From assembly GCA_030390025.1 (NCBI GenBank), contig CM059431.1, forward strand, positions 146,508,001-146,572,000: a DNA stretch of 64,000 nucleotides, given 5' to 3'. The DNA comes from Squalus acanthias (lineage: Eukaryota). Below the pieces are notes generated by a model that made no database searches, was not told the DNA's origin, and worked only from the letters and a program-made list of their open reading frames with translations. Positions 1 through 64,000 of the stretch are shown here, one piece after another (positions within the stretch are counted from its first letter, which is position 1; each line of letters opens with the position of its first letter). Both the position numbers and the translations under genes were made by a program.

Positions 1-2030
1 GCGGATTGTGGGGCTGGGTCAGTGAGGTATTGTTGTAGGGCGGGGTCAGTGAGTTATCGGACTAAGGCGGGGTCAGTGGGTTGTCGGTGTAGGGCTGGGT
101 CAGTGGATTGCAGGGTTCCTCAGTGGGTCGTCGGAGTAGAGCTGGGCCAGTGTGGTTTTGGTATGGGGCTGGGTCATTTTGGTGTCGGTTTTGGGTGGTG
201 TCAGTAGGGTGTCGGTGTACGGCTGGATCAGTGTTGTGTCGTTGTAGGGCGGGGATTGTGCTTGTCGGTGTAGGGCGGGGTCATTTTGGAGTCCCTGTAG
301 AGCTGTGTCGATGGGGTGTCGGTCAGTGCTTGGTCAGTGAGGTATCAGTGTAGTGCGAGGACAGTAGGTTGTCAGTTTAGGACTGGGTTAGTGGGGTGAT
401 AGTGTTGGGCTGGGTCATTGGTGTGTCGGTCAGGTCTGGTTCAGTGGGGTGTCGGTGTATGGCTGATCAGTGGGGTGTCGGTGTCGAGGCTGGGTCAGTG
501 CGGTGTCGGTAAGGGTTGGGTCAGTGGGGTGTCGGTAAGTGCTGGGTCAGTGGGGTGTCTGTAAGGGCTGGGTCAGTGAGGTGTCGGTTAGGGCTGGGTC
601 AGTGGAGTGTCGGTCAGCGTTGGGTCAGTGGGGTGTCGGTCAGGGTGGGTCAGTGAGATTTCGGTGTATGACTGGGTCAGTGGGGTGTCAGTCAGGGTGG
701 GTCAGTGGGATTTCGGTGTATGACTGGGTCAGTGGGGTGTCAGTCAGGGTGGGTTTGTGAGATTTCGGTGTATGACTGGGTCAGTGCGGTGTCGGTCAGG
801 GTGGGTCAGTGGGATTTCAGTGTAGGGCTGGGTCAGTGGGGTGTCGGTGTGGGGCTAGGTCATTGGGATTTTGGAGAATGGCTGGGTCAGTGGGTTGTCG
901 GTCAGGATTGGATCAGTGGGATTTCGGTGTAGGGCTGCTCAGTGGGATGTCAGTTTAGGACTTGCTGATTGCGGTTTCTGTGTAGTGTCTGTATAGGAAT
1001 GGTTCATTGCGGTTTCAAGGTATTCTGGGTCACGAATCGATATGTTTGGAATCGGCCAGTGGAGTGTCTTTGCAGGTCTGTGTCAGTGGGTGTCGGTGTA
1101 CGGCTGCTTCAGTGGGATATCGTTATCGGGTGTGAGTCAATGGAGTTTCGGTGCTGAACAGGGTATGAGCTACGCCGGTATAGGTATGGGTCAGTTGGGT
1201 GTCGGTGTCGGGTCTCAGCAGTTAGGTCTTGGTATATTACTGGGCTAGTGTAGGTACAGTGCAGGGTTCGGTGAGTGGGTTTCGCTATATTGCTGGTATA
1301 GTGGTGTGTCAGTGTAGGTTTGGTTCAGTGGAGTATCTATATAAATCTGGTTCACTGAGTTTTCGGTGTGGGGCGTGTCATTTGGGTGACCGATGTCGGG
1401 TTGGATCAATGGAGTTTCGTGTAGGTCTGGGTTAGTGAGATGTCTGTTTAAGGCTGGCTCAGTGTGGTGTCGGTGTATTAAGGGGTCACAGCTCTCTCGG
1501 TGCAGGGTTTGGTCAGTTGGATATCGTGCAAGAGCTTATCAGTGGAGTGCCGATTTATGACGGTGTCACTGGAGTTCCAGTGTTGGGCTGGGTCAGTGGT
1601 GTCTGTCTGGGGCTGGAACAGCGGGGTGTCAGTTTGAGTTTAGGGCTGGTTCAGTGGGGAGTCGGTGTCTGCCTGGGTTAGTGGTGTGTGGGTGTGGGGC
1701 TCGATCAGTGGGGAGTCGGTGTCTGGCTGGTCCAGTGGGGTCTCAGTTTGGGGCTGGGTCAGTGGGGTGACAGTTTGGGGCTGGGTCAGTGGGGAGTCGA
1801 TGTCTGGGTGGGTCAGTGGTGAGTCGATGTGGGGCTGGGTCAATGGAGTGTTGGTGTGGGGCTGGGTCAGTGGTGAGTCGGTGTCTGGCTGGTTCAGTGG
1901 GGTCTCAGTTTGGGGCTGGGTCAGTGGGGTGACAGTTTGGGGCTGGGTCAGTGGTGTTGGCGGCTGGGTCAGTGAGGTGTGAGGCCGTGTCAGTGTGGTG
2001 TGGGGTTTGGTCAGTTTAGTGTGGGGCTCC
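1..2030. repeat. Degenerate GT-rich tandem repeat (core gctgggtcagtggggtgtcggt, about 30-bp period)
   Basis: Motif ggctgggtcagtggggtgtc recurs throughout; overlapping ORFs are low-complexity (WVSG / PLTQP). Confidence 0.9.
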
Positions 2031-2034
2031 ACCT

Positions 2035-4110
2035 AGTGGAAACCTACCGTCCTTTCCTGGTCTGATCTATACGTGGCTCCAGAAATGTGATTAACTCTTA
2101 ACTTCTCTCTGAAATGTCTTAGAAAGTCACTCTGTTGTGTCAAACTGCTACGAAAAGATCTAATAAGTATAAAACCAGACGGAGAACACGGCATCGGCCT
2201 CGGCATTGATAAAGGCTTACACGCCCCAGTCGACCCTGCAAACTTCCCCTCACATCTGGTGACATGTGCCAAAATAAGCATAGCTGTTCCACAGACTAGT
2301 CAAGCAACAGCCTAGTATAGCCACACTCGCAGAATCATATATGCCAGCCAATGGCCAAGACACCTCCAGCACCATCCTTGAGTATATCTTGTCCCACCTG
2401 CACCAATGGTGGTGGACAATTAAACAAATAACGGGAGGAGGATGCCCCGTTTCCAACCTCATCCTTAATGATGGCGGAGCCCAGCAATCATCTTCAGCCA
2501 GAAGTGCCGAGTTGATGATCCATCTCGGCCACTTCGTGAGGTCCCCACCATCACAGAAGCCAGTCTTCAGCCAATTCAATTAATTCCACGTGATATCAAG
2601 AAACGGCTGAACGGACTGGATACAGCAAAAGTTTTCGGCCCCGATAACATCCCAGCTATCGTGCTGAAGCCTTGTGCTGCAGAACTAGCCGCGCCTCTCG
2701 GCAAGATGTTGCAGTAGAGATACAACACTGGCATCTAACCGACAATGAGAAAAACTGCCCAGGTCTGACCTGTCCACAAAAAACAGGACAAATCCAATCC
2801 GGCCAATTACCGCCCATCAGTCCACTCTCAGTCACACCATGTGATAGAAGTGGTCGTCGACAGCGCTATTAAGCGGAAATTACTCGCCAATAACCCACTC
2901 ATCGAGGCTAAGTTTATATTCCGACAGGACCACTCAGCTCCAGACCTCATTGAAGCTTTGGTCCAAACATGGACAAAAGAGCAGAATTCCAAAGGTGATG
3001 TGAGAATGACTGTCCTTTGATTGTGGCATCAAGAAACCCGAGTAAAATGGAGGTCAATGGGTATCAGGGGAAAAATATCTCCACTGGTTTGAGTCATACA
3101 TAGCACAAAGCTAGATTCTTGTGGTTCTTGGAGTCCATTCATCTCAGCCCTAGGACATCGCTGCAGGAGTTCCTCAGGACATTGTCCTGGGCCTAATCAT
3201 ATTCAACTGCTTCATCATTGACCTTCCATCCATCATAAGGTCAGAGGTAGGGATGTTCGCAGATGATTGCACCGTGATCACTTCCATTCGCAACTCCTCA
3301 GATAAGGAAGCAGTCAGTGCCCGCATGCATCAGGACCTGGACAACATTCAGGCTTGGGCTGCTACCTGACAAGTAGCATTCGCGCCACACAAGTTCCAGG
3401 CAATGACCATCTCCAACAAGAGGAAGTCTAACCACCTCACCTTGACATTCAACGGCATTACCATCGACGAATCACTCCACATCAACATATTGGGTGTCAA
3501 CACAGTTAACTGGACCAGCCACATAAAAACTATGGTTACATGAGCAGGCTGGGTATTCTGTAGGGAATGACTCATCTCCTGACTCCCAAAAGTCTTTCCA
3601 CCACCTACACGACATCATTCAGGAGTGTGATCGAACACTGTCCATTTGCATGAATGAGTGCAGCTCCAAAAACACTCAAGTAGCTCGACACCATCCAGGA
3701 TAAAGCAGCTCGCGTGATATGCACCTCATCCACCACATTAAACATTCACTCCCTCCACCTCCGGCGCACATTGGCTGCAGTGTGTACCACCCAAAAGCTA
3801 CACTGCAACAACTTGCCAAGGCTTCTTCCATAGCACCTCCCAAACCCACGACCTGTACCCCCTAGAAGGACAAGTGAAGCACGCGCAAGGGAGCGCCACC
3901 ACCTCCAAGTGCACTTCCAAGTCACACATAATCCGGACGTGGAATTACATCACCTTTCCTTCATCGTCGCTGTATCAAATTCCTGGAAATTCCTACCAAA
4001 GAACACTTTGGAATACCGTAACCTCGGGGATTGCAGCGGTTCTAGACGGATGCTCAAGTACACCTTCTCGAGGGCAATAAGGGACGTGCAATAAATGCTG
4101 GCTTTTCCAG
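2035..4110 (+). mobile_element. Decayed non-LTR retrotransposon (CR1/L2 group, second family), RT region and 3' end
   Basis: Remnants of GPDNIPA.VLK, NYRPISPLS, GVPQ..VLG, FADDCT; 3' end gggcaataa...caataaatgctgg shared with the copy at 26385-26775; homologous to 28506-29600. Confidence 0.85.
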
Positions 4111-4289
4111 CGAAGCGTTTGGTGAATGATATAGAAAATTTGGTGCTATAAATGAAGCATTTGGTAACAGATATAGAAAAGTTTGTGATATAAATGAAGC
4201 ATTTGGTTACATCCTGTTGATACCAAGTGGAACTCTCAACATTAAACTCAATGCGATCCAATGTCAGTGGCAGACATTGAACACACGAT

Positions 4290-4420
4290 CCAGGCTGACA
4301 CTTCGGGTGCTGCACTGCCCGAGGAGCCGCTTTTGTCGGATGAAACGCGAAACCGTGGCCAATGTCCGGTCAGCTGGAGGTCCGACTATGTGTAAGAACT
4401 CCGGCTCCGCATGGGGAAAG
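4290..4420 (+). mobile_element. Deu-domain SINE internal fragment
   Basis: aggctgacact...tcggatgaaacgcgaaaccgtgg matches the SINE core at 54760-54880. Confidence 0.5.
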
Positions 4421-4458
4421 GGAAATTTCGAAAGTAACATTGAAAAATATTTGGCCTC

Positions 4459-4640
4459 TGGAGTGTGACATCAGGAGTGTGACATATGGAGTGTGGCATC
4501 TGCAGTGTGACGTCTAGAGAGTGACTTCTAGAGTGTGACATCTAGTATGTGACATCCGGAGAGGAACATTCGGAACGTGACATCAGGAGTATGACATCTA
4601 GAGTGTGACATCTGGAATGTCACATCAGGAGTGTCACACC
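4459..4640. repeat. 14-bp minisatellite (ggagtgtgacatct/a)
   Basis: About 13 imperfect tandem units visible. Confidence 0.85.
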
Positions 4641-4666
4641 CGGCAGCGCAGATGCTGTGTCGAGTG

Positions 4667-4738
4667 GGCGCGGTGGGCCAGTGGTAAAACATTGGTCTTT
4701 TGAATTGAAGAGCGTGAGTTAGAACCTCCTCTCTGTCT
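4667..4738 (+). pseudogene. tRNA-Thr(CGT)-like pseudogene
   Basis: 72 nt, gap-free colinear (about 52/72 by hand) with the vertebrate tRNA-Thr-CGT sequence as recalled (GGCGCGGTGGCCAAGTGGTAAGG...GTTCGAACCCC); anticodon and acceptor stem mutated; T-run downstream. Confidence 0.65.
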
Positions 4739-5111
4739 GTCCTAATGTGGACGTTATTTTTCCGAGCAGCTTTTTTCTTGTCCAGCCGTTCTATTTTTCC
4801 TGACCCACCTCCTGCGACAGTCTCTCTCTATAAACCTGGAGAAGTTGCACATTCAGCAATTAGACGGACTCGCCGCTCTTTGATTCACTGATTTGACATA
4901 GGACAGAGGCAGACATATCTTTGGGCCAGTTCCTTTTTATGTCCCTCTCATTTTCAGTTGGTGAGAGAGGTGGTGACCCTCAATCTGAGAACCTGCGCCT
5001 CCTGCATCCTCGTCTGCAATGTCATCTGCCACATAAAAAAGGGGAAATGAACGGGAAACAGGAACCCGGAGATAAAAATTGAGAAAGGCACAGAGACAGA
5101 CTGAAATGGAG

Positions 5112-5445
5112 AAGGACAGAAGCAAAATACTGCAGATCCTGGAAATCTGAAATAAAACTCTAAATGCTGGATATACTCTCGGTCAGGCAGCATTTTTGGA
5201 GAGAGAAACAAAGTGAACGTTTCAGGTCGATGACCATGCGTCAGGACTGGAAAAGGTTAGAGATGTAACAGCTTTCAGGCAAGTACAGAGGAGAGAAAGG
5301 GGGAGAGGAGCAAAAAACAAAAGGGAAGGTCTGTGATAGGGTGGAAGGCAGGATAGACTAAATGACAAATGGGATGATGGTGCATGGCGAAAGGAGATGG
5401 TAATGTGGAAAAATAGTTGAGTCTAGAAGAGGTGTAAATGGGAAT
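5112..5445 (-). mobile_element. Penelope-like element terminal fragment with degenerate hammerhead motif
   Basis: aaatactgcagat.ctggaaatctgaaataaaa...aatgctgga end sequence; minus strand ctgacgcat-ggtc-atc-gacc-tgaaac; short similar piece near 38010. Confidence 0.5.
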
Positions 5446-5451
5446 ATTAAA

Positions 5452-6615
5452 AAATAGGTTCAGACCTTTCAGGAGTGAAATTAGCAAACACTTCTACACA
5501 CCAAGGGGTAAAAATTCACTTGGTTGCGCCACCCGTTAGCGCCTTAAGAGGGCGCTAATGGGGCGCAAAGCCGCTAACGCCCGGGCGCAGCGATGTTTGC
5601 GCCGCTTGAGAACTTAACTTGAGATTGTGCGGCGGCGCTAAAACTTACCGCTGCGACCACCTGCGCGCGCAGATTGTGATGTCATTCCATGGTGCAACGC
5701 CCTTGGGGCGCCCCGTAGCTGAAATTGAGTGGCGCCCCCTGCCTTACCGCCTGGCGCTTCCAACGACCAGAAGACTGGAACGCTATCAATCGCTGTGGGG
5801 CTGGGGGGGGCGCTATTTAAAGGGGGCCTCTTCCTGTCTTTTATTGTTGGTGGCATTTTTGAACTACGCATTCTGAGAGAGAGAGGGAGAGACTTCTGGA
5901 GAGATTCAGCGTTGTGTGAAGGAGTTTTGGGTACTGAGCAGCACTTTGCAGGTTCATTTTGATTTGCCATTCCTTGTATCGATTTAGCAGAGACCGTGGG
6001 AGCTGCACTCTGAGCTCTTTGCCTGGTGCTCTCCATTGTTCTTTCCAGCACATTTGATGTGCAAGTCTCTCCAGGCCGAGATTCAAGGCAGCAATGAACA
6101 GGATGTGGATGGAAAGCAAGATTAACCATCCCCTTTAAGAACTGGCCCGTGCCATTGTGTGTGTGTTCCATTGCTGACTGACATTACATGAGCTTCGCCA
6201 GCGCTCCGAGTTAGCGCCTCACTGCTCGGCCTTTGCGCCTTAAGAGAGGTGTGCAGCGCCTGCTTTAGCGCTCCACTCACCTCCCGAGGCGGTAACAGTG
6301 AAGTTTCCCGTCAGTGCCGATAATTAGCGCCAGGCGCTAATATTTGCGTCCGGACGATATTTGCGCCCCAAATGGGGCGCGACCTAATTTCTACCCCCAA
6401 GGGTGGTAACAGTTTGGAACCCTCTTCCGCAAATGGCAGTTGATGCTAGATCAATTGGTAATTGTAATTGGAGATTGATAGCTTTTTGTGAACCAACGGT
6501 ATAATGGATATGGGTAAAAGGCGGGTATGTGGAGTTAGGTCGCAGATCAGCCTTAATCTCATTGAATGGTGGAACAGGCTCGAGGGGCTGAATGGCCTAC
6601 TCCTGTTCCTATGTC
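5452..6615 (+). mobile_element. CR1 3' fragment split by the DNA transposon
   Basis: agacctttcaggagtgaaattagcaaacacttctacac | gggtggtaacagtttggaac...gaatggcctactcctgttcctatg. Confidence 0.8.
5505..6397. mobile_element. Non-autonomous DNA transposon, PIF/Harbinger-like
   Basis: TIRs ggggtaaaaatt / aatttctacccc; 3-bp TSD caa (5502-5504, 6398-6400); interrupts a CR1 3' fragment that resumes at 6401. Confidence 0.75.
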
Positions 6616-6699
6616 ACTAATGGAACCAGAGATAACAGTTGTGAGGGAAAGTCGCCCTGCACTAAGAAATCAATCTCTATTAGAAAGTCACCTTTTTCT

Positions 6700-9600
6700 T
6701 TCTAAGTGGTCTGTACAGGATGTGCTTAAACAGAGCGTTTCTAATCAGAGTGTTAAATTTGGGAATTTGGAGAATTTGGGAATTCGGAGCAGAGGGGGAA
6801 GGAGGTGCTTATTTTTGTCTCCAATACTTGGAGTGCATTGTGGTATATATTTAATTTAATCTACCTAGAACTAAAAGTAGATCTAGCAATTAGCTAAAAC
6901 AAAACTATAATCTAAGTTAATTAAAAATGTAATGTTTATTTCACTAAATAAATAAAACAAGGATATAAAGGCAGCGCTATGCAGGAGGTGTAACGCAACT
7001 ACAGCATGTGGGAGTTTGTCGAGAGCATTGTTATCCCGGACAACCACGCCTGCAGACTGAGATACACAGAGTTGTTGAGATGGAGTCTGAAGTGCAGATA
7101 TTGCGGGGCATCAAGGAGGGGGAGAGTTATATGGACACTTTGATCCAGGACGCAAAAGCACTTATGACGGGAGTGTGTGACTGCAACTCAGGCAGGTAAG
7201 AGGACGCCAGGTGCAGTGCTGGAGGTGCGTCAGCCTTTGCCCTTTTCCAACAGGTATGAGGTTCTTGCTGCCTGTTTGGATGAGGGGAAATTCTGCAGGG
7301 TGGTTGAGCAAACTTACCAAGACACCGTGGTACAGGAGGCCATTCAAGTGTGGGGGGGGGGGTGGAAATGAAAAGGAATTTTGCAGTGTTAGGGCACAGT
7401 ATAGTCAGGGGGATAGCTACTGCTCTCTGTAGGCGCGACCGTGAGTTCCAAAGGCTTTGTTGCCTGCCCGGTGCCAGGGTTAAGGATATCTCCTCGCGGC
7501 TGGAGACGAATTTGGATTGAGAGGGGGAGGATCCAGTTGACATGTTCCACGAAGGAAGCAACGACATAGGTAGAACAAGGAATGAGTTTCGGCTGAGTGA
7601 ATTTGAGGAGCAGATTTGAAAAATAAATTACTCAGCTGTGCAAGGACTATACCCAAGTGATAATGGGAGACATTAACTAACCCAATATTGAATGGGGCAG
7701 TGATTGTGTTAAGGGCAGAGAAGTGGTGGAATTTCTGAATTGTGTTCAGGAGAATTTTATTGATCAGTATGTTTCCTGCCCAATGAAAGATGAGGCATTG
7801 CTGGGTGTAGTGCTGGGGATTGAAATGGTTCAAGTGGAAATTGTCACAGTTGGAGTGAATCTCGCAAAGAGTGATAATAATATCGTAAGGAGTAGATTCG
7901 TTATGGAAAAGGACAGGGTACAAGCTAGGATTGAAAAAAACTTAACTGCAGAAGGGCTACTGTCAGAGAACTGAGGAGGGATCTGGCCCGGGTAAATTGG
8001 AGTCTAATATTGGCAGGCAGCAATGTAATGGAGCAATGGGCGGTCTTTAAAGAGGAGATGGTTCGGGAACAGTCTAGATACATTCCTACTAGGGGGAAAG
8101 GAAGGACAACCAAAGCCAGAGTTCACTGGATGAAGAAGGTGTTAGAGAGTAGTATGGAGCAGAGAAAGGGGGCGTATGACAGATTTCAGCTTGATAATAC
8201 AAGGGGATTGAGGCTGAATATGAAAAAGTACAGAGGACCATTGAAAAAGTATATAAGAGGAGCAAAGAGACAGTACAAGAATCGAATGGCGGCTAACATA
8301 AAAGGGAATGCAAAGGTCATCTATAGGCATATTAACAGTAAAAGCGTTGTCAGAGGAGCGGTGGGTCCGATTAGAGACCAAAATGGAGAACTATCGGTGG
8401 AGGCAGAAGGCATGGCTGATGTACTAAATTAATACTTTGCATCGGTATTTACCAAGTAAGAGGACTTTCCCAAAGATATGGTAAACGAGGAGGCTGCTGG
8501 AACACTGGGTGTCATACAAGTAGATAAAGATGCGATACTAGAAAGGCTGGCGGTACTTAGAGTGGATAAGGAACCTGGTTCGGGTGGGATGCATCCTAGG
8601 ATGTTGAGGGAAGTAAGGGTAGGAATTGCGGCTGAGCTCGCCTCAATCTTCAAATCCTTCTTAGAGACGGGCTGCTGCCAAAAAGGACTGGACGATTGCA
8701 AATCTTACACCATTGTACAAAAAAGGGGAGAAAAATAAACCTGGCAATTACACACCAGTCAGTTTAACGTCGATGGCGGGGAAGCTTTTAGAAACAATAA
8801 TCCAGGAGAATATTAGTAGCTACTTAGACAAGCGTGGACTAATAAATGAGACCGAGCACCGACTTATTAAGGGCAAATCGTGTTTTAACAACTTCATTAA
8901 GTTGGTTGAAGAGGTAACAGAGAGGGTTGATGAGGACAGTGCAGTTGATGTTGTGTACATAGACATCCAAAACACGTTTGAAAAAAGTACCAATAATTAG
9001 GCTTGTTAGCAAAAATGAAGCCCAAGGGATAAAAGGGGCACTAGCAGCAAGAATAAAATAACTGACTAAGAGATAAAAAAAAAGCAGAGAGTTGTGGTGA
9101 ATGATTGTTTTTAGGACTGGAGGCAGGTATAGAGTGACGTTCCCCAAGGTTCATTACTGGGACCACTGTTGTTTTTGATACACATTAATGAGGTACAGGG
9201 CACAATTTCGATATTTTCAGATAGCACGAAATTTGTAAGTGTAGTAAACAGTGAGGAAGATACTGATAGACTTCAAGCGAACATAGACAGACTGGTGGAA
9301 TGTGCGCTAACATGACAGATAACATTCAACGGAAAAAAGTCTGAGGTGAAACAATTTAGTACGAAGATGAGGAGAGACCATACATACTAAACGTTACAAT
9401 GTTAAAGGGGGTGCAAGAACAGAGAGACCTGGGGGAGTTTTCACAAAAGTTTGAGGTTGGCTGGCCAGGTTAACAAAGCAGTTAATAAAGCGCATTGGAT
9501 CCTTAGCTGTATAAATAGAGCCATGGAGTACATAAGCCAAGAAGTTATTCTAAACTTGTGTAAAACACCAGGTCGGCCCCAGCTGGAGGACTGTATCCAA

Positions 9601-10685
9601 TTCTGGGAACAACAATTTAGGAATGACGTGAAGGCTTTGGAGAGGTTACAGAAGAGATTTACTAGAACGGCTCCAGGGATAAAGGTTATACAGTTACGTG
9701 GTTAGACTGTAGAAGCTGGGTTTGTTCTCCTTAGAGCAGAGAAGAACAAGAGGAGATTTCATAGAGGTGTTTAAAATCATGAAGGTTTCAGATAGAGTAA
9801 ATGGAAAGTAACTGTTTACAAAGGCTGAAGGGTCGATAACCAGAAGGAACAGATTAAATGTGATTGGCAAAATAAACAGAATCTACTTGAGGAAAAAACA
9901 TTTTTTCGCAACGAGTGGTTTGAATTTGGAATGTACTGCCTGATACGGGGTGAATATAGATTCAATTATAGCCTTCAAAAGCGTATTGGAAAAAAGCTTG
10001 ACGGAGAAAAACATAGCAGGGATATCGGGAAAGAGCGGGGGAGTTGGACTCACTAGATTGCTTTGTGAAAGAGCCGACACATAGAAACATAGAAACATAG
10101 AAGATAGGAGCAGGAGTAGGCCATTCTGCCACTCGAGCCTGCTCCACCATTCAATACGATCATGGCTGATCATCCAAACTCAGTACCCTGTCCCTGCCTT
10201 CTATCCATATCCCTTGATACGTTTAGCCTTAAGAAATATATCTAACTCCTCTTGAATATATTTACTGACTTGACCTCAACTGCTTTCTGTGGTAGAGAAT
10301 TCCACAGGTTCACCACTCTCTGGGTGAAGAAATTCCTCCTCATCTCTGTCCTAAATGGCTTACCCCTTATCTTTAGACTATGACCTCTTATTCTGGACTC
10401 ACCCACCATCGGGAACATCCTTCCTGCATCCAGTCTGTCTAGCCCTGTTAGAATTTTATAAGTTTAAATGAGATCTCCTCTCATTCTTCTGAACTCCAGC
10501 GAGTATAAGCCCAATCGACACAATCTCTCCTCGTACGTCATTCCTGCCATCCCGGGTATCAGTCTGGTGAATCTTCGCTGCACACCCTCCATGGCAAGAA
10601 CATCCTTCCTCAGATAAGACACAGACCCGATGGGCCGAATGGCCTCCTTCTGTGCTGTACTCTTCTAAGATTCTATGATCCTATG
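6700..10685 (+). mobile_element. Near full-length decayed CR1 LINE (ORF1 esterase remnant, endonuclease mostly deleted, RT)
   Basis: ORF1-like SIVRG...CCLPGARVKDI; ORF2 pieces GMHPRMLRE, PGNYTPVSLTS, PQGSLLGP, RPQLEDCIQFW; tail ttctatgat after a nested insertion. Confidence 0.9.
10082..10615 (-). mobile_element. 5'-truncated CR1 nested in the 3' UTR of the preceding CR1
   Basis: (atagaaac)n tail at the left end; flanking duplication gacaca; host tail resumes near 10616. Confidence 0.85.
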
Positions 10686-10804
10686 AGAGAAACTAAATTT
10701 GCTTTGATAACGCAATGCCCAAATGACAACCCATGTAACAATATTTCCTCAGTTGTTACATCTAAACAGTAATCATGATTATAAGATTGGTATCAGCTTC
10801 CTAC

Positions 10805-11200
10805 TAGGAGCATAAGAGCAAGAGTAGGCCATTTGGCCCCTCGAGCCTATTGCGCCATTCAATGAGATAATGGCCGATCTGGAACCTAATTCCGTATACC
10901 CGCCTTTACCCCATATAATATAAATCTGTCAATTTCTGATTTAAAATTAACATTTACAATCCCTTCATGGCCGTTATGACCTTCCTAAGGTGTGGTGCCC
11001 AGAACGGAACACAGTACTCCAGGTGTGGCCTAACGAGGGCTTCGTATAGATGTAGCATAACTTCGACCCCATCTATTCTAGTCTTCTAGATAGAACGTCC
11101 AGCATTTCATTAGTCTTTTTGATTCGTGTCTGTACCTGTCCTAAATTTTTAAGATCGATGCACATGGACCCCGAATTCTCTTTGGATCTCCACTGTTTCT
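10805..11200 (-). mobile_element. CR1 3' fragments running into the minisatellite
   Basis: Reverse of 3' UTR and of the [17 protein letters not shown] region. Confidence 0.8.
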
Positions 11201-14200
11201 AGTTTCAGACCTCCACTGTTTCTAGCTTTGGACCTCCACTGTTTCTAGCTTTGGACCTTCACTGTTTCTAGCTTTGGAACTCCACTCTTTCTAGGTTTGG
11301 ACCTCCAATCTTTCTAGCTTTGGAGCTCCACTGTTTCTAGCTTATGTCCACTACTGTTTCTAGCTTTGGATCTCCACTGTTTCTAGCTTTGGACCTCCAC
11401 TGTTTCTAACTTTGGACCTCCACAGTTTCTAGCTTAGGACCTCCACTGTTTCTAGCTTTGGACCTTCACAGTTTCTAGCTTTGGACCTTCACTCTTTCTA
11501 GCTTTGGACCTTCACAATTTCTAGCTTTGGACCTCCACTCTTTCTACCTTTGGACCTTCACAGTTGCTCGCTTTGGACCTTCACAGTTTCTAGCTTTGAT
11601 CCTCCACTTTTTCTAGCTTTGGAACTTCACAATTTCTAGCTTTGGACCTCCACTGTTTCTTGCTTTAGACCGTCACAGTTTCTAGCTTTGGACCTTCACA
11701 GTTTCTAGCTTTGGACCTTCAAACTTTCTAGGTTTGGAACTCCACTGTTTCTAGCTTTGGACCTCCAATCTATCTAGCTTTAGAGCTCCACTGTTTCTAG
11801 CTTATGTCCAGTACTTTTTCTAGCTTTGGATCTCCACTGTTTCTAGCTTTGGATCTCCACTGTTTCTAGCTTTGGAACTTCAGTCTTTCCAGCTTTGGAC
11901 CTCCACTGTTGCTAGATTTGGACCTTCACTGTTTCTAGCTTTGGATCTCCACTGTTTCTAGCTTTGGATCTACACTCTTTCTAGGTTTGGACATTCAATC
12001 TTTCTAGCTTTGGAACTCCACTGTTTCTAGCTTTGGACCTTCACTGTTTCTAGCATTGGATCTCCACTTTTTCTAGCATTGGACATTCACTCTTTCTAGC
12101 TTTGGATCTCCACTGTTTCTAGCTTCGGACCTTCACTCTTTCTAGCTTTGGAACTTCACTGTTTCTAGCATAGGACCTCCACTGTTTCTAGCTTTGGATC
12201 TCTTCTCTTTCCAGATTTGGATCTTCACTCTATCTAGCTTTGGACCTTAAACTGTTTCTAGCTTTGGATCTTCACTGTTTCTAGCTTTGGACCTTCACAG
12301 ATTCTCGCTTTGGACCTCCACTGTTTCAGGCTTTGGACCTTCACGGTTTCTAGCTTTGGATCTTCACATTTTCTAGCTTTGGACCTCCACTGTTTCTAGC
12401 TTTGGACCTCCACTATTTCTAGCTTTGGACCACCACTGTTTCTAGCGTTGGACCTTCACAGTTTCTATCTTTGGACCTTCACTGTTTCTAGCTTTGGACC
12501 TCCACTGTTTCTAGCTTTGGACCTTCACTGTTTCTAGCTTTGGACCTTCACAGTTTCTAGCTTTGGACCTTCACAGTTTCTAGTTTTTGACCTCCACTGT
12601 TTATAGCTTTGGACCTTCACTGTTTCTAGCTTTGGATCTTCACAGTTTCTAGCTTTGGACCTCCACTGTTTCTAGATTTGGACCTTCACTGTTTCTAACT
12701 TTGGACCTTCACATTTTCTAGCTTTGGACCTCCACTGTTTCTTGCTTTGGACCTCCACTGTTTCAAGCTTTGGACCTTCACTCTTTCTAGCTTTGGATCT
12801 TCACTGTTTCTAGCTTTGGACCTCCACTGTTTCTAACTTTGGACCTTCACAGTTTCTAGATTTGGACCTCCACAGTTTCTAGCTTAGGACCTCCACTGTT
12901 TCTAGCTTTGGACCTTTACTCTTTCTAGCTTTGGACCTCCACTGTTTCTAGCTTTGGACCTCCAAAGTTTCTAACTTTGGACCTCCACTGTTTCTAGCTT
13001 TGGACCACCACTGTTTCTAGCGTTGGACCTTCACAGTTTCTATCTTTGGACCTTCACTGTTTCTAGCTTTGGACTTCCACTGTTTATAGCTTTGGACCTT
13101 CATTGTTTCTAGCTTTGGACCTTCACAGTTTCTAGCTTTGGACCTTCACAGTTTGTAGTTTTTGACCTCCACAGTTTCTAGTTTTTGACCTCCACTGTTT
13201 CTAGCTTTGGACCTTCAATGTTTCTAGCTTTGGATCTTCACAGTTTCTAGCTTTGGACCTCCACTGTTTCTAGATTTGGACATTCACTTTTTCTAGCTTT
13301 GGATCTTCACATTTTCCAGCTTTGGACCTCCACTGTTTCTTGCTTTGGACCTCCACTGTTTTTAGCTTTGGACCTTCACTCTTTCTAGCTTTGGATCTTC
13401 ACTGTTTCTAGCTTTGGACCTCCACTGTTTCTAGCTTCGGACCTCCACTGTTTCTAGCTTTGGACCTCCACTGTTTCTAGCTTTGGACCACCAAAGTTTC
13501 TAGCTTTGGACCTCCACTGTTTCTAGCTTTGGACCTCCACTGTTTCTAGCTTTGGAACTCCACTGTTTCTAGCTTTGGACCTTCACTGTTTCTAGCTTTG
13601 GACCTTCACTGTTTCTAGCTTTGGACCTCCACTGTTTCTAGCTTTGGACCTTCACTCTTTCTAGCTTTGTACCTCCATTGTTTCTAGCTTTGCACCTTCA
13701 CTGTTTCTAGCTTTGGACCTTCACAGTTTCTAGCTTTGGACCTTCACTCTTTCTAGCTTTGGACCTTCACAATTTCTAGCTTTGGATCTCCACTGTTTCT
13801 AGCTTTGGACCTTCACTCTTTCTAGCTTTGGACCTTCACTGTTTCTACCTTTGAACCTCCACTGTTTGTAGCTTTGGATCTCTTCTCTTTCCAGATTTGG
13901 ATCTTCACTCTATCTAGCTTTGGACCTTCACAGTTTCTAGTTTTTGACCACCACTGTTTCTAGCTTTGGACCTTCACTGTTTCTAGCTTTGGATCTTCAC
14001 AGTTTCTAGCTTTGGACCTCCACTGTTTCTAGATTTGGACATTCACTTTTTCTAGCTTTGGACCTTCACATTTTCTAGCTTTGGACCTCCACTGTTTCTT
14101 GCTTTGGACCTCCACTGTTACTAGCTTTGGACCTTCACTCTTTCTAGCTTTGGATCTTCACTGTTTCTAGCTTTGGACCTCCACTGTTTCTAGCTTCGGA

Positions 14201-15160
14201 CCTCCACTGTTTCTAGCTTTGGACCACCAAAGTTTCTAGCTTTGGACCTCCACTGTTTCTAGCTTTGGCCCTCCACTGTTTCTAGCTTTGGACCTCCACT
14301 GTTTCTAGCTTTGGAACTCCACTGTTTCTAGCTTTGGACCTTCACTGTTTCTAGCTTTGGACCTTCACTGTTTCTAGCTTTGGACCTCCACTGTTTCTAG
14401 CTTTGGACCTTCACTCTTTCTAGCTTTGTACCTCCATTGTTTCTCGCTTTGCACCTTCACTGTTTCTAGCTTTGGACCTTCACAGTTTCTAGCTTTGGAC
14501 CTTCACTCTTTCTAGCTTTGGACCTTCACAATTTCTAGCTTTGGACCCCCACTCTTTCTACCTTTGGACCTTCACAGTTGCTCGCTTTGGACCTTCACAG
14601 TTTCTAGCTTTGATCCTCCACTTTTTCTAACTTTGGAACTTCACAAATTCTAGCTTTGGACCTCCACTGTTTCTTGCTTTAGACCGTCACAGTTTCTAGC
14701 TTTGGACCTTCACAGTTTCTAGCTTTGGACCTTCAAAGTTTCTAGGTTTGGAACTCCACTGTTTCTAGCTTTGGACCTCCAATCTTTCTAGCTTTGGACC
14801 TTCACAGTTTCTAGCTTTGTCCCTTCGCAGTATCTAGCTTTGGACCTCCACTCTTTCCAGCTTTGGACCTTCACTGTTTTTAGCTTTGGACCTTCACTCT
14901 TTCTAGCTTTGGACCTTCACTCTTTCTAGCTTTGGACCTGCACAGTTTCTAGCTTTGGACCTTCACTCTTTCTAGCTTTGGACCTTCACTGTTTCTAGCT
15001 TTGGACCTCCACTATTTCTCGCTTTGGATCGCCACGGTTTCTTGCTATGGACCTCTATTGTTGCTAGCTTTGCACCTCCAGTGTTTTTAGCATTGGACCT
15101 CCACTGTTTGTAGCATTGGTACGCCACTCTTTCTAACTTTGGACATCCACTATTTCTACC
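11181..15160. repeat. 23-bp minisatellite (tttggacctccactgtttctagc), about 170 copies
   Basis: Directly visible tandem array with point variants and higher-order blocks. Confidence 0.97.
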
Positions 15161-15302
15161 ATCAGACCTTTATGTTACTAATCGAGCCAAAGAATCTTAA
15201 ACTGGAAAGTTTTCCCCTTGAATTACCCGGAATCTACCAAAATCAAATTGTTTCTTTTGTTTTACAGCTGATTTAAAACATTAGGATATTTTCTGCTGCA
15301 AT

Positions 15303-16235
15303 ATGGTGTTCCTAATGACGTACTACAAATGTTCATTTGTTTGTGTGACCCTTTTGCTGATATATATATTACTCGGATATTTAAGCCGCAACATTTCTGC
15401 CTATTGGCATTACCCAGATTTAAATGACGGCTCCTTCTTAATGCGACCCGACAGCAGGTGTAACGTCGGTCCCCCATTCCTGGTCCTTCTTGTCACCAGT
15501 GCCCAGGACCAGTTCGAAGCTCGCTCGGCCATTCGCCAGACCTGGAGCAGAGAGCGGACATCACATGGCAAGAGGGTAGTGACCTACTTCCTGCTCGGGT
15601 ACAGCCGGGAGCATCAGAAGCATCTGCTAGATGAAGGTTTACTGCACAAAGACATCATACAGAAAGAGTTCAGCGACACTTGCTACAACCTGACCACCAA
15701 GGTGCTGATGGGCCTGGAATGGGTGAGCCGATTTTGTCCATCCGCCTCCTTTGTGATGAAAACCGATTCAGACATGTTTGTCAACGCTGATTATCTGAGA
15801 AAGCTCCTCCTGTCACGAACCACTCACAGGAATATCTTCACCGGCTACATACAGAGAAATGCAAGACCCAACAGGGACAAATCTAGTAAATGGTAGGTGA
15901 GTGAACAGGAATACCCTCTGGAAACGTATCCGCCATTCTGCTCTGGCACTGGGTACGTGCTGTCGACCGATGTCGCCTGACGAGTTTGGACCGTTTCGAA
16001 TACCGTCCCCAGATTGAAACTCGAGGACGTTTTCGTCGCTCTCTGCGTGGCTAAGTTGAAGATAGCGCCGGTGGAAATCCACTCGCGGCAAGCATTCTAC
16101 AATTCAAAGGTCCCGTTTTCTATTTGCGACTTTCGGAAACTCGTGACCTCTCACGGGGTGAAACCCTCCGAGATGCTGAGCTACTGGAAAGCACTGACAG
16201 ATGCGACAACTGAGGACTGCCCTGGAGATACGTGA
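15303..16235 (+). pseudogene. b3galt5: Beta-1,3-galactosyltransferase (GT31, B3GALT5-like), single coding exon with two in-frame stops
   Basis: N-terminal TM helix, PFLVLLVTS, ARSAIRQTW, YNLTTK, KTDSDMFVN (DxD), YPPFCSGTGY, LEDVF; 310 codons in one frame with TAG 15894-15896 and TGA 15978-15980; splice acceptor ttttgttttacag near 15268. Confidence 0.88.
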
Positions 16236-17954
16236 AGGAGGCCATCGTGAAGAGGCTTGTCATTTGCCCCTCCAAATGTCACTTGCACAAATCCCTTTAT
16301 TGTACTGCATCATTACACCCATACCTGATAACATAACTGCTGCTGGTGGTGTGCAGGCATAATACTCACTGCCCCTCCAAAATAATCTGTGTCAAGTGCT
16401 TTAGGATGATTCTGGGAGATCCGACAAGGTGTGAGGTTTATCTGTCCTTTATTGGAATTTGTGCATCTCTATTCATTTCCTCCATTCTCTTCACATTTAT
16501 TAAGGATACCTCCTGTATGAACAGGCCATGATGTAATTGCACGCTCCTTCCAGTGGTGTTGCTGTAGTGCCTCAGTTTGAACACCCCAGCTCCTCCGCCT
16601 GTACCACACAGAAGCCAAATCCACATCTCCGCTTCCCAAACTGCAATTTACCTGGATTTCTGACCACAAATAATAATATAATATCAAGATATGTAAAAAT
16701 TTATATTTTTAAGATAATTAGCGATTGAATCAGAGGGAAGATGAGGTTAATTTGTCTCTCGCAGCGAGTTGCTATGATCTGGAATGCAGTGCTTTGAAAG
16801 GGTGGTAGAAGCAGTTTCAACAGTAACTTTGAAAAGGGAATTGAATGAATACTTGAAGGGGAAAATGTGCAGGGCTTTGGGGAAGGAGCAGAGGAGTGGG
16901 ACTAAATGGCGGCTCTTTCACAGAGCCGGCACAGGAACGAATCTTTTGATGAACCAATCAAATTAATCAAAGAGCTCTTAAAAATAATGCCTGCCTTTTT
17001 TCAGTATCTGAAATGTCTGATCTTCAAAATAAGGTTCAAAATAAAAAATAAAAACTTCATTTCAGAATCAACAGCATTAAATCTTTTGATTGCATTGTTT
17101 TTAATATTTATTTTATTGCCTTGCATGAAGGATAAACTTCAAAGCCTCAGCATGTCTCAAAAACCTGGGTTTACATTAATATATTTTAATCTCGGAATAG
17201 ATGAATAAACCTTTCAAAGACACATGTACATTCTGAGTTGTTCGAATTTCTGGATCCCAGACAGCCACTTTTCATATTTGCCCCAACTACCTAACTCTGT
17301 TCACAAACCTTTAGGCCACATCCCCAGTGCTCCCTGATCCCAGGTCTGGCCCCACTGCTCTAACACCCTGAGATCCCCAATCATTTTCCCAGGGTCCTAA
17401 CACTAATGCTAAACCGAGAGACATCAAGGTACACAGAAATACATCGATATTATAACACGGAAACAATCCATTCCGCCCAACCAGTCAATGTCTTTCTTTA
17501 TCCGCTACACAAGCAAATAGCTCCAATCATATTGACCCGCCCTGTTCAAACTCTTCTGCGAATGTCAAGGTAATTGACAAAAGAACCAGACGCGACATGA
17601 GGAAACAATTGTTTGCACAGCGAGTAGTTGTTATCGGGCCTGCAATACCTGAAAGTATAGTTGGGGCAGATTGAATTGTAATTTGCAAAGGAGAATTGGA
17701 AACGGCGATGACTGCTGCTGTAAAATCCTTCCCACGGGATGGTTTGAAAAAAATGAAATTTTATTCTGCACCGTTCCTGCATAACTAATTTATGGGAAAG
17801 GGGAGTCTCTCGCTTTATTTCCCATTAATCAGAGTCTACAAATATTTCAGGTGTAACTTCCTCGACCGTTTTTGCTGAGGTTACAGAAGTTCCCTCCCCG
17901 AGCGTGGCCTCACACACATAGGGAGGATTATCGCAAATTCCCGGATTCATTACC

Positions 17955-20900
17955 TCATAGCCATAGTCATAGAGACACAGATTTATACAGCACAGAAAGA
18001 GGCCCTTCGGCCCATCGTGTCCGCGCCGGCCATCAAGCCCTATCTAATCTAATCCCATTTTCCAGCACTTGGTCCGTAGCCTTGTAGGCTATGGCGTTTC
18101 AAGTGCTCATCTAAATGCTTCTTGAATGTTGTGATGGTTCCTGCCTCTACCACCCTTTTAGGCAGTGAGGTCCAGATTCCAACCACCCTCTGGGTGAAAT
18201 TTTTTTTCCTCAATTCCCCTCTAAAGCTCCAGCCCTTTACCTTGAAACTATGCACCCTGGTTATTGACCACTCTAGTAATGGGAAAAGTTCCTTTCTATC
18301 TACCCTATCTATGCCCCCCATAATTTTGTACACCTCAATCAGGTCCCCCCTAAGCCTTCTCTTCTCTAAGGAAAACAACCCCAGCCTGTCCAGTCTCTCT
18401 TCAAAGCTGAAGCGCTCCAGCCCAGGTAACATCATGGTGAATCTCCGCTGCATCCTCTCCAATGCAATCACATCCTTCCTATAGTGTGGCGACCAGAACT
18501 GCACACAGTATTCTAGCTGTGGCCTAACTAGCGTTTGGTACAGCTCCATCATAAACTCCCTGCTCTTATATTCTATGACTCAGCTAATGAAGGCAAGTAT
18601 CCCATATGCCTTTTTAACCACCTTATCCACCTGTCCCGGTGCCTTCAGCGATCTATATACATGCACACCAAGGTCCCTCTGATCCTCTGTCCTTCCTTTG
18701 GTCCTAACATTCATTGTGTATTCCCTTGCCTTGTTAGTCCTCCTAAAATGCATCACCTCACACTTTTCAGGGTTAAATTCCATTTGCCACTGTTCTGCCC
18801 GTCTGACCAAACCGTCTATCTCGTCCTGTAGCCTGAGGCTTCCCTCCTCGCTATTTTCCACCCCACCAATTTTCGTGTCATCTGCGAACTTACTGATCAT
18901 ACCTCCTACATTCATATCTAAATCATGAATATACACTACAAACAGCAAAGGACCCAGCAGCGATCCCTGCGGTACACCACTGGACACAGACTTCCAGTCA
19001 CAAAAACAACCATCGACCATCACCCTCTGACTCCTGCCACTAAGCCAATTTTGGATCCAATGTTCCAAATTGCCCTGAATAACAAGGGCTCTTACCTTCT
19101 TGACCAGTCTCCCATGCGGGACTTTGTCAAAAGCCTTACTGGAGTCCATGTAGACTACATCAACTGCACTACCCTCATCCACATACCTAGTCACCCCATC
19201 GAAACATTCAATCAAATTGGTAAGACATGATCTCCCCCTGACAAAACCATGCTGACTATGCTTAATTAATCCTTGCCTCTCCAAGTGGAGACAAATTCTG
19301 TCCCTCAGAATTTTTTCCAATAACTTCCCTACCACTGATATCAGGCTCACTGGCCTGTAATTCCCTGGTTTATCCCTACTACCTTTCTTGAATAATGGTA
19401 CTACGTTAGATATCCTCCAGTCATCTGGCTCTTCCCCTGTGGCCAGAAAGGTTCTAAAAATCTGTGCCAGAGCCCCTGCAATCTCCTCCCAAGCCACACA
19501 CAGCAGCCTGGGATACATCTCGTCTGGGCCTGGTGATTTTTTCCAATTTAAAGCCTGCTAAAAGTGCGAGTGCCCCCTCCCTCTGAATAATAATTTGTTC
19601 AAGTATATCACAATCCCCCTGCCTGATTTCTATGCCTACATCGTCCCTCTCCATAGTGAACACAGATGCAAAATATTCAGTTAAAACCTCACCCACATCT
19701 TCCGGCTCTACACACAGATTGCCACTTGGGTCCCTATTGGGCCCTACTCTTTCCCTGGTTATCCTCTTGCCCTTAATATACTTATAAAACACCTTGGGAT
19801 TTTCCTTTATTTTGCCCGCCAGTGTTATTTCATGCCCCCTTTTCGCTCTCCTAATTTATTTTTTAAGTAACCCCCTGCACTTTCTATACTCCTCTAGGGC
19901 TTCCACTGTTTTCAGTCGTTTGTATCTGCCAAAAGCCTCCCTTTTATTCCTAATTCATTCTTGTATAACCTTTGACGTCCAGGGTTCCCTGGGCTTGTTG
20001 GTCCCACCCTTGACCTTTACGGGAACATGTTGCCGTTGTACTCTCTCTATTTCCTTTCCGAAAGACGCCCACTGCTCTGATGTGGACTTTCTTACACGTA
20101 GCTGATCCCAATCCATTTTATCCAGATCCTGCCTTATCATATTAAAATCGTCCTTCCCCCAATTTAGAACCTTTATTTCCGGTCCATCTTTGTCCTATTC
20201 CATGACTACCTTGAATCTCACCGAATTATGGTCACTGTTACCAAAATGCTCTCCAACTGACACTTCTATCACTTTTCCGGCTACATTCCCTAGAATTAGG
20301 TCCAGTACCAACCCCTCTCTTGTACGACTTTCTACGTGCTGGCTCAAAAAGCTCTCCGGGATGCTCTTTAAGAATTCTGCACCCTCTAAGCCTTTCACAT
20401 TCTGACTATCACAGTTAATATTGGGGAATTTCAAATCCCCTACTATTATTACGCAAATATTTCTACACTTCTCTGAGATTTGCCTACATATCTGTTCCTC
20501 TATCTCCCCCTGACTGTTTGGGGGCCTATAGTACACTCCCAGCAAAGTGCTTGCCCCCTTTTTGTTTTTAGGTTCTGCCCATATGGCCTCATTAGAGGAA
20601 CCTGCTGAGATATCATCCCTCCTTACAGCAGTAATTGACTCCTTGATTAATATTGCGACACCCCCTCCTCTTTTACACCCCCCTCTGTTTCGCCTGAAGA
20701 TTCCATACACCGGAATATTGAGCTGCCAGTCCTGCCCCTCCCTCAACCACGTCTCTGAGATAGCAACATTATCATTCTCCCATGTGTTCATCAACATCTT
20801 CAATTCATCTGCCTTACTCGCAAGACTCCTTGCATTAAAATAAATGCCATCCAGCCTTGCCATACTCGCTTGTGCCGTTACATTTTTGCTCTGCCTTCCA

Positions 20901-21838
20901 GGCTGACTTGTTTTTTCCTCTACATTTGGCTGTGCATCACCCCCGACTGTAGCTCCACTCCGTTTCCATCCCCCTGCCAAGTTAGTTTAACCACCCCCCC
21001 AAAAAAAACCAGTACTAGCAAACCTTCCCGCAAGGATGTTGGTCCTGCTCCGGTTCAGGTGCAACCCTTCCGATTTGTACAGGTCCCATCTTCCCCAGAA
21101 GCAGACCCAGTGATCCAGGAATCTGAAGCCTCCCTCCTGCACCAACTCTTTAGCCACGCATTCATCTGCTCTATCCTCCTATTCCTATACTCACTAGCAC
21201 GTGGCACCGGGAGTAATCCAATAATATAACCTTTGAGGTCCTACATTTTAATGTGCTACCTAGCTCCCTTAATTCTTTTTGTAGGACCTCATCCCTCTGT
21301 CTACCCATGTCGTTGGTACCAATGTGAACCACGACCTCTAAATGTTCGCCCTCCCCCTTCGGAATGTCCTGCAGCCGTTCAGTGACATCCTTGACCCTGG
21401 CACCAAGGAAGCAACATGCCATCCGGGAGTCACGTCTGCGGCCACAGAAACGTCTATCTGTTCCCCTTACTATAGAATCCCCTATCACTATTGCTCTCCC
21501 ACTCTTTTTCCTCCCCTCCTGTGCAGCTGAGCCACTCGTTGTGCCACGGTCTTGGCTCTTGCTGCATTCTCCTGAGAAACCATCTCCCCCATCAGTATCC
21601 AAAATGGAAAATCTGCCGGAGAGGGAGATGGACCCAGGGGACTCCTGCACTACTTTCCTAGTTCATTTACTCTGTCTGGCGGTCACCCATTCCCTGTCAG
21701 CCTGTGAACTCTTTACCTGCGATGTGACCACCTCGTTAAACCTGCTATCCACAAAGATCTCAGCTTCGTGGATGCTCCACAGTGACTGCAGCCGCAGCTC
21801 CAGCTCCGAAACGCGGATTTCGAGTAGCTGCAGCTGGC
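17955..21838 (-). mobile_element. Near full-length CR1 LINE (ORF1 SGNH esterase, APE endonuclease, RT), frameshifted
   Basis: IVIGDSIVR/HIGTND; YFNARSL, ISETWL, GVYYRPP, SDHN; KAFDKVPH, VPQGSLLGP, KFADDTK; RPQLEYCVQFWSP. Confidence 0.95.
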
Positions 21839-21989
21839 TAAAGATGTTTGGGCCTAGGACACCGCCCTGAGGAACTCCTGCAGCGTTGTCCTGGGGCTTT
21901 GATGATTGATCTTCAACCACCACAACCAACGGTTGTGAAACGGTGTAGGAAAGACAGCATCAGGTCAAAAGTTCAGCTTAGCCTCTCTT

Positions 21990-24900
21990 TCCCAAATAAG
22001 AGTTTTATATACTAAGGTACGGGGTATGAGAAATAAATTTAGTGAATTGGAGGCTCAAATGTGTCAAATGGATCCGCGGTTGCTGATGATACAAAGCTAG
22101 GTGTGAAAGTAAGTTGTGAGGAAGGATGCAAAGATGATTCAAAAGGATAAAGACAGGTTAAGTGATTGGTAAATAACATGGCAGATGGAACATAACGTGG
22201 AAAAATGTGAAGTTATCCACTTTGGTAGGAAAAATAGAAAGACAGAATATTTTTAAGTGTTGGGAGATCGGGAAATGTTGGGATTCAGAGGGAACTGGGT
22301 GTCCCTATAAACTGAAAGTTAGCATGCAGGTGCAGCAACCAATTAGGAAATCAAATATGTTAGGTTTATTTTTTTTTAAAGTTTGGAGTATAAGAGTGAA
22401 TAATTCGTACTGCAATTATATCAGTCCTTGGTGAGACCACACCTGGAGTATTGTGTAAAGTTTTTGTCTCCTTACTTAAGGAAGGATATACTTGCCTTAG
22501 TGTGAGTGCAACGAAGGTCCAACAGACTGATTTGTTGGGATGAGGGGATTGTCCTATGAGGAGAGATTGAAGAGACTAGGCCCACATTCCCTAGAATTTA
22601 GAAGAATGAGAGGTGATCTCATTGAAACATATAACCTTATTTCAGGGCTTGACATGGTAGATGCTGCGAGAGGTTTCCACTGGCTGGGGAGTCTAGAACT
22701 AGGGAACACAGTCTCAGAATAAGGGGTCGGCAATTTAGGACTGAGATGAGGAGGAATTTCTTCACTCAGATCTTTGCGAATCTTTGAAATTCTCTACACC
22801 AGAAGACTGTGGGTGCTCAGTCGTTGAGTATATTGAAGACATAGATCAGTAGATTTTTGGATAATAACGGAATCAAGAAATATGAAGTTAGTGCGGGAGG
22901 GTGGAGTTGAGGTAGAAGATCAGCCATGTTCTTATTGAATGGCGGAGCAGGCTCGAGGGCCCGTATGGCCAACTCCTGCTCCCATTGCTTATGTTCTTAA
23001 ATACAGCTTTGAGGGCACTAATCGTGGTTATTGCTGGGACATGCTGTAATCTGGTCATGATTGGGAGATACGTATTCGAGGGTATCTATTCTGTAGAAAG
23101 GATAGGGAATCTGTAAGAGGAGGAGGGATAGCCTTAATGATGAAAGGTATATTACAGCATTAGTAAGAGAGGATTCAGGTAAGGGAAAATAATCAGCTGA
23201 GACTCTGTGGTTGATATTGAGGAATAAGCTTGTGCTTAACGCTTTAATGGGAGTTGTCTACAGGCATCCCGATAGCAGGAATGACGATACAGAATATGTT
23301 AATTCAGAGATTAGAGAGGATTATAGCAAAAGAATGGTTGTTTTATTTTGAGACTTTAACTTTCAGATAGAATGTGAAGAGCAGAGTAGCTCAAGTCGGA
23401 AAGGTAGTGAATTTATTGAGTCCATTCAAGATAGTTTTCTGGAGCAATATGTTGAAGAACCAACAGGAGGGCAAGCCATAGTAGATTTAGTAATGAATAA
23501 TGAGCCAGTATTATTACTAATCTAACAGTAAGAGAACATTATCTAAAAGTAAGCAAAATATGATCGAATGCAATGCTAGATTCTAAAAGGAGAAACGTAA
23601 CACAATTTTAAGATTCTACTGAAAGTTGTCAGAGAGAAACCAGGTAATTATAGACCCTTTAGTCTAATATCTGTTGTAGGGAAGTTATTGGAATCTATAA
23701 TTAAAGACAGCCTGACTGAGCATTTCGACAATATCGTGCCAATTAGAGAGAGCCAACATGGATTTGTAAATGGGAGATCATGTCTAACGGACCTATTAAA
23801 ATTTTTTTGAGCAGATAACTAAAGTGGTAGTGAGGAAAATGTATATTGATATAGTTCATATGGAAACCCAGAAGGCATTCGATAGGGTTCCACATAAGAG
23901 ACTGTTCGCTCAAATTAAAGTTCATGGAGTTGAAGGCAAATTATTGACATGGTTAGGATACTGGTTAGGCAGTAGAAGAGAGAGTAGGGATAATGAATAT
24001 ATACTCGTATTGGAAGGAAGTGACTATTGGTGTCCCACAAGAATTGTGCTGGGACTTAAACAATTCACTTCATTTATTAATGTCTTCGATAAAAAAATAG
24101 AGAGACATATATCAAAGTTTGCCGATGAAACAAAGGTTGGTGGTACAGTAAGTAATGTCAACGGGAACATAATATTTCGAACAGTTATTGATAGATTAAG
24201 TTAATGGCAAAACTGTGACAGATGGACTTCAATACAGGTAAATGTGTGGATATACATCATGGACCAAAAACGATTAGATCTGAGTATTTTGAGTGGTGGA
24301 AAGATAGGAACAGTGGAGGTCCTAACAGATTTAGGGGTCCATGTACACAGATTATTAAAATGTATTAGTCAGATACAAAATAATCAAAATGGCTCATGGA
24401 ATATTAGCATTTATAAATAGAGGGCTATCAGGTAAAGGGTAGAATGTTTTGCTACAGGTGTACAAAACTCTGATGAGGCCACATCTGGAATACTGATTAC
24501 AGTTCTGGGAACCACACCTCAGAAAGGATATATTGACCTTGTAAGGATTACAGCGCAGATTCACCAGAATGTTACCAGGGCTCCAAGTGTTAGACTATTA
24601 GGACAGATTACATGAATTAATTATTTCACCCATTAACCTTCTTTATTGGAATATAGAAAGTTAATAGGTGAAATAAACTAAGTTTCTTTTTCGGATTTTG
24701 AAAGGAATAATCCGGGACAAATTTAACAGTAACTTGGAAAAGTGTGGATTAATTAAGGGGAGCCAGCACGGATATGTTAAAGGCAAATCGTGTTTAACTA
24801 ACTTGATTGAATGTTTTTGATGAGGCAAAAGACAGGCTTGATGAGGGCAATGCGGTTGATGTGGTGTACATGGACTTCCAATAGGCGCTTGATAAAGAGA

Positions 24901-26380
24901 CACATAATAGTCTTGCCATCAAAGTTGAAGCGCATGGAATAAAAGTGGCAGCATGGATACGAAATTGGCTAAGTGACAGGAAACACAGAGTAGTGGTGAA
25001 CGGTTGTTTTTCGGACTGGAGGAAGGTACACAGTGGTGTTCCCCAGGGGTCGCTACTAGGACCAGTGCTTTCTTGATATATATTAATGATTTGGACTTGG
25101 GTGTAAATTGCACTATTTCAAATTTTGCGGATGACACAAAACTTGGAATTATAGTGAACAGTGAGGAGGACAGAGATAGACTTCAAGAGGACTTATACAG
25201 GCTGGTGGAATGGGCGGACACATGGCAGATGAATTTAACGCAGAAAAGTGTGAAATTATATATTTTGGTCAGAAGAACGAGGAGAGGCAATATGAACTAA
25301 AGAGTACAATTCTAAAGTGTTTGCAGGAACAGAGAACCATGGGGATATGTGTACACAAATCGTTGAAGATGGCAGGCCAAATTGAAAAAGCGGTAAAAAA
25401 AAGCATACGGGATCCTGTGCTTTTTAAAATAGCGGTATAGAGTACAAAAGCAAGGAAATTATGATGAAGGTTTGTAAAACACTGGTTCGGCCACAACTGG
25501 AGCATTGTGTCCAATTCTGGGCACCGCACTTTAGGAAGGAAGTGAGGGCTTCAGAGAGGGTTCAGAAAATATTTACAGGGATGGTTCCAGGGATGAAGGA
25601 CTTCAGTTACGTGGATAGACTGGAGAAACAGGGGTTGTTTTCGCTAGCGCAGAGAAGAATGAGAGCAGATTTCGTGCTCAAAATTATGAGAGGTCCAGAA
25701 AGAGTAGATAGAGAGAAACTGTTCCCATTAGCGGAAGCGTCTAGAACCAGAGGACACAGATTTAAGGTGATTGGCAGAAGAACCAAAGGCGACATGAGGA
25801 AAAATTATTTTACTCAGCGAAAGGTTATGATCTGCAATGCAGTGCCTGAACGGGTGGTGGAGGAAGATTCAATCCTGGCTTTCAAACGGGAATTTGATAA
25901 ATACCTGAAGGGAAACTAATTGCAGGGCTACGAGAAATGGGCTGGGAAGTGGGAACAGTTGAAGTGCTCTTGCAGAGAGCCGGCACCAGCTGGACGGGCC
26001 GAATATCCTCCTACTGTGCAGTAACGATTCTATGATTCTATGACAGTGTGGATAGAAAGGTTTTCCGCTGTCTGGCGAGTCTAGGACAGGGAACAGAACC
26101 ATTAAATCAGAGAAAGGCCTTTCAGGAGAGAAGTTAGGAAATACTAATTCACGAAAATGGTGGGGGAAGTTTGGAACTCCCTCCCACAAATAGCAGTAGA
26201 TGCTGGCGAAATTAATCATTTTAAATCGGAGATCGATAGGTTTTTGCTAGCCAAGGTTATTAAAGTATATGGAGTGAAGGCGGATATATGTAGTTAGGGC
26301 AAAGATCATCCCTGATCTAATTGAATGGTGTAGCAGTCTCAAGGGGCAGATTGGTCTATTCCTGTTCCTATGGTTCTATG
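21990..26380 (+). mobile_element. Cluster of nested decayed CR1 copies (old copy interrupted by about 22066-23000 and 24705-26043)
   Basis: Repeated RT/C-terminal motifs (KAFDRVPHKRL, FADETK, NFADDTK, RPQLEHCVQFWAPH) and three 3' tails. Confidence 0.85.
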
Positions 26381-26384
26381 TTAA

Positions 26385-26775
26385 ACACACACTCCCTCCA
26401 TCACTGGTGCACCGTTTCTGCAATGGGTACTAACTACAAGATGAACTGCAGCAACTCGCCAAGGCTTCTGGGACAGCAGCTCCGGAACCGGCAATCACTG
26501 CCACCGAGTAGGACCAGGACAGCAGACGCTTGGAAACGTCCAGCTTCCAATTCAAGTCACACACCATCCTGACTGGGACATATATCACCGTTCCTTCATC
26601 GTCACTGGGTCCAAATCCTGGAAATCCCTACCTATCAACACTGAGGGAGCACGTTTACCATATGGACTGCAGCGGTTACAGAAGACAGCTCACTGCACCT
26701 TCTTAAGGGCAACTAGCTTTGGGCAATAAATGCTGGTCTTGTCAGCGAAGCCCGTATCCGAAGAATTAATTAAAA
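26385..26775 (+). mobile_element. 3' end of the second non-LTR family
   Basis: Homologous to 3740-4110. Confidence 0.75.
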
Positions 26776-27094
26776 AATCAGTGCAAATTTTCCTATTTAT
26801 ACCCATGTTACTTCATTGAAAACAAGAGGTAGAAGTTCATTGATTTATTTTAGCAATCGCAAATTTGAAATTTGAGCTAACCCTTGCCTTGTCCTGATCC
26901 CTGTGGAGTTGATTATTTAACTAGAGAATAGTGGAACTCTGGGAAAGGCTGCCGTCTCGTGCGATGGACGCCTTCTCGCTGAATTAGGGAGAATAATCCC
27001 ACATTATTCTCCACAAAGTGTCCTGCGTTTCAACTTGGTTTTTCGCCTCTCACAAGAGCTCACGTGGTTTTGGACAGGGTGGAGAAAGAATATA

Positions 27095-27796
27095 TTTGGA
27101 CTGAAATTGCGGTCGGAGACTTCCCGCGTGTAAAAGCCTCTGAACCACAAATAAAATTCGCACCTACCTGCTGCCTCGGGCCCTACGAACACTTGCGCTC
27201 CTGGGTCTCTATGCGTACGTCTTTATAAAGGTCCGCATATCCCAGGAGCGCCTGTGGTTCGCAAGTGTCGCTGGGATCATGTGGGCCGGTGCAACCAAAC
27301 AAAAAAAGCGGGATTCCCATTATGCTTATGGGGATTCAATTTACATACGGAATCTCCATAAACATAATAGAAATCACCCAAAATTAATTTTTCACAAAAC
27401 TGAAATTAAAAAAATTACGTTTAAAATTAATAAAAATACATTTTTTATACAAAATACAAATTTAATCAAAAATTTAATTGTTTGAAAATAAATTTAATAA
27501 AGGTTCCAAAAATAACCTAATCTAATTTTTAAGATTTTTTCTGTTTAAATAATTTAAAAAATATCTACTTAAATCCTCATGCTGTTAAAAGAAGGGCTCA
27601 CGCTCGCTTTTACCAGGCGTAAGTGTTTCACGGGCATTCGCTGGTCATTAGTTGGTTAAAAACTCCACTCTCCGCCACTGAATGTCCATTTCCCAGGGGT
27701 TCGTATGATCTGTCAAGCTGAAACTTGACATCGCCTGCAGAAACCCGGAATGTGCGGGGCGCGTCCTTGATCAGAGGCCCGGGAAAATCCGGGCCA
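27095..27796. mobile_element. Possible non-autonomous DNA transposon (GC-rich ends, AT-rich core)
   Basis: Weak terminal similarity ggactgaaattgc / gaaaatccgggcc; no clear TSD. Confidence 0.3.
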
Positions 27797-27911
27797 ATGG
27801 GATACACCAGAATCCTCATTATTATGAGAAGTTTCTGCTCAACTCAAACTGATTAATTAGTTATACATTTTACTTTTTTGCTTCTTTTTCAATACTGCTG
27901 AAGGGAATGAA

Positions 27912-28505
27912 TGTTTAAGGTGATGGATTGAAGTAAGATATTCTGGATACCGTCAAGACTAGTGAAACAGCGCTGACATGGGCTGGGCCCTTGGTATAAG
28001 GCCTTGCAATGCTTGTTTCAGGGAGGCAGCAATCGAGAGATATGGTAAATTCCAATGGGGGGAAGAACTACAAACAAGGTAACAAGACAGCAGGATAGGG
28101 TTGTGGAAAATTATTGGAAAAGGGAATGGCCAAGATGCTACCCTTAGTCTGAGTGACAATGGTATTTTAACCATTAGAACCAATTAAAGAAGGTGATTTT
28201 GTTAAAGACCATATATGAACAATGGCCAAACCAACTTTTGATAAGAAATGGGTTAAAAACTTGATACTCAAAGAATAAATGCACTCAGTTTTACTGCGAG
28301 AACAAAGGAACAGACTTAAGACGACGCCATCTGTGTCTGAGCGGCTCCAGAGACAAAGGGCTGCGAGATACTCGTTAAAACTATCGCCTAATGTTAACTA
28401 TATTACGCTGTAAGCTTAATAAATATTGATCTATTGCTCAAACATACTGGCTGCTGCCTATTGGTGTCTCGTCCAAGAACTCTGAGAGATCAATGAGATC
28501 TTATA
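27912..28505 (+). mobile_element. Candidate solo LTR distantly related to the ERV-B LTR
   Basis: Start tgtttaaggtgatggattgaagtaa resembles tgtaaggaatcgtggattgaaataa (63216); aataaa near 28438; end gatcttata resembles aatcttaca. Confidence 0.4.
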
Positions 28506-29600
28506 CCCCCCATGATTTTGATGGTGGGGGAATCAGCGGTGGTAAAGCCGCTAAATGTCAAAGGGCTGTGGTAAGACTCTCTCTTGTTGAATATAGTCAT
28601 TGCCTGGCACTTGTTGGCGCAAATGTTACTTGCTAGTTATCAGCCCAAAACTGAATGTTGTCCAGGTCTTGCTGAGTGCGGGCATGGATTGCTTCATTAT
28701 CTGAGGAGTTGTAAATGGCGCTGAACACTATGCAATCATCAGCGAACATCCTCTTTTCTGACCTTATGATGGAGGGAAGGTCAGTGATGAATCAGCTGAA
28801 GATGGTCGGGCCTAGGACACTGCCCTGAGGAACTCCTGCAGCGATTCCCAGTGCCTGAGATGATTGATCTCCAACAGCCACAACCAACTTCCTTTGTGCT
28901 TGGTACGACTCCAACCAATGGAGAGTTTACCCCTGATTCCCATTGACCTCTATTTTACTCGACATCCTTGATGCCACACTCGGTCAAATGCTGCATTGAT
29001 ATCAAGTGCAGTCACTCTCACCTCACCTCTGGAATTCAGGTCCATTGTCTATGTTTGGATCAAGGCTGTACAGAGGTCTGGAGCCGAGTGACCCTGGCGG
29101 AACCCAAACTGGGCATCGGTGAGCAGGTTATTGGTGAGCAAGTGCCACTTGATAGCACTATTGATGAGACCTTCCATCTCTTTGCTGATGATTGAGAGTT
29201 GACTGATAGGGCGGTGATTGGCCGGGTTGAATTTCTCCTGCTTTTTGTGGACAGGACATACCTGGGCAGTTTTCGATATTATCGGGTAGATGCCAGTGTT
29301 GTAGCTGTACAAGAACAGCTTGGCTAGAGGCGCGGCTAGTTCTGGAGCACAAGTCTTCAGCACAACAGCCGGGATGTTGTTGGGGCCCATAGCCTTTGCT
29401 CTATCCAGTGCGCTCAGCCATTTCTTGATATCACGTGCAGTGAATTGAATTGGCTGAAGACTGGTTTCTGTGATGGTGGGGAACTCAGGAGGAGGCCGAG
29501 TTAGATCATCCACTCGGCACTTCTGGCTGAAAATTGCAGCAAAAGCTTCAGCCTTGTCTTTTGCACTTGTCTTTTGGGCTCCGCCATCAATGAAACAAAG
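28506..29600 (-). mobile_element. Second non-LTR family, RT fragment
   Basis: KAMGPNNIPAVVLKTCAPELAAPL, QFGFRQGHS, GVPQGSVLGP, FADD. Confidence 0.88.
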
Positions 29601-29605
29601 AGTGA

Positions 29606-30040
29606 CTGACACTTGGAGCGGACTCCCAGGTAGATCAGTGAAGGGAAACTCTGGAAACATTGTAGAAATGATTGATGCTGACACTTGGAGCGGACTCTCA
29701 GGTAAATCAGTGGAGGGGAAAATCTGGAAACATTGTAGAAATGATTGATACTGACACTTGGAGCGGACTCCCAGGTAAATCAGTGGAGGGGAAACTCTGG
29801 AAACATTGAAGAAATGATTGATGCTGACACTTGGAGCGGACTCCCAGGTAGATCAGTGGAGGGGAAACTCTGGAAACATTGAAGAAATGATTGATGCTGA
29901 CACTTGGAGCGGACTCCCAGGTAGATCAGTGGAGGGGAAACTCTGGACACATTGAAGAAATGATTGATGCTGACACTTGGAGCGGACTCCCAGGTAGATC
30001 AGTGGAGGGGAAACTCTGGACACATTGAAGAAATGATTGA
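29606..30040. repeat. 73-bp tandem repeat, 6 copies
   Basis: gacacttggagcggactc starts at 29608, 29680, 29753, 29826, 29899, 29972. Confidence 0.95.
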
Positions 30041-30687
30041 TCCTGCGAGTGAGGTCATGTTGGAATGAAGCCACAAGGTCTCGATCACCTGCGAGGTCCG
30101 GAACGGCGATTGCATTTTCCTCCGCTTACTGCCGGCGCTCGGCCATGACAGGGATCGCCACTGGGCGGTGTGGGGTAAGGGTGGGCGGGGTATTGGGGGG
30201 AGGTGGTGTTGGCCTAGGCCGTGTGAATGGGCGGGACTGCAAAACTCGTCCTTTTAATTGAATACCAGGTTACCAATTGTTATACCCGACAAACCGCAGA
30301 CTGCTGAACAACAGGGCACAGACAGAGCAGGCGCACTGCAGGGGGGTCATACTGGATAGACCCAGGCATTCTCTGGATTCAATGTCGCCATTAATTTCTG
30401 AATTCAATTTGCTGTCTCCTGTAAATATCTTTTGTTACCGTCGTTCAGCTCGTCTGTGTAAAAATAACACGACCCTCAGCACCAGTATTTCGGGCACTTC
30501 ACACGGCGACTCTTCCCATTCTAAAGATTCCTTTTGATGGATGCTCTCGCTCACCTGTCTTTAAGTTCTTTTTCCTGGCAGAGTGTCTCGTCTCTACTCC
30601 GCCCAGGTGGTGCTTCATTCGGTCTGTACAGACAGTGTGAGAGCGATCGACAGACAGGGTTTTTTTGTTACATCTTTGCTTTTGTTC

Positions 30688-31240
30688 CGCCAGACTCGAT
30701 TATTCCAATATTCTCCTGGCCGTCCTCCCATCTTCCACCCTCTGTAAACTTCAGCTCTTACAAAACTCTGCTGCCCGTGTCCTAACTCGCACCAGGTCCG
30801 GTTCACCAACACCTCGCTGGCCTACATTGGCTCGCAGCCCAGCAACAACTCGATTTAAATTTATTGTGTTGAATCCATCCATGAATCGCTTATCCCTATC
30901 TCTGTAACATCCTCAAGCCCAAAAATCTTCCCAGAGCTCTGCATTCCTCAGATTCTGCCACCTTGTGAACCCCGATGTCCTTCGCTTCAACATTGGCGGC
31001 CGTGACTTCAGCCGTCTAGGCCTCAAGCTCTGGCAGTCCCTCCCTGTAACTCTCCACTGCTTCACCTCTCTCTCCGCATTGAAGACGCGGCTTCAAACCT
31101 ACCTCTTTGACCAAGATCCCTTGTCCTAACATCTCCATGTGTGCCTCGGTGTCAAATTGTTTGCGCTATCGCTCCTGTGAGGCACCGTGTGACGTTTCAC
31201 TTCGTTAAAGTCGCTATATGAATGCAAATTGTTGTTGCTT
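30688..31240 (+). mobile_element. L2-clade LINE 3' fragment
   Basis: RLDYSNILLA.LP...KLQLLQNSAARVL; tail cgctatatgaatgcaaattgttgttg. Confidence 0.85.
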
Positions 31241-31571
31241 TTGTGAAGCAGAGAGACAGAGCAATGGAGCGGTGGTGAGAGAGAGATACAAGGAGAGAGA
31301 GAGAAACAGACAGAGAGACAGAAATAGACTGAAATATAAAGAGAGAAGTTGGAGCAAAAGAGTGCACCTGTGTGCGTAAGAGAGAGACTTCCAATTCTTT
31401 GACTTTGATCCATCTGTCCTGTGACTAGGTCACTGGGTCCTGTGGAGTGGGATGCGGATGGCCCAGCGAAGGCCTGTTGATGTGTCGGACGCAGGAGGTT
31501 CAATATCAAACGATGTTCCTTCGTAAAATGATCATAGACTGAATTCTGGGACCAGAAATCAATTTGGACCA

Positions 31572-32545
31572 CATAGAGTCATAGAGTCATAACGGCACAG
31601 AAGGAGTCTATTCGGCCCATCGAGTCCGTGACGGCTCTCTGTAGAGCAATCCAGCCAGTCCCATTCCCCCGCCCTATCCCCGTAGACTGCAAGTTTAATT
31701 CCCTGAAATGCCTATGCAGTATCCCCTTCAAAATTTTGAGTGTCTCCGCTTCCACCACTCGCTGTGTAAAACAGATTTTCCTCACATCCCCTCTATATCT
31801 CGTGCCCAAATCCTTAAATTTGTGTCCCCTAGCCCGTGTACCATCAACTAGTGGGAACAGCCTTTCCCCGTCTTGCCTATCCAAACCCGTCATAATCTTG
31901 TACACCTCCATCAAATCACCCCTCCACCTCCTTTGCTCGAATGAAAACAAATCCAGCTTCTCCAACCTGTCCTTGCAGCTAAGATCCCCCAACCCCGGAC
32001 CCATTCTGGTCAATCTACTCTGCACCCTCTCAAGGGTCTTCACATCCTTCCTAAAGTGTGGTGACCAGAACTGGACGCAATACTCCAGTTGTGGCCTAAC
32101 CAGCGCTTTATAAAGATTCAGCATAACTTCACTACTTTTATACTCAAAACAACTATTTATGATGCCCACGATCACATATGCTTTGCTAACCACTCTCTCT
32201 ATATGTCCTTCCACCTTCAGGGAACTTTGCACATGAACTCTCATGTCCCTCTGTCCCTATACGCTCTTTAAAACATGCCATTAATTGCATATTGCCTCTC
32301 CCTGTTCTTTCTGCCTAAATGCATCACCTGACAATTCTCTGTATTAAATTCCATCTGCCACGTGTCTGCCCATTCTGCTAGCCTTTCTATGTCCTGTTGC
32401 AATCGATAGGTATCATCCTCACTGTTTGCCACAACCCCAAATTTGGTGTCTTCGGCAAATTTAGAATTTTTACTCTGTATTCCGATATCCAGGTCATTTA
32501 TATATATCAAAAAAAGCAGTGACCCAGCAATGAACCTCGGGGAAC
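31572..32545 (-). mobile_element. 5'-truncated CR1
   Basis: IYINDLD, KFAEDTK, RPQLEYCVQFWSPH; (catagagt)n tail. Confidence 0.9.
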
Positions 32546-32589
32546 ACCCAAGGAGTTCTTGATGCTTACACATTTAAGGATTTCTGTCC

Positions 32590-33055
32590 TGTATTCATAC
32601 CATGCTTTACGTGAGATGGTGTGCTTCGTTCGGTAGTGTCAGGGGAGCTGTACGCTTATTTGGACACATGTTGTATCTGAGTTCACTGTGCTTGATTAAT
32701 GTCTGTACGTTGAGATTTATATTGTACCTAACCCCTGTTTACGTGTCCTGTGAGTTTTCGATGGGACAGTGTTGAAGGTGCTTTATTCTATTTCTAACCC
32801 GTGTTGTACCTGCGCGGAGAATGGTGGATGGAACAGTGTCGAGGGAACTTTATTCTGTATCTGACCCGTGCTGTCCCTTACCTGGGAGTGTTTGATGGTA
32901 CAGTGTAGAGAGAGTTTTACACTGTATGTACCCATGCTGCACCTGACCTGGGAGTGTTTGATGGGACGGTGTGGAGGTAGTTTTACTCTGCATGTATCTC
33001 TTGCTGTAACTTAACTGCGAGTGTTTGATGGGAGAGTGTAGACGGAGCTTTAAAT
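32590..33055. repeat. Degenerate repeat of about 65-70 bp (gggagtgtttgatgggacagtgtagagggagctttactctgtat...)
   Basis: Several imperfect units; two more at about 38510-38640. Confidence 0.75.
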
Positions 33056-34072
33056 GTTATGCCCATGATTTCACCTCTATTATTGCTCCAATGTCCCAAT
33101 ACATTAATAGACCTGATGATCCCACCACATTGCCTCTGATGCCCCTTCCTGTTACAGGGAATAGACTGGTTTTAGAACACAGAACAGCTTGTTATATTTT
33201 CTTCGATGCACGATTACCTCTACCTGCCTTCCACTGCCACACTCTGCCTGATATTATGCGAGGGAGAATTTGGCGTGTATAAATCAAAAGATGAATTTTT
33301 GGTAGTGGGTCATTTTATATGGATATTCGGAGGGAAATGCTTAAGAGGCAATTTTGCGAGGCTTTCCTCCTTGCCTGGGGTCTTAGTACATGGGAACGGG
33401 GTCTCAAACAGGACTTAATATACAACATGTGTTTATTCCCAGTGAGACTGCACATTCGGAGCGGAGTATGGTCATGTGACACTGTGACACCTCGACTGGG
33501 CGGAGCTCCTGCTGCTTTGTGACATTTTTACTAGCTGCTGTATGATTGGCTCCTGGCTCCTTTGTGATGTCACCTGGAGACAGGTTTCCACCACTGGTGA
33601 CGCCTCATCATTGGTGAGTTACTGTGGGCGGAGCTGGAGTTGGAAAGAGATATTGTGAGTGAGTATAGCCCCTATAAATAGGGGTAAGGAAAGAAAAGAA
33701 CAATTTAATATTAAACAAATAATTCAATCAAATGTCATTAATTGTAAATATATTCAAATTAAATATATTCGTAGTCGGAAAATTACTCACATTGTATTCC
33801 GATCACAGTTTATGGAATTCTTAATAATCATGTTTATATTGATAGTTTCTTGGAGTTAGCAGAATCTCAGGAAGGTGCAGAGAGAGAGAGAATTCGAATC
33901 ATCACAACATTACCTGGAACTGGAAAAACGCCATTGGGCTCATATAACAGAACTGGAGGTATCATGGAGCCCAGATTCAAAGACGGGATAATACAGAAAG
34001 CTTCAGCAATGATTAGAAGGATGGGGAACTTTCCTGAGAATCAAATAAGTCCAGGATTTTGCCGAGGTGAGA

Positions 34073-35240
34073 GTCCCACACAAGAGATTGGTGAGCAAAG
34101 TTAAAGCACATGGGATTGGGGGTAATGTGTTGACGTGGATTGAGAACTGGTTGGCACACAGGAAACAAAGAGTAGGAGTAAATGGGTACTTTTCAGAATG
34201 GCAGGCAGTGACCAGCGGGGTACCGCAGGGTTCGGTGCTGGGACCCCAGCTGTTTACATTATATATTAATGATTTGGACGAAGGGATTAAATGTAATATC
34301 TCCAAATTTGCGGATGACACTAAATTGGGAGGCAGTGTGAACAATGAGCAGGATGCTAGGAGGCTACAGAGTGACTTGGACAGGTTGGGTGAATGGGCAA
34401 ATGTATGGCAGATGAAGTACAATGTGGATAAATGTGAGGTTATCCACTTTGGTGGTAAAAATAGAGAGGCGGACTATTACCTGAATGGTGGCAGATTAGG
34501 GAAAGGGGACGTGCAACGAGACCTGGGCGTCATGGTACATCAGTCACTGAAGGTGGGAATGCAAGTGCAGCAGGCAGTCAAGAAAGCAAACGGAATGATG
34601 GCCTTCATAGCAAGGGGATTTGAGTACAGGAGTAGGGAGGTGATGCTACAGTTGTACAGGGCCTTGGTGAGGCCACACCTGGAGTATTGTGCGCAGTTTT
34701 GGTCTCCTAACTTAAGGAAGGACATTCTTGCTATTGAGGGAGTGCAGCGAAGGTTCACTAGATTGATTCCTGGGATGGCCGGACTGACATATCAAGAAAG
34801 ATTGGGTCAACTGAACTTGTATCCTCTGGAGTTCAGAAGAATGAGGGGGGATCTTATAGAGACATTTAAAATCCTGACTGGTTTAGACAAATTAGATGCG
34901 GGCAGAATGTTCCCAATGGTAGGGAAAACTAGAACCAGGGGTCACAGTCTAAGGATTAAGGGGAAGCCATTTAGGACTGAGCTGAGGAGGAACTTCTTCA
35001 CCCAGAGAGTGGTGAATCTATGGAATTCTCTTCCACAGAAGGTTGTTGAGGCCAGTTCGCTAAATATATTCAAAAGGGAGTTAGATATAACACTCACAAC
35101 TAGGGGGATCAAGGGGTATGGCGAGAAAGCAGGAATGGGGTACTGAGGTAGCATGTTCAGCCATGAACGCATTGAATGGCGGTGCAGGCTCGAAGGACCG
35201 AATGGTCTACTCCTGTACCTATTTTCTATGTTTCTATGTT
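34073..35240 (+). mobile_element. Young 5'-truncated CR1 with uninterrupted ORF2 C-terminus
   Basis: Open frame to 35146 with VPQGSVLGP, KFADDTK, RPHLEYCAQFW; (ttctatgt)n tail. Confidence 0.95.
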
Positions 35241-35899
35241 TCAGAACCAACAATTAAGAAAGTTGACGCAATTCTGTACGAGCACACTAGACCCAGTTAT
35301 ACCCCACAGAGTGCACCTCCTGCAGATGGTCATGTGGGATGGGGTTATTTGGTTAGTTTGGGGGTGTGGGGGGGAAAGAAAGGGGAATCGTCAAGCCTCC
35401 AACCTCCCAAAATTGAATTAGAACTGGAGTAAGTTAGGCAATACTGCAAACACGATAGTATTAACCCGCAAAGTTCCAAGATGGTGCTCAGTGATGCTTA
35501 TGCCAGTTACCAAAAGAAAAGTTGTTAACTGTGAAGTAAATCTAAAAGTAGGTTAATGTCATCAAGTAATCTTAACAATTCAATACCTGCTGAGAACTTT
35601 TAATTAAAAAGTAACAGTATACTTTTGTCTTTGGCTCTCCTGGTGCCGAGTTTCATGCATATCAGGAGCTGGAATATGCAGCTCGAATTTTCTGCCTATT
35701 GCTTAGTATTTACACCACAGAAACAGGCCGTTTGGCCCAACAGGTCTATGCTGGTGTTTATGCTCCACACGAGCCTCCTTCCACCTTACTTCATCTCACC
35801 CTATTAACAATATCCTTCTATTCCTTTCTCCCTCCTGCGTTTATCTAGCTTCCTCTTAAATGCATCTATGTTATTCGCCTCAACCACTCCGTGGTAGCG

Positions 35900-37605
35900 T
35901 AGAAACATAGAAAAATAGAAGCAGGAGTAGGCCATTCGGCCCTTCGAGCCTGCTCCACCATTCAATATGATCATGGCTGATCCTCCATCTCAATACCATA
36001 TTCCTACTCTCTCCCCATACCCCTTGATGCCTTTTGTGTCTAGAAATCTATCTATCTCCTTCTTCAATATATTCAGTGACTTGGCCTCCACAGCCTTCTG
36101 TGGTAGAGAATTCCACAGGCTCACCACCCTCTGAGTGAAGAAATTTCTCCTCATCTCAGTCCTAAATGTCCTACCCCGTATCCTGAGACTGTGACCCCTC
36201 GTTCTAGACCCCTCAGCCAGGGGAAACATCCTCCCTGCATCCAGTCTGTCTAGCCCTGTCAGAATTTTATACGTTTCAATGAGAACCCCTCTCATTCTTC
36301 TAAACTCGTGAATGCAGGCCTAGTCGACCCAATCTCTCCTCATATGACAGTCCTGCCATCCCAGGAATCAGTCTGGTGAACCTTCGCTGCACTCCCTCTA
36401 TGGCAAGTATATCCTTTCTTAGGTAAGGAGGCCAAATCTCCACACAGTACTCCAGGTGTGGTCTCACCAAGGCCCTGTACAACTGTAGTAAGACATCCTT
36501 GCTCCTGTACTCAAATCCTCTTGCAATGAAGGCCAACATACCATTTGCCTTCCTAACTGCTTGCTGCACCTGCATGTTTGCTTTCAGTGACTGGTGTACA
36601 AGGACACCCAGGTCCCTTTGTACATCAGCATTTCCCAATCTATCACCATTTAAATAATACTCTACTTTTCTGTTTTTCCTACCGAAGTGGATAACTTCAC
36701 ATTTATCCACGTTATACTGCATCTGCCATGTATTTGCCCACTCACTCAACTTGTCTAAATCGCCTTGAAGCCTCTTTGCATCCTCCTCACAACTCACAGT
36801 CCCACCTAGTTTTGTGTCATCAGCAAACTTGGAAATATTACATTTGGTTCCCTCAGCCAAATCATTGATATATAGTGAATAGCTGGGGCCCAAGAACTGA
36901 TCCCTGCGGTACCTCACTAGTCACCGCCTGCCACCCTGAAAAAGACCCATTTATTCCTACTCTCTGTTTCCTGTCTATTATCCAATTTTCAATCCATGCC
37001 AGTATATTACCCCCAATCCCATGTGCTTTAATTTTACACACTAACCTCTTATGTGGGACTTTATCAAAGGCCTTCTGAAAATCCAAATACACCACATCCA
37101 CTGGTTCTCCCTTATCTAGTCTACCAGTTACATCCTTAAAAAACTCCAGTAGGTTTGTCAAACACGATTTCCCTTTCATAAATCCATGTTGACTTTGTCT
37201 AATCCCGTTGATATTTTCTAAGTGTCCTGTTATCACATCCTTTATAATAGACTCTAGCATTTTCCCTACTACTGATGTTAGGCTAACCGGTCTGTAGTTC
37301 CCTGTTTTCTCTCTCCCTCCTTTTTTAAATAGTGGGATTACATTTGCCACCCTCCAATCTGCCAGAACTGTTCCATAATCTGTAGAATTTTGGAAGATGA
37401 CAACCAATGCAGCCACTATTTCCATGGCTACCTCTTTTAGTACTCTGGGATGTAGATTATCAGGCCCTGGGGATTTATCAGCTTTCAGTCCCATTAATTT
37501 CTCCAGCACTATTGTTTTACTAATATTAATTTCCTTTAATTCCTCCTTCTCACTAGACCCTTGGTTCCCTCGCATTTCTGGGAAGTCATTTGTGTCCTCT
37601 TCCGT
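35900..37605 (-). mobile_element. 5'-truncated CR1 (two frameshifts) nested in an older CR1 tail
   Basis: SPGPDNLHPRVLKE, DFQKAFDKVPH, KFADDTK; host fragment 35715-35899 resumes near 37605. Confidence 0.93.
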
Positions 37606-39860
37606 GAGTTGCACATTCTAACCACTCTCGCAGTAAAATTAATGGATGGAAAATTTTGGGACCGTGTTACAAACTCTCAAAATGTTTTCCCAGCATACAA
37701 AGTGCTGTGCCAGACGCACTAAAAATGAAACTTTACCCTATAACTTTGTGCAAACTTTTCCTTTACAACATTCAGAACAGAGCTGCCTGGTGGCACAGTA
37801 CATTGGAGCTACGATGCACTTGCCATGGTAGTGGTAGGATGCAGCTTTGCATGAGCGATTCCCCATATAGGACTTGGGCTCCTCATGGAGGCCAAGAACT
37901 TTGCCAGAGGGAAGGTGGAAAACAAATCCAAAAGCACTGCAGAACATTATAATGTGTGCTTAAGCTGCAATTCATACACCTTGAGTGGAATTTAAAAAGA
38001 AAATCACCAGAAAATGCTGGAAATATACAGGGCAGTCAGCATCGGAAAGATTATTTAATTAAAAAGACATTTTAAATCTGTGATATGAAAGATCCCAAAC
38101 ATACCAAAGCTTCTAACCCCCAAAAACTAATAAAAGTTGATTTCCTGTCAACTTTCCCATTATAAATTCCTACGTCCACATTTATAATGGAACTGCCAAG
38201 CTGTAATTACACCATCTCCCCAGTGGCGGTGATCCAATTATGCGCCCCTCTCTAAACCCACTTCACCTGAAGACGGCACGGACTCAACTCCCCATGTGCA
38301 ATGGCATCGGAGAAAATCGAACAGCATCTATAAAATAAGCTTTGTACCTGTCAATTTTCTTCTTCCTCATTGGTTGATGGTGTGTAGTCTATTCTTCTTC
38401 TTTCATTATCTCAAATCATATTGCACAAAACCGTTCTTCCCCTCCCAAAAAATTTATCCCCAACAACACTGCAGCAAAACAGAACTGATAAAACGCCCCA
38501 CCCAAATCTACAGTACCTGCCCTGGGAATATTTGATGTTGCAGTAGAACGAAAGCTATACCCTATATTTAACTCGTACTGTACCTGCCATGAGAGTGTTT
38601 GATTGGACATTGTAGCGGGAGCTTTACTCTGTATATTAAACACATCGAGTGGGAGGGAGTCCAGCTGTTTTGTGACATTTCTCCTGGACGCAGTGTGATT
38701 GGCTACTGTCTCATTTGTGATGTCATCTCGAGACAGGTTTCTGCCTCTGGTTGCACACCATCAGTGGGATGTCAATGCGGGCGGAGCTGGATTTGGCATC
38801 AGATATTGTGAGTGATTTTATTGCCTAGAAATAGGGGCAAAGAAAAGTACGATTTAACATTAAATTAAGTAATTCAAACACGTTGTAAATATTATCAAAT
38901 TAAATATATTAATAATCACGAACACAGTCCCATTGTTTTCCTTTAACAGATTCTATAATCAAGATGAATCATATTTATGTTAAAAGTTTATTTGATTGAT
39001 CAGTATCCTAGGAAGGTGGAGAGAGAGAATTCGAATCATCACTACACTAACTGGGACTGGAGAAAGGTCGTTAGGTTGGGTTCAAGATCCCCAGTGTCGA
39101 CGACCAGAAATGGGATTTTCAACAATGATTGGAAATGTGAGGATGTTTACTGAGAATCTCTTCAGTCGATGATTTTGCTGAGGTGAGAGTCTAACAAGCT
39201 ATTGGGAGAAGTTTAGCATCTGGCACAATACCTGGCCTTTGATGCGTTAATTTGACTGGGAATTCTCTGGTATATAAAACTAACCAATATCTCTAGTTAT
39301 TGACCCACTCACCAGAGGGAATAGTATTTCTGTATCTACTCCATCAAACCTCACATCATCTTGAAAACCTCTATTAGGTCACCTCTTAACTTCCCTGTTC
39401 CAAGGAGAACAGTCCTGACTTTACCAACTTCTCCTCATAAATGAAGACCCTCATCCCTGGTAATATCCTGTTAAAACTCCTCTGTCCCCTTTCCAAGACA
39501 TTTACATATTTCCTGAAGGGTGGTGTTGTAATGGTCAACAATGCTCCAACTGATGCTTTACCAGTGATTTATAAATTTCTAGCATTATCACTTTGCTGTT
39601 ATATTCTGTCCCTCTATTTATGAACCCAAATAAATCATTTCATTTTTAACAAACTTCTCAACTTATCCTGCCACATTTAAGGATCTGTATATGGACAACA
39701 AGGTTTCTCTGATCATTTACAATTTTCAAAATTGTGCCATGTATATTTTACTGTCTTTCCATTTTAGTCCTCCCAAAGAATTTAATCAAAATAGCCTAAT
39801 GGAATGCTGGTATTTATATCCAGAGGACGACAATATAAAGGGGAGAAGTTATTGGCAGTG

Positions 39861-42800
39861 CTCCTTAAAAAAATTACGGCCTCGGCATACCAGCGAAACT
39901 GCCACCTCCTCGACCTTCCAGGCCTCGGTGATCCCTCACCGTCTGACCTCCTCTCCCACATGCTCTCCCTCACCGACGAGAGCCCACCCAGATCCCTCTG
40001 CCGCATGCTGTTCATCCGCCAGCTACCTCTCAGCATCCGCCCAGCGATCGTGGCGTCCGGCCTGACGGACCTGGAACCCCTGGCCGATGAGGCCGACAAG
40101 CTGCTGTCCGCTCACTCCAGCCGCAAAGTCACTCCGGACCTGGCAGCCAATGCCTGGACGCAAACCTCACCGGCCACCACGCGGCCACAAGGACCAGCCA
40201 CCAGGCCCACGGGGCCTTCGCGCCCCACTAACCCCGGCCACTGTTACTACCACGCACAGTTCGGCGCCAGGGCACAACGGTGCACACCTCCCTGCTCTTT
40301 CATGTCCGCCCCCGTACCAGCCCCCGCGATGGCCGTGGGCCACGCGGGCTCCCTGCTGTACGTCACAGATGACAAAACCGGCCGCCGGTTCCTGTGCGAC
40401 ACTGGAGCTCAGCACAGCATCATCCCGGTCTCCTCCCTCGACATCCAAAAGGGCAAACGAGGACCGGCGCTGGCTGCGGCTAATGGCTCGGAAATCCAGA
40501 AGTACGGCACCCGGACAGTCACCCTCGACCTCGCTGGTCGCCGCTACCGATGGGAGTTCATCACTGCCAAGGTGCTCTCCCCTCTCATCGGCGCAGATTT
40601 CCTGTGCGCCCACGGCCTACTGGTAGACATCCCTCGATACCGCCTCGTGGACTTGAACACCATGTCCCCCATCCTGGGCGCCATGGCCCCCCGTCAACCC
40701 GCCGACATGGCATCACAGTGCCACGCCCGGGCCACGGATGACTACTCGGCACTCCTGGGTGAATTCCCAGCCCTTACCAATCCGAACTTCTCCGCGGAGG
40801 CTGCCAAACACGGGGTGGAACACTTTATCCCCACCACAGACCCCCCAGTGTACGCCCACGCCCGTAGGCTGGACCCGGCCAAACTGGAGATCGCGCGGAC
40901 TGGGTTTGCCACCATTGAACAGCTCGGCATCATCCGCCGCTCCAACAGTCCCTGGGCCTCCCCACTCCACATCGCCCCCAAACCAGGCGGGGGTTGGCGC
41001 CCCTGCGGGGATTACCTCCACCTCAACGACGCCACCACCCCGGATCGGTACCCTGTGCCACACATCCAGGACTTCTCGGCTAGACCGGCCGGCCGCTCAG
41101 TCTTTTCCAAGGTCGACCTGGTGCGCGGCTACCACCAAGTCCCTGTCCACCCCGCGGACGTCCCCAAGACGGCCGTAATCATCCCCTTCGGCCTTTTCGA
41201 GTTCCTGTGGATGCCCTTCGGCCTCAAAAACGCGGCCCAGGCATTCCAACGGCTCATGGACTCGGTCCTTCGGGACCCGAAGTACCTGTTCGTCTACCTG
41301 GACGACATCCTGGTAGCCAGTTCCTCCAAGCAGGAACACCTCGAACACCTTCACATCCTGTTCGGGCGCCTCAGCAACCATGGGCTCATCCTCAGCCCAG
41401 CCAAATGCCAGTTCGGCCTGGACAAGATCGACTTCCTTGGCCACCACATCACCCATGCTGGGGCCATTCCCCTGCCCACCAAGGTGCAGGCCGTCCAACA
41501 AATTCCCCGCCCCACCACCATCAAAGGCGTCCAGGAGTTCCTCGAGATGGTGAATTTCTACAAACGCTTCATTCCCAAAGCGGCGTCCCTCATGAGACCC
41601 CTGTATGAAGCCCTCCGGGGCAGGAGCGGCAAGATGGCGGTCGAATGGACGGCAGACGCATCAGCTGCCTTCGACTCCACCAAGACCGCGCTCGCCAACG
41701 CCACCCTGCTCGCGCACCCATGGCCCAATGCCAGGGTAGTGCTCACCACGGACTCCTCCGACCACGCGGTCGGTGCCGTGTATGAGCAGTGGGTCGACGG
41801 CAACTGGCAACCACTTGCCTTCTTCAGCCGCTAACTATGCCCCCCCCGGAGGTCAAGTACAGCACCTTCGACCGCGAGCTCCTCGCGCTGTTCCTGGCGG
41901 TCTGCCATTTTCGTTTTTTGCTGGAGGGCCACCCCTTCACTGCGTTTGTCGACCACAAGCCCCTGACATTCGCAATGGCAAAGACAAGCGACCCCTGGTC
42001 CGCCAGGCAACAGTGCCAGCTCGCAGCGGTGTCCGAGTTCACCACGGACATCCAACACGTCTCTGGCCGAGACAATGTGGTAGCCAACTGCCTCTCCCGC
42101 ACCGCCATCCACGCCGCACACCTGGCAGTCGACTACGCTCAGCTCGCAGCAGACTAGATCACCGACCCTGATCTGCTCTCCGCACCTACCAACCTACCAG
42201 GGCTATGCCTGGCCAACGTCGCCTGTGCCCGACCGCAGTCACGGTCAAGTGTGACATATCCCTATGTCAACCTCGGCCCATCGTCCCAGCGTCCTGGCGC
42301 CACCGGGTATTCGAGATTCTGCACAACCTCTCCCACCCCGGCGCCCACGCATCCATCAAATTGGTAGCCAACCGCTTTGTCTGGCGCGGCCTTCGTAAGG
42401 ATGTGCGTACTTGGGCCAACTCCTGCCTAGCCTGCCAACGGGCCAAGGTGCAGCAACACACGAAAGCACCCCTCCAGGAGTTTACCGTCTCTTCGCGTAG
42501 ATTCGTCCACATCCACGTGGACATCGTCGGGCCCCTGCCGCCGTTGCAAGGCCACACGCACTTGCTGACGATCGTTGACCGCACCACGCGCTGGGCCGAC
42601 GCAATTCCACTGATCTCTACCACCACCGCCGACATCGCCAGAGCCTTCATCAGCACCTGGTTTGTACGGTTTGGCGTCCCCTCTGACATGACTTTGGACA
42701 GAGGTCCGCAATTTACCTCTGAACTCTGGATCGGCGTCGCACGCAATCTCGGGGTGACCATTCACCGCACCACAGCGTACCACCCCCAAGCCAACGGACT

Positions 42801-43400
42801 GTGTGAGTGGTTCCACAGATCCTTGAAGGCATCTCTTCCAGCCAGCCTCCAGGATGGCGCCTGGACCGATCGACTTCCGTGGGTCCTCCTCGGCCTGCGC
42901 ACCGCGGTTAAAGAAGACCTCCACGCATCGGCAGCAGAGCTCATGTACGGTCAGCTGCTGCACGTACCCGGCGAGTTCCTGCCCACCGCCACGACACCCT
43001 GGTCAGCCGACCAGCAACGCCACGACTTCGCCTCACCGGCGCTGCAGTTCGCCCCGGTGCCCATTGCCCGACACGTCGAATCCACCTCACATGTCCCACT
43101 AAGCCTGCACCAGGCACAGTTCGTTTTCATCCGGCACGACGCCCACCGCGGACCCCTTCAACCCCCGTACGATGGGCCCTACAAGGTGCTACATGCTGGG
43201 GACAAATTTTTCACCATGCAAGTGGGCGACAGGACCGAAAAAGTGTTGGTTGACTGACTCAAGCCAGCACACTCGGAGCCCGGTGAGCAGGTCCCTGTAG
43301 CTCGTCCACCGCCACGTGGCCGACCTGCCCTCAAGCCAGTTCACCCGGCTGCTCCACGCCCGGCCGTTCCACGTCCACCGGCGTCCTACAAGAGCTGCTC
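39861..43400 (+). pseudogene. Gypsy gag-pol polyprotein, disrupted
   Basis: Split among ORFs 39804-41834, 41789-42157 and 42205-43257 by frameshifts and stops. Confidence 0.9.
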
Positions 43401-43464
43401 CGGCTGGCCCATCAGACCACCGCAGCGTCTTGCCCACACCTCCTAAGCGGATTTTGGGGGGAGC

Positions 43465-43701
43465 TGTGTGGCGGATCGCCACCTAAACGGGCGCAAGCCA
43501 CTTTTCCGTCCGTGGACAATAAATCGGGCACCTTGCCGTTAAGGCACCTTGCCTTTAAGGCAGGAGAAAAGGAGTGGGCGGGGCCTCAGAACCTTCCAGA
43601 GTCTGGTGTGTTAGCAGCCATCTTAGCAGAGATGTATTAAAAAGCTTTTGTGTTTCGCACATGGACTCGGCCTTAATTCATGTTTCGCGGCAGCCACAAC
43701 A
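43465..43701 (+). repeat. Gypsy 3' LTR
   Basis: Follows gggggg agc PPT; begins tgtgtggc, ends gccacaaca; attaaa near 43636. Confidence 0.75.
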
Positions 43702-43919
43702 CAGTAAATAAATAACGCTTCTCTCCCTGACACTGGGGAACTATTGAGACAGACGACATAGCAAGTTTCTGTTTATTGTGAAAAATTAAAGAAAACATCC
43801 ATCCACTATCACAATTTGCTTTCTGTCACTGAGCCAATTTTGTATCCATACCGCCACGTTCCACTCAAATCCATGTGTTTCCATCTTTTTAATAAAGTAC
43901 ATATCCAGGTTTAACGATT

Positions 43920-44065
43920 ATAAAGAAAGACTTGCATTTATATAGCGCCTTTCTTGACGATCAGTCGTCCCAAAGCTCTTTCTAGCCAATGAAGTACTTT
44001 TTGAAGTAAAGTTACGGTTGTAAGGTACGAAACGCGGCAGCCAATTTGCGCTCAGCAAACTCCCA
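43920..44065 (-). mobile_element. Deu-domain SINE, 3' portion only
   Basis: Reverse-complement match to 54968-55105. Confidence 0.8.
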
Positions 44066-45020
44066 AGTACGGGGCGGTTTTGTGTGCTAGTTGGATGGAT
44101 CAGATGGGCCCCATAATCGTGGACAAGTGGGGGGGGGGGGGCGGGGAGACCGGCCCCGTTACAAGAATTTTTTCGACCCGTGCAGGAGGCGAAAGTCCAA
44201 GTCAGTAGTCTCCTGCACCTCAAGCCACCAGATTCTGAGAATCTAGACGACTTAAAAAGCTGGGGTGACATTGTCGTGTCTCTACAAAAAGAGACTCGAG
44301 ACACGCCAATCTTATACCCGGGCCCCCATCGGGGGCCGTAGAGGTTCAATGAGTCGAGGCCACCCAACCTACATGCCCCCCCCCCGAATACGCTCGTATC
44401 TAATCCACTGCAGCTCTTCTGTCTTGGCTACGAAAAATCCAACCCCATGGCCCCCATCCGAGTTAATCAGGCGGTAGGATCCCAAAACCCTGATATAGGT
44501 GGACTGGGTACGATGGACGAGGCACAGTCTTTTACGCCCCAGGAGAGATCCAGCGTCATCCTCCTCATTCCCGATCTCAAAAGACACAATTCTAACGTCG
44601 AAGTATGGGCATGAATAAGAAGTGCTGCTCGGCACTTTAATTTGTCCATACAAGACGTAAAATATATTATCGAGGTGAAATGTCCCTCTATGGTTTATGG
44701 GGCGTTGGGACACCATGTCCTAAATGCCCCAGCCACGATAGCGGAGTATGAGATCCAATTCGAAGTTTGAAAACTTGGGTTCAGACCGGACTGGACAACG
44801 GCACTGCTACCTGGACGGGGCTCACCGCCCTGCGCCAGAGTCCCGGAGAAAACCCCAATGTGTACATTGATCGAGTAATCGAGCAGTATGAACATTGGGG
44901 CCAGACGAATGACATTCCCGCTAATCACGACGACCCACGGTTTATAGATTGTCTACTCCGGGGACTGGAAAGGCCCTACCAAACCGCCCTCCGAATGAGG
45001 GCCAGCCCCCAGGAGGACAT
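44066..45020 (+). pseudogene. ERV-A gag remnant
   Basis: Major-homology-region-like RQSPGENPNVYIDRV and downstream FIDCLLRGL; upstream frame long but with stops. Confidence 0.7.
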
Positions 45021-45570
45021 ACCTGGTGGGTCACCCTGTGGGTAGGTCCCAACAGTGAGGACCTGCTCTTAGGTATGGATATTCTCCATCAGATAGAGGC
45101 AAATTTGCTCCTAAGTGATCATCTATTGGAAGTAGAGGGGCCCGAAGGGGGGAGATTTCCCTTCCAGGAATATAAAGCCCGACAATGCAGAGTAAAAGCC
45201 CTCCGTCCGGTTAAGCGCACATGGGCGGAGGAAGGACCATGGGGGAGAGTTTGCGAGGCTTTCCCTCTTGCATGGGCCCCCACAAATTAGACTGTGGTAG
45301 AGCGGAGAGGGTCCACGGTTCCTACCACGAGGCCCACCGACAATACCCACTCCGATCAGACGCTCAACGGGCCATTGAGTCCATAGTAGTGGACTTATTC
45401 GAAACCGGTATAGTGACAAAGACCCGCTCCCGTACCAACTCCCCAGTATGGCCAGTGTGGAAACCAGATGGAGACACTGGTGCCAGACGAAGCCGGTGAT
45501 GTGGCCCGGGGAAGAGATTTCCCCATCTCTTGGGGACCCTATGATTAAAAGGAAATAATAACGAGTATTG
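45020..45570 (+). pseudogene. ERV-A pol remnant (protease C-terminus and RT N-terminus only)
   Basis: LLLGMDIL; WAPHKLDCG; RQYPL...LFETGIV...NSPVWPVWKPDG, then homology stops; no YxDD, RNase H or integrase core seen. Confidence 0.8.
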
Positions 45571-45664
45571 ACCTGCCTTTTCTCCCCTATATTTGATCAG
45601 GACCGGATTTCGAAGGACTAAGTTGATTCTTCGGGGCGCTATTTTGCCTGTCTCTTTCTTACAG

Positions 45665-46330
45665 ATGAGCGGGCCCGACCTCAGTGCTGCCACCACTTCC
45701 GGGGATGTCGACCTTTCGGCGGTCCAGTTTTTCGACTTAACCAGGGATCCTGCGAACTCTCATTACTATACCACTCTGACCTTCCCCGGAACTCACCCCT
45801 TGACTCTAGAGTTCCGATTGTCTCCCTTTTGTGGCAGGGCTACAGGACCCCTCGCTCTTCATCCCAACAAAACTCAGAATTTTTTATTCACCCTACCCCG
45901 CGCAGAGGAGATAGACCGGTTCCGAGACACAGCTGCTCTTTGGGAACCGCTGGTGTCGGGACTGGAGGACCTACCCCAGGGGACATCCACCCCCTTTTAT
46001 TGACCCTCCTACCTCCGAAGGAGGACACTGCAACCTGTCTTCACACATTGCCGTCCGACGGCTACTAACCCTCACTGAATTACGATAAGTCAGGTAAGTT
46101 ACATTGAGCCACTGTCACAAGGCCACAGCCTCCGCCTCAACGCCAAGTATGAAGTAGCCTCAACCCTGCTCCGAGCCTTGCGCACACGGCTAATAGCAGG
46201 ACAGACCGAAAGGGGGCTGGTGACAGACAGGGGGTCAGAGGGAGAGAGAAAGAGAGAGCATGCTAGTTACCACAAGCTAGTGCCGAGACTGCTCAACGAA
46301 CTGGACTCTTTATGCCTAGCGGGGGTATAG
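45665..46330 (+). pseudogene. ERV-A unassigned ORF between pol and env (candidate accessory gene)
   Basis: Acceptor tctctttcttacag directly before ATG 45665; open to 46003; same frame continues through TGA 46076-46078 to TAG 46328-46330. Confidence 0.5.
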
Positions 46331-46337
46331 CGTAACG

Positions 46338-48401
46338 ATGGGATGGCTTATCATGGGAATGATGGGGTTACTGTTCGGCGAACAAACAACACCCACCACA
46401 GCGCTGGGGTCGTGCGTCGACCGGCCGGGAGCCCCCTTTTTCTGTGAGATGAACACTGGTCCATACAAAACACACAAGGGGGTCTGTACCAGTAAAATCA
46501 CAGGAAGAAAGGACAGGATATTTTGCCAGAATAATGCGGGGCGTTGGGAAACCCTTATGTACGCCTACCCTAGAGAGATGTCAAGCTTTCGGGATTACAG
46601 AACAATACGAGGAGCCCGGGCTACCACTTGTGATTCACTGCTACTGGGGTGCACATCCCCCCCCCACACCCCCGCCCCCAGTGGTTTCCATGACACAATC
46701 CTCCCCAGAGCGGGAGCCACTGACCTGCTAGTGGGATGGTGTTCATCCGTACTGGGGATATATTGTATGATAACGTGCGTCATGAATTAGTGTCAGTGGT
46801 GCTGAACCTGGCCAACACCGCCCTGCCTGCTTGGTGTTCACCACAAACCCAACAGTTATACCAGCACCTTCTAACACAGGTATTGAAACAAGGCGCGGAT
46901 CGTAGCGGAGGCAGATATAGACAGGGAAGCCGGCGGGCATGGCGACGTAAGAGGTCTTTAGTTAATGATGCAGCGACGGTCTCTAACACCAGCACATCGG
47001 CCGTTAACACCATTGATCTGGCTACCATAGATCAGAAGGTCTGGGATCTGGGTTCCCGCATTAAAGCCATCTTACAAGAGCAGAATAAGAATGAGGGCCA
47101 AGAGTTAAAGGAGGACCAGATATTAACCGTACACCTCCAGGATATAGCTACTGTATTAGAAACACACATGCAGACTATAAAAAGTTAATTAAAAAAGAAT
47201 ACAATGCCTCACAGCAGGCAGCAGCAAACGACGTTTGCAGCACATATGGGAATTGGATAGTGGAGCAAACCCGAGAAAACCTGGAACAGATACAGGCGGG
47301 GAAGGTACCGCTGTGGATTACCAACCAACAGTTGAAAGGGTCCCTGACTAGCGGGCATGCTGGGGCGGGTGTGCTCAAACGTCTCTTGAGTAGCCTCAAT
47401 ATTACAGTTTGTCAATTCCGAGCCATGGTACGGGTATACACCACGTAGGTCAAATCCAACCAGACCGGGGGGGCGGGGGGGGGGGAGGGGTCCTGGGTTT
47501 AGTTTTGGTCGTCCCGGTGATGACACCGGAGACACAAGGGTGGGAGGTATATCAGATACAAAATATTTGTATACTAAAAGATGGCATGCATATATCTTAC
47601 CACAATATATTACCTTACGCAGTGATGGTGAAAGGAAACCGGATGGGTACCAAGCTGGAGGTTATGTGTCACCAGACATGCCATCATCCTGTGTCCGCAT
47701 GCAATCAGCCAAAACCCGCAAGCCCAATGTGATTTCAACAACACAGGCATGGAAATTAACTGCACCATGGAGGCATTGGACGCAGCCTCAAAGCCCACCC
47801 AGGTGGCATACGCCGGCAAAGGCGAATACTGTGTAACGACCAACTTGAAGACTTTTGCGACATCCCCAGTCCAGAGTTCTGCTTCACACCAGCAGTTCCG
47901 GTACGGATTTGACACGAGGAGTTGGTGAACATACACCAGTTTAATATTAACTCTCTTCAAGTGTCTGAAGACATCAAGTATGGATTATGGAACTACATCA
48001 ACACCTTTGGGTATCCGATACCCCCACTGCCCGAACACCTGAGGCAGTTGCGGAAGGAGATACGGCTCTCCCAAGAGGTGTACTATACTCTGCAACAACG
48101 GAACACGGATTTAAAGAAAGATATCGACGCGATCAAGGTGACCACATGGGTGGATGACATTTGGGTCTGGGGACTAAATATACAGATCCATCCATGGATC
48201 CGATTAATTTCACATGTATTAGTCGTGGTGCAGTTAATAGTTGTCCTGACCTTGTTATGTATGACATGCAGGAAATATAAATGGACTCGGGCGAAACAAA
48301 TTGCAAAACAAGTGCTTAAAACTGCTAATGCTTATACTGCACCTACTCCAAGCGTTTCAGATGATGACTTTAACAACTTGTTGGAAAAACCAAGTGTATG
48401 A
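46338..48401 (+). pseudogene. ERV-A env / class I fusion glycoprotein, frameshifted
   Basis: Signal-like MGWLIMGMMGLLFG, furin RRKR (46943-46954), heptad region, Cys-rich middle, second heptad, Trp-rich membrane-proximal segment, TM helix LISHVLVVVQLIVVLTLLC, basic tail. Confidence 0.85.
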
Positions 48402-48760
48402 ATAATGAAGCAATCGTATAATGAATCAGGGAATGCCTAAATATTAACTTTTCTCATCTGATGCATACCTGGTGCCTCAACGGGTGGCCAATTCGATAGG
48501 ATTCACACTAGACCATATGCAACAATTGTGCGGCCTACCTAGAATAGGCAAAGGCCTAGGGGGGTGGGGGGAAGTATAGAACGAATTGGGGGGAGGGGGT
48601 TACAGGAAAACCTTCATCATTCGTGCTGTTTGATCTGGGCAAACCTATATGCGTTTCTGACATACTATAAACCCACCAGCTTATCACACTTATCGTAGCG
48701 TAGACAGCACACTCCCCAACCCCGCTTTAAGGGTCCTTTCCAGGAGTTGGAAGGGGGAAC

Positions 48761-49466
48761 TGAAAGGTCCAGCTTGTTCCCAATGAATTCTGGGATACTT
48801 GACTATGTTAACCCTCTATTTACCCATAGATTGTGTTTAGCTGACTGAAGCACATTTGCAGACTGCAAGACGCCACTTCACTTATCAAACTTCGGAATGT
48901 GTGTATTCGCAGCCTCAGTAAAGCCATTGTCTAAACACGGCCTGTCCTCCCAGGAAATAAGGGTACAATTAACAACCAACATTGTTCCAGTCACAGGGTA
49001 CATGAATCACTGCGGCCTTGTAGCCATCCTGCTTGTTCGACAGTTAAGGATAAAACATATTTTCTCAAACTATAAACTATGCCGACAACGGGGAAGAGAT
49101 AAAAGCAGGAATGTGGTGAGTAGGATGAGACAACCAACATCTGTGACTGGCATGGTCAGAGGGTATCCGAGTTTAAGGGGAGGGCCCGACAGTTGAGTGA
49201 CTAACCACATAAGCCAATAAAGAGTAACTGTTGTGTCACTGTTTGTACGTGTACGTCCACATTCTGTAGTAGGTGGGCGTTGCTTATAGAATTCTATAAC
49301 TTGAATGAACCGCTACTTGTCCCTCGAGAGTGCACCCCTAGCTTGAGGAAGCTGAGTGGCTCATCCTTGTGCACAAGTCTTTTGGTTATTGTAATAAATC
49401 CTGAACTTGTCCTCAATTCCGCCTCCATCTGGGGTTTCTCCAAATTCGAATCTAACACAGATTTCA
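48761..49466 (+). repeat. ERV-A 3' LTR
   Basis: After the PPT; tgaaa...tttca terminal inverted repeat; ccaat near 49214, TATA-like near 49285, aataaa near 49393. Confidence 0.75.
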
Positions 49467-50190
49467 CAAAGGGTTTTAGCAGTTGCAAGGCTTTTATTAA
49501 AGAGCTACAGTTTTAAAGCATAACCAGATGTTACATATGGTTTAAGCTGAGTATAACAGTCGTACAACCCGTGACAGTAGAGAGCGATCTACGACTCCCG
49601 AATCGGAATGACACGACCGGACGCACGGGGAGGCAGTACGGTGGTCTTGGATTGGGTGGATTCCTGCAGTCTGCTGCAGCGGTCACTTCCATTGGGTCAC
49701 CTCTCAAGCTGTTGGAGGTGTTAGGCCAACTCAGAGGCTAAACTTGACCAAAGTATTAGTCTGTAGCCATCTCGGCGAAGCCTTTTCCCCTAACTGACTG
49801 ATTTCCTCTCTCGATGGTCTATATTTATAGTTATTTCGGTGGGATGGTAATCACCTGGTGTCAATGATTTGATCCCCCATCCTATTGTCCAATTGTGAAG
49901 CGGGAAAGCATCCCGCACCGTCCCTTTCGGCATGACTGACAAGGCCTCCGTCTTATCTTTCTGAGGCATGTTTTGTTATGTTTCTTTAAGGACATTGTAT
50001 GACTTTTCGGCTTCATTTTTGTCTATTATCCCACCACCCTGTGTTGTTTTGCATTTTACGATTCCCTTATCACTTCTATTTTTCTTTTGATGCTTGACAT
50101 TCGACCTTGCTCGCATTTTTGCTTTCTGTTCCCAGCTGCATGTTTGTCAGTCTCTGTTCTAAGGGTTAAAATCCATCGATGAAACTAACA
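49467..50190 (-). repeat. ERV-B-family LTR, lacking the last about 35 bp of U5
   Basis: Reverse-complement homology to 63216-63918 (ataactataaatatagac, gaagtgaccgctgcagcag, ctgtagctctttaataaaa). Confidence 0.88.
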
Positions 50191-52480
50191 GCTACTTCTA
50201 ACAACTGGGAGAAGGCGATTGAGAAGGATTCTTGCGATGACTTTCCCTGTGGCAGACAGCAGGGAAAGCCCTCTGTAATTACCACAATCGGACTTTTCAC
50301 CTTTCTTGAAGATGGTAACAATTACGAAGTCTCTGAGATCGCCTGGCATGCTCTCCTCCTTCCAGATAAGAGAAATTAGTTCATGAATTCGCACCAGTAG
50401 TGCTTCTCCGCCATGCTTTAGTGCCTCGGCAGGGATTCCATCTGTTCCTGAGACCTTCTTGTTCTTCAGTTGTCGGATGGCCTTTTCAACCTCATGCCGG
50501 TCTGGGGTTGTGCTGAGATGGTGGCGGGTAGCATGCTGCGGGATGGAGTTGAGGACACTCGCGTCGAAGACAGACTCTTGGTTCAGGCGATCTTCGAAGT
50601 ACTCCTTCCAGCGGGCACTGACTGCCTCTCTGACCTTGATGAGTACCTCTTCGTTCTTGGCCAGCAGTGGTGTCGGACCTTGGGTGCTTGGGTCGTAGGT
50701 GGTCTTGAGTGCACTAAAGAATCCACGCACATCGTTGTTCTCGGCTAGCTGCTGGATCTCCTCCAATTTCTCTTTTATGGTGAAGCCTACCCCATGGAGG
50801 CGGCGTTCTTCTTCAAGATTGCCTTTCCAGAAGAAAGTGTAGCCACCGCCTTGCTCCTTGAGCAGGCCTTCATTTATTGTGGCGACGTCAATGCCGAGAA
50901 GTCTGAGCTCTCGGGCAATGGTAGCATTACGGCATTACTGTCTGTCACTCATGCGGTTGTACATGAGGGTTCTGACTTTCCAGGTCCCGAACTTCATTTT
51001 AAAGGGTGAAAGATGCCTGTGTGTGAATTATTCTAACGTGGGGTGGCCGTTGCACACCAACTACCACACGGGCTTGACAGAGCAAGGTCTTGGTCCAATG
51101 GAAAGGGGAACCAAGACGATTGGAGACCAAGCTCTGCTACAACGGCCTCGCACACACACACCATCTGTTCTTTAGGTCGCGAGTTTTTTGTTGGACCTCG
51201 GCCTTCTGGCCTCTGTAGAGCTGCTTTCTTGTTCTCGAGTTCTGTTCTGATTCCAGATCAGGAATGCCTTGCGCTTGCAGCTTATTAGCTCCTGGATCTC
51301 CTGGTCATTCTCATCAAACCAGTCTTGTTGTTTCCTGGTCGAGTGACCGAGCGTCTCTTCACAGGTGTTGATTATGGAGGCCTCTTGTGCAGACCAGGTG
51401 CTGTGGACACTCTGTTTCTCTGCATCACTGGGAGTCGTTAGGTTGTTTGTGAGGCACAGGCTGAATAGAGTTTTCTTAGCAGGGTCTTTGCGTGCTCCAG
51501 CGTTGATTTTCCTGCGGCATTGTTTCTGTTGCCACCGCTATTTTGGGGCTACATTGATGGAGATCACAGAACGGATTAGGCGGTGGTCTGTCCAGCAGTC
51601 ATCAGATCCTGTCATGGCACAGGTGACGCATACGTCCTTGCGGTCCCTCGCTCGGACGATGACGTAGCCCAGCAGATGGCAGTGCTTGGAGCGAGGGTTC
51701 TGCCATGAAGCCCTGTACTTGTCTCTCTGATGGAACAAGGTTTTGGTTATGACAAGGCCATGTTTTAAGCATTTCGACAGAAGGAGCGTACCGTTGGAGT
51801 TGGCTTTCCCTACCCGCTCTCTGCCGAGCACACCTCCCCAGAGGTCTGTGTCCTATCCAACTCCGGCATTAAATTCGCCAAGGAGGTTCAGCTTGTCACC
51901 TGTTGGGACTCGGGACAGGGATTGTTCAAGGCTGGAGTAGAATTCCTCTTTGGTCTCGTCTGTGGCTTCCAGTGTTGGGGTGTACTCACTGATGACGGTA
52001 GTGCACTGGTTCAGGGCTAGGGTGAGCCGAAGAGTCATGAGGCGCTCGTTCATACCGCGAGGAGAGTCTCTGAGGCGCCCAAATAGTTCATTTTTTATGG
52101 TGAAGCCTACCCCATGGAGGCGGCGTTCTTCTTCAAGATTGCCTTTCCAGAAGAAAGTGTAGCCAACGCCTTGCTCCTTGAGCAGGCCTTCATTTATTGT
52201 GGCGATGTCAATGTCGAAAATTCTGAGCTCTCGGGCAATGGTAGCAGTACAGTATTACTGTCTGTCACTCATGGGGTTGTACATGATGGTTCTGACTTTC
52301 CAGGTCCCGAACTTCATTTTAAAGGGTGAAAGATGCATGTTTGTGAATTCTTCTAACGTGGGGTGGCCGTTGCACACCAACTACCACACGGGCTTGACAG
52401 AGCAAGGTCTTGGTCCAATGCAAAGGGGAACCAAAACGATTGGAGACCAGGCTCTGCTACAACGGCCTCGCACACACACA
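50191..52480 (-). mobile_element. RTE-clade LINE, 5' half, with an internal copy of its own 5' end
   Basis: MKFGTWKVRT start, NERLMTLRL, LLGEFNA, WTDHRL, GTDGIPAEALK, GNYRGLSLLS; 50773-51160 duplicates 52093-52480. Confidence 0.9.
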
Positions 52481-52559
52481 CAAACATACTTCCCTGATCT
52501 CCCCGCTTTTACATCCCATGGCATCACTATTATCAAGAGCCCTGCATACAACTCACACC

Positions 52560-54560
52560 AGAGTTTTTCATGCTTTGCTGTTCCTTAACTCTACGTTTGT
52601 AACGATGTCTCAGCAATGACTAATACATCATAGCTTTTAAGCTGAATTTGTGATTCTAAATTATATCTTATGCTACGTGCATTCATGTACTGAATTAAAC
52701 CTGCAAATATATAACAACAGATTGTCAACATTATATAGGTATGTAAATGAAAGAGATTAGCGAAAGTAAACGTTGGTCCCTGACAGGCAGAGACAGGAGA
52801 AATTATCATGGGAATAAGGAAATGGCAGAGACATTAAACAAATACTTTCTATCTGTCTTCATGGATGAAGACAAAAACAAAATTCCGAAAATAATGGGGA
52901 ACCACGGGTCTCATGAGAATGAGGAATGCAATGAAATTAGTGTTCTTAAAGAAATAGTAATTGAGATATTAATGGGACTAAAAGCGAGCAAATCCCCTGG
53001 ACCTGATGGCCTGCATCCTAGAGTTTTCAAAGTGGTGTCTGCAGAGATAGTTGATGCATTGGTTGTGATCTTCCAAATTTCCCTAGATTCTAAAATGGAC
53101 CCCGCGGATTGGACGATCTCACAGGTAATCCGGCCATTCAAGAAAGCGTGGAGAGAGAAAACAGTGAAGTATAGGCCAGTTTTAGCCTGACATCAATAGT
53201 TGTGAAAATGCTGGAATCTGTAATTAGGGGCGTAGCAACTTCGAAAATCATATTATGATGGGGCAGAGTCAACATGGATTAATGAAAGGAAAAACTTGTT
53301 TGACAAATCTAATAGAATTTTTTGAAGTTGTAACTAACAGGGTAGATAAAGGGGAACCAGTGGATGTAGTTTATTTGGCTTTAAAGAAAGCATTCGACAA
53401 GATGCCGCACAAGAGGTTATTACAAAAGATTTGGGCTCATGGGTTGGGGTAATATATTAGCATGGATTGAGCATTTGTTAAAAGACAGCAAACAGAGAGT
53501 AGGAATAAATGGGTCATTATCGGGTTGGCTGGCTGTAACTAGTGGGGTACCACAAGGATCAGTGCTTGCTCCTCAGCTTACTACAATCTACATTAAGGAC
53601 TTAGATGAGGGGACTGAATGTAATGTATCCAGGTTTCCTGATGACACAAAGTTAGTTGGAAAAGTAACTTGTGTGGATGAGGCACAGAGGCTGCAACGGG
53701 ATAGAGACATGTGAAGTGAGTGGGCAGGAGCAAGACAGATGATATTTAAGGTGGCGATATGTGAAGTTATCCAGTTTGGTAGGAAAACATAGAAAAATTG
53801 AATATTTTTAAATGGTGAAAGATTGGGAAATATTGGCATTCACCTGGCCCTGGGAGTCTTTGTACAAGAATCACAAAAAGTGAACCTGCATTTATAAAAG
53901 CAATTAGGAAAGCAAATGACATGTCAGCCTTTATTACAAAAGGATTGGAATATAAGATTAGAGTAGTGTTTCTGCAATTATATAGGGCCTTGGTGAGACC
54001 ACACCTGGAGTACTGTGTTCAGTTGTGGTCTCTTTATCAAAGGAATGATATACTTGCCTTAGAGGGTGTGCAACGAAGGTTTACTAGACTGATTCCTGGG
54101 ATGGGGCGTTGTCCTGTGAGGAGATATTATGTAGACCAGGCCTATATTCCCTAGAGTTTAGAAGCATGGGTGGTGATCACTTTTAAAAGCATCTAATTCG
54201 TAAAGCGCTTTTCAGGGTAGATGCTGGGAGGATGTTTCCGCTGGCTGGGGAATCCAGAACTAAGCGTCTCTGTCTTAGAATAAGCTGTCGGCCATTTAGG
54301 ACTGAGAGCAGCAGACATTTCTTCACTGAAAGTGTGGTGAATCTTCGCAATTTTCCACCACAGAGGGCTGTGAAGGCTCAGTCGCTGAGCATATTCTGGA
54401 CAAAGATCAATAGATTTTTGGATACTAATTGAATCAAGGGATATGGGGATAGGGCAGAAAGCTAGAGTTGAGGTAGAAGAACAGTCATTATCGAATTGAA
54501 TGGCGGAGCAGGCTCGAGGTTACGAAGGGCTTACTCCTGCTCCTATTTCTTATGTTCTTA
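52560..54560 (+). mobile_element. Decayed CR1 (with a short inverted endonuclease fragment at 52560-52740)
   Basis: [35 protein letters not shown]; 3' tail. Confidence 0.9.
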
Positions 54561-54671
54561 TTTTCTTACTTGTGTCCCCCAGCACGTATACCACTGGTGC
54601 TGCAAATCTTCTCAGTACTGTGTCCCAGCAGTACATATAACACATATAGAGTGCTAGCTTTGGTTCATACA

Positions 54672-55105
54672 GTGTCAGCTGTGGCTCAGTTGGTAGCACA
54701 CTCGCCTTTGAGTTAGAAGGCTGTGTGTTCAATTACCAGGGACTTGCGTGCAAAAAATTTAGGCTGACACTCCAGTGCAGTATTGAGGGAGTGTCGGAAG
54801 TGCCGTCTTTCGGATGAGACGTTAAACCGAGGCACCATCCGCTCTCTCAGGTGGACGTAAAAGATCCTATGGCGCTATTTCGAAGAAGAGCAGGTGAGTT
54901 TCACAGGGTTTCCTAGATAATATCTATCTCTCAATCAACATTATCTGGTCATTATCACATTGCTGTTTCTGGGAGCTTTCTGTGCGCAAATTGGCTGCCG
55001 CGTTTCCTACATTACAACAGTAACTACAATTCAATAGGTACATTTGTAAAGCGCTTTGGGACGTCCGTTGGTCGTGAAAGGCGCTATATAAATGCAAGTC
55101 TTTCA
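54672..55105 (+). mobile_element. tRNA-headed Deu-domain SINE (SacSINE1/AmnSINE-like core)
   Basis: A box tggctcagttgg, B-box-like gttcaatt, core gtgccgtctttcggatgagacgttaaaccgagg, L2-like tail gcgctatataaatgcaagtc. Confidence 0.8.
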
Positions 55106-56091
55106 TTGCTGCAAAACTGATCAGTCCCTGTCTCCCAGCAGTAGGTGTTCCACCAGAGCTGCAAAAGTAGAGTCATGGCCATTATTGCAGTAGTTGAGTC
55201 ACCGTCATTGCAACAAGAGTGGGGCCTCGAACAGGAATAGAATCAGCTATAGCAGCGGACGAGCATTGTCACCTCCGGTGTAACTGTAGGCACCTTATTA
55301 CCAGAAGAGCACGGTCATATCTAATGTATGTGTAGGGGTACCACTAGTACCATAGAAGCAGGATCACCACTGGTGTAATTTATGGAACCACTTGTACCAG
55401 ATGACCACGTTCACCACTCATTTAAGTGCAGGGCTCCCACTATTGCCGGAGCAGGATGTTCAAATCTCCTGTAACTGTAGATTGCCACTAGCACCGGAGG
55501 AGCACTTTCTCCACTAGTGTATGTGTAGTGGCCCCACCAGTACAGGAGTAGCACGGTCGACTCGAGTTTAAGTGTAGGGTTCCACGAGTACAGGAGTAGC
55601 ACGGTCACCTCTACTCGAGGAGTAGGTGTACTACAACTACAGGAGGAACACCGTTACTTTAAATACCGCAAGGCTGGGGTCATCACTAACATTACAAGAT
55701 TTGGTTCACCGCCTGTTCTGGAGGAGTTGGAGCACTGGGACTGAGTCAAGCGCAGGGTCAGGGTGTGAAGTGGATGGGGAGCTTCCTTCACTACTCCAGT
55801 GGGAATAGGGTCAGCACCAGTACTGCGAGATTACACTTTCTACTTGCATAGAATGTTTTTTGAAAATTTCTAATAAAAATGTCCAACATTTCTCTTAATC
55901 TGACGTATGAGACAAAAGAAAACATAACTGAGTCTATTTGTTAAATAACTGTAACTAATGCTAATTATGACTTAACCTGATTGACTCGCTGGAGGATTGA
56001 TGTGTGGATAAATATAGGTTCACTTCTATCGCCTCAGCCGTGCGCCAGTCAGAGTCCTTTAGCTCCAACAGAATTCATCCATTTTCAGGAT

Positions 56092-57524
56092 ATGGGGCGA
56101 GCAACTATTTTGCTGATAAAAGATATTTACTTCCCGATTCTCGCAGCCGTCGGTGTCCCCGGTGAGCCATTTTAACCTGTTTGTTGATAATCGGTGTTAA
56201 TTGTCTCTTTGTTATTTGTGCCTGATGGATAAGGTAACGCGTTCTCCGGTGTCAGCATTACACAGTCAGCAGTAATTTGATCTACTAGTGAACCGCCTAC
56301 CGCACTTCCGTGTCCCCCTTTATCTGATGATGTTAATGATGTTACAATGTTCTTTAAAGCTCCAATACAAGGATTTTAGCGGTTTTCCGGACAGTCTTAT
56401 CCCCCCGTGCAGAGTGAGCGCTGCAACAGCTCATTAAAATGTGTGGGTGGGTTTCCCAGGTAATGGGTCCAATACTAATCCTGTTCTCACACTGCTCCGT
56501 GTGGATAATCACACTGAATGGAGTAAAATTCTCTCCACAGGGATCTCCATATATATTTCAATCAGACACTGGAACATCATTTCTCTCCTCTCTCTTTCTT
56601 ACAGCGAACTTGGTGACAATTGTGATTCTCTCCCGAGGAAACTGCGGCCTTTCCAAGTGTATCTCTGTCTACATGGTGGCCATGGCAACAGCAGATCTAC
56701 TGGTCATGATCTTCAATGTAATGGTGTATTATATTTTCAGTTATCACTTTCCACTTTCATTCCTGTCGCAGACTCCCGTGTGTAAGTTCATTCTATACAT
56801 CACGGCTGTCACCCTCGAGTTGTCAGTTTGGTTCACCGTCACCTTCACATTTGACCGATTTGTAGTTATCTGCTGCCAGAAGTTTAAAGTAAAGTATTGC
56901 ACCGAGAGAACTGCAGTCGCGGTTGTAACAACGTTCTCTGTTCTGATCTTGTTAAAGAACATACCCTTTATATTTGCATATGAATCTCAGCAATTGATTA
57001 ACAAGGTGCAGTGGGGCAGCCGGTCAAGTGTGGCCTTCTTAACCTCACCTCCAGGTGCAGCGTACTTCTGGTTTCACACAGTCTGGGTATTTTAGCTTCC
57101 ATTTACTTTAATCGCCTTGTGTAATTCTTTGACAATCAGACGTATTTTAGTGGCCAGTAGAGCCCGCAGGGGACTCCGGGGTAACAAGAGTGAGAATCAG
57201 TGTGATCCCGAGATGGAGAACCGAAGGAAATCCATCATTTTACTCTTCACTATATCGGGCAGTTTTATATTATTGTGGCTGACAGTTGTCGTTAGTTTTG
57301 TAACTACCGGACTGACAAACCCCAATTATTACCGAGGCGACCGCACAAACCCAGCCTATATCGCCACTGAAACCGGAGCTATGCTGAAGCTTTTGAGTCC
57401 CTGTCTGAATCCGTCTATTTATGCAGCGACCCAGAGGAAATTCAGAGAAGAGCTGAAGAAGGTGCTGAAATCTCCCTGGACACTGATTCTAAGATTGGTT
57501 AAAAATGAAATAAATACTAACTAG
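56092..57524 (+). pseudogene. GPR139/GPR142-like class A GPCR; exon 1 56092-56161, exon 2 56605-57524; one in-frame stop
   Basis: GT-AG phase-1 intron gives GVPANLVTIVILSRG; MATADLLV, FTFDRF, ENRRKSIILL, LNPSIY; TAG at 57093-57095 in TM5; 329 codons. Confidence 0.88.
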
Positions 57525-58218
57525 AGCTGACTTCGGAACATTACAATTCAATTTTCGCTTATCATTGCAGCTTAGACTAGGGTTTCACTCCTTACAACTA
57601 CATCAAGATGGATCTTGTAAAATCTCACAGGTACGCAACTATATTTGTGCCCCTTGTGGAATTTAACCCAACATTGACACTGGGTTTCCACAGTTCGTTA
57701 ACTGTTGACTCCTGACAAATAAGGACATTCCGCCTTTAGTATCAAACGTGTCAGTGCTGAATGAAGTTTAATAATGGGTTGGGATATTTGCTCAAAGTGT
57801 TTAATATCTGACAGAGCGAGGACTGTAATTTAATTCTACCGAGTAACTGACAGGAAAATTCGCCAAATTTAGGATAACTTTCGGTCGTTTAGAAGTCCTG
57901 GTGACTTTACTTGCTCTAGCAGGTTTGCTGAAAATGTTGCTTGGACTGAGTGCAGTTGCACCGACCGCCTCATCCCGTCTCCTGGGAATAATATGCCACT
58001 GTCTCGTTCCCAGTGTCGCGATTTTTCACTATTTTTTGATTGCTAATTGACGTTGCGTCATTTTACCTGCTTTTTTCTGACGTTACGATTAATGAGAAAT
58101 AGTTGAAGGCTGCTCACCTACTTTAAAATAATGTTGTTATTTGCATTTACTAATTTTGTCATGGGGACGCTGAATACATTTAATCTGAATTAGCGACCTG
58201 GTCACACTGGTTAAGCTG

Positions 58219-58940
58219 TGTAAGAATTCATAATATCCTAAATAATGGGGGAAGTTATCTCAACGATCTGTACAATGAAATAGCCAGGTATTGAGTTGAA
58301 ACAATCCTCTGCCTGTGTTTGCACACAGGCAATAATATGTAATACCCCCTGCCGTTTACCAACTGGTGTTGACCAAGTATCCCCAGTGCAAGGCGGTGTA
58401 TTGGGAGTTCCGCCCGCCCCCACTGGGGACCTGGGTTTGAGAGCGTTGCTCGGTGAAAAGACATCAAATGAAAACTTGAGCCAATTAACTAACATTTTTT
58501 CCACCCTCCTGTTGTGCCTCAGTTGAAGCTGTTTTCCAATATAAGCAGTGGTGTTTGGGTTAGTGATTGGAAGATGTGGAGGACGGAATGCCCCTGGGAT
58601 TGGTGAAATCCACCGTTCACACTGCAGGATGTGTAAGATCAGCAGAGGAGATGTCGCGGACTTCTGCCAGTGGTGTAATCTTCAATATACCCGGTTACAC
58701 ATAGAATACAGCCAGCGCAGTGTCCACTCGATCTTTACACGCCTGCTGTGATTGATGGGCACCGCATATATTGGGTACACTGTTAGTTGAAATTTCATTA
58801 ATAAATCATTGGCTTGAATGTGTTTTATTTTGGACTTCCGGTTTGTATTTTTTTTGCGGTGTCTATCATCTACCGGGTGTTTGTAGTTCTCCTGATGGCG
58901 TTGTTTTCCGGGGCCGGAATTTCTGGACCGGAACACAAGA
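58219..58940 (+). mobile_element. Possible solo LTR (unresolved)
   Basis: Starts tgtaag; tataa near 58541; aataaa near 58800; no matching 3' inverted repeat or TSD confirmed. Confidence 0.25.
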
Positions 58941-59302
58941 GAAGGGGATGGTAGGTGGTAGTTCAGGTTAGAGCTCGACCCTTGCCTGTCTCTGATGGGC
59001 TCGGCTCCACAAGTAAAACATTAACTGAGCTCCGGGTTTGCTAAAGTGTTCCTAATTGTTACAGGAGTCGGCCTTGCATGTTATCGCGAATCTTCCGGTG
59101 TCCTGGTCAATATTTATTCCTGAACAAACATAATTACAACAGATCATTGGGGGTGCAATTCGACACGCAAGGCGTCGCAAACCAGACTACTCACATTTGC
59201 TGACCTATTTACGACAGGCCCCATATTCAGTTCCAATGAAATCAATGGAACTGAATATCGGGCCAAGCGTATAACAGGCGCTCGAAATGATACCGATCGC
59301 TT

Positions 59303-59782
59303 CCTCTCCCTTGTAATTGGACCATAGGATGGGGAAAATGATTGTCAGCAGTAATCACCAGCCCGCCGAAATAACTATAAATATAGACGATCGAGAGAAG
59401 AATTCAGGCAGTTATGGGCGAAGGCGTTCCCGAGGTGGCTACGGCCTAACACCTTTGTCAAGTTTAGCCTCTGATGTGGCTGACAGGCTAACACATCCAA
59501 CAGCTCGAGGGATGAACCAACGGAAGTGACCACTGCAGCAGACGGCAGGAATCCACCCAATCCGAGACCACCGTACAGTCTCACCGTCCGTCCGGTTGTT
59601 TCGTTCCATTCCAGGGCCGTAGATCATCCTCCTCTGTCATGGGTTGTATGTCTAATTTACATATCTTAACCACATGTAATATTTGATTATGCTTTAAACT
59701 GTAGCGCTTCAATAAAAAGCCTGACAAACTCTTAAACGCCTTTGGGTAATCTGCGTGTGTGACCTGTGATCCAAATCTTACA
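59303..59782 (+). repeat. ERV-B 5' LTR (U3 truncated)
   Basis: Aligns with 63516-63954; ends ccaaatcttaca. Confidence 0.9.
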
Positions 59783-59783
59783 G

Positions 59784-59801
59784 TGGTTTCAGAAGTGGGA
59801 T
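59784..59801 (+). promoter_or_regulatory. Primer-binding site, tRNA-Leu
   Basis: tggtttcagaagtgggat, 17/18 match to TGGTGTCAGAAGTGGGAT (complement of the tRNA-Leu 3' end), 1 nt after the LTR. Confidence 0.85.
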
Positions 59802-62379
59802 CACAGATTTGGGAGTTGTAAGGTTCAGGTTGAGGGGACTGGAGGGTATTGGTCAAACGCACGTGATCGTTGCTTAGACTGAGTATTTTTCTCTCTAAAA
59901 GAAGGGGGCGGGAAAGAGTGTGTTTTAAAGAAGAAACAGAAATACAATGGCGTTGGCATATCACCGGGAACAGTTGATAGATAGCCTGAAGGAGGTGAAG
60001 CTTAAATTGCAGGAGAGAGAGGTGTTGAGGTAGAAAAGGAAAATAAATCTGAATTGCAGTCTCACCAATCTGAAAACACAGCAAAGAAAGGGGTAAAAAA
60101 AAAGGGATTTGGAAAGCCAGTAAAAGCTGCTGAGAAACCGATTAAAAATGGGAGAAAAAAAGTGAAACTGAATGTTTTACAGACAAAGAAGTTATTAACG
60201 TCTGTGCGATACAAATAAAACACAAGATTTGCTGAGTGAAAGGAAACTGAAAAAATGCTGAAATTTCAGTTTGTGTGAAAGTGTGTGTTAAAATGTGGAA
60301 GTTTTCCTGACTATGAATGTTTAATAAGTTACAATATTCCTTTTCTCTGAAAGTCTGTCTTTAAAATAAAAAGTGTCTGTTATGTGTGTTTAACTCCACC
60401 CACTTCTGTGTTAAAAGCCGTTTAACCCTTTTGTCTTGTCTTGGATTTTGGAAGTTTTAAGAATTTGCGAATAAGATTGTGACCCCAGAATTGGCAAAAA
60501 AACTTTAAACTGCAATTTAATTTAAGCTGGTGTGGAAAAGCTGAGAAAAATAAAAAGTTTGTTTAACAAAAGATTAAGTTTCTTTCTAAGATTTAACCTT
60601 GTGTTTGCGGTAGCTATGTTGAAATTTTCCAAAGCTGTTTGATTTGATTTGTTTAAATGATAAAAACTATTTTTTCTTCCAGTTGTATTTAATGTTTTTA
60701 CAGTCAGTAGGAAAGGCATCAGAAGAAAGGACAATAAGAAATATGACGTACTTTACTGTTTTCTGCAAGCATGTGTTATTGTGTTTTGTTTTATCTGTTT
60801 TGTTCCTGTTTAGTTAATAAAATATTGATCTGAACTAAATTGGAATTATTAAGGGTAACTAAACTATTAAATTGTGAAAACACAACTGTCTTTTTCGATC
60901 GGGAAAGTTTTTCAAATTTACGTGAAATGACGCAATTGCGTGTGCCTAATAATGTTTTGCTGCACCTTCTTAAAAACCTGCAAATGAGTTAAACCTTTCC
61001 TCTGACAGCTGTTTTACTTAAAAAAGCAACAAATTTCGTATTGTTGAATGAAATTTAAAGATATTGAAAATTAGTAAATTAAATTTTATTAATTTTATAT
61101 TAATATTTCCCCACAGTGACAGAAGGAAAATTATGGTTTGTTAAATTAACCCATTGGGGTCTTAAGCACAGCCACAATGGATTCTCTTCTCTCTTTTATT
61201 ATATGGAAGTTACCTTGTAAACTAATTGTAGCACCTCTGTCTCTAATGTTAAAACACGGTGTAAACCACCTAGCCTGGGAATCACTTGTTTCTGAAATTG
61301 GAATTGACAAGATAAATTGATAGAAATGAAATTGAACATTGACAAAACCTGTCAGTTCAACAATACTGCTGTTTGGATTCAGGATAATTTTGAAATAACA
61401 AAACGGACTCAGGCACTATATATTGGGATAATTTTGAGAAAATAAAAAGTGTTAATAGCTTGGACCAATTGAGAACGCTTGATCTATGTTTTCTATCTTA
61501 AATATTGTACTGGTCAGTAAAGTTCATGCAGAGCTCATGAATGAGCAATGGATAGCAATTCATGGGATGTGTAAAATGGAGAGAGGAAGTGATTGAGGGT
61601 GTAAGATAGATGCAGGAAAATTACACTACCAAATGGGAATTTTCCAAACTTTGTAGTTAAACTCAGGAAAGTGTATCTACAATTAGTAAATTGGTAGCAT
61701 TCTCTTTGAGACATTTGAGTCCCTGCCTATAATGAACCTTTTAATAAAACTGAATTTGATAGTGCGGACATTACCCAAGACATCGGGACCATGCAGAGGA
61801 AGATGAGCAAAGATCTCCAGACGATTACAATCCATTGATACGTGAAAGCCGGGGAATGGCTTGTATCGGATGGCACGTATGGCAGAATATGGACTACCGA
61901 TTTGAGTGTGCAAATGTGATTTTTTACGGATGAAGCAGTTACTATCTGGAAAAGCGTGGTTAATTTGCACTGAAAAACGGGTCTCAGACATGCTCAACAG
62001 CAAGACATGAAATCGTTTACGTGGCTCAGGAGAGTGAGGCAACTTTTAAAACATTGACATGTACTCCATGGAGAAAATATCTAATTAATGAAACAATCAG
62101 AATACAGTTAAACACACTGGTACCTTATAGAGGGATTGTAATTGAAATTGAAGTGGAGAGTTACATGGAATTTGGATTGGGACAATTGGGTTAAGGAGAA
62201 ATCATGTTTAGTAAGAATTATCCACAACATGGATACGAGTAAGAGAGATCTAGAAAATTATTTAAGCCCATGATTTCTTGATTAGGTTTTAAACTGTAAT
62301 GTTGCTTAAAATGAATGTAAGACTGAATTTAACTGTGACTGTAATAATTGTGCTTTGTAGCTAACAGAGTGTGGGAAAA

Positions 62380-62880
62380 ACCAGTACAAATCCAGTATGA
62401 GGTGGTTTTGGTGGTGCCCCCAGTGTCACTACTGCGGCAACTACCATACTTTACGGATCTAACAGGACCTGTCCCATCAAATAAAACGTTTTCCTCAATA
62501 TCAAAACCTATGCTCAATTGAAACTGACAGTAAAAGAGATACTTAAGTATGAGCTGCACAATTATGTGGCACAATTCGGGTAATACATTTTCCTGTTGTC
62601 TGAGGGGATCAGTGAGCTCGTGATGCGACTGAACTCCTCCCTGAAGCATGTTTATGTTTTGGAGCAAGACAACTAGAGAATAGATATTGAAATTGATAGA
62701 ATAACGGACAACTCACACTGGTGGGATATTGGACTTAATACATCAGCACACCCTTAGGTTCGTATTATTTCACACGCTCTGATAGTTCTCCAACTTGTAA
62801 TGATAGTGTATTTGATATATATAACCTGTGTAGTAAGACATTGATATATAAGTCAATTGTGTACTCATGCCTATGACTAA
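62380..62880 (+). pseudogene. ERV-B env remnant
   Basis: IDRITDNSHWWDIGLNTSAHP*VRIISHALIVLQLVMIVYL near 62690-62815 aligns with the ERV-A env C-terminus; VVLVVP near 62402. Confidence 0.7.
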
Positions 62881-63215
62881 ACAGCACCAAAAATATAATT
62901 GAGCAAACTGAAAGAGAAGATCTGAAGCAACATAGAGGAGACCCCAGTCGGGGTATGATCAGGAAAGCTAGAAGAAACAGAGGATACCCCAGGCGAGGCA
63001 GAATTGGAACTCCGGAACTGGGAATTGAATTTGAGTGAGGGGTCAGACGTTGCCCTCCCACTCAAAACAATGGACTGTAAGGAAGGGGAAAATATTCATT
63101 TTCGAGAGTCCCTATTAACTAACGCCCAATTCAGAGATCAATAAAAATTAGCTAGATTATTCAAGAGTCGAATATAAGAAGTCAATAAGAATATTTCCTT
63201 CTCAAGGTGGGGAGA

Positions 63216-63954
63216 TGTAAGGAATCGTGGATTGAAATAAATAATAGTCTGTTACGGGATCCCTATATCAGTAGTTTGCCTAAGTTGATTATGTAGAAGG
63301 ATTCCAGTCATGTCCGAAAAATAGCTGTACAGAGAGTTGAATTACGAGGTCAGATCACAAAAACAGGCCTTCGAGTGGGCATAACTAGGCCTGTTAGGGA
63401 ATGCCGCAAGGATCTGTAGGATAAAGAAGCTGTCTACAAGAGGGCAACAAAACCTTTAGAAAACAGATAAGGAGGAAAATGAACTAATGAGGCTGGGAGG
63501 GGTCTGTCATAGGTGGCCTCTCCCTTGTTATTGGACAATAGGATGGTGGAAAATGATTGACACCAGTTAATCACCAGCCCGCTGAAATAACTATAAATAT
63601 AGACGACCGAGAGAGGAAGGCAGGCAGTTCGGGGTGAAGGCTTCCCCGAGGTGGCTACGGCCTAATACCTCCAACAGCTCGAGGGACGACCCAACGGAAG
63701 TGACCGCTGCAGCAGATTGAAGGAATCCACCCAATCCGAGACCACCGTACTGCCTCACCGTCTGTCCGGTTGTTTCGTTCCATTTCAGGGCCGTAGAGCG
63801 CCCTCCTCAGTCACGGGTTGTATGTCTATTATACTTATCTTAACCACATGTAATATCTGATTATGCTTTAAACTGTAGCTCTTTAATAAAAAGACTTACA
63901 AACTCCTAAAAACCTTTGGGTAATCTGTATGTGACCTGTGATCCAAATCTTACA
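63216..63954 (+). repeat. ERV-B 3' LTR (complete, 739 bp)
   Basis: tgtaag...cttaca perfect 6-bp inverted termini; tataaata near 63592; aataaa near 63885. Confidence 0.93.
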
Positions 63955-64000
63955 CAGCCAATCCTCCAGAACTAGTTGTAAGGAGCATTTCAGCGACCCA

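Follow-up and report, generated by a model that had tools for sequence, protein, structure and literature searches.

The window analysed here is a stretch of 64,000 nucleotides from Squalus acanthias. An endogenous retrovirus (ERV) copy was located in it at 44065–49457 on the forward strand; it is 5′-truncated, beginning within gag at 44065, and deleted in pol. Its features were assigned as follows:

44065–45012, + strand: gag remnant in two frames; the first ~75 codons, leader, primer binding site (PBS) and 5′ LTR are missing
45012–45290, + strand: protease remnant, C-terminal part with LLLGMDIL only (ORF 44925–45290)
45281–45475, + strand: N-terminal stub of reverse transcriptase (RT), QYPL...NSPVWPVWKPDG; a deletion has removed RNase H, integrase and the remainder of RT
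45572–46264, + strand: region X, between pol and env
46338–48401, + strand: env, broken gene for a predicted F-type class I fusion glycoprotein
from 46338, + strand: N-terminal side of env, with signal peptide, variable part, F2-like conserved strands and RRKR
after RRKR to 48401, + strand: HR1, Cys-rich beta core, HR2, Trp-rich stretch, transmembrane segment (TM) and tail of env
~48024–48140, + strand: HR2 of env
48144–48200, + strand: Trp-rich stretch of env
48201–48269, + strand: TM of env
48750–48760, + strand: polypurine tract GGAAGGGGGAA, immediately 5′ of the LTR, read from the sequence
48762–49457, + strand: 3′ LTR (TG...CA), the sole LTR of this copy

Gag and protease remnants were aligned with ORFs of other copies. 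By tblastn, residues 76–386 of a 434-aa gag-side ORF (L022) matched 44065–45012 at 42 %, and residues 99–302 matched in the other frame at 68 %; residues 59–150 of the protease ORF of L026 matched 45012–45278 at 34 %. The RT stub aligns at 78 % identity with the beginning of RT in a 957-aa PR-RT-RH-IN frame from the same genome (C3267, locus L046). Region X carries a polypyrimidine tract with AG at 45663–45664 and an ORF that starts with ATG at 45665 and ends prematurely at 46003. It matches a 226-aa ORF 5′ of env in L021 at 80.5 %, gave no match against Pfam, PDB sequences or the Atlas, and was restricted, among the loci compared, to the window subfamily and L046. The leader was joined to the X acceptor in one contig of one run, with a side of only 27 letters, which is a weak hint. 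The 3′ LTR, placed at 48761–49466 in the earlier note, was redefined by homology to the LTRs of other copies: it matched both LTRs of L021, L022 and L023 (blastn, 78–85 %, query positions 1–697), and its end was set from the LTR/PBS border of L022. No second copy of the LTR was found upstream within 40000–52000. The neighbouring 40353–43257 is a Gypsy element, with its pol directly 5′ of the ERV; a second env-like scrap lies at 62413–62829. Because the 5′ LTR, PBS and gag start are lost, RT to integrase is deleted and env is frameshifted, the copy is now inert. Full-length relatives would have provided the proteins for the copying of pol-deleted elements of this kind.

The env frame starts at 46338 with the ATG of MGWLIMG..., the start of the signal peptide, and stops at 48399–48401. 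The furin site RRKR (46943–46954) lies within W-R-R-K-R-S at 46940–46957, and the split previously estimated at about 205 and 480 codons was measured as 205.7 before and 481 after it. As had been proposed, the frames need stitching: tblastn with intact relatives revealed at least six frame changes, near 46550, 46700, 47190, 47450 (a poly-G run), 47660 and 47840, and an in-frame TGA is present at 47910–47912. Over its entire length the gene matches the intact env of L021 and L024 at 60–75 %. Alignment and model of intact relatives upheld the suggested order of helix, Cys-rich beta core, helix, Trp-rich stretch and one TM. The CX6CC motif, reported as missing, was found in none of the three forward frames of 46338–48401 and in none of the eight intact env proteins of the family.

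Further copies were sought in the same genome (3.7 Gb), where at least 150 matches to the env C-terminus were scored among 8352 candidates. Intact env ORFs of 643–847 aa were recovered at L024, L025, L026, L028, L029 and L030. All eight intact env proteins have a furin motif before a long C-terminal subunit, followed by one TM. Past the furin site the hydrophobicity is low, with no window of 19 residues exceeding 1.9, and no classical fusion peptide is apparent. In the C3267 copy, 3.5 kb separate pol from a downstream env C-terminus with 88 % identity to that of the window.

For structural comparison, the L024 env was modelled at full length (pLDDT 65; core 80–94) and as a core of residues 118–545 (pLDDT 73.4, pTM 0.64). 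In the Foldseek search against the PDB that the earlier note had called for, all 43 matches listed for the full-length model were paramyxo-/pneumovirus F proteins (best 2.1e-10), as were all 40 listed for the core (best 4.3e-11), with 435–530 columns aligned. VIA-align against 48,161 chains gave F at ranks 1–9 with both models (full-length: Z 9.2–10.9, 277–351 aligned; core: Z 8.6–10.4, 281–321 aligned), and foamy virus Env (8rm0/8rm1) at ranks 10–11 in both searches (Z 7.3–8.6, 225–287 aligned). TM-scores were modest (0.28–0.54) and rmsd large, since long helices are placed differently. PF00523 itself matched none of the 13 shark env sequences scanned (six window fragments, seven intact ORFs), and an env profile gave no match among PDB sequences; the F assignment therefore derives from the predicted models and a transitive profile link. 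In the nearest ESM Atlas clusters, PF00523 or Baculo_F was present in 11–21 % of members, which is a lead only.

The profile link was obtained by searching 1.84 billion proteins with the env profile, which found 73, 20 of them identified by name; the named relatives come from sharks, a skate, frogs, coelacanth and a cyprinid. PF00523 was detected in three of 19 of the profile proteins scanned, at 25.6–29.2 bits, just below the cut-off of 29.8. Five proteins (P0055, P0061, P0066, P0067, P0071; E 1.0e-7 to 4.1e-4) read like lokiretrovirus-type Env: compared by eye, all five have the PGPxxG(I/V/L) motif, four have the KR-F-hydrophobic fusion peptide of published Loki Env, and the start of P0061 is nearly identical letter by letter to Loki-Dcl Env. 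Two predicted models, two independent fold searches and this profile link thus bear out the proposal of an F-type envelope, and the assignment of the env family to the F-type class I fusion glycoproteins is supported at the level of predicted structure.

The replication genes gave another picture. As the window copy retains the RT stub only, placement was read from the full-length relatives L046 and L026, the fuller copies that had been recommended for this purpose. In these, PR and RT are followed by a degenerate RNase H tether, then by a second RNase H and IN; pro-pol continues the gag frame after a single stop, and the PBS matches tRNA-Leu(CAA). The family gag gave no Gag_p30 match, and MLVIN_C in L026 stayed below cut-off (E 0.0048). 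Against PDB sequences, L046 pol scored 320–323 bits with XMRV/MLV RT-RH, 169–183 with foamy virus, 108–132 with Ty3 and about 65 with HIV; the closest database pols were those of cyprinid ERVs (47–54 %), several with MLVIN_C. An RT-RH tree of 67 rows, rooted with 12 Gypsy rows, placed the eight rows of the window family (SH-aLRT 97) inside a 38-row class I ERV clade (SH-aLRT 99). The trees were quick IQ-TREE runs with SH-aLRT support only and were built from rows other than lokiretrovirus, SnRV, WDSV and class II references; the sole foamy-like row, L042, is a degraded sequence on a terminal branch of 2.95, and P0244, taken as class II, has 35 % of columns filled and landed among bird class I rows. 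Joining the window family to a second pol lineage (L028, L029, L030) cost 101 lnL (p-AU 7.8e-7), for a group chosen after the tree was seen. These sequence comparisons put the family on the class I (gamma/epsilon-related) side of the canonical retroviruses, and the affiliation with or near lokiretroviruses put forward earlier is not supported for the replication genes. The RT remnant had also been described as retrovirus-like and distinct from its Gypsy neighbour. The stub is real and the neighbour is Gypsy, but NSPVWPV.KPDG, compared by eye, is common to loki, SnRV and Gypsy-like RTs in the available rows of the PMC7947760 supplement, so this motif has no discriminating power.

The second env-bearing lineage in this genome, with its frog and coelacanth relatives, shares long RT motifs with the SnRV row of the same partial supplement; by eye, L029 and that row both have KPD.SWR, LDISNGFWSI, QY.FAFTF and LPQGFH.SP.IFHQ. 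A 30-row env tree places the two shark lineages together in a single chondrichthyan clade (SH-aLRT 99). This conflict between pol and env trees suggests that env has moved between retroviral lineages by recombination. We therefore regard it as probable that the ERV in the window is a dead member of a multi-copy family that combines an F-type env with a class I-side pol, env having been swapped between lineages. Architecture and predicted fold of this Env were read from the family, and its working would follow by analogy. The signal peptide is followed by a variable stretch, which ranges in length from about 120 to more than 300 residues and is probably the receptor-binding module, and then by the conserved F2-like beta segment and the furin site R-x-K/R-R. 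In the F1-like subunit of ~480 residues, long HRA helices precede a predicted beta-rich core with disulphide bonds, after which come HRB, the Trp-rich membrane-proximal stretch and one anchor. Once cleaved, the protein would form a metastable trimer, refold into a six-helix bundle and fuse membranes, as in the mechanism of paramyxo-/pneumovirus F.

A lokiretrovirus, or its nearest sister lineage, in pol and env alike would account for the profile-level homology of the env family, for the resemblance of NSPVWPV.KPDG in the RT stub to loki NSPIWPVLKPTG, and for the 25 identities to Loki-Pfl that were counted by eye in the first 53 RT residues of L046 (26 to SnRV, 18 to MuLV). This is nevertheless very unlikely: the full-length relatives nest with class I ERVs, the AU test rejects their union with the basal lineage, and L046 pol scores 320 bits to MLV RT-RH versus 182 to foamy virus. 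By eye, L046, L029, L031 and P0173 have LPQG(F/L) in place of the loki motif PFGY(S/A)NSP, which occurs in 11 of the 11 loki RT passages listed in the available supplement (PMC7947760). That study has no loki mark in four RT-screened chondrichthyan genomes, yet one of these hosts, Chiloscyllium punctatum, carries an env relative (P0009). A foamy-type Env on a spuma-like (class III) ERV is hardly credible, even though foamy Env shares its fusion core with F, ranks directly behind F in both VIA searches, and shark ERV RTs are mostly clade III in the accessible text of PMC11089739. PF03408 was absent from all 13 env sequences, whereas the same genome holds 11 separate PF03408 matches elsewhere (up to 87.8 bits); F outranks foamy Env in both searches, and pol scores higher with MLV. 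Foamy Env has a leader peptide and a large SU before its cleavage site, whereas only ~200 residues precede that of the shark env. The gag of L028 and L029 has a CCHC knuckle and that of L046 terminates in a knuckle-like ...GHQQANC, a feature that foamy Gag is not known to have.

More plausible, if still unlikely, is an ordinary epsilon-/SnRV-like fish retrovirus whose env is the "distinct" WDSV/SnRV-type Env, its likeness to F being general and unremarked and not a loki-side capture. It agrees with our preferred explanation on identity and differs on novelty and history. The WDSV and WEHV Env are without gamma-type hallmarks in the available parts of PMC9967133 and bioRxiv 2021.11.23.469661, elephant-shark ERVs cluster with SnRV and epsilonretroviruses in the accessible part of PMC4422223, L029 shares the RT motifs of the SnRV row given above, and frogs, themselves hosts of epsilon-like ERVs, have env relatives; however, among the 73 profile proteins, 20 of them named, none was tied to WDSV, WEHV or SnRV. 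Finally, the pairing of F-type env and class I pol might be spurious, produced by misassembly or by unrelated elements inserted into or next to one another, in a genome rich in ERV and Gypsy copies and a window with Gypsy pol directly upstream and an env-like scrap downstream. Such an origin is most improbable, as the order gag, PR/RT stub or pol, X, env, LTR is repeated in the window, L027, L021, L022, L023 and the C3267 copy, env sits between LTR pairs 99.7–99.8 % identical in L021, L022 and L023, and the IN (5986–6801) and env (6789–9068) ORFs of L026 overlap by 13 bases.

The F-type env has so far been known from the lokiretrovirus lineage; in our preferred reading, that of a recombinant class I-side family, it occurs on the replication genes of ordinary retroviruses. 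In our literature search, neither canonical retroviruses nor cartilaginous fish were reported to carry an F-type env. The earlier impression that chondrichthyan members are undescribed agrees with PMC7947760, where Callorhinchus, two Chiloscyllium and Rhincodon were screened by RT and are unmarked for loki presence, and whose main text does not mention sharks.

Lokiretrovirus Env (Wang & Han 2020, PMC7947760) resembles the shark env in its short conserved N-terminal subunit, R-x-K/R-R cut, and long C-terminal subunit with coiled coils and TM, and, by eye, in a PGPxxG(I/L)V segment and a post-cut ...F.(L/T)G.S.VN... segment. In contrast to Loki-Str Env, which matches PF00523 at 2.2e-7 (PMC7947760), the shark env has no direct match; it also lacks the hydrophobic FLGGLL.AAA fusion-peptide start, has a larger N-terminal variable part and, chiefly, accompanies pol genes that are not of the loki type, in a class of hosts from which no loki elements were reported. 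With paramyxo-/pneumovirus F (PF00523; PDB 6apb, 1ztm, 3maw, 7sem, 2b9b) it shares a predicted F2-like plus F1-like core fold of ~280–350 residues, furin activation, HRA and HRB, and a C-terminal TM; it differs in an identity of 9–16 %, the absence of a Pfam match, an extra N-terminal module, the Trp-rich segment close to the membrane and an end after cleavage that is weakly hydrophobic; moreover, it comes from a retrovirus and has no attachment protein beside it. In the available text of PMC11468914, F and foamy Env form "subclass Ib" together with coronavirus spike, and foamy virus Env (8rm0/8rm1) is likewise a retroviral Env with an F-type core in its fusion machinery; the shark env differs in lacking a PF03408 match, and the pol and gag of its family are not foamy-like. 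SnRV resembles the second lineage and its frog and coelacanth relatives in RT motifs compared by eye, whereas the window family stands further off (about 26 of the first 53 RT residues, fewer later motifs), all as judged from the available SnRV row. The class I ERVs of cyprinids (P0173, P0174, P0179; gamma/epsilon-related) form sister rows in the RT-RH tree, with Pol 47–54 % identical, the same domain order and, in several, MLVIN_C; the Env of zebrafish ERVs is gamma-type in the accessible part of PMC9967133, whereas that of the shark family is predicted to be F-type.

The region at window 44065-49457 (+), in which the earlier note had seen a retrovirus-like element with an F-type, lokiretrovirus-like envelope, was found to be a real retroviral fossil carrying parts of gag, protease, RT, X, env, a polypurine tract (PPT) and an LTR in that order. 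The features were assigned as follows (coordinates, strand, description):

40353-43257, +, Gypsy/Ty3-type pol (RT_RNaseH, Integrase_H2C2, rve), adjoining the ERV upstream and unrelated to it
from 44065, +, gag remnant, matching residues 76-386 of the gag-side ORF of another copy
45012-45290, +, protease tail
45281-45475, +, RT stub of 65 codons, QYPL...NSPVWPVWKPDG
45572-46264, +, region X, 0.7 kb
46338-48401, +, env
between env and LTR, +, polypurine tract
48762-49457, +, LTR, the only one in this copy, delimited by homology to other copies

Homology to the other copies ends the LTR nine bases before the position first proposed. No 5′ LTR was present in window 40000-52000. The upstream neighbour had been called Gypsy, and it grouped with the Gypsy rows of the RT-RNase H tree. 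The layout described for env was correct: RRKR (46943-46954) is preceded by 205 codons, counted from the ATG, and followed by 481. The reading frame shifts at least six times (near 46550, 46700, 47190, 47450, 47660 and 47840) and contains an in-frame TGA (47910-47912). The window copy is thus a fossil with nothing functional in it and no functional consequence. Elsewhere in the window, a second and far more distant F-type env scrap lies at 62413-62829 (+; 34-40% identical to env residues ~493-648 of the family loci L021 and L024), where no ORF of 70 residues or more was present, and a 249-residue open frame at 50185-50934 (-) resembles, on reading of its translation, part of a non-LTR retrotransposon.

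The source genome (3.7 Gb, 3882 contigs) was searched by using the last 162 env residues as query. At least 150 matches were scored from 8352 candidates, ranging from near-copies on the chromosome of the window down to 50% identity. The near-copies, at L027 (G000:C7:139593000-139602999; 98% in env) and C7:143304905-143305315, lie 3-7 Mb away on the same chromosome, are 97-98% identical in the env C-terminus and carry the same flanking Gypsy element upstream, which argues for segmental duplication after the decay of the element. Open env frames were found at L024 (690 residues), L025 (688), L026 (760), L028 (657), L029 (847) and L030 (643); together with the frames of L021 and L022, which are open-ended at the N-terminus, these gave the eight env proteins compared. 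The family gene order is LTR-PBS(Leu)-gag-pro-pol-(X)-env-PPT-LTR. Loci L021, L022 and L023 are without RT-RH-IN and are bounded by LTR pairs that are 99.7-99.8% identical over 631-660 bases and spaced 5.7-6.2 kb apart, so env-bearing, pol-less members were inserted recently; we infer that such members must have relied on proteins supplied in trans. Head-to-tail arrays of the family with a spacing of 6.1-6.3 kb, in the form of tandem LTR-internal-LTR units, were seen at G000:C9:86891229-86909987, C29:9452317-9465346 and C20:13695142-13701796. Another very abundant ERV family was also encountered, with dozens of loci of identical scores and 1187-residue open pol frames (e.g. G000:C15:18125067, C4:144070637); its pol is 51% identical to the window RT stub.

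All eight env proteins share one plan, and the domain order read from the broken window copy (helical, Cys core, helical, W-rich, anchor) was recovered in each of them. From the N-terminus, a variable region is followed by a conserved C-P...G-P..G-L-V segment and a furin-type R-x-K/R-R at an aligned position (8/8; RRKR in the window). After the cut come a conserved N-D-A-A-T-V-F-N-T-G, a long helical region, a core of invariant cysteines, a second helical region, the segment W..W.WG.NI.I.PWIR and one hydrophobic anchor, which gives a C-terminal subunit of ~480 residues. The new N-terminus is weakly hydrophobic, in that the mean hydropathy over 19 residues nowhere exceeds 1.9 downstream of the cleavage site in any of the eight proteins; by eye, its NDAATVFNTG.SVVN segment aligns with the second half of the lokiretrovirus (loki) fusion peptide. 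A second R-x-K/R-R lies ~10 residues past the membrane anchor, in the cytoplasmic tail, in six of the eight (L024, L025, L026, L028, L029 and L030). The N-terminus of the L029 env is extended by a long segment to which Ig_3 gave a faint match (E 0.31), and P0009, a database relative from Chiloscyllium, bears the UniRef name 'Ig-like domain-containing'.

None of 13 shark env sequences (six window fragments, seven intact ORFs) matched any Pfam family, and PF00523 (Fusion glycoprotein F0) matched none of the 13 at E up to 0.1-1; Pfam likewise found no env, gag or RT family in the window env fragments or the gag, PR and RT pieces. A homology search with the L024 env returned two matches, both chimeric shark gene models. 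A profile of nine shark env proteins gave only a chance match (E 1.1) against PDB sequences; against 1.84 billion representatives it found 73 proteins. Among 20 of these considered by organism were six from sharks or skates (Chiloscyllium, Mustelus, two Pristiophorus, Rhinoraja, Scyliorhinus), six from frogs, one from coelacanth and one from a cyprinid. PF00523 was matched by three of 19 scanned profile matches, at 25.6-29.2 bits for a cut-off of 29.8 bits.

The fold was compared by using two AlphaFold2 models of the L024 env, one of the whole protein (pLDDT 65, core 80-94) and one of residues 118-545 (pLDDT 73.4, pTM 0.64). In Foldseek, paramyxo-/pneumovirus F made up 43/43 of the matches listed for the whole model (best E 2.1e-10) and 40/40 of those listed for the core (best E 4.3e-11), among them the F proteins of RSV, hMPV, hPIV3, NDV, Nipah, Hendra, Langya and Mojiang viruses, aligned over 435-530 columns at 9-16% identity. 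VIA-align, a method independent of Foldseek that was run against 48,161 chains, placed F at ranks 1-9 for both models (whole, Z 9.2-10.9 with 277-351 residues aligned; core, Z 8.6-10.4 with 281-321). TM-scores were 0.28-0.54 for these predicted models. Because the structural alignment begins upstream of the furin site, the conserved pre-cleavage segment would be the counterpart of F2. An ESM Atlas look-up also pointed towards F, as a lead only.

Two other retroviral envelope types were considered. A gamma-type Env, whose absence had been suggested by the missing CX6CC motif, is not indicated: CX6CC occurs in none of the three forward frames of the window env and in none of the eight intact family proteins, no Pfam Env family is matched, and the C-terminal subunit is ~480 residues long. 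A foamy-type Env is not indicated either, in that PF03408 matched none of the env proteins studied but 11 other places in the same genome (loci L036-L045, up to 87.8 bits), which hold true foamy-type env remnants, with a degraded foamy-like pol in L042. The foamy Env structures 8rm0/8rm1 came at VIA-align ranks 10-11 with Z 7.3-8.6, about 1-3 units below F on the predicted models.

The env profile also led to the lokiretrovirus Env. Five weak matches of the shark env profile (P0055, P0061, P0066, P0067 and P0071; E 1.0e-7 to 4.1e-4) all contain the motif PGPxxG(I/V/L), and four of the five a KR-F-hydrophobic fusion peptide; three are among the proteins matched by PF00523. Both motifs are printed for Loki Env proteins in the available part of the supplement of PMC7947760, and the N-terminal start of P0061 is, by eye, almost letter-identical to Loki-Dcl Env. 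Since these profile matches read like Loki Env, the shark env family is related to lokiretrovirus Env at the profile level. The shark env words FNTG, YCVT, NCTM and CGFN had no occurrence in that supplement. The F-type assignment of the earlier note is thus supported by Foldseek and VIA-align on predicted models and by the profile link to loki-type Env.

The replication genes gave a different answer. As the window keeps only the first residues of RT, full-length relatives were needed to decide membership of the loki lineage. The RT stub shares 78% identity with the start of a 957-residue PR-RT-RH-IN frame on contig C3267 (L046), and this pol frame is followed, 3.5 kb further downstream, by an env C-terminus with 88% identity to that of the window; at L026, pol, IN and the 760-residue env occur in one locus, with overlapping IN and env frames. 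The retrovirus-like motif of the stub is indeed present. The first 53 RT residues of L046 have similar numbers of identities to Loki-Pfl (25/53) and SnRV (26/53; MuLV 18/53; all counted by eye), so the motif is ancestral and not diagnostic.

Against PDB sequences, L046 pol scored 320-323 bits with XMRV/MLV RT-RNase H, 169-183 with foamy PR-RT, 108-132 with Ty3 and ~65 with HIV RT. The database pols nearest to it come from ERVs of cyprinid fishes (47-54%), followed by bird, reptile and mammal class I ERVs with MLVIN_C and Gag_p30. A tree of RT-RNase H (67 rows, 592 columns) was calculated by using quick IQ-TREE with LG+C20 and SH-aLRT support only, and was rooted on 12 Gypsy rows; it held no Loki, SnRV, WDSV or class II sequences, its foamy-like row is a degraded ERV of this genome with an end branch of 2.95, and the intended class II row (P0244), which fills 35% of the columns, fell among bird class I rows and was not used for any conclusion. 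In this tree the window family and its cyprinid relatives (8 rows, SH-aLRT 97) are nested, together with class I ERVs, in a 38-row clade (99); this clade includes L046, L026 and L031 and is itself within a 44-row clade (96). The RT of the fuller copies therefore falls outside Gypsy and within the class I clade.

Motifs of the pol frames were compared by eye. L046, L029, L031 and the database protein P0173 have LPQG(F/L)..P, versus PFGY(S/A)NSP in 11/11 of the loki passages shown; the published loki RT palm signature is RCPFGY(S/A)NSPAEFN, SRWPM (available part of PMC7947760). The L046 RT words TIDYT, NPATIL and FAFTV had no occurrence in the loki supplement. L046, L028 and L029 carry a dual RNase H (RT_RNaseH_2/RT_RNaseH plus RNase_H, PF00075), which is common to all retroviruses and hence without discriminating power as a loki character. 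Gag and pro-pol of L046 share one frame with a single stop between them (...LARH*DEPVS...). The gag ORFs gave no match to Gag_p30, and MLVIN_C was detected in L026 at E 0.0048, below the cut-off.

A second pol lineage is represented by L028, L029 and L030, near-complete proviruses with gag (CCHC), a pro-pol of 1091-1495 residues and env. Its pol shares ~33-34% identity with the pol of the window family and is nearest to 'NYNRIN-like' proteins of frogs and coelacanth (43-46%); its PDB scores are even (MLV 229-232 bits, foamy 184-222, Ty3 RT 146). Comparison by eye with SnRV, as printed in the loki supplement, showed long RT motifs in common; a search of viral contigs with the L029 RT found no relative. 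The one-stop arrangement of gag and pro-pol recurs here (L029 gag 7751-9679, pol 3263-7747) and so is not specific to class I. In the RT-RNase H tree the second lineage stands outside the class I clade at the unresolved base, and, like the foamy-like row, outside the 44-row clade. Constraining the two pol lineages to one clade, a group named after the tree had been seen, cost 101 log-likelihood units (p-AU 7.8e-7). Taken with the class I nesting, the LPQG(F/L) motif and the highest PDB scores being those of MLV, this separation from the basal lineage does not bear out the proposed lokiretrovirus placement; as judged from their sequences, the replication genes of the family are probably those of a canonical, class I-related retrovirus and not of a lokiretrovirus.

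The env tree (30 rows) disagrees with the pol tree. Env proteins of both lineages fell into one clade (support 99) with those of Mustelus, Pristiophorus and Rhinoraja, separate from a frog/Xenopus/coelacanth/Chiloscyllium clade and from the loki-type clade. The simplest reading of this conflict is that env moved between two retroviral lineages within cartilaginous fishes; either direction may have been taken. P0004, from the skate Rhinoraja longicauda, is very near to the L029/L030 env (path length 0.29), a closeness that hints at recent cross-species spread between skate and shark lineages.

Signals for priming and expression were read on the more complete copies. The L022 PBS is fully complementary to the 3′ end encoded by a tRNA gene in the same genome (Rfam, 52.8 bits) together with the CCA tail, which is added to tRNAs post-transcriptionally. 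The tRNA was read as an intron-bearing tRNA-Leu(CAA), with anticodon and intron read by eye; in a scan of four loci, ARAGORN reported none and Rfam two. A 20-mer of the tRNA-Leu(CAA)-like 3′ end has 263 exact matches genome-wide, and arrays of such ends with ~1155-bp spacing occur at G000:C13:49374722-49403666 and on C575. Downstream of the PBS is a canonical splice donor, CAG|GTAAGG, and a polypyrimidine-AG acceptor (window AG 45663-45664) abuts the ATG of ORF X (45665), so that the start of the ORF coincides exactly with the acceptor-like site. Contigs from four runs cover most of L022, the RNA nature of all nine runs being a guess; one contig of one run (X2) contains a GT..AG joint, 3971 to 6275 on L022, with 27 letters on one side, below the criterion of 31, and it was not counted. 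It can only be hypothesised that a spliced subgenomic RNA joins the leader to ORF X. The ORF lies between integrase and env (window 45665-46003; L021:3149-3733 (-), 195 residues from Met) and is open in L021, L022 and L023 and over the 145 residues covered by L046. No relative was found in Pfam, PDB or Atlas, and it is possibly a putative accessory gene.

By analogy with the established mechanism of F proteins, the family env would form a trimer that is activated by furin-type cleavage; its variable N-terminal module may bind the receptor, and HRA and HRB would refold into a six-helix bundle.

In the available texts of PMC7947760 and PMC9040795, an F-like Env is the defining trait of lokiretroviruses and the Env of canonical retroviruses is unrelated to it; PMC9040795 reports no detectable similarity between the two and prefers independent origins, and both papers take the unrelated Envs as support for an independent origin of the two groups by capture of different envelopes. 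The loki screen covered Callorhinchus, two Chiloscyllium species and Rhincodon, and none is marked positive in the part of PMC7947760 available. These unmarked chondrichthyans fit an F-type env that is carried along with RTs of other than loki type, which a screen by RT would pass over. Among shark ERVs, relatives of SnRV and epsilonretroviruses have been described (available part of PMC4422223), and so have foamy-like ones (according to the reference list in PMC11468914), and the anamniote Env survey of bioRxiv 2021.11.23.469661 is, in the portion available, limited to gamma- and beta-type Env. As the earlier note had supposed for chondrichthyan members, no report of loki-type env or lokiretroviruses in cartilaginous fish was found in a search that lay outside most subscription journals.

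We lean slightly towards the reading that the F-type, loki-related env extends beyond lokiretroviruses and is a chondrichthyan-native env of canonical retroviruses, carried by at least two pol lineages (class I-like and SnRV-like), swapped by recombination and in part integrated very recently, as the LTR pairs suggest. As far as the literature was searched, what is new is not the envelope type, which is known, but its unexpected backbones and a host class without a prior report. The F-type may, alternatively, be what the 'distinct' Env of the epsilon/SnRV type has always been, unrecognised so far: the available text of the review PMC9967133 calls the WDSV-type Env 'distinct' without stating its type, and the second pol lineage shares its RT motifs with SnRV. 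The literature searched, mostly outside subscription journals, yielded no paper that describes an F-type env in retroviruses of class I or of SnRV-like type. An F-like epsilon/SnRV Env, if true, would be worth knowing in itself.

If an F-type env on canonical backbones is accepted, it would contradict the published lack of detectable similarity between canonical and loki Env, and F-type Env would become, with foamy Env, a candidate ancestral retroviral envelope. A canonical class I-related family with a loki-related F-type env would weaken the argument from independent capture, as would the sister env on an SnRV-like backbone; both cases together would mean that env modules have passed from one deep lineage of retroviruses to another. 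Cartilaginous fishes would no longer be missing from the hosts of F-type retroviral envelopes, and RT-based screens and gamma-type-Env screens would both overlook such an env on canonical backbones.

With respect to known systems, Loki Env has a published similarity to PF00523 (E 2.2e-7; available part of PMC7947760), whereas none of the 13 shark env sequences matched that family. In the portion of PMC11468914 available, F, coronavirus spike and foamy Env form one structural subclass in which F is the minimal scaffold; the shark env has the size of F plus an additional N-terminal part.

Follow-up and report, generated by a model that had tools for sequence, protein, structure and literature searches.

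Organisation of the provirus and of the frame between pol and env

The window, by which we mean the whole 64,000-nucleotide stretch of Squalus acanthias DNA that was analysed, carries a truncated provirus on its forward strand. An extra reading frame, here called ORF X, lies between the remains of pol and an env-like gene. The features of the locus are as follows.

44063..45045, + strand: gag remnant, frameshifted; an 89% match to the gag of another copy begins at 44063
45009..45538, + strand: protease and the start of reverse transcriptase (RT), fused via a large deletion to the C-terminal tail of integrase
45641..45664, + strand: splice acceptor, from a GT..AG joint to the homologous base in two of four runs and from alignment with sister copies
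45665..46330, + strand: ORF X, 221 codons, broken by TGA 46001-46003 and TGA 46076-46078
45665..45738, + strand: 5′ part of ORF X, for which local alignment shows homology with the sister lineage's non-coding env leader
46091..46099, + strand: candidate 5′ splice site matching the consensus, in phase 0 behind codon 143 of ORF X
46237..46258, + strand: GA-repeat tract, variable in length from copy to copy, which puts the C-terminal tail in different frames
46289..46319, + strand: leucine-rich decapeptide resembling an export signal, codons 209-218, ending at the weak candidate second acceptor
46318..46319, + strand: AG of the weak candidate second acceptor, 12 of 20 pyrimidines
46338..48401, + strand: env-like gene, frameshifted, its ATG in a strong context
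48761..49457, + strand: 3′ LTR, preceded by a purine-rich tract and matching the paired LTRs of other copies

This copy has neither a 5′ LTR, nor a primer-binding site, nor a leader donor, and most of its pol is deleted. The deletion junction falls at about 45466-45472, where a blastn alignment against L031, whose pol is complete, skips from L031:5755 to L031:8568. In other copies within this 3.7 Gb genome the order is LTR, primer site, donor about 27 nt past the LTR, gag, in-frame stop, protease, RT, tether, RNase H, integrase, ORF X, env and LTR. Gag of another copy contains two CCHC zinc knuckles, and the env-like gene encodes a hydrophobic N-terminus, an RRKR site and a C-terminal membrane segment. 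Paired LTRs are 96.9-99.5% identical in the four of six copies where a pair was found.

An accessory gene had been proposed here by the original prediction, whose coordinates all check: ORF X starts at ATG 45665 and ends with TAG 46328-46330, leaving a gap of 7 nt before the env ATG at 46338. The two internal stops that it reported are the TGA codons listed above. Its polypyrimidine-CAG acceptor is likewise present, with the pyrimidine tract and CAG ending at 45664 and abutting the ATG; at 17 of 20 pyrimidines, this site ties for first among the 145 YAG sites in 44063-48760. The frame is not the C-terminus of integrase, which ends about 320 nt upstream of ORF X in a copy with full pol. The other identity that had been considered, an env leader, holds for the first ~25 codons and fails for the remainder. 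ORF X is not a plain env leader: in the window the two frames do not agree, and the region read in the env frame contains stops (101 of 684 cells).

Other repeats share the window. A Ty3/gypsy-like pol at 39795-43257 immediately precedes the truncated provirus, and the duplicate L003 has it too. A tandem array of about 170 units with a period of 23 nt begins at 11054, and two LINE-like endonuclease/RT fragments, recognised by eye, lie on the reverse strand at 50185-52254.

Genomic copies of ORF X and the selection acting on them

A protein search for ORF X returned at least 152 matches, fragments included (150 scored of 258 candidates). We examined 50 loci, comprising the 30 best DNA matches and 20 picked by hand from the protein matches for their divergence. 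The ATG stands directly at the acceptor in 47 of these; two copies have no 5′ end and one reads ATA. In twenty copies the frame stays open over 185 codons or more; seven of these are near-identical, and one runs into env via a deletion. When an open copy was shuffled 2000 times with its dinucleotides preserved, a plus-strand frame open for this length appeared in six of the shuffles. Only 4 of the 50 copies carry the frame unbroken to the C-terminal tail, owing to the variable length of the GA tract and to other breaks. Over codons 144-185 (1228 cells), there are 4 stops in the ORF X frame, whereas the other frames contain 136 and 53.

The copy in the window is a pseudogene that could yield at most a 112-residue fragment of the protein. 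Its breaks probably predate a duplication, since L002 and L003, which match the window at 97-98% identity along the full locus, stay open as far as the same codon.

The genome also contains several derived or recombinant forms. Copies L012-L020, L023 and L061 (for example L023:1566-2369) keep ORF X, while the 5′ half of their env has been replaced by other sequence that includes a piece of a high-copy env-like element (at least 150 matches). In two copies of this subfamily the ORF X frame reaches 267 codons and ends in a hydrophobic tail (hydropathy 1.96). Copies L043-L056 and L060 share a 37-nt deletion near codon 15 that truncates ORF X to about 25 codons, yet this subfamily was amplified further, probably as a non-autonomous element. 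In L059, a natural deletion has brought codons 1 to ~150 of ORF X into one frame with the later part of env (398 open codons). At L035:6830-9186, ORF X and env lie behind the pol of a different retroviral family, which suggests recombination between families. The related families L063, L064, L071 and L074 have many near-identical copies, and one pol clade among them pairs with visibly different env types; in L063, about 1.26 kb without a long ORF separates integrase from the env ORF.

Purifying selection on the frame had been suggested as a check on the gene, and it is what we found. Pairwise Nei-Gojobori estimates over codons 1-185, in which the pairs are not independent, gave a dN/dS of 0.46 (0.34-0.62) for the 31 copies that remained after 19 near-duplicates were dropped. 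The other two plus-strand frames of the same set gave 0.99 and 0.84. Pieces of env and integrase, each in its own smaller set of copies, both gave 0.36. For 10 matched copies the values were 0.42 for ORF X and 0.36 for env, falling to 0.23 and 0.18 when only differences shared by at least two copies were counted. The method returns values near one where selection should be absent, as judged from 11 copies whose ORF X is ended by the early 37-nt deletion (0.84) and from seven env-replaced copies (1.12). By segment, only codons 28-85 are clearly below one; the intervals for codons 86-143, codons 144-185 and the tail all reach it.

These ratios bear on the reading in which the protein is idle, the region doing no more than regulate env at the level of translation or RNA, or the frame being merely inherited from one ancestor. 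Such a reading would fit the lack of any homolog in the searches described below, the poor structure models (pLDDT 32 and 36) and the frequent frameshifts of the tail. However, the excess of synonymous over non-synonymous change comes close to that in env and is confined to the ORF X frame, whereas lineages with a dead ORF X or a dead env evolve neutrally. The dN/dS values thus largely refute an idle or merely inherited frame, which we regard as very improbable. ORF X is a real gene of this virus family, maintained by selection.

The env acceptor, a gene-less sister lineage and the expression of ORF X

The same genome holds a sister lineage whose integrase is 76-81% identical to that of the ORF X lineage. 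There, a homologous acceptor is followed by ACG in place of the ATG, by a leader of about 105 nt, and then by the env ATG. Acceptor and env are joined in one piece in 38 of 41 sister-lineage matches, and the env ATG is the first after the acceptor, at +104 to +106, in 20 of the 21 distinct loci read. The acceptor had been described as belonging to ORF X itself. This did not hold up: because its homolog directly precedes env in a lineage that lacks ORF X, it is by position the env acceptor. The two lineages have a common primer site and related LTRs, and form sister clades in both env and integrase trees, by a quick method and by FastTree; rows with short hits were omitted from these trees, which contain few outgroups for polarity.

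That ORF X is reached by splicing, as the original prediction had it, is borne out in two of four probable RNA runs. Contigs of X2 (study P1) and X5 (study P2) contain a GT..AG joint from L031:3187 to L031:8975, which connects the leader donor exactly to the ORF X ATG. The joint is absent from runs X1 and X6. The short side of the joint measures only 27 nt, the RNA nature of the runs is a guess, none being registered as RNA, and the runs come from organisms with under a fifth of the query's words. In the genome, the leader motif is followed by G at 89 places and by any other letter at none. A pre-joined DNA copy is thus not seen in the assembly. Two pol-region joints known from the subfamily of the window are also present in contigs of X1, X2 and X6.

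Part of ORF X can be traced to the leader of the sister. Its first ~75 nt (about 25 codons) align to the sister env leader with a score of 80, against a maximum of 42 in 2000 shuffles, and its 3′ end gave no significant alignment to that leader. The remaining ~590 nt have a virus-like composition, and the base composition of the insert matches the rest of the virus. ORF X is also missing from the nearest env outgroup, L072, whose leader is 69 nt long and contains no ATG. In the integrase tree L072 falls in a different place, and the resemblance of its leader to that of the sister is not significant (P 0.16). Among 20 stretches from related families, no ORF X homolog was found at E<0.2, the two best hits being to the leader of the sister. 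Direct repeats at both ends of ORF X, which would favour a deletion in the sister, are degenerate and not significant (P 0.19-0.95).

From these comparisons, ORF X was probably gained in the env leader rather than lost by the sister. Gain is the more parsimonious course, not a proven one, given that the sister, L072 and the other related families examined are all without ORF X. We also consider, as a rather speculative extension, that the gene was born when a start codon arising exactly at the env acceptor converted the non-coding env leader, together with ~590 nt of other sequence, into a new protein of no known fold. The sister would then represent the pre-gene state, and an optional second splice could fuse the protein to Env as a long, functional leader peptide.

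ORF X would be the first cistron of a singly spliced env mRNA, with Env likely translated from the same message. Ribosomes could reach the strong env ATG, 7 nt downstream of ORF X, by leaky scanning past its weak start or by reinitiation. In the spliced message, the ORF X start is flanked by C at -3 and A at +4, and the env start by A at -3 and G at +4. Three to five ATGs precede env, one of them with G at -3, and in most copies only short out-of-frame ORFs start at ATGs inside ORF X. In one copy, ORF X has 4 ATGs per 660 nt against 11 in integrase and 15 in env, a scarcity within the range of its dinucleotide shuffles (P 0.31-0.76). Leaky scanning or reinitiation is, by a modest measure, the likelier source of Env.

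Two other routes to Env deserve consideration. The first acceptor might serve ORF X alone, with env translated from a separate mRNA that joins the leader to the weak acceptor at 46318-46319, 18 nt upstream of the env ATG. The three to five upstream ATGs would impede scanning, and the candidate AG is retained in 23 of 24 env-bearing tails, though it occupies a synonymous position of ORF X, and is missing in the env-replaced copies. Yet that loss amounts to one inherited event, and with its 12 of 20 pyrimidines the site is not in the top 14 of the 145. We consider a separate env message unlikely. Less probable still is double splicing from 46093/46094 to 46320, which would fuse ORF X codons 1-143 in frame to Env as a cleaved, independently working leader peptide resembling that of MMTV, whose signal peptide of 98 residues is reported to be functional (PMC8725593).

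The donor for such a fusion had been called perfect. It is indeed present as the full consensus CAG|GTAAGT at 46091-46099, and both sites are in phase 0 relative to ORF X and env, an agreement that has a 1 in 3 chance. Across the family, however, the donor is far from uniform: GT is read in 31 of the 50 copies, a different reading was scored in 17, two of them through a pattern mis-hit, and two gave no call. The site reads AT in env-bearing copies whose ORF X is open and in most members of the subfamily with the 37-nt deletion. The contigs of X1 and X6 cross it unspliced, and none of the joints listed (15 of 24) starts from it. A genome search for the internal donor followed by a pyrimidine gave two matches, the same as its control. 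The scarcity of stops in codons 144-185 further suggests that the unspliced frame matters. Our preferred reading remains a single spliced message that carries ORF X followed by env.

The protein, its retroviral setting and what the gene means

By hydropathy, the ORF X protein is soluble; it has neutral charge and no membrane segment (best 19-residue hydropathy 0.73). The original prediction had recognised no gag, pol or env motif in it, and the searches agree. At E<=1, Pfam gave no family for two open copies. No homolog was found in PHROGs, IMG/VR, JGI metagenomes, the ESM Atlas (searched twice) or PDB sequences, where a profile search gave one match at E 0.35. A set of 5.8 billion proteins yielded none among 320 candidates at near lengths and none among 7989 at longer lengths. 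Two HMMER matches in a 1.84-billion set were rejected, both being repeat proteins whose scores are sums of 7-8-bit repeats. A phage-fibre-type repeat, P0115, resembles residues ~97-144 (at most 13 bits, hhalign probability 69%); it was rejected and kept as a weak lead only, because the resemblance is not significant after selection from that library. AlphaFold2 models, which had been suggested as a check, were obtained, and neither showed a confident fold. With these two models, at pLDDT 32 and 36, Foldseek found nothing at E<=0.001 and VIA nothing at Z>=5.

A function can at present be argued only indirectly. Residues 209-218 match a class 1a/1b export-signal pattern whose hydrophobic positions are mostly kept across copies, and an RRR lies near residue 118. 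Together, these could point to a Rev/Rex-like adaptor that exports unspliced viral RNA via the leucine-rich C-terminal motif and the short arginine patch. However, the export pattern arises in 33% of shuffles, only 4 of 50 copies reach it in an unbroken frame, and the arginine patch is reduced in one subfamily. The sister lineage was amplified while lacking the gene altogether. We therefore hold an essential Rev-like role to be less likely than a dispensable role in host interaction, since the sister multiplied without ORF X, and the adaptor itself to be improbable. A role as host antagonist is a tentative suggestion, drawn entirely from dispensability, position and co-expression with Env.

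The RT-tether piece of the family scores 105-107 bits to p80-type RT chains, which we take to be those of MLV and XMRV, against 56-61 bits to foamy chains. The relative P0004 shows the same order, at 350 against 180 bits, and together with P0006 it is the nearest named RT relative; both are uncharacterised cyprinid pol proteins at 52-53% identity. Gag and pro-pol lie in one frame, separated by an in-frame stop (L031:5057-5059). The pol of the family contains RT_RNaseH_2 and RNase_H domains, and an MLVIN_C match reached 25.9 bits, below its cut-off of 29.2. The primer site, identical in all five copies read, is presumably tRNA-Leu-like. By a similarity ranking rather than a tree of reference genera, the family appears class I-like (gamma- or epsilon-like), its RT nearer to MLV than to foamy or lentiviral enzymes; a foamy-like RT is not what it carries. 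In the window copy, there is no plus-strand ORF of 80 codons between the env stop and the LTR, where 3′ ORFs of epsilonretrovirus type would be sought, and the family is not filed in the genus Epsilonretrovirus. Lokiretroviruses are described, in excerpts of PMC7947760, as having an Env similar to paramyxovirus F (PF00523) and an RT sister to that of all retroviruses; the frameshifted env pieces of the present family gave no PF00523 or PDB match, and its RT ranks with MLV.

Several known arrangements resemble this one. In HIV-1 vpu/env, as excerpted from PMC2657110, an accessory ORF with a weak start context lies upstream of env on the spliced env message. Unlike Vpu, ORF X has about 220 residues, belongs to another retroviral class, contains three to five internal ATGs, and is without a membrane segment or a Vpu-like N-terminal anchor. 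In WDSV, a fish-type complex retrovirus, orf C ends 7 nt before the start of a structural gene and has no transcript of its own (PMC3185748, excerpts). That gene is gag, however, and the walleye viruses use tRNA-His and also encode orf A and orf B, whereas the ORF X family has a single extra ORF, between pol and env, and a different primer site. Closest in position are ORF-1 of DrFV-2 and PpERV-1 and acc3/acc4 of AciFLERV, which the excerpted texts of PMC5210030 and PMC5512871 present as selected orphan ORFs between pol and env. Those of the foamy-like teleost ERVs differ in having 334-465 codons, and AciFLERV is Lys-primed (same excerpts). The ORF X family, for its part, has an RT nearer to MLV, Gag zinc knuckles and an in-frame stop before pro; the separation from the foamy-like ORFs follows their published descriptions.

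The excerpted text of PMC5210030 gives infectious fish retroviruses no pol-env ORF of this kind. That of a preprint (10.1101/2021.11.23.469661) states that epsilon-related class I ERVs with a gamma-type env carry no accessory gene, and that of a review (PMC4977317) that epsilon-like fish ERVs occasionally have extra ORFs. Excerpts of PMC4422223, PMC7947760 and PMC12193657 describe no gene like ORF X. The suggestion that the protein may be undescribed stands, in that the main texts searched gave no description of it; supplements could hold related elements. What is new here is a pol-env accessory ORF in an MLV-like (class I) lineage, such ORFs being already known in foamy-like fish ERVs.

On balance, we favour ORF X as a selected accessory gene that was likely gained within the env leader. 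It was likely translated as the leading cistron of the env mRNA, Env likely came from that transcript too, and the product was most likely a dispensable, soluble counter-defence protein. An MLV-like lineage thus carried a genuine orphan accessory gene on its env transcript, and this genome also contains a sister lineage that lacks the gene. The origins of retroviral accessory genes are largely open, and a gene-less ancestor is rarely at hand. In this genome, one selected gene sets apart two sister lineages whose primer site and env acceptor are the same and whose LTRs are related. Part of the coding sequence of that gene is traceable to the env 5′ UTR, and a gain of complexity therefore becomes testable within one genome. 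The finding extends the vpu/env type of arrangement to an MLV-like, fish-type lineage, and the orphan protein may indicate an antiviral target in the host.
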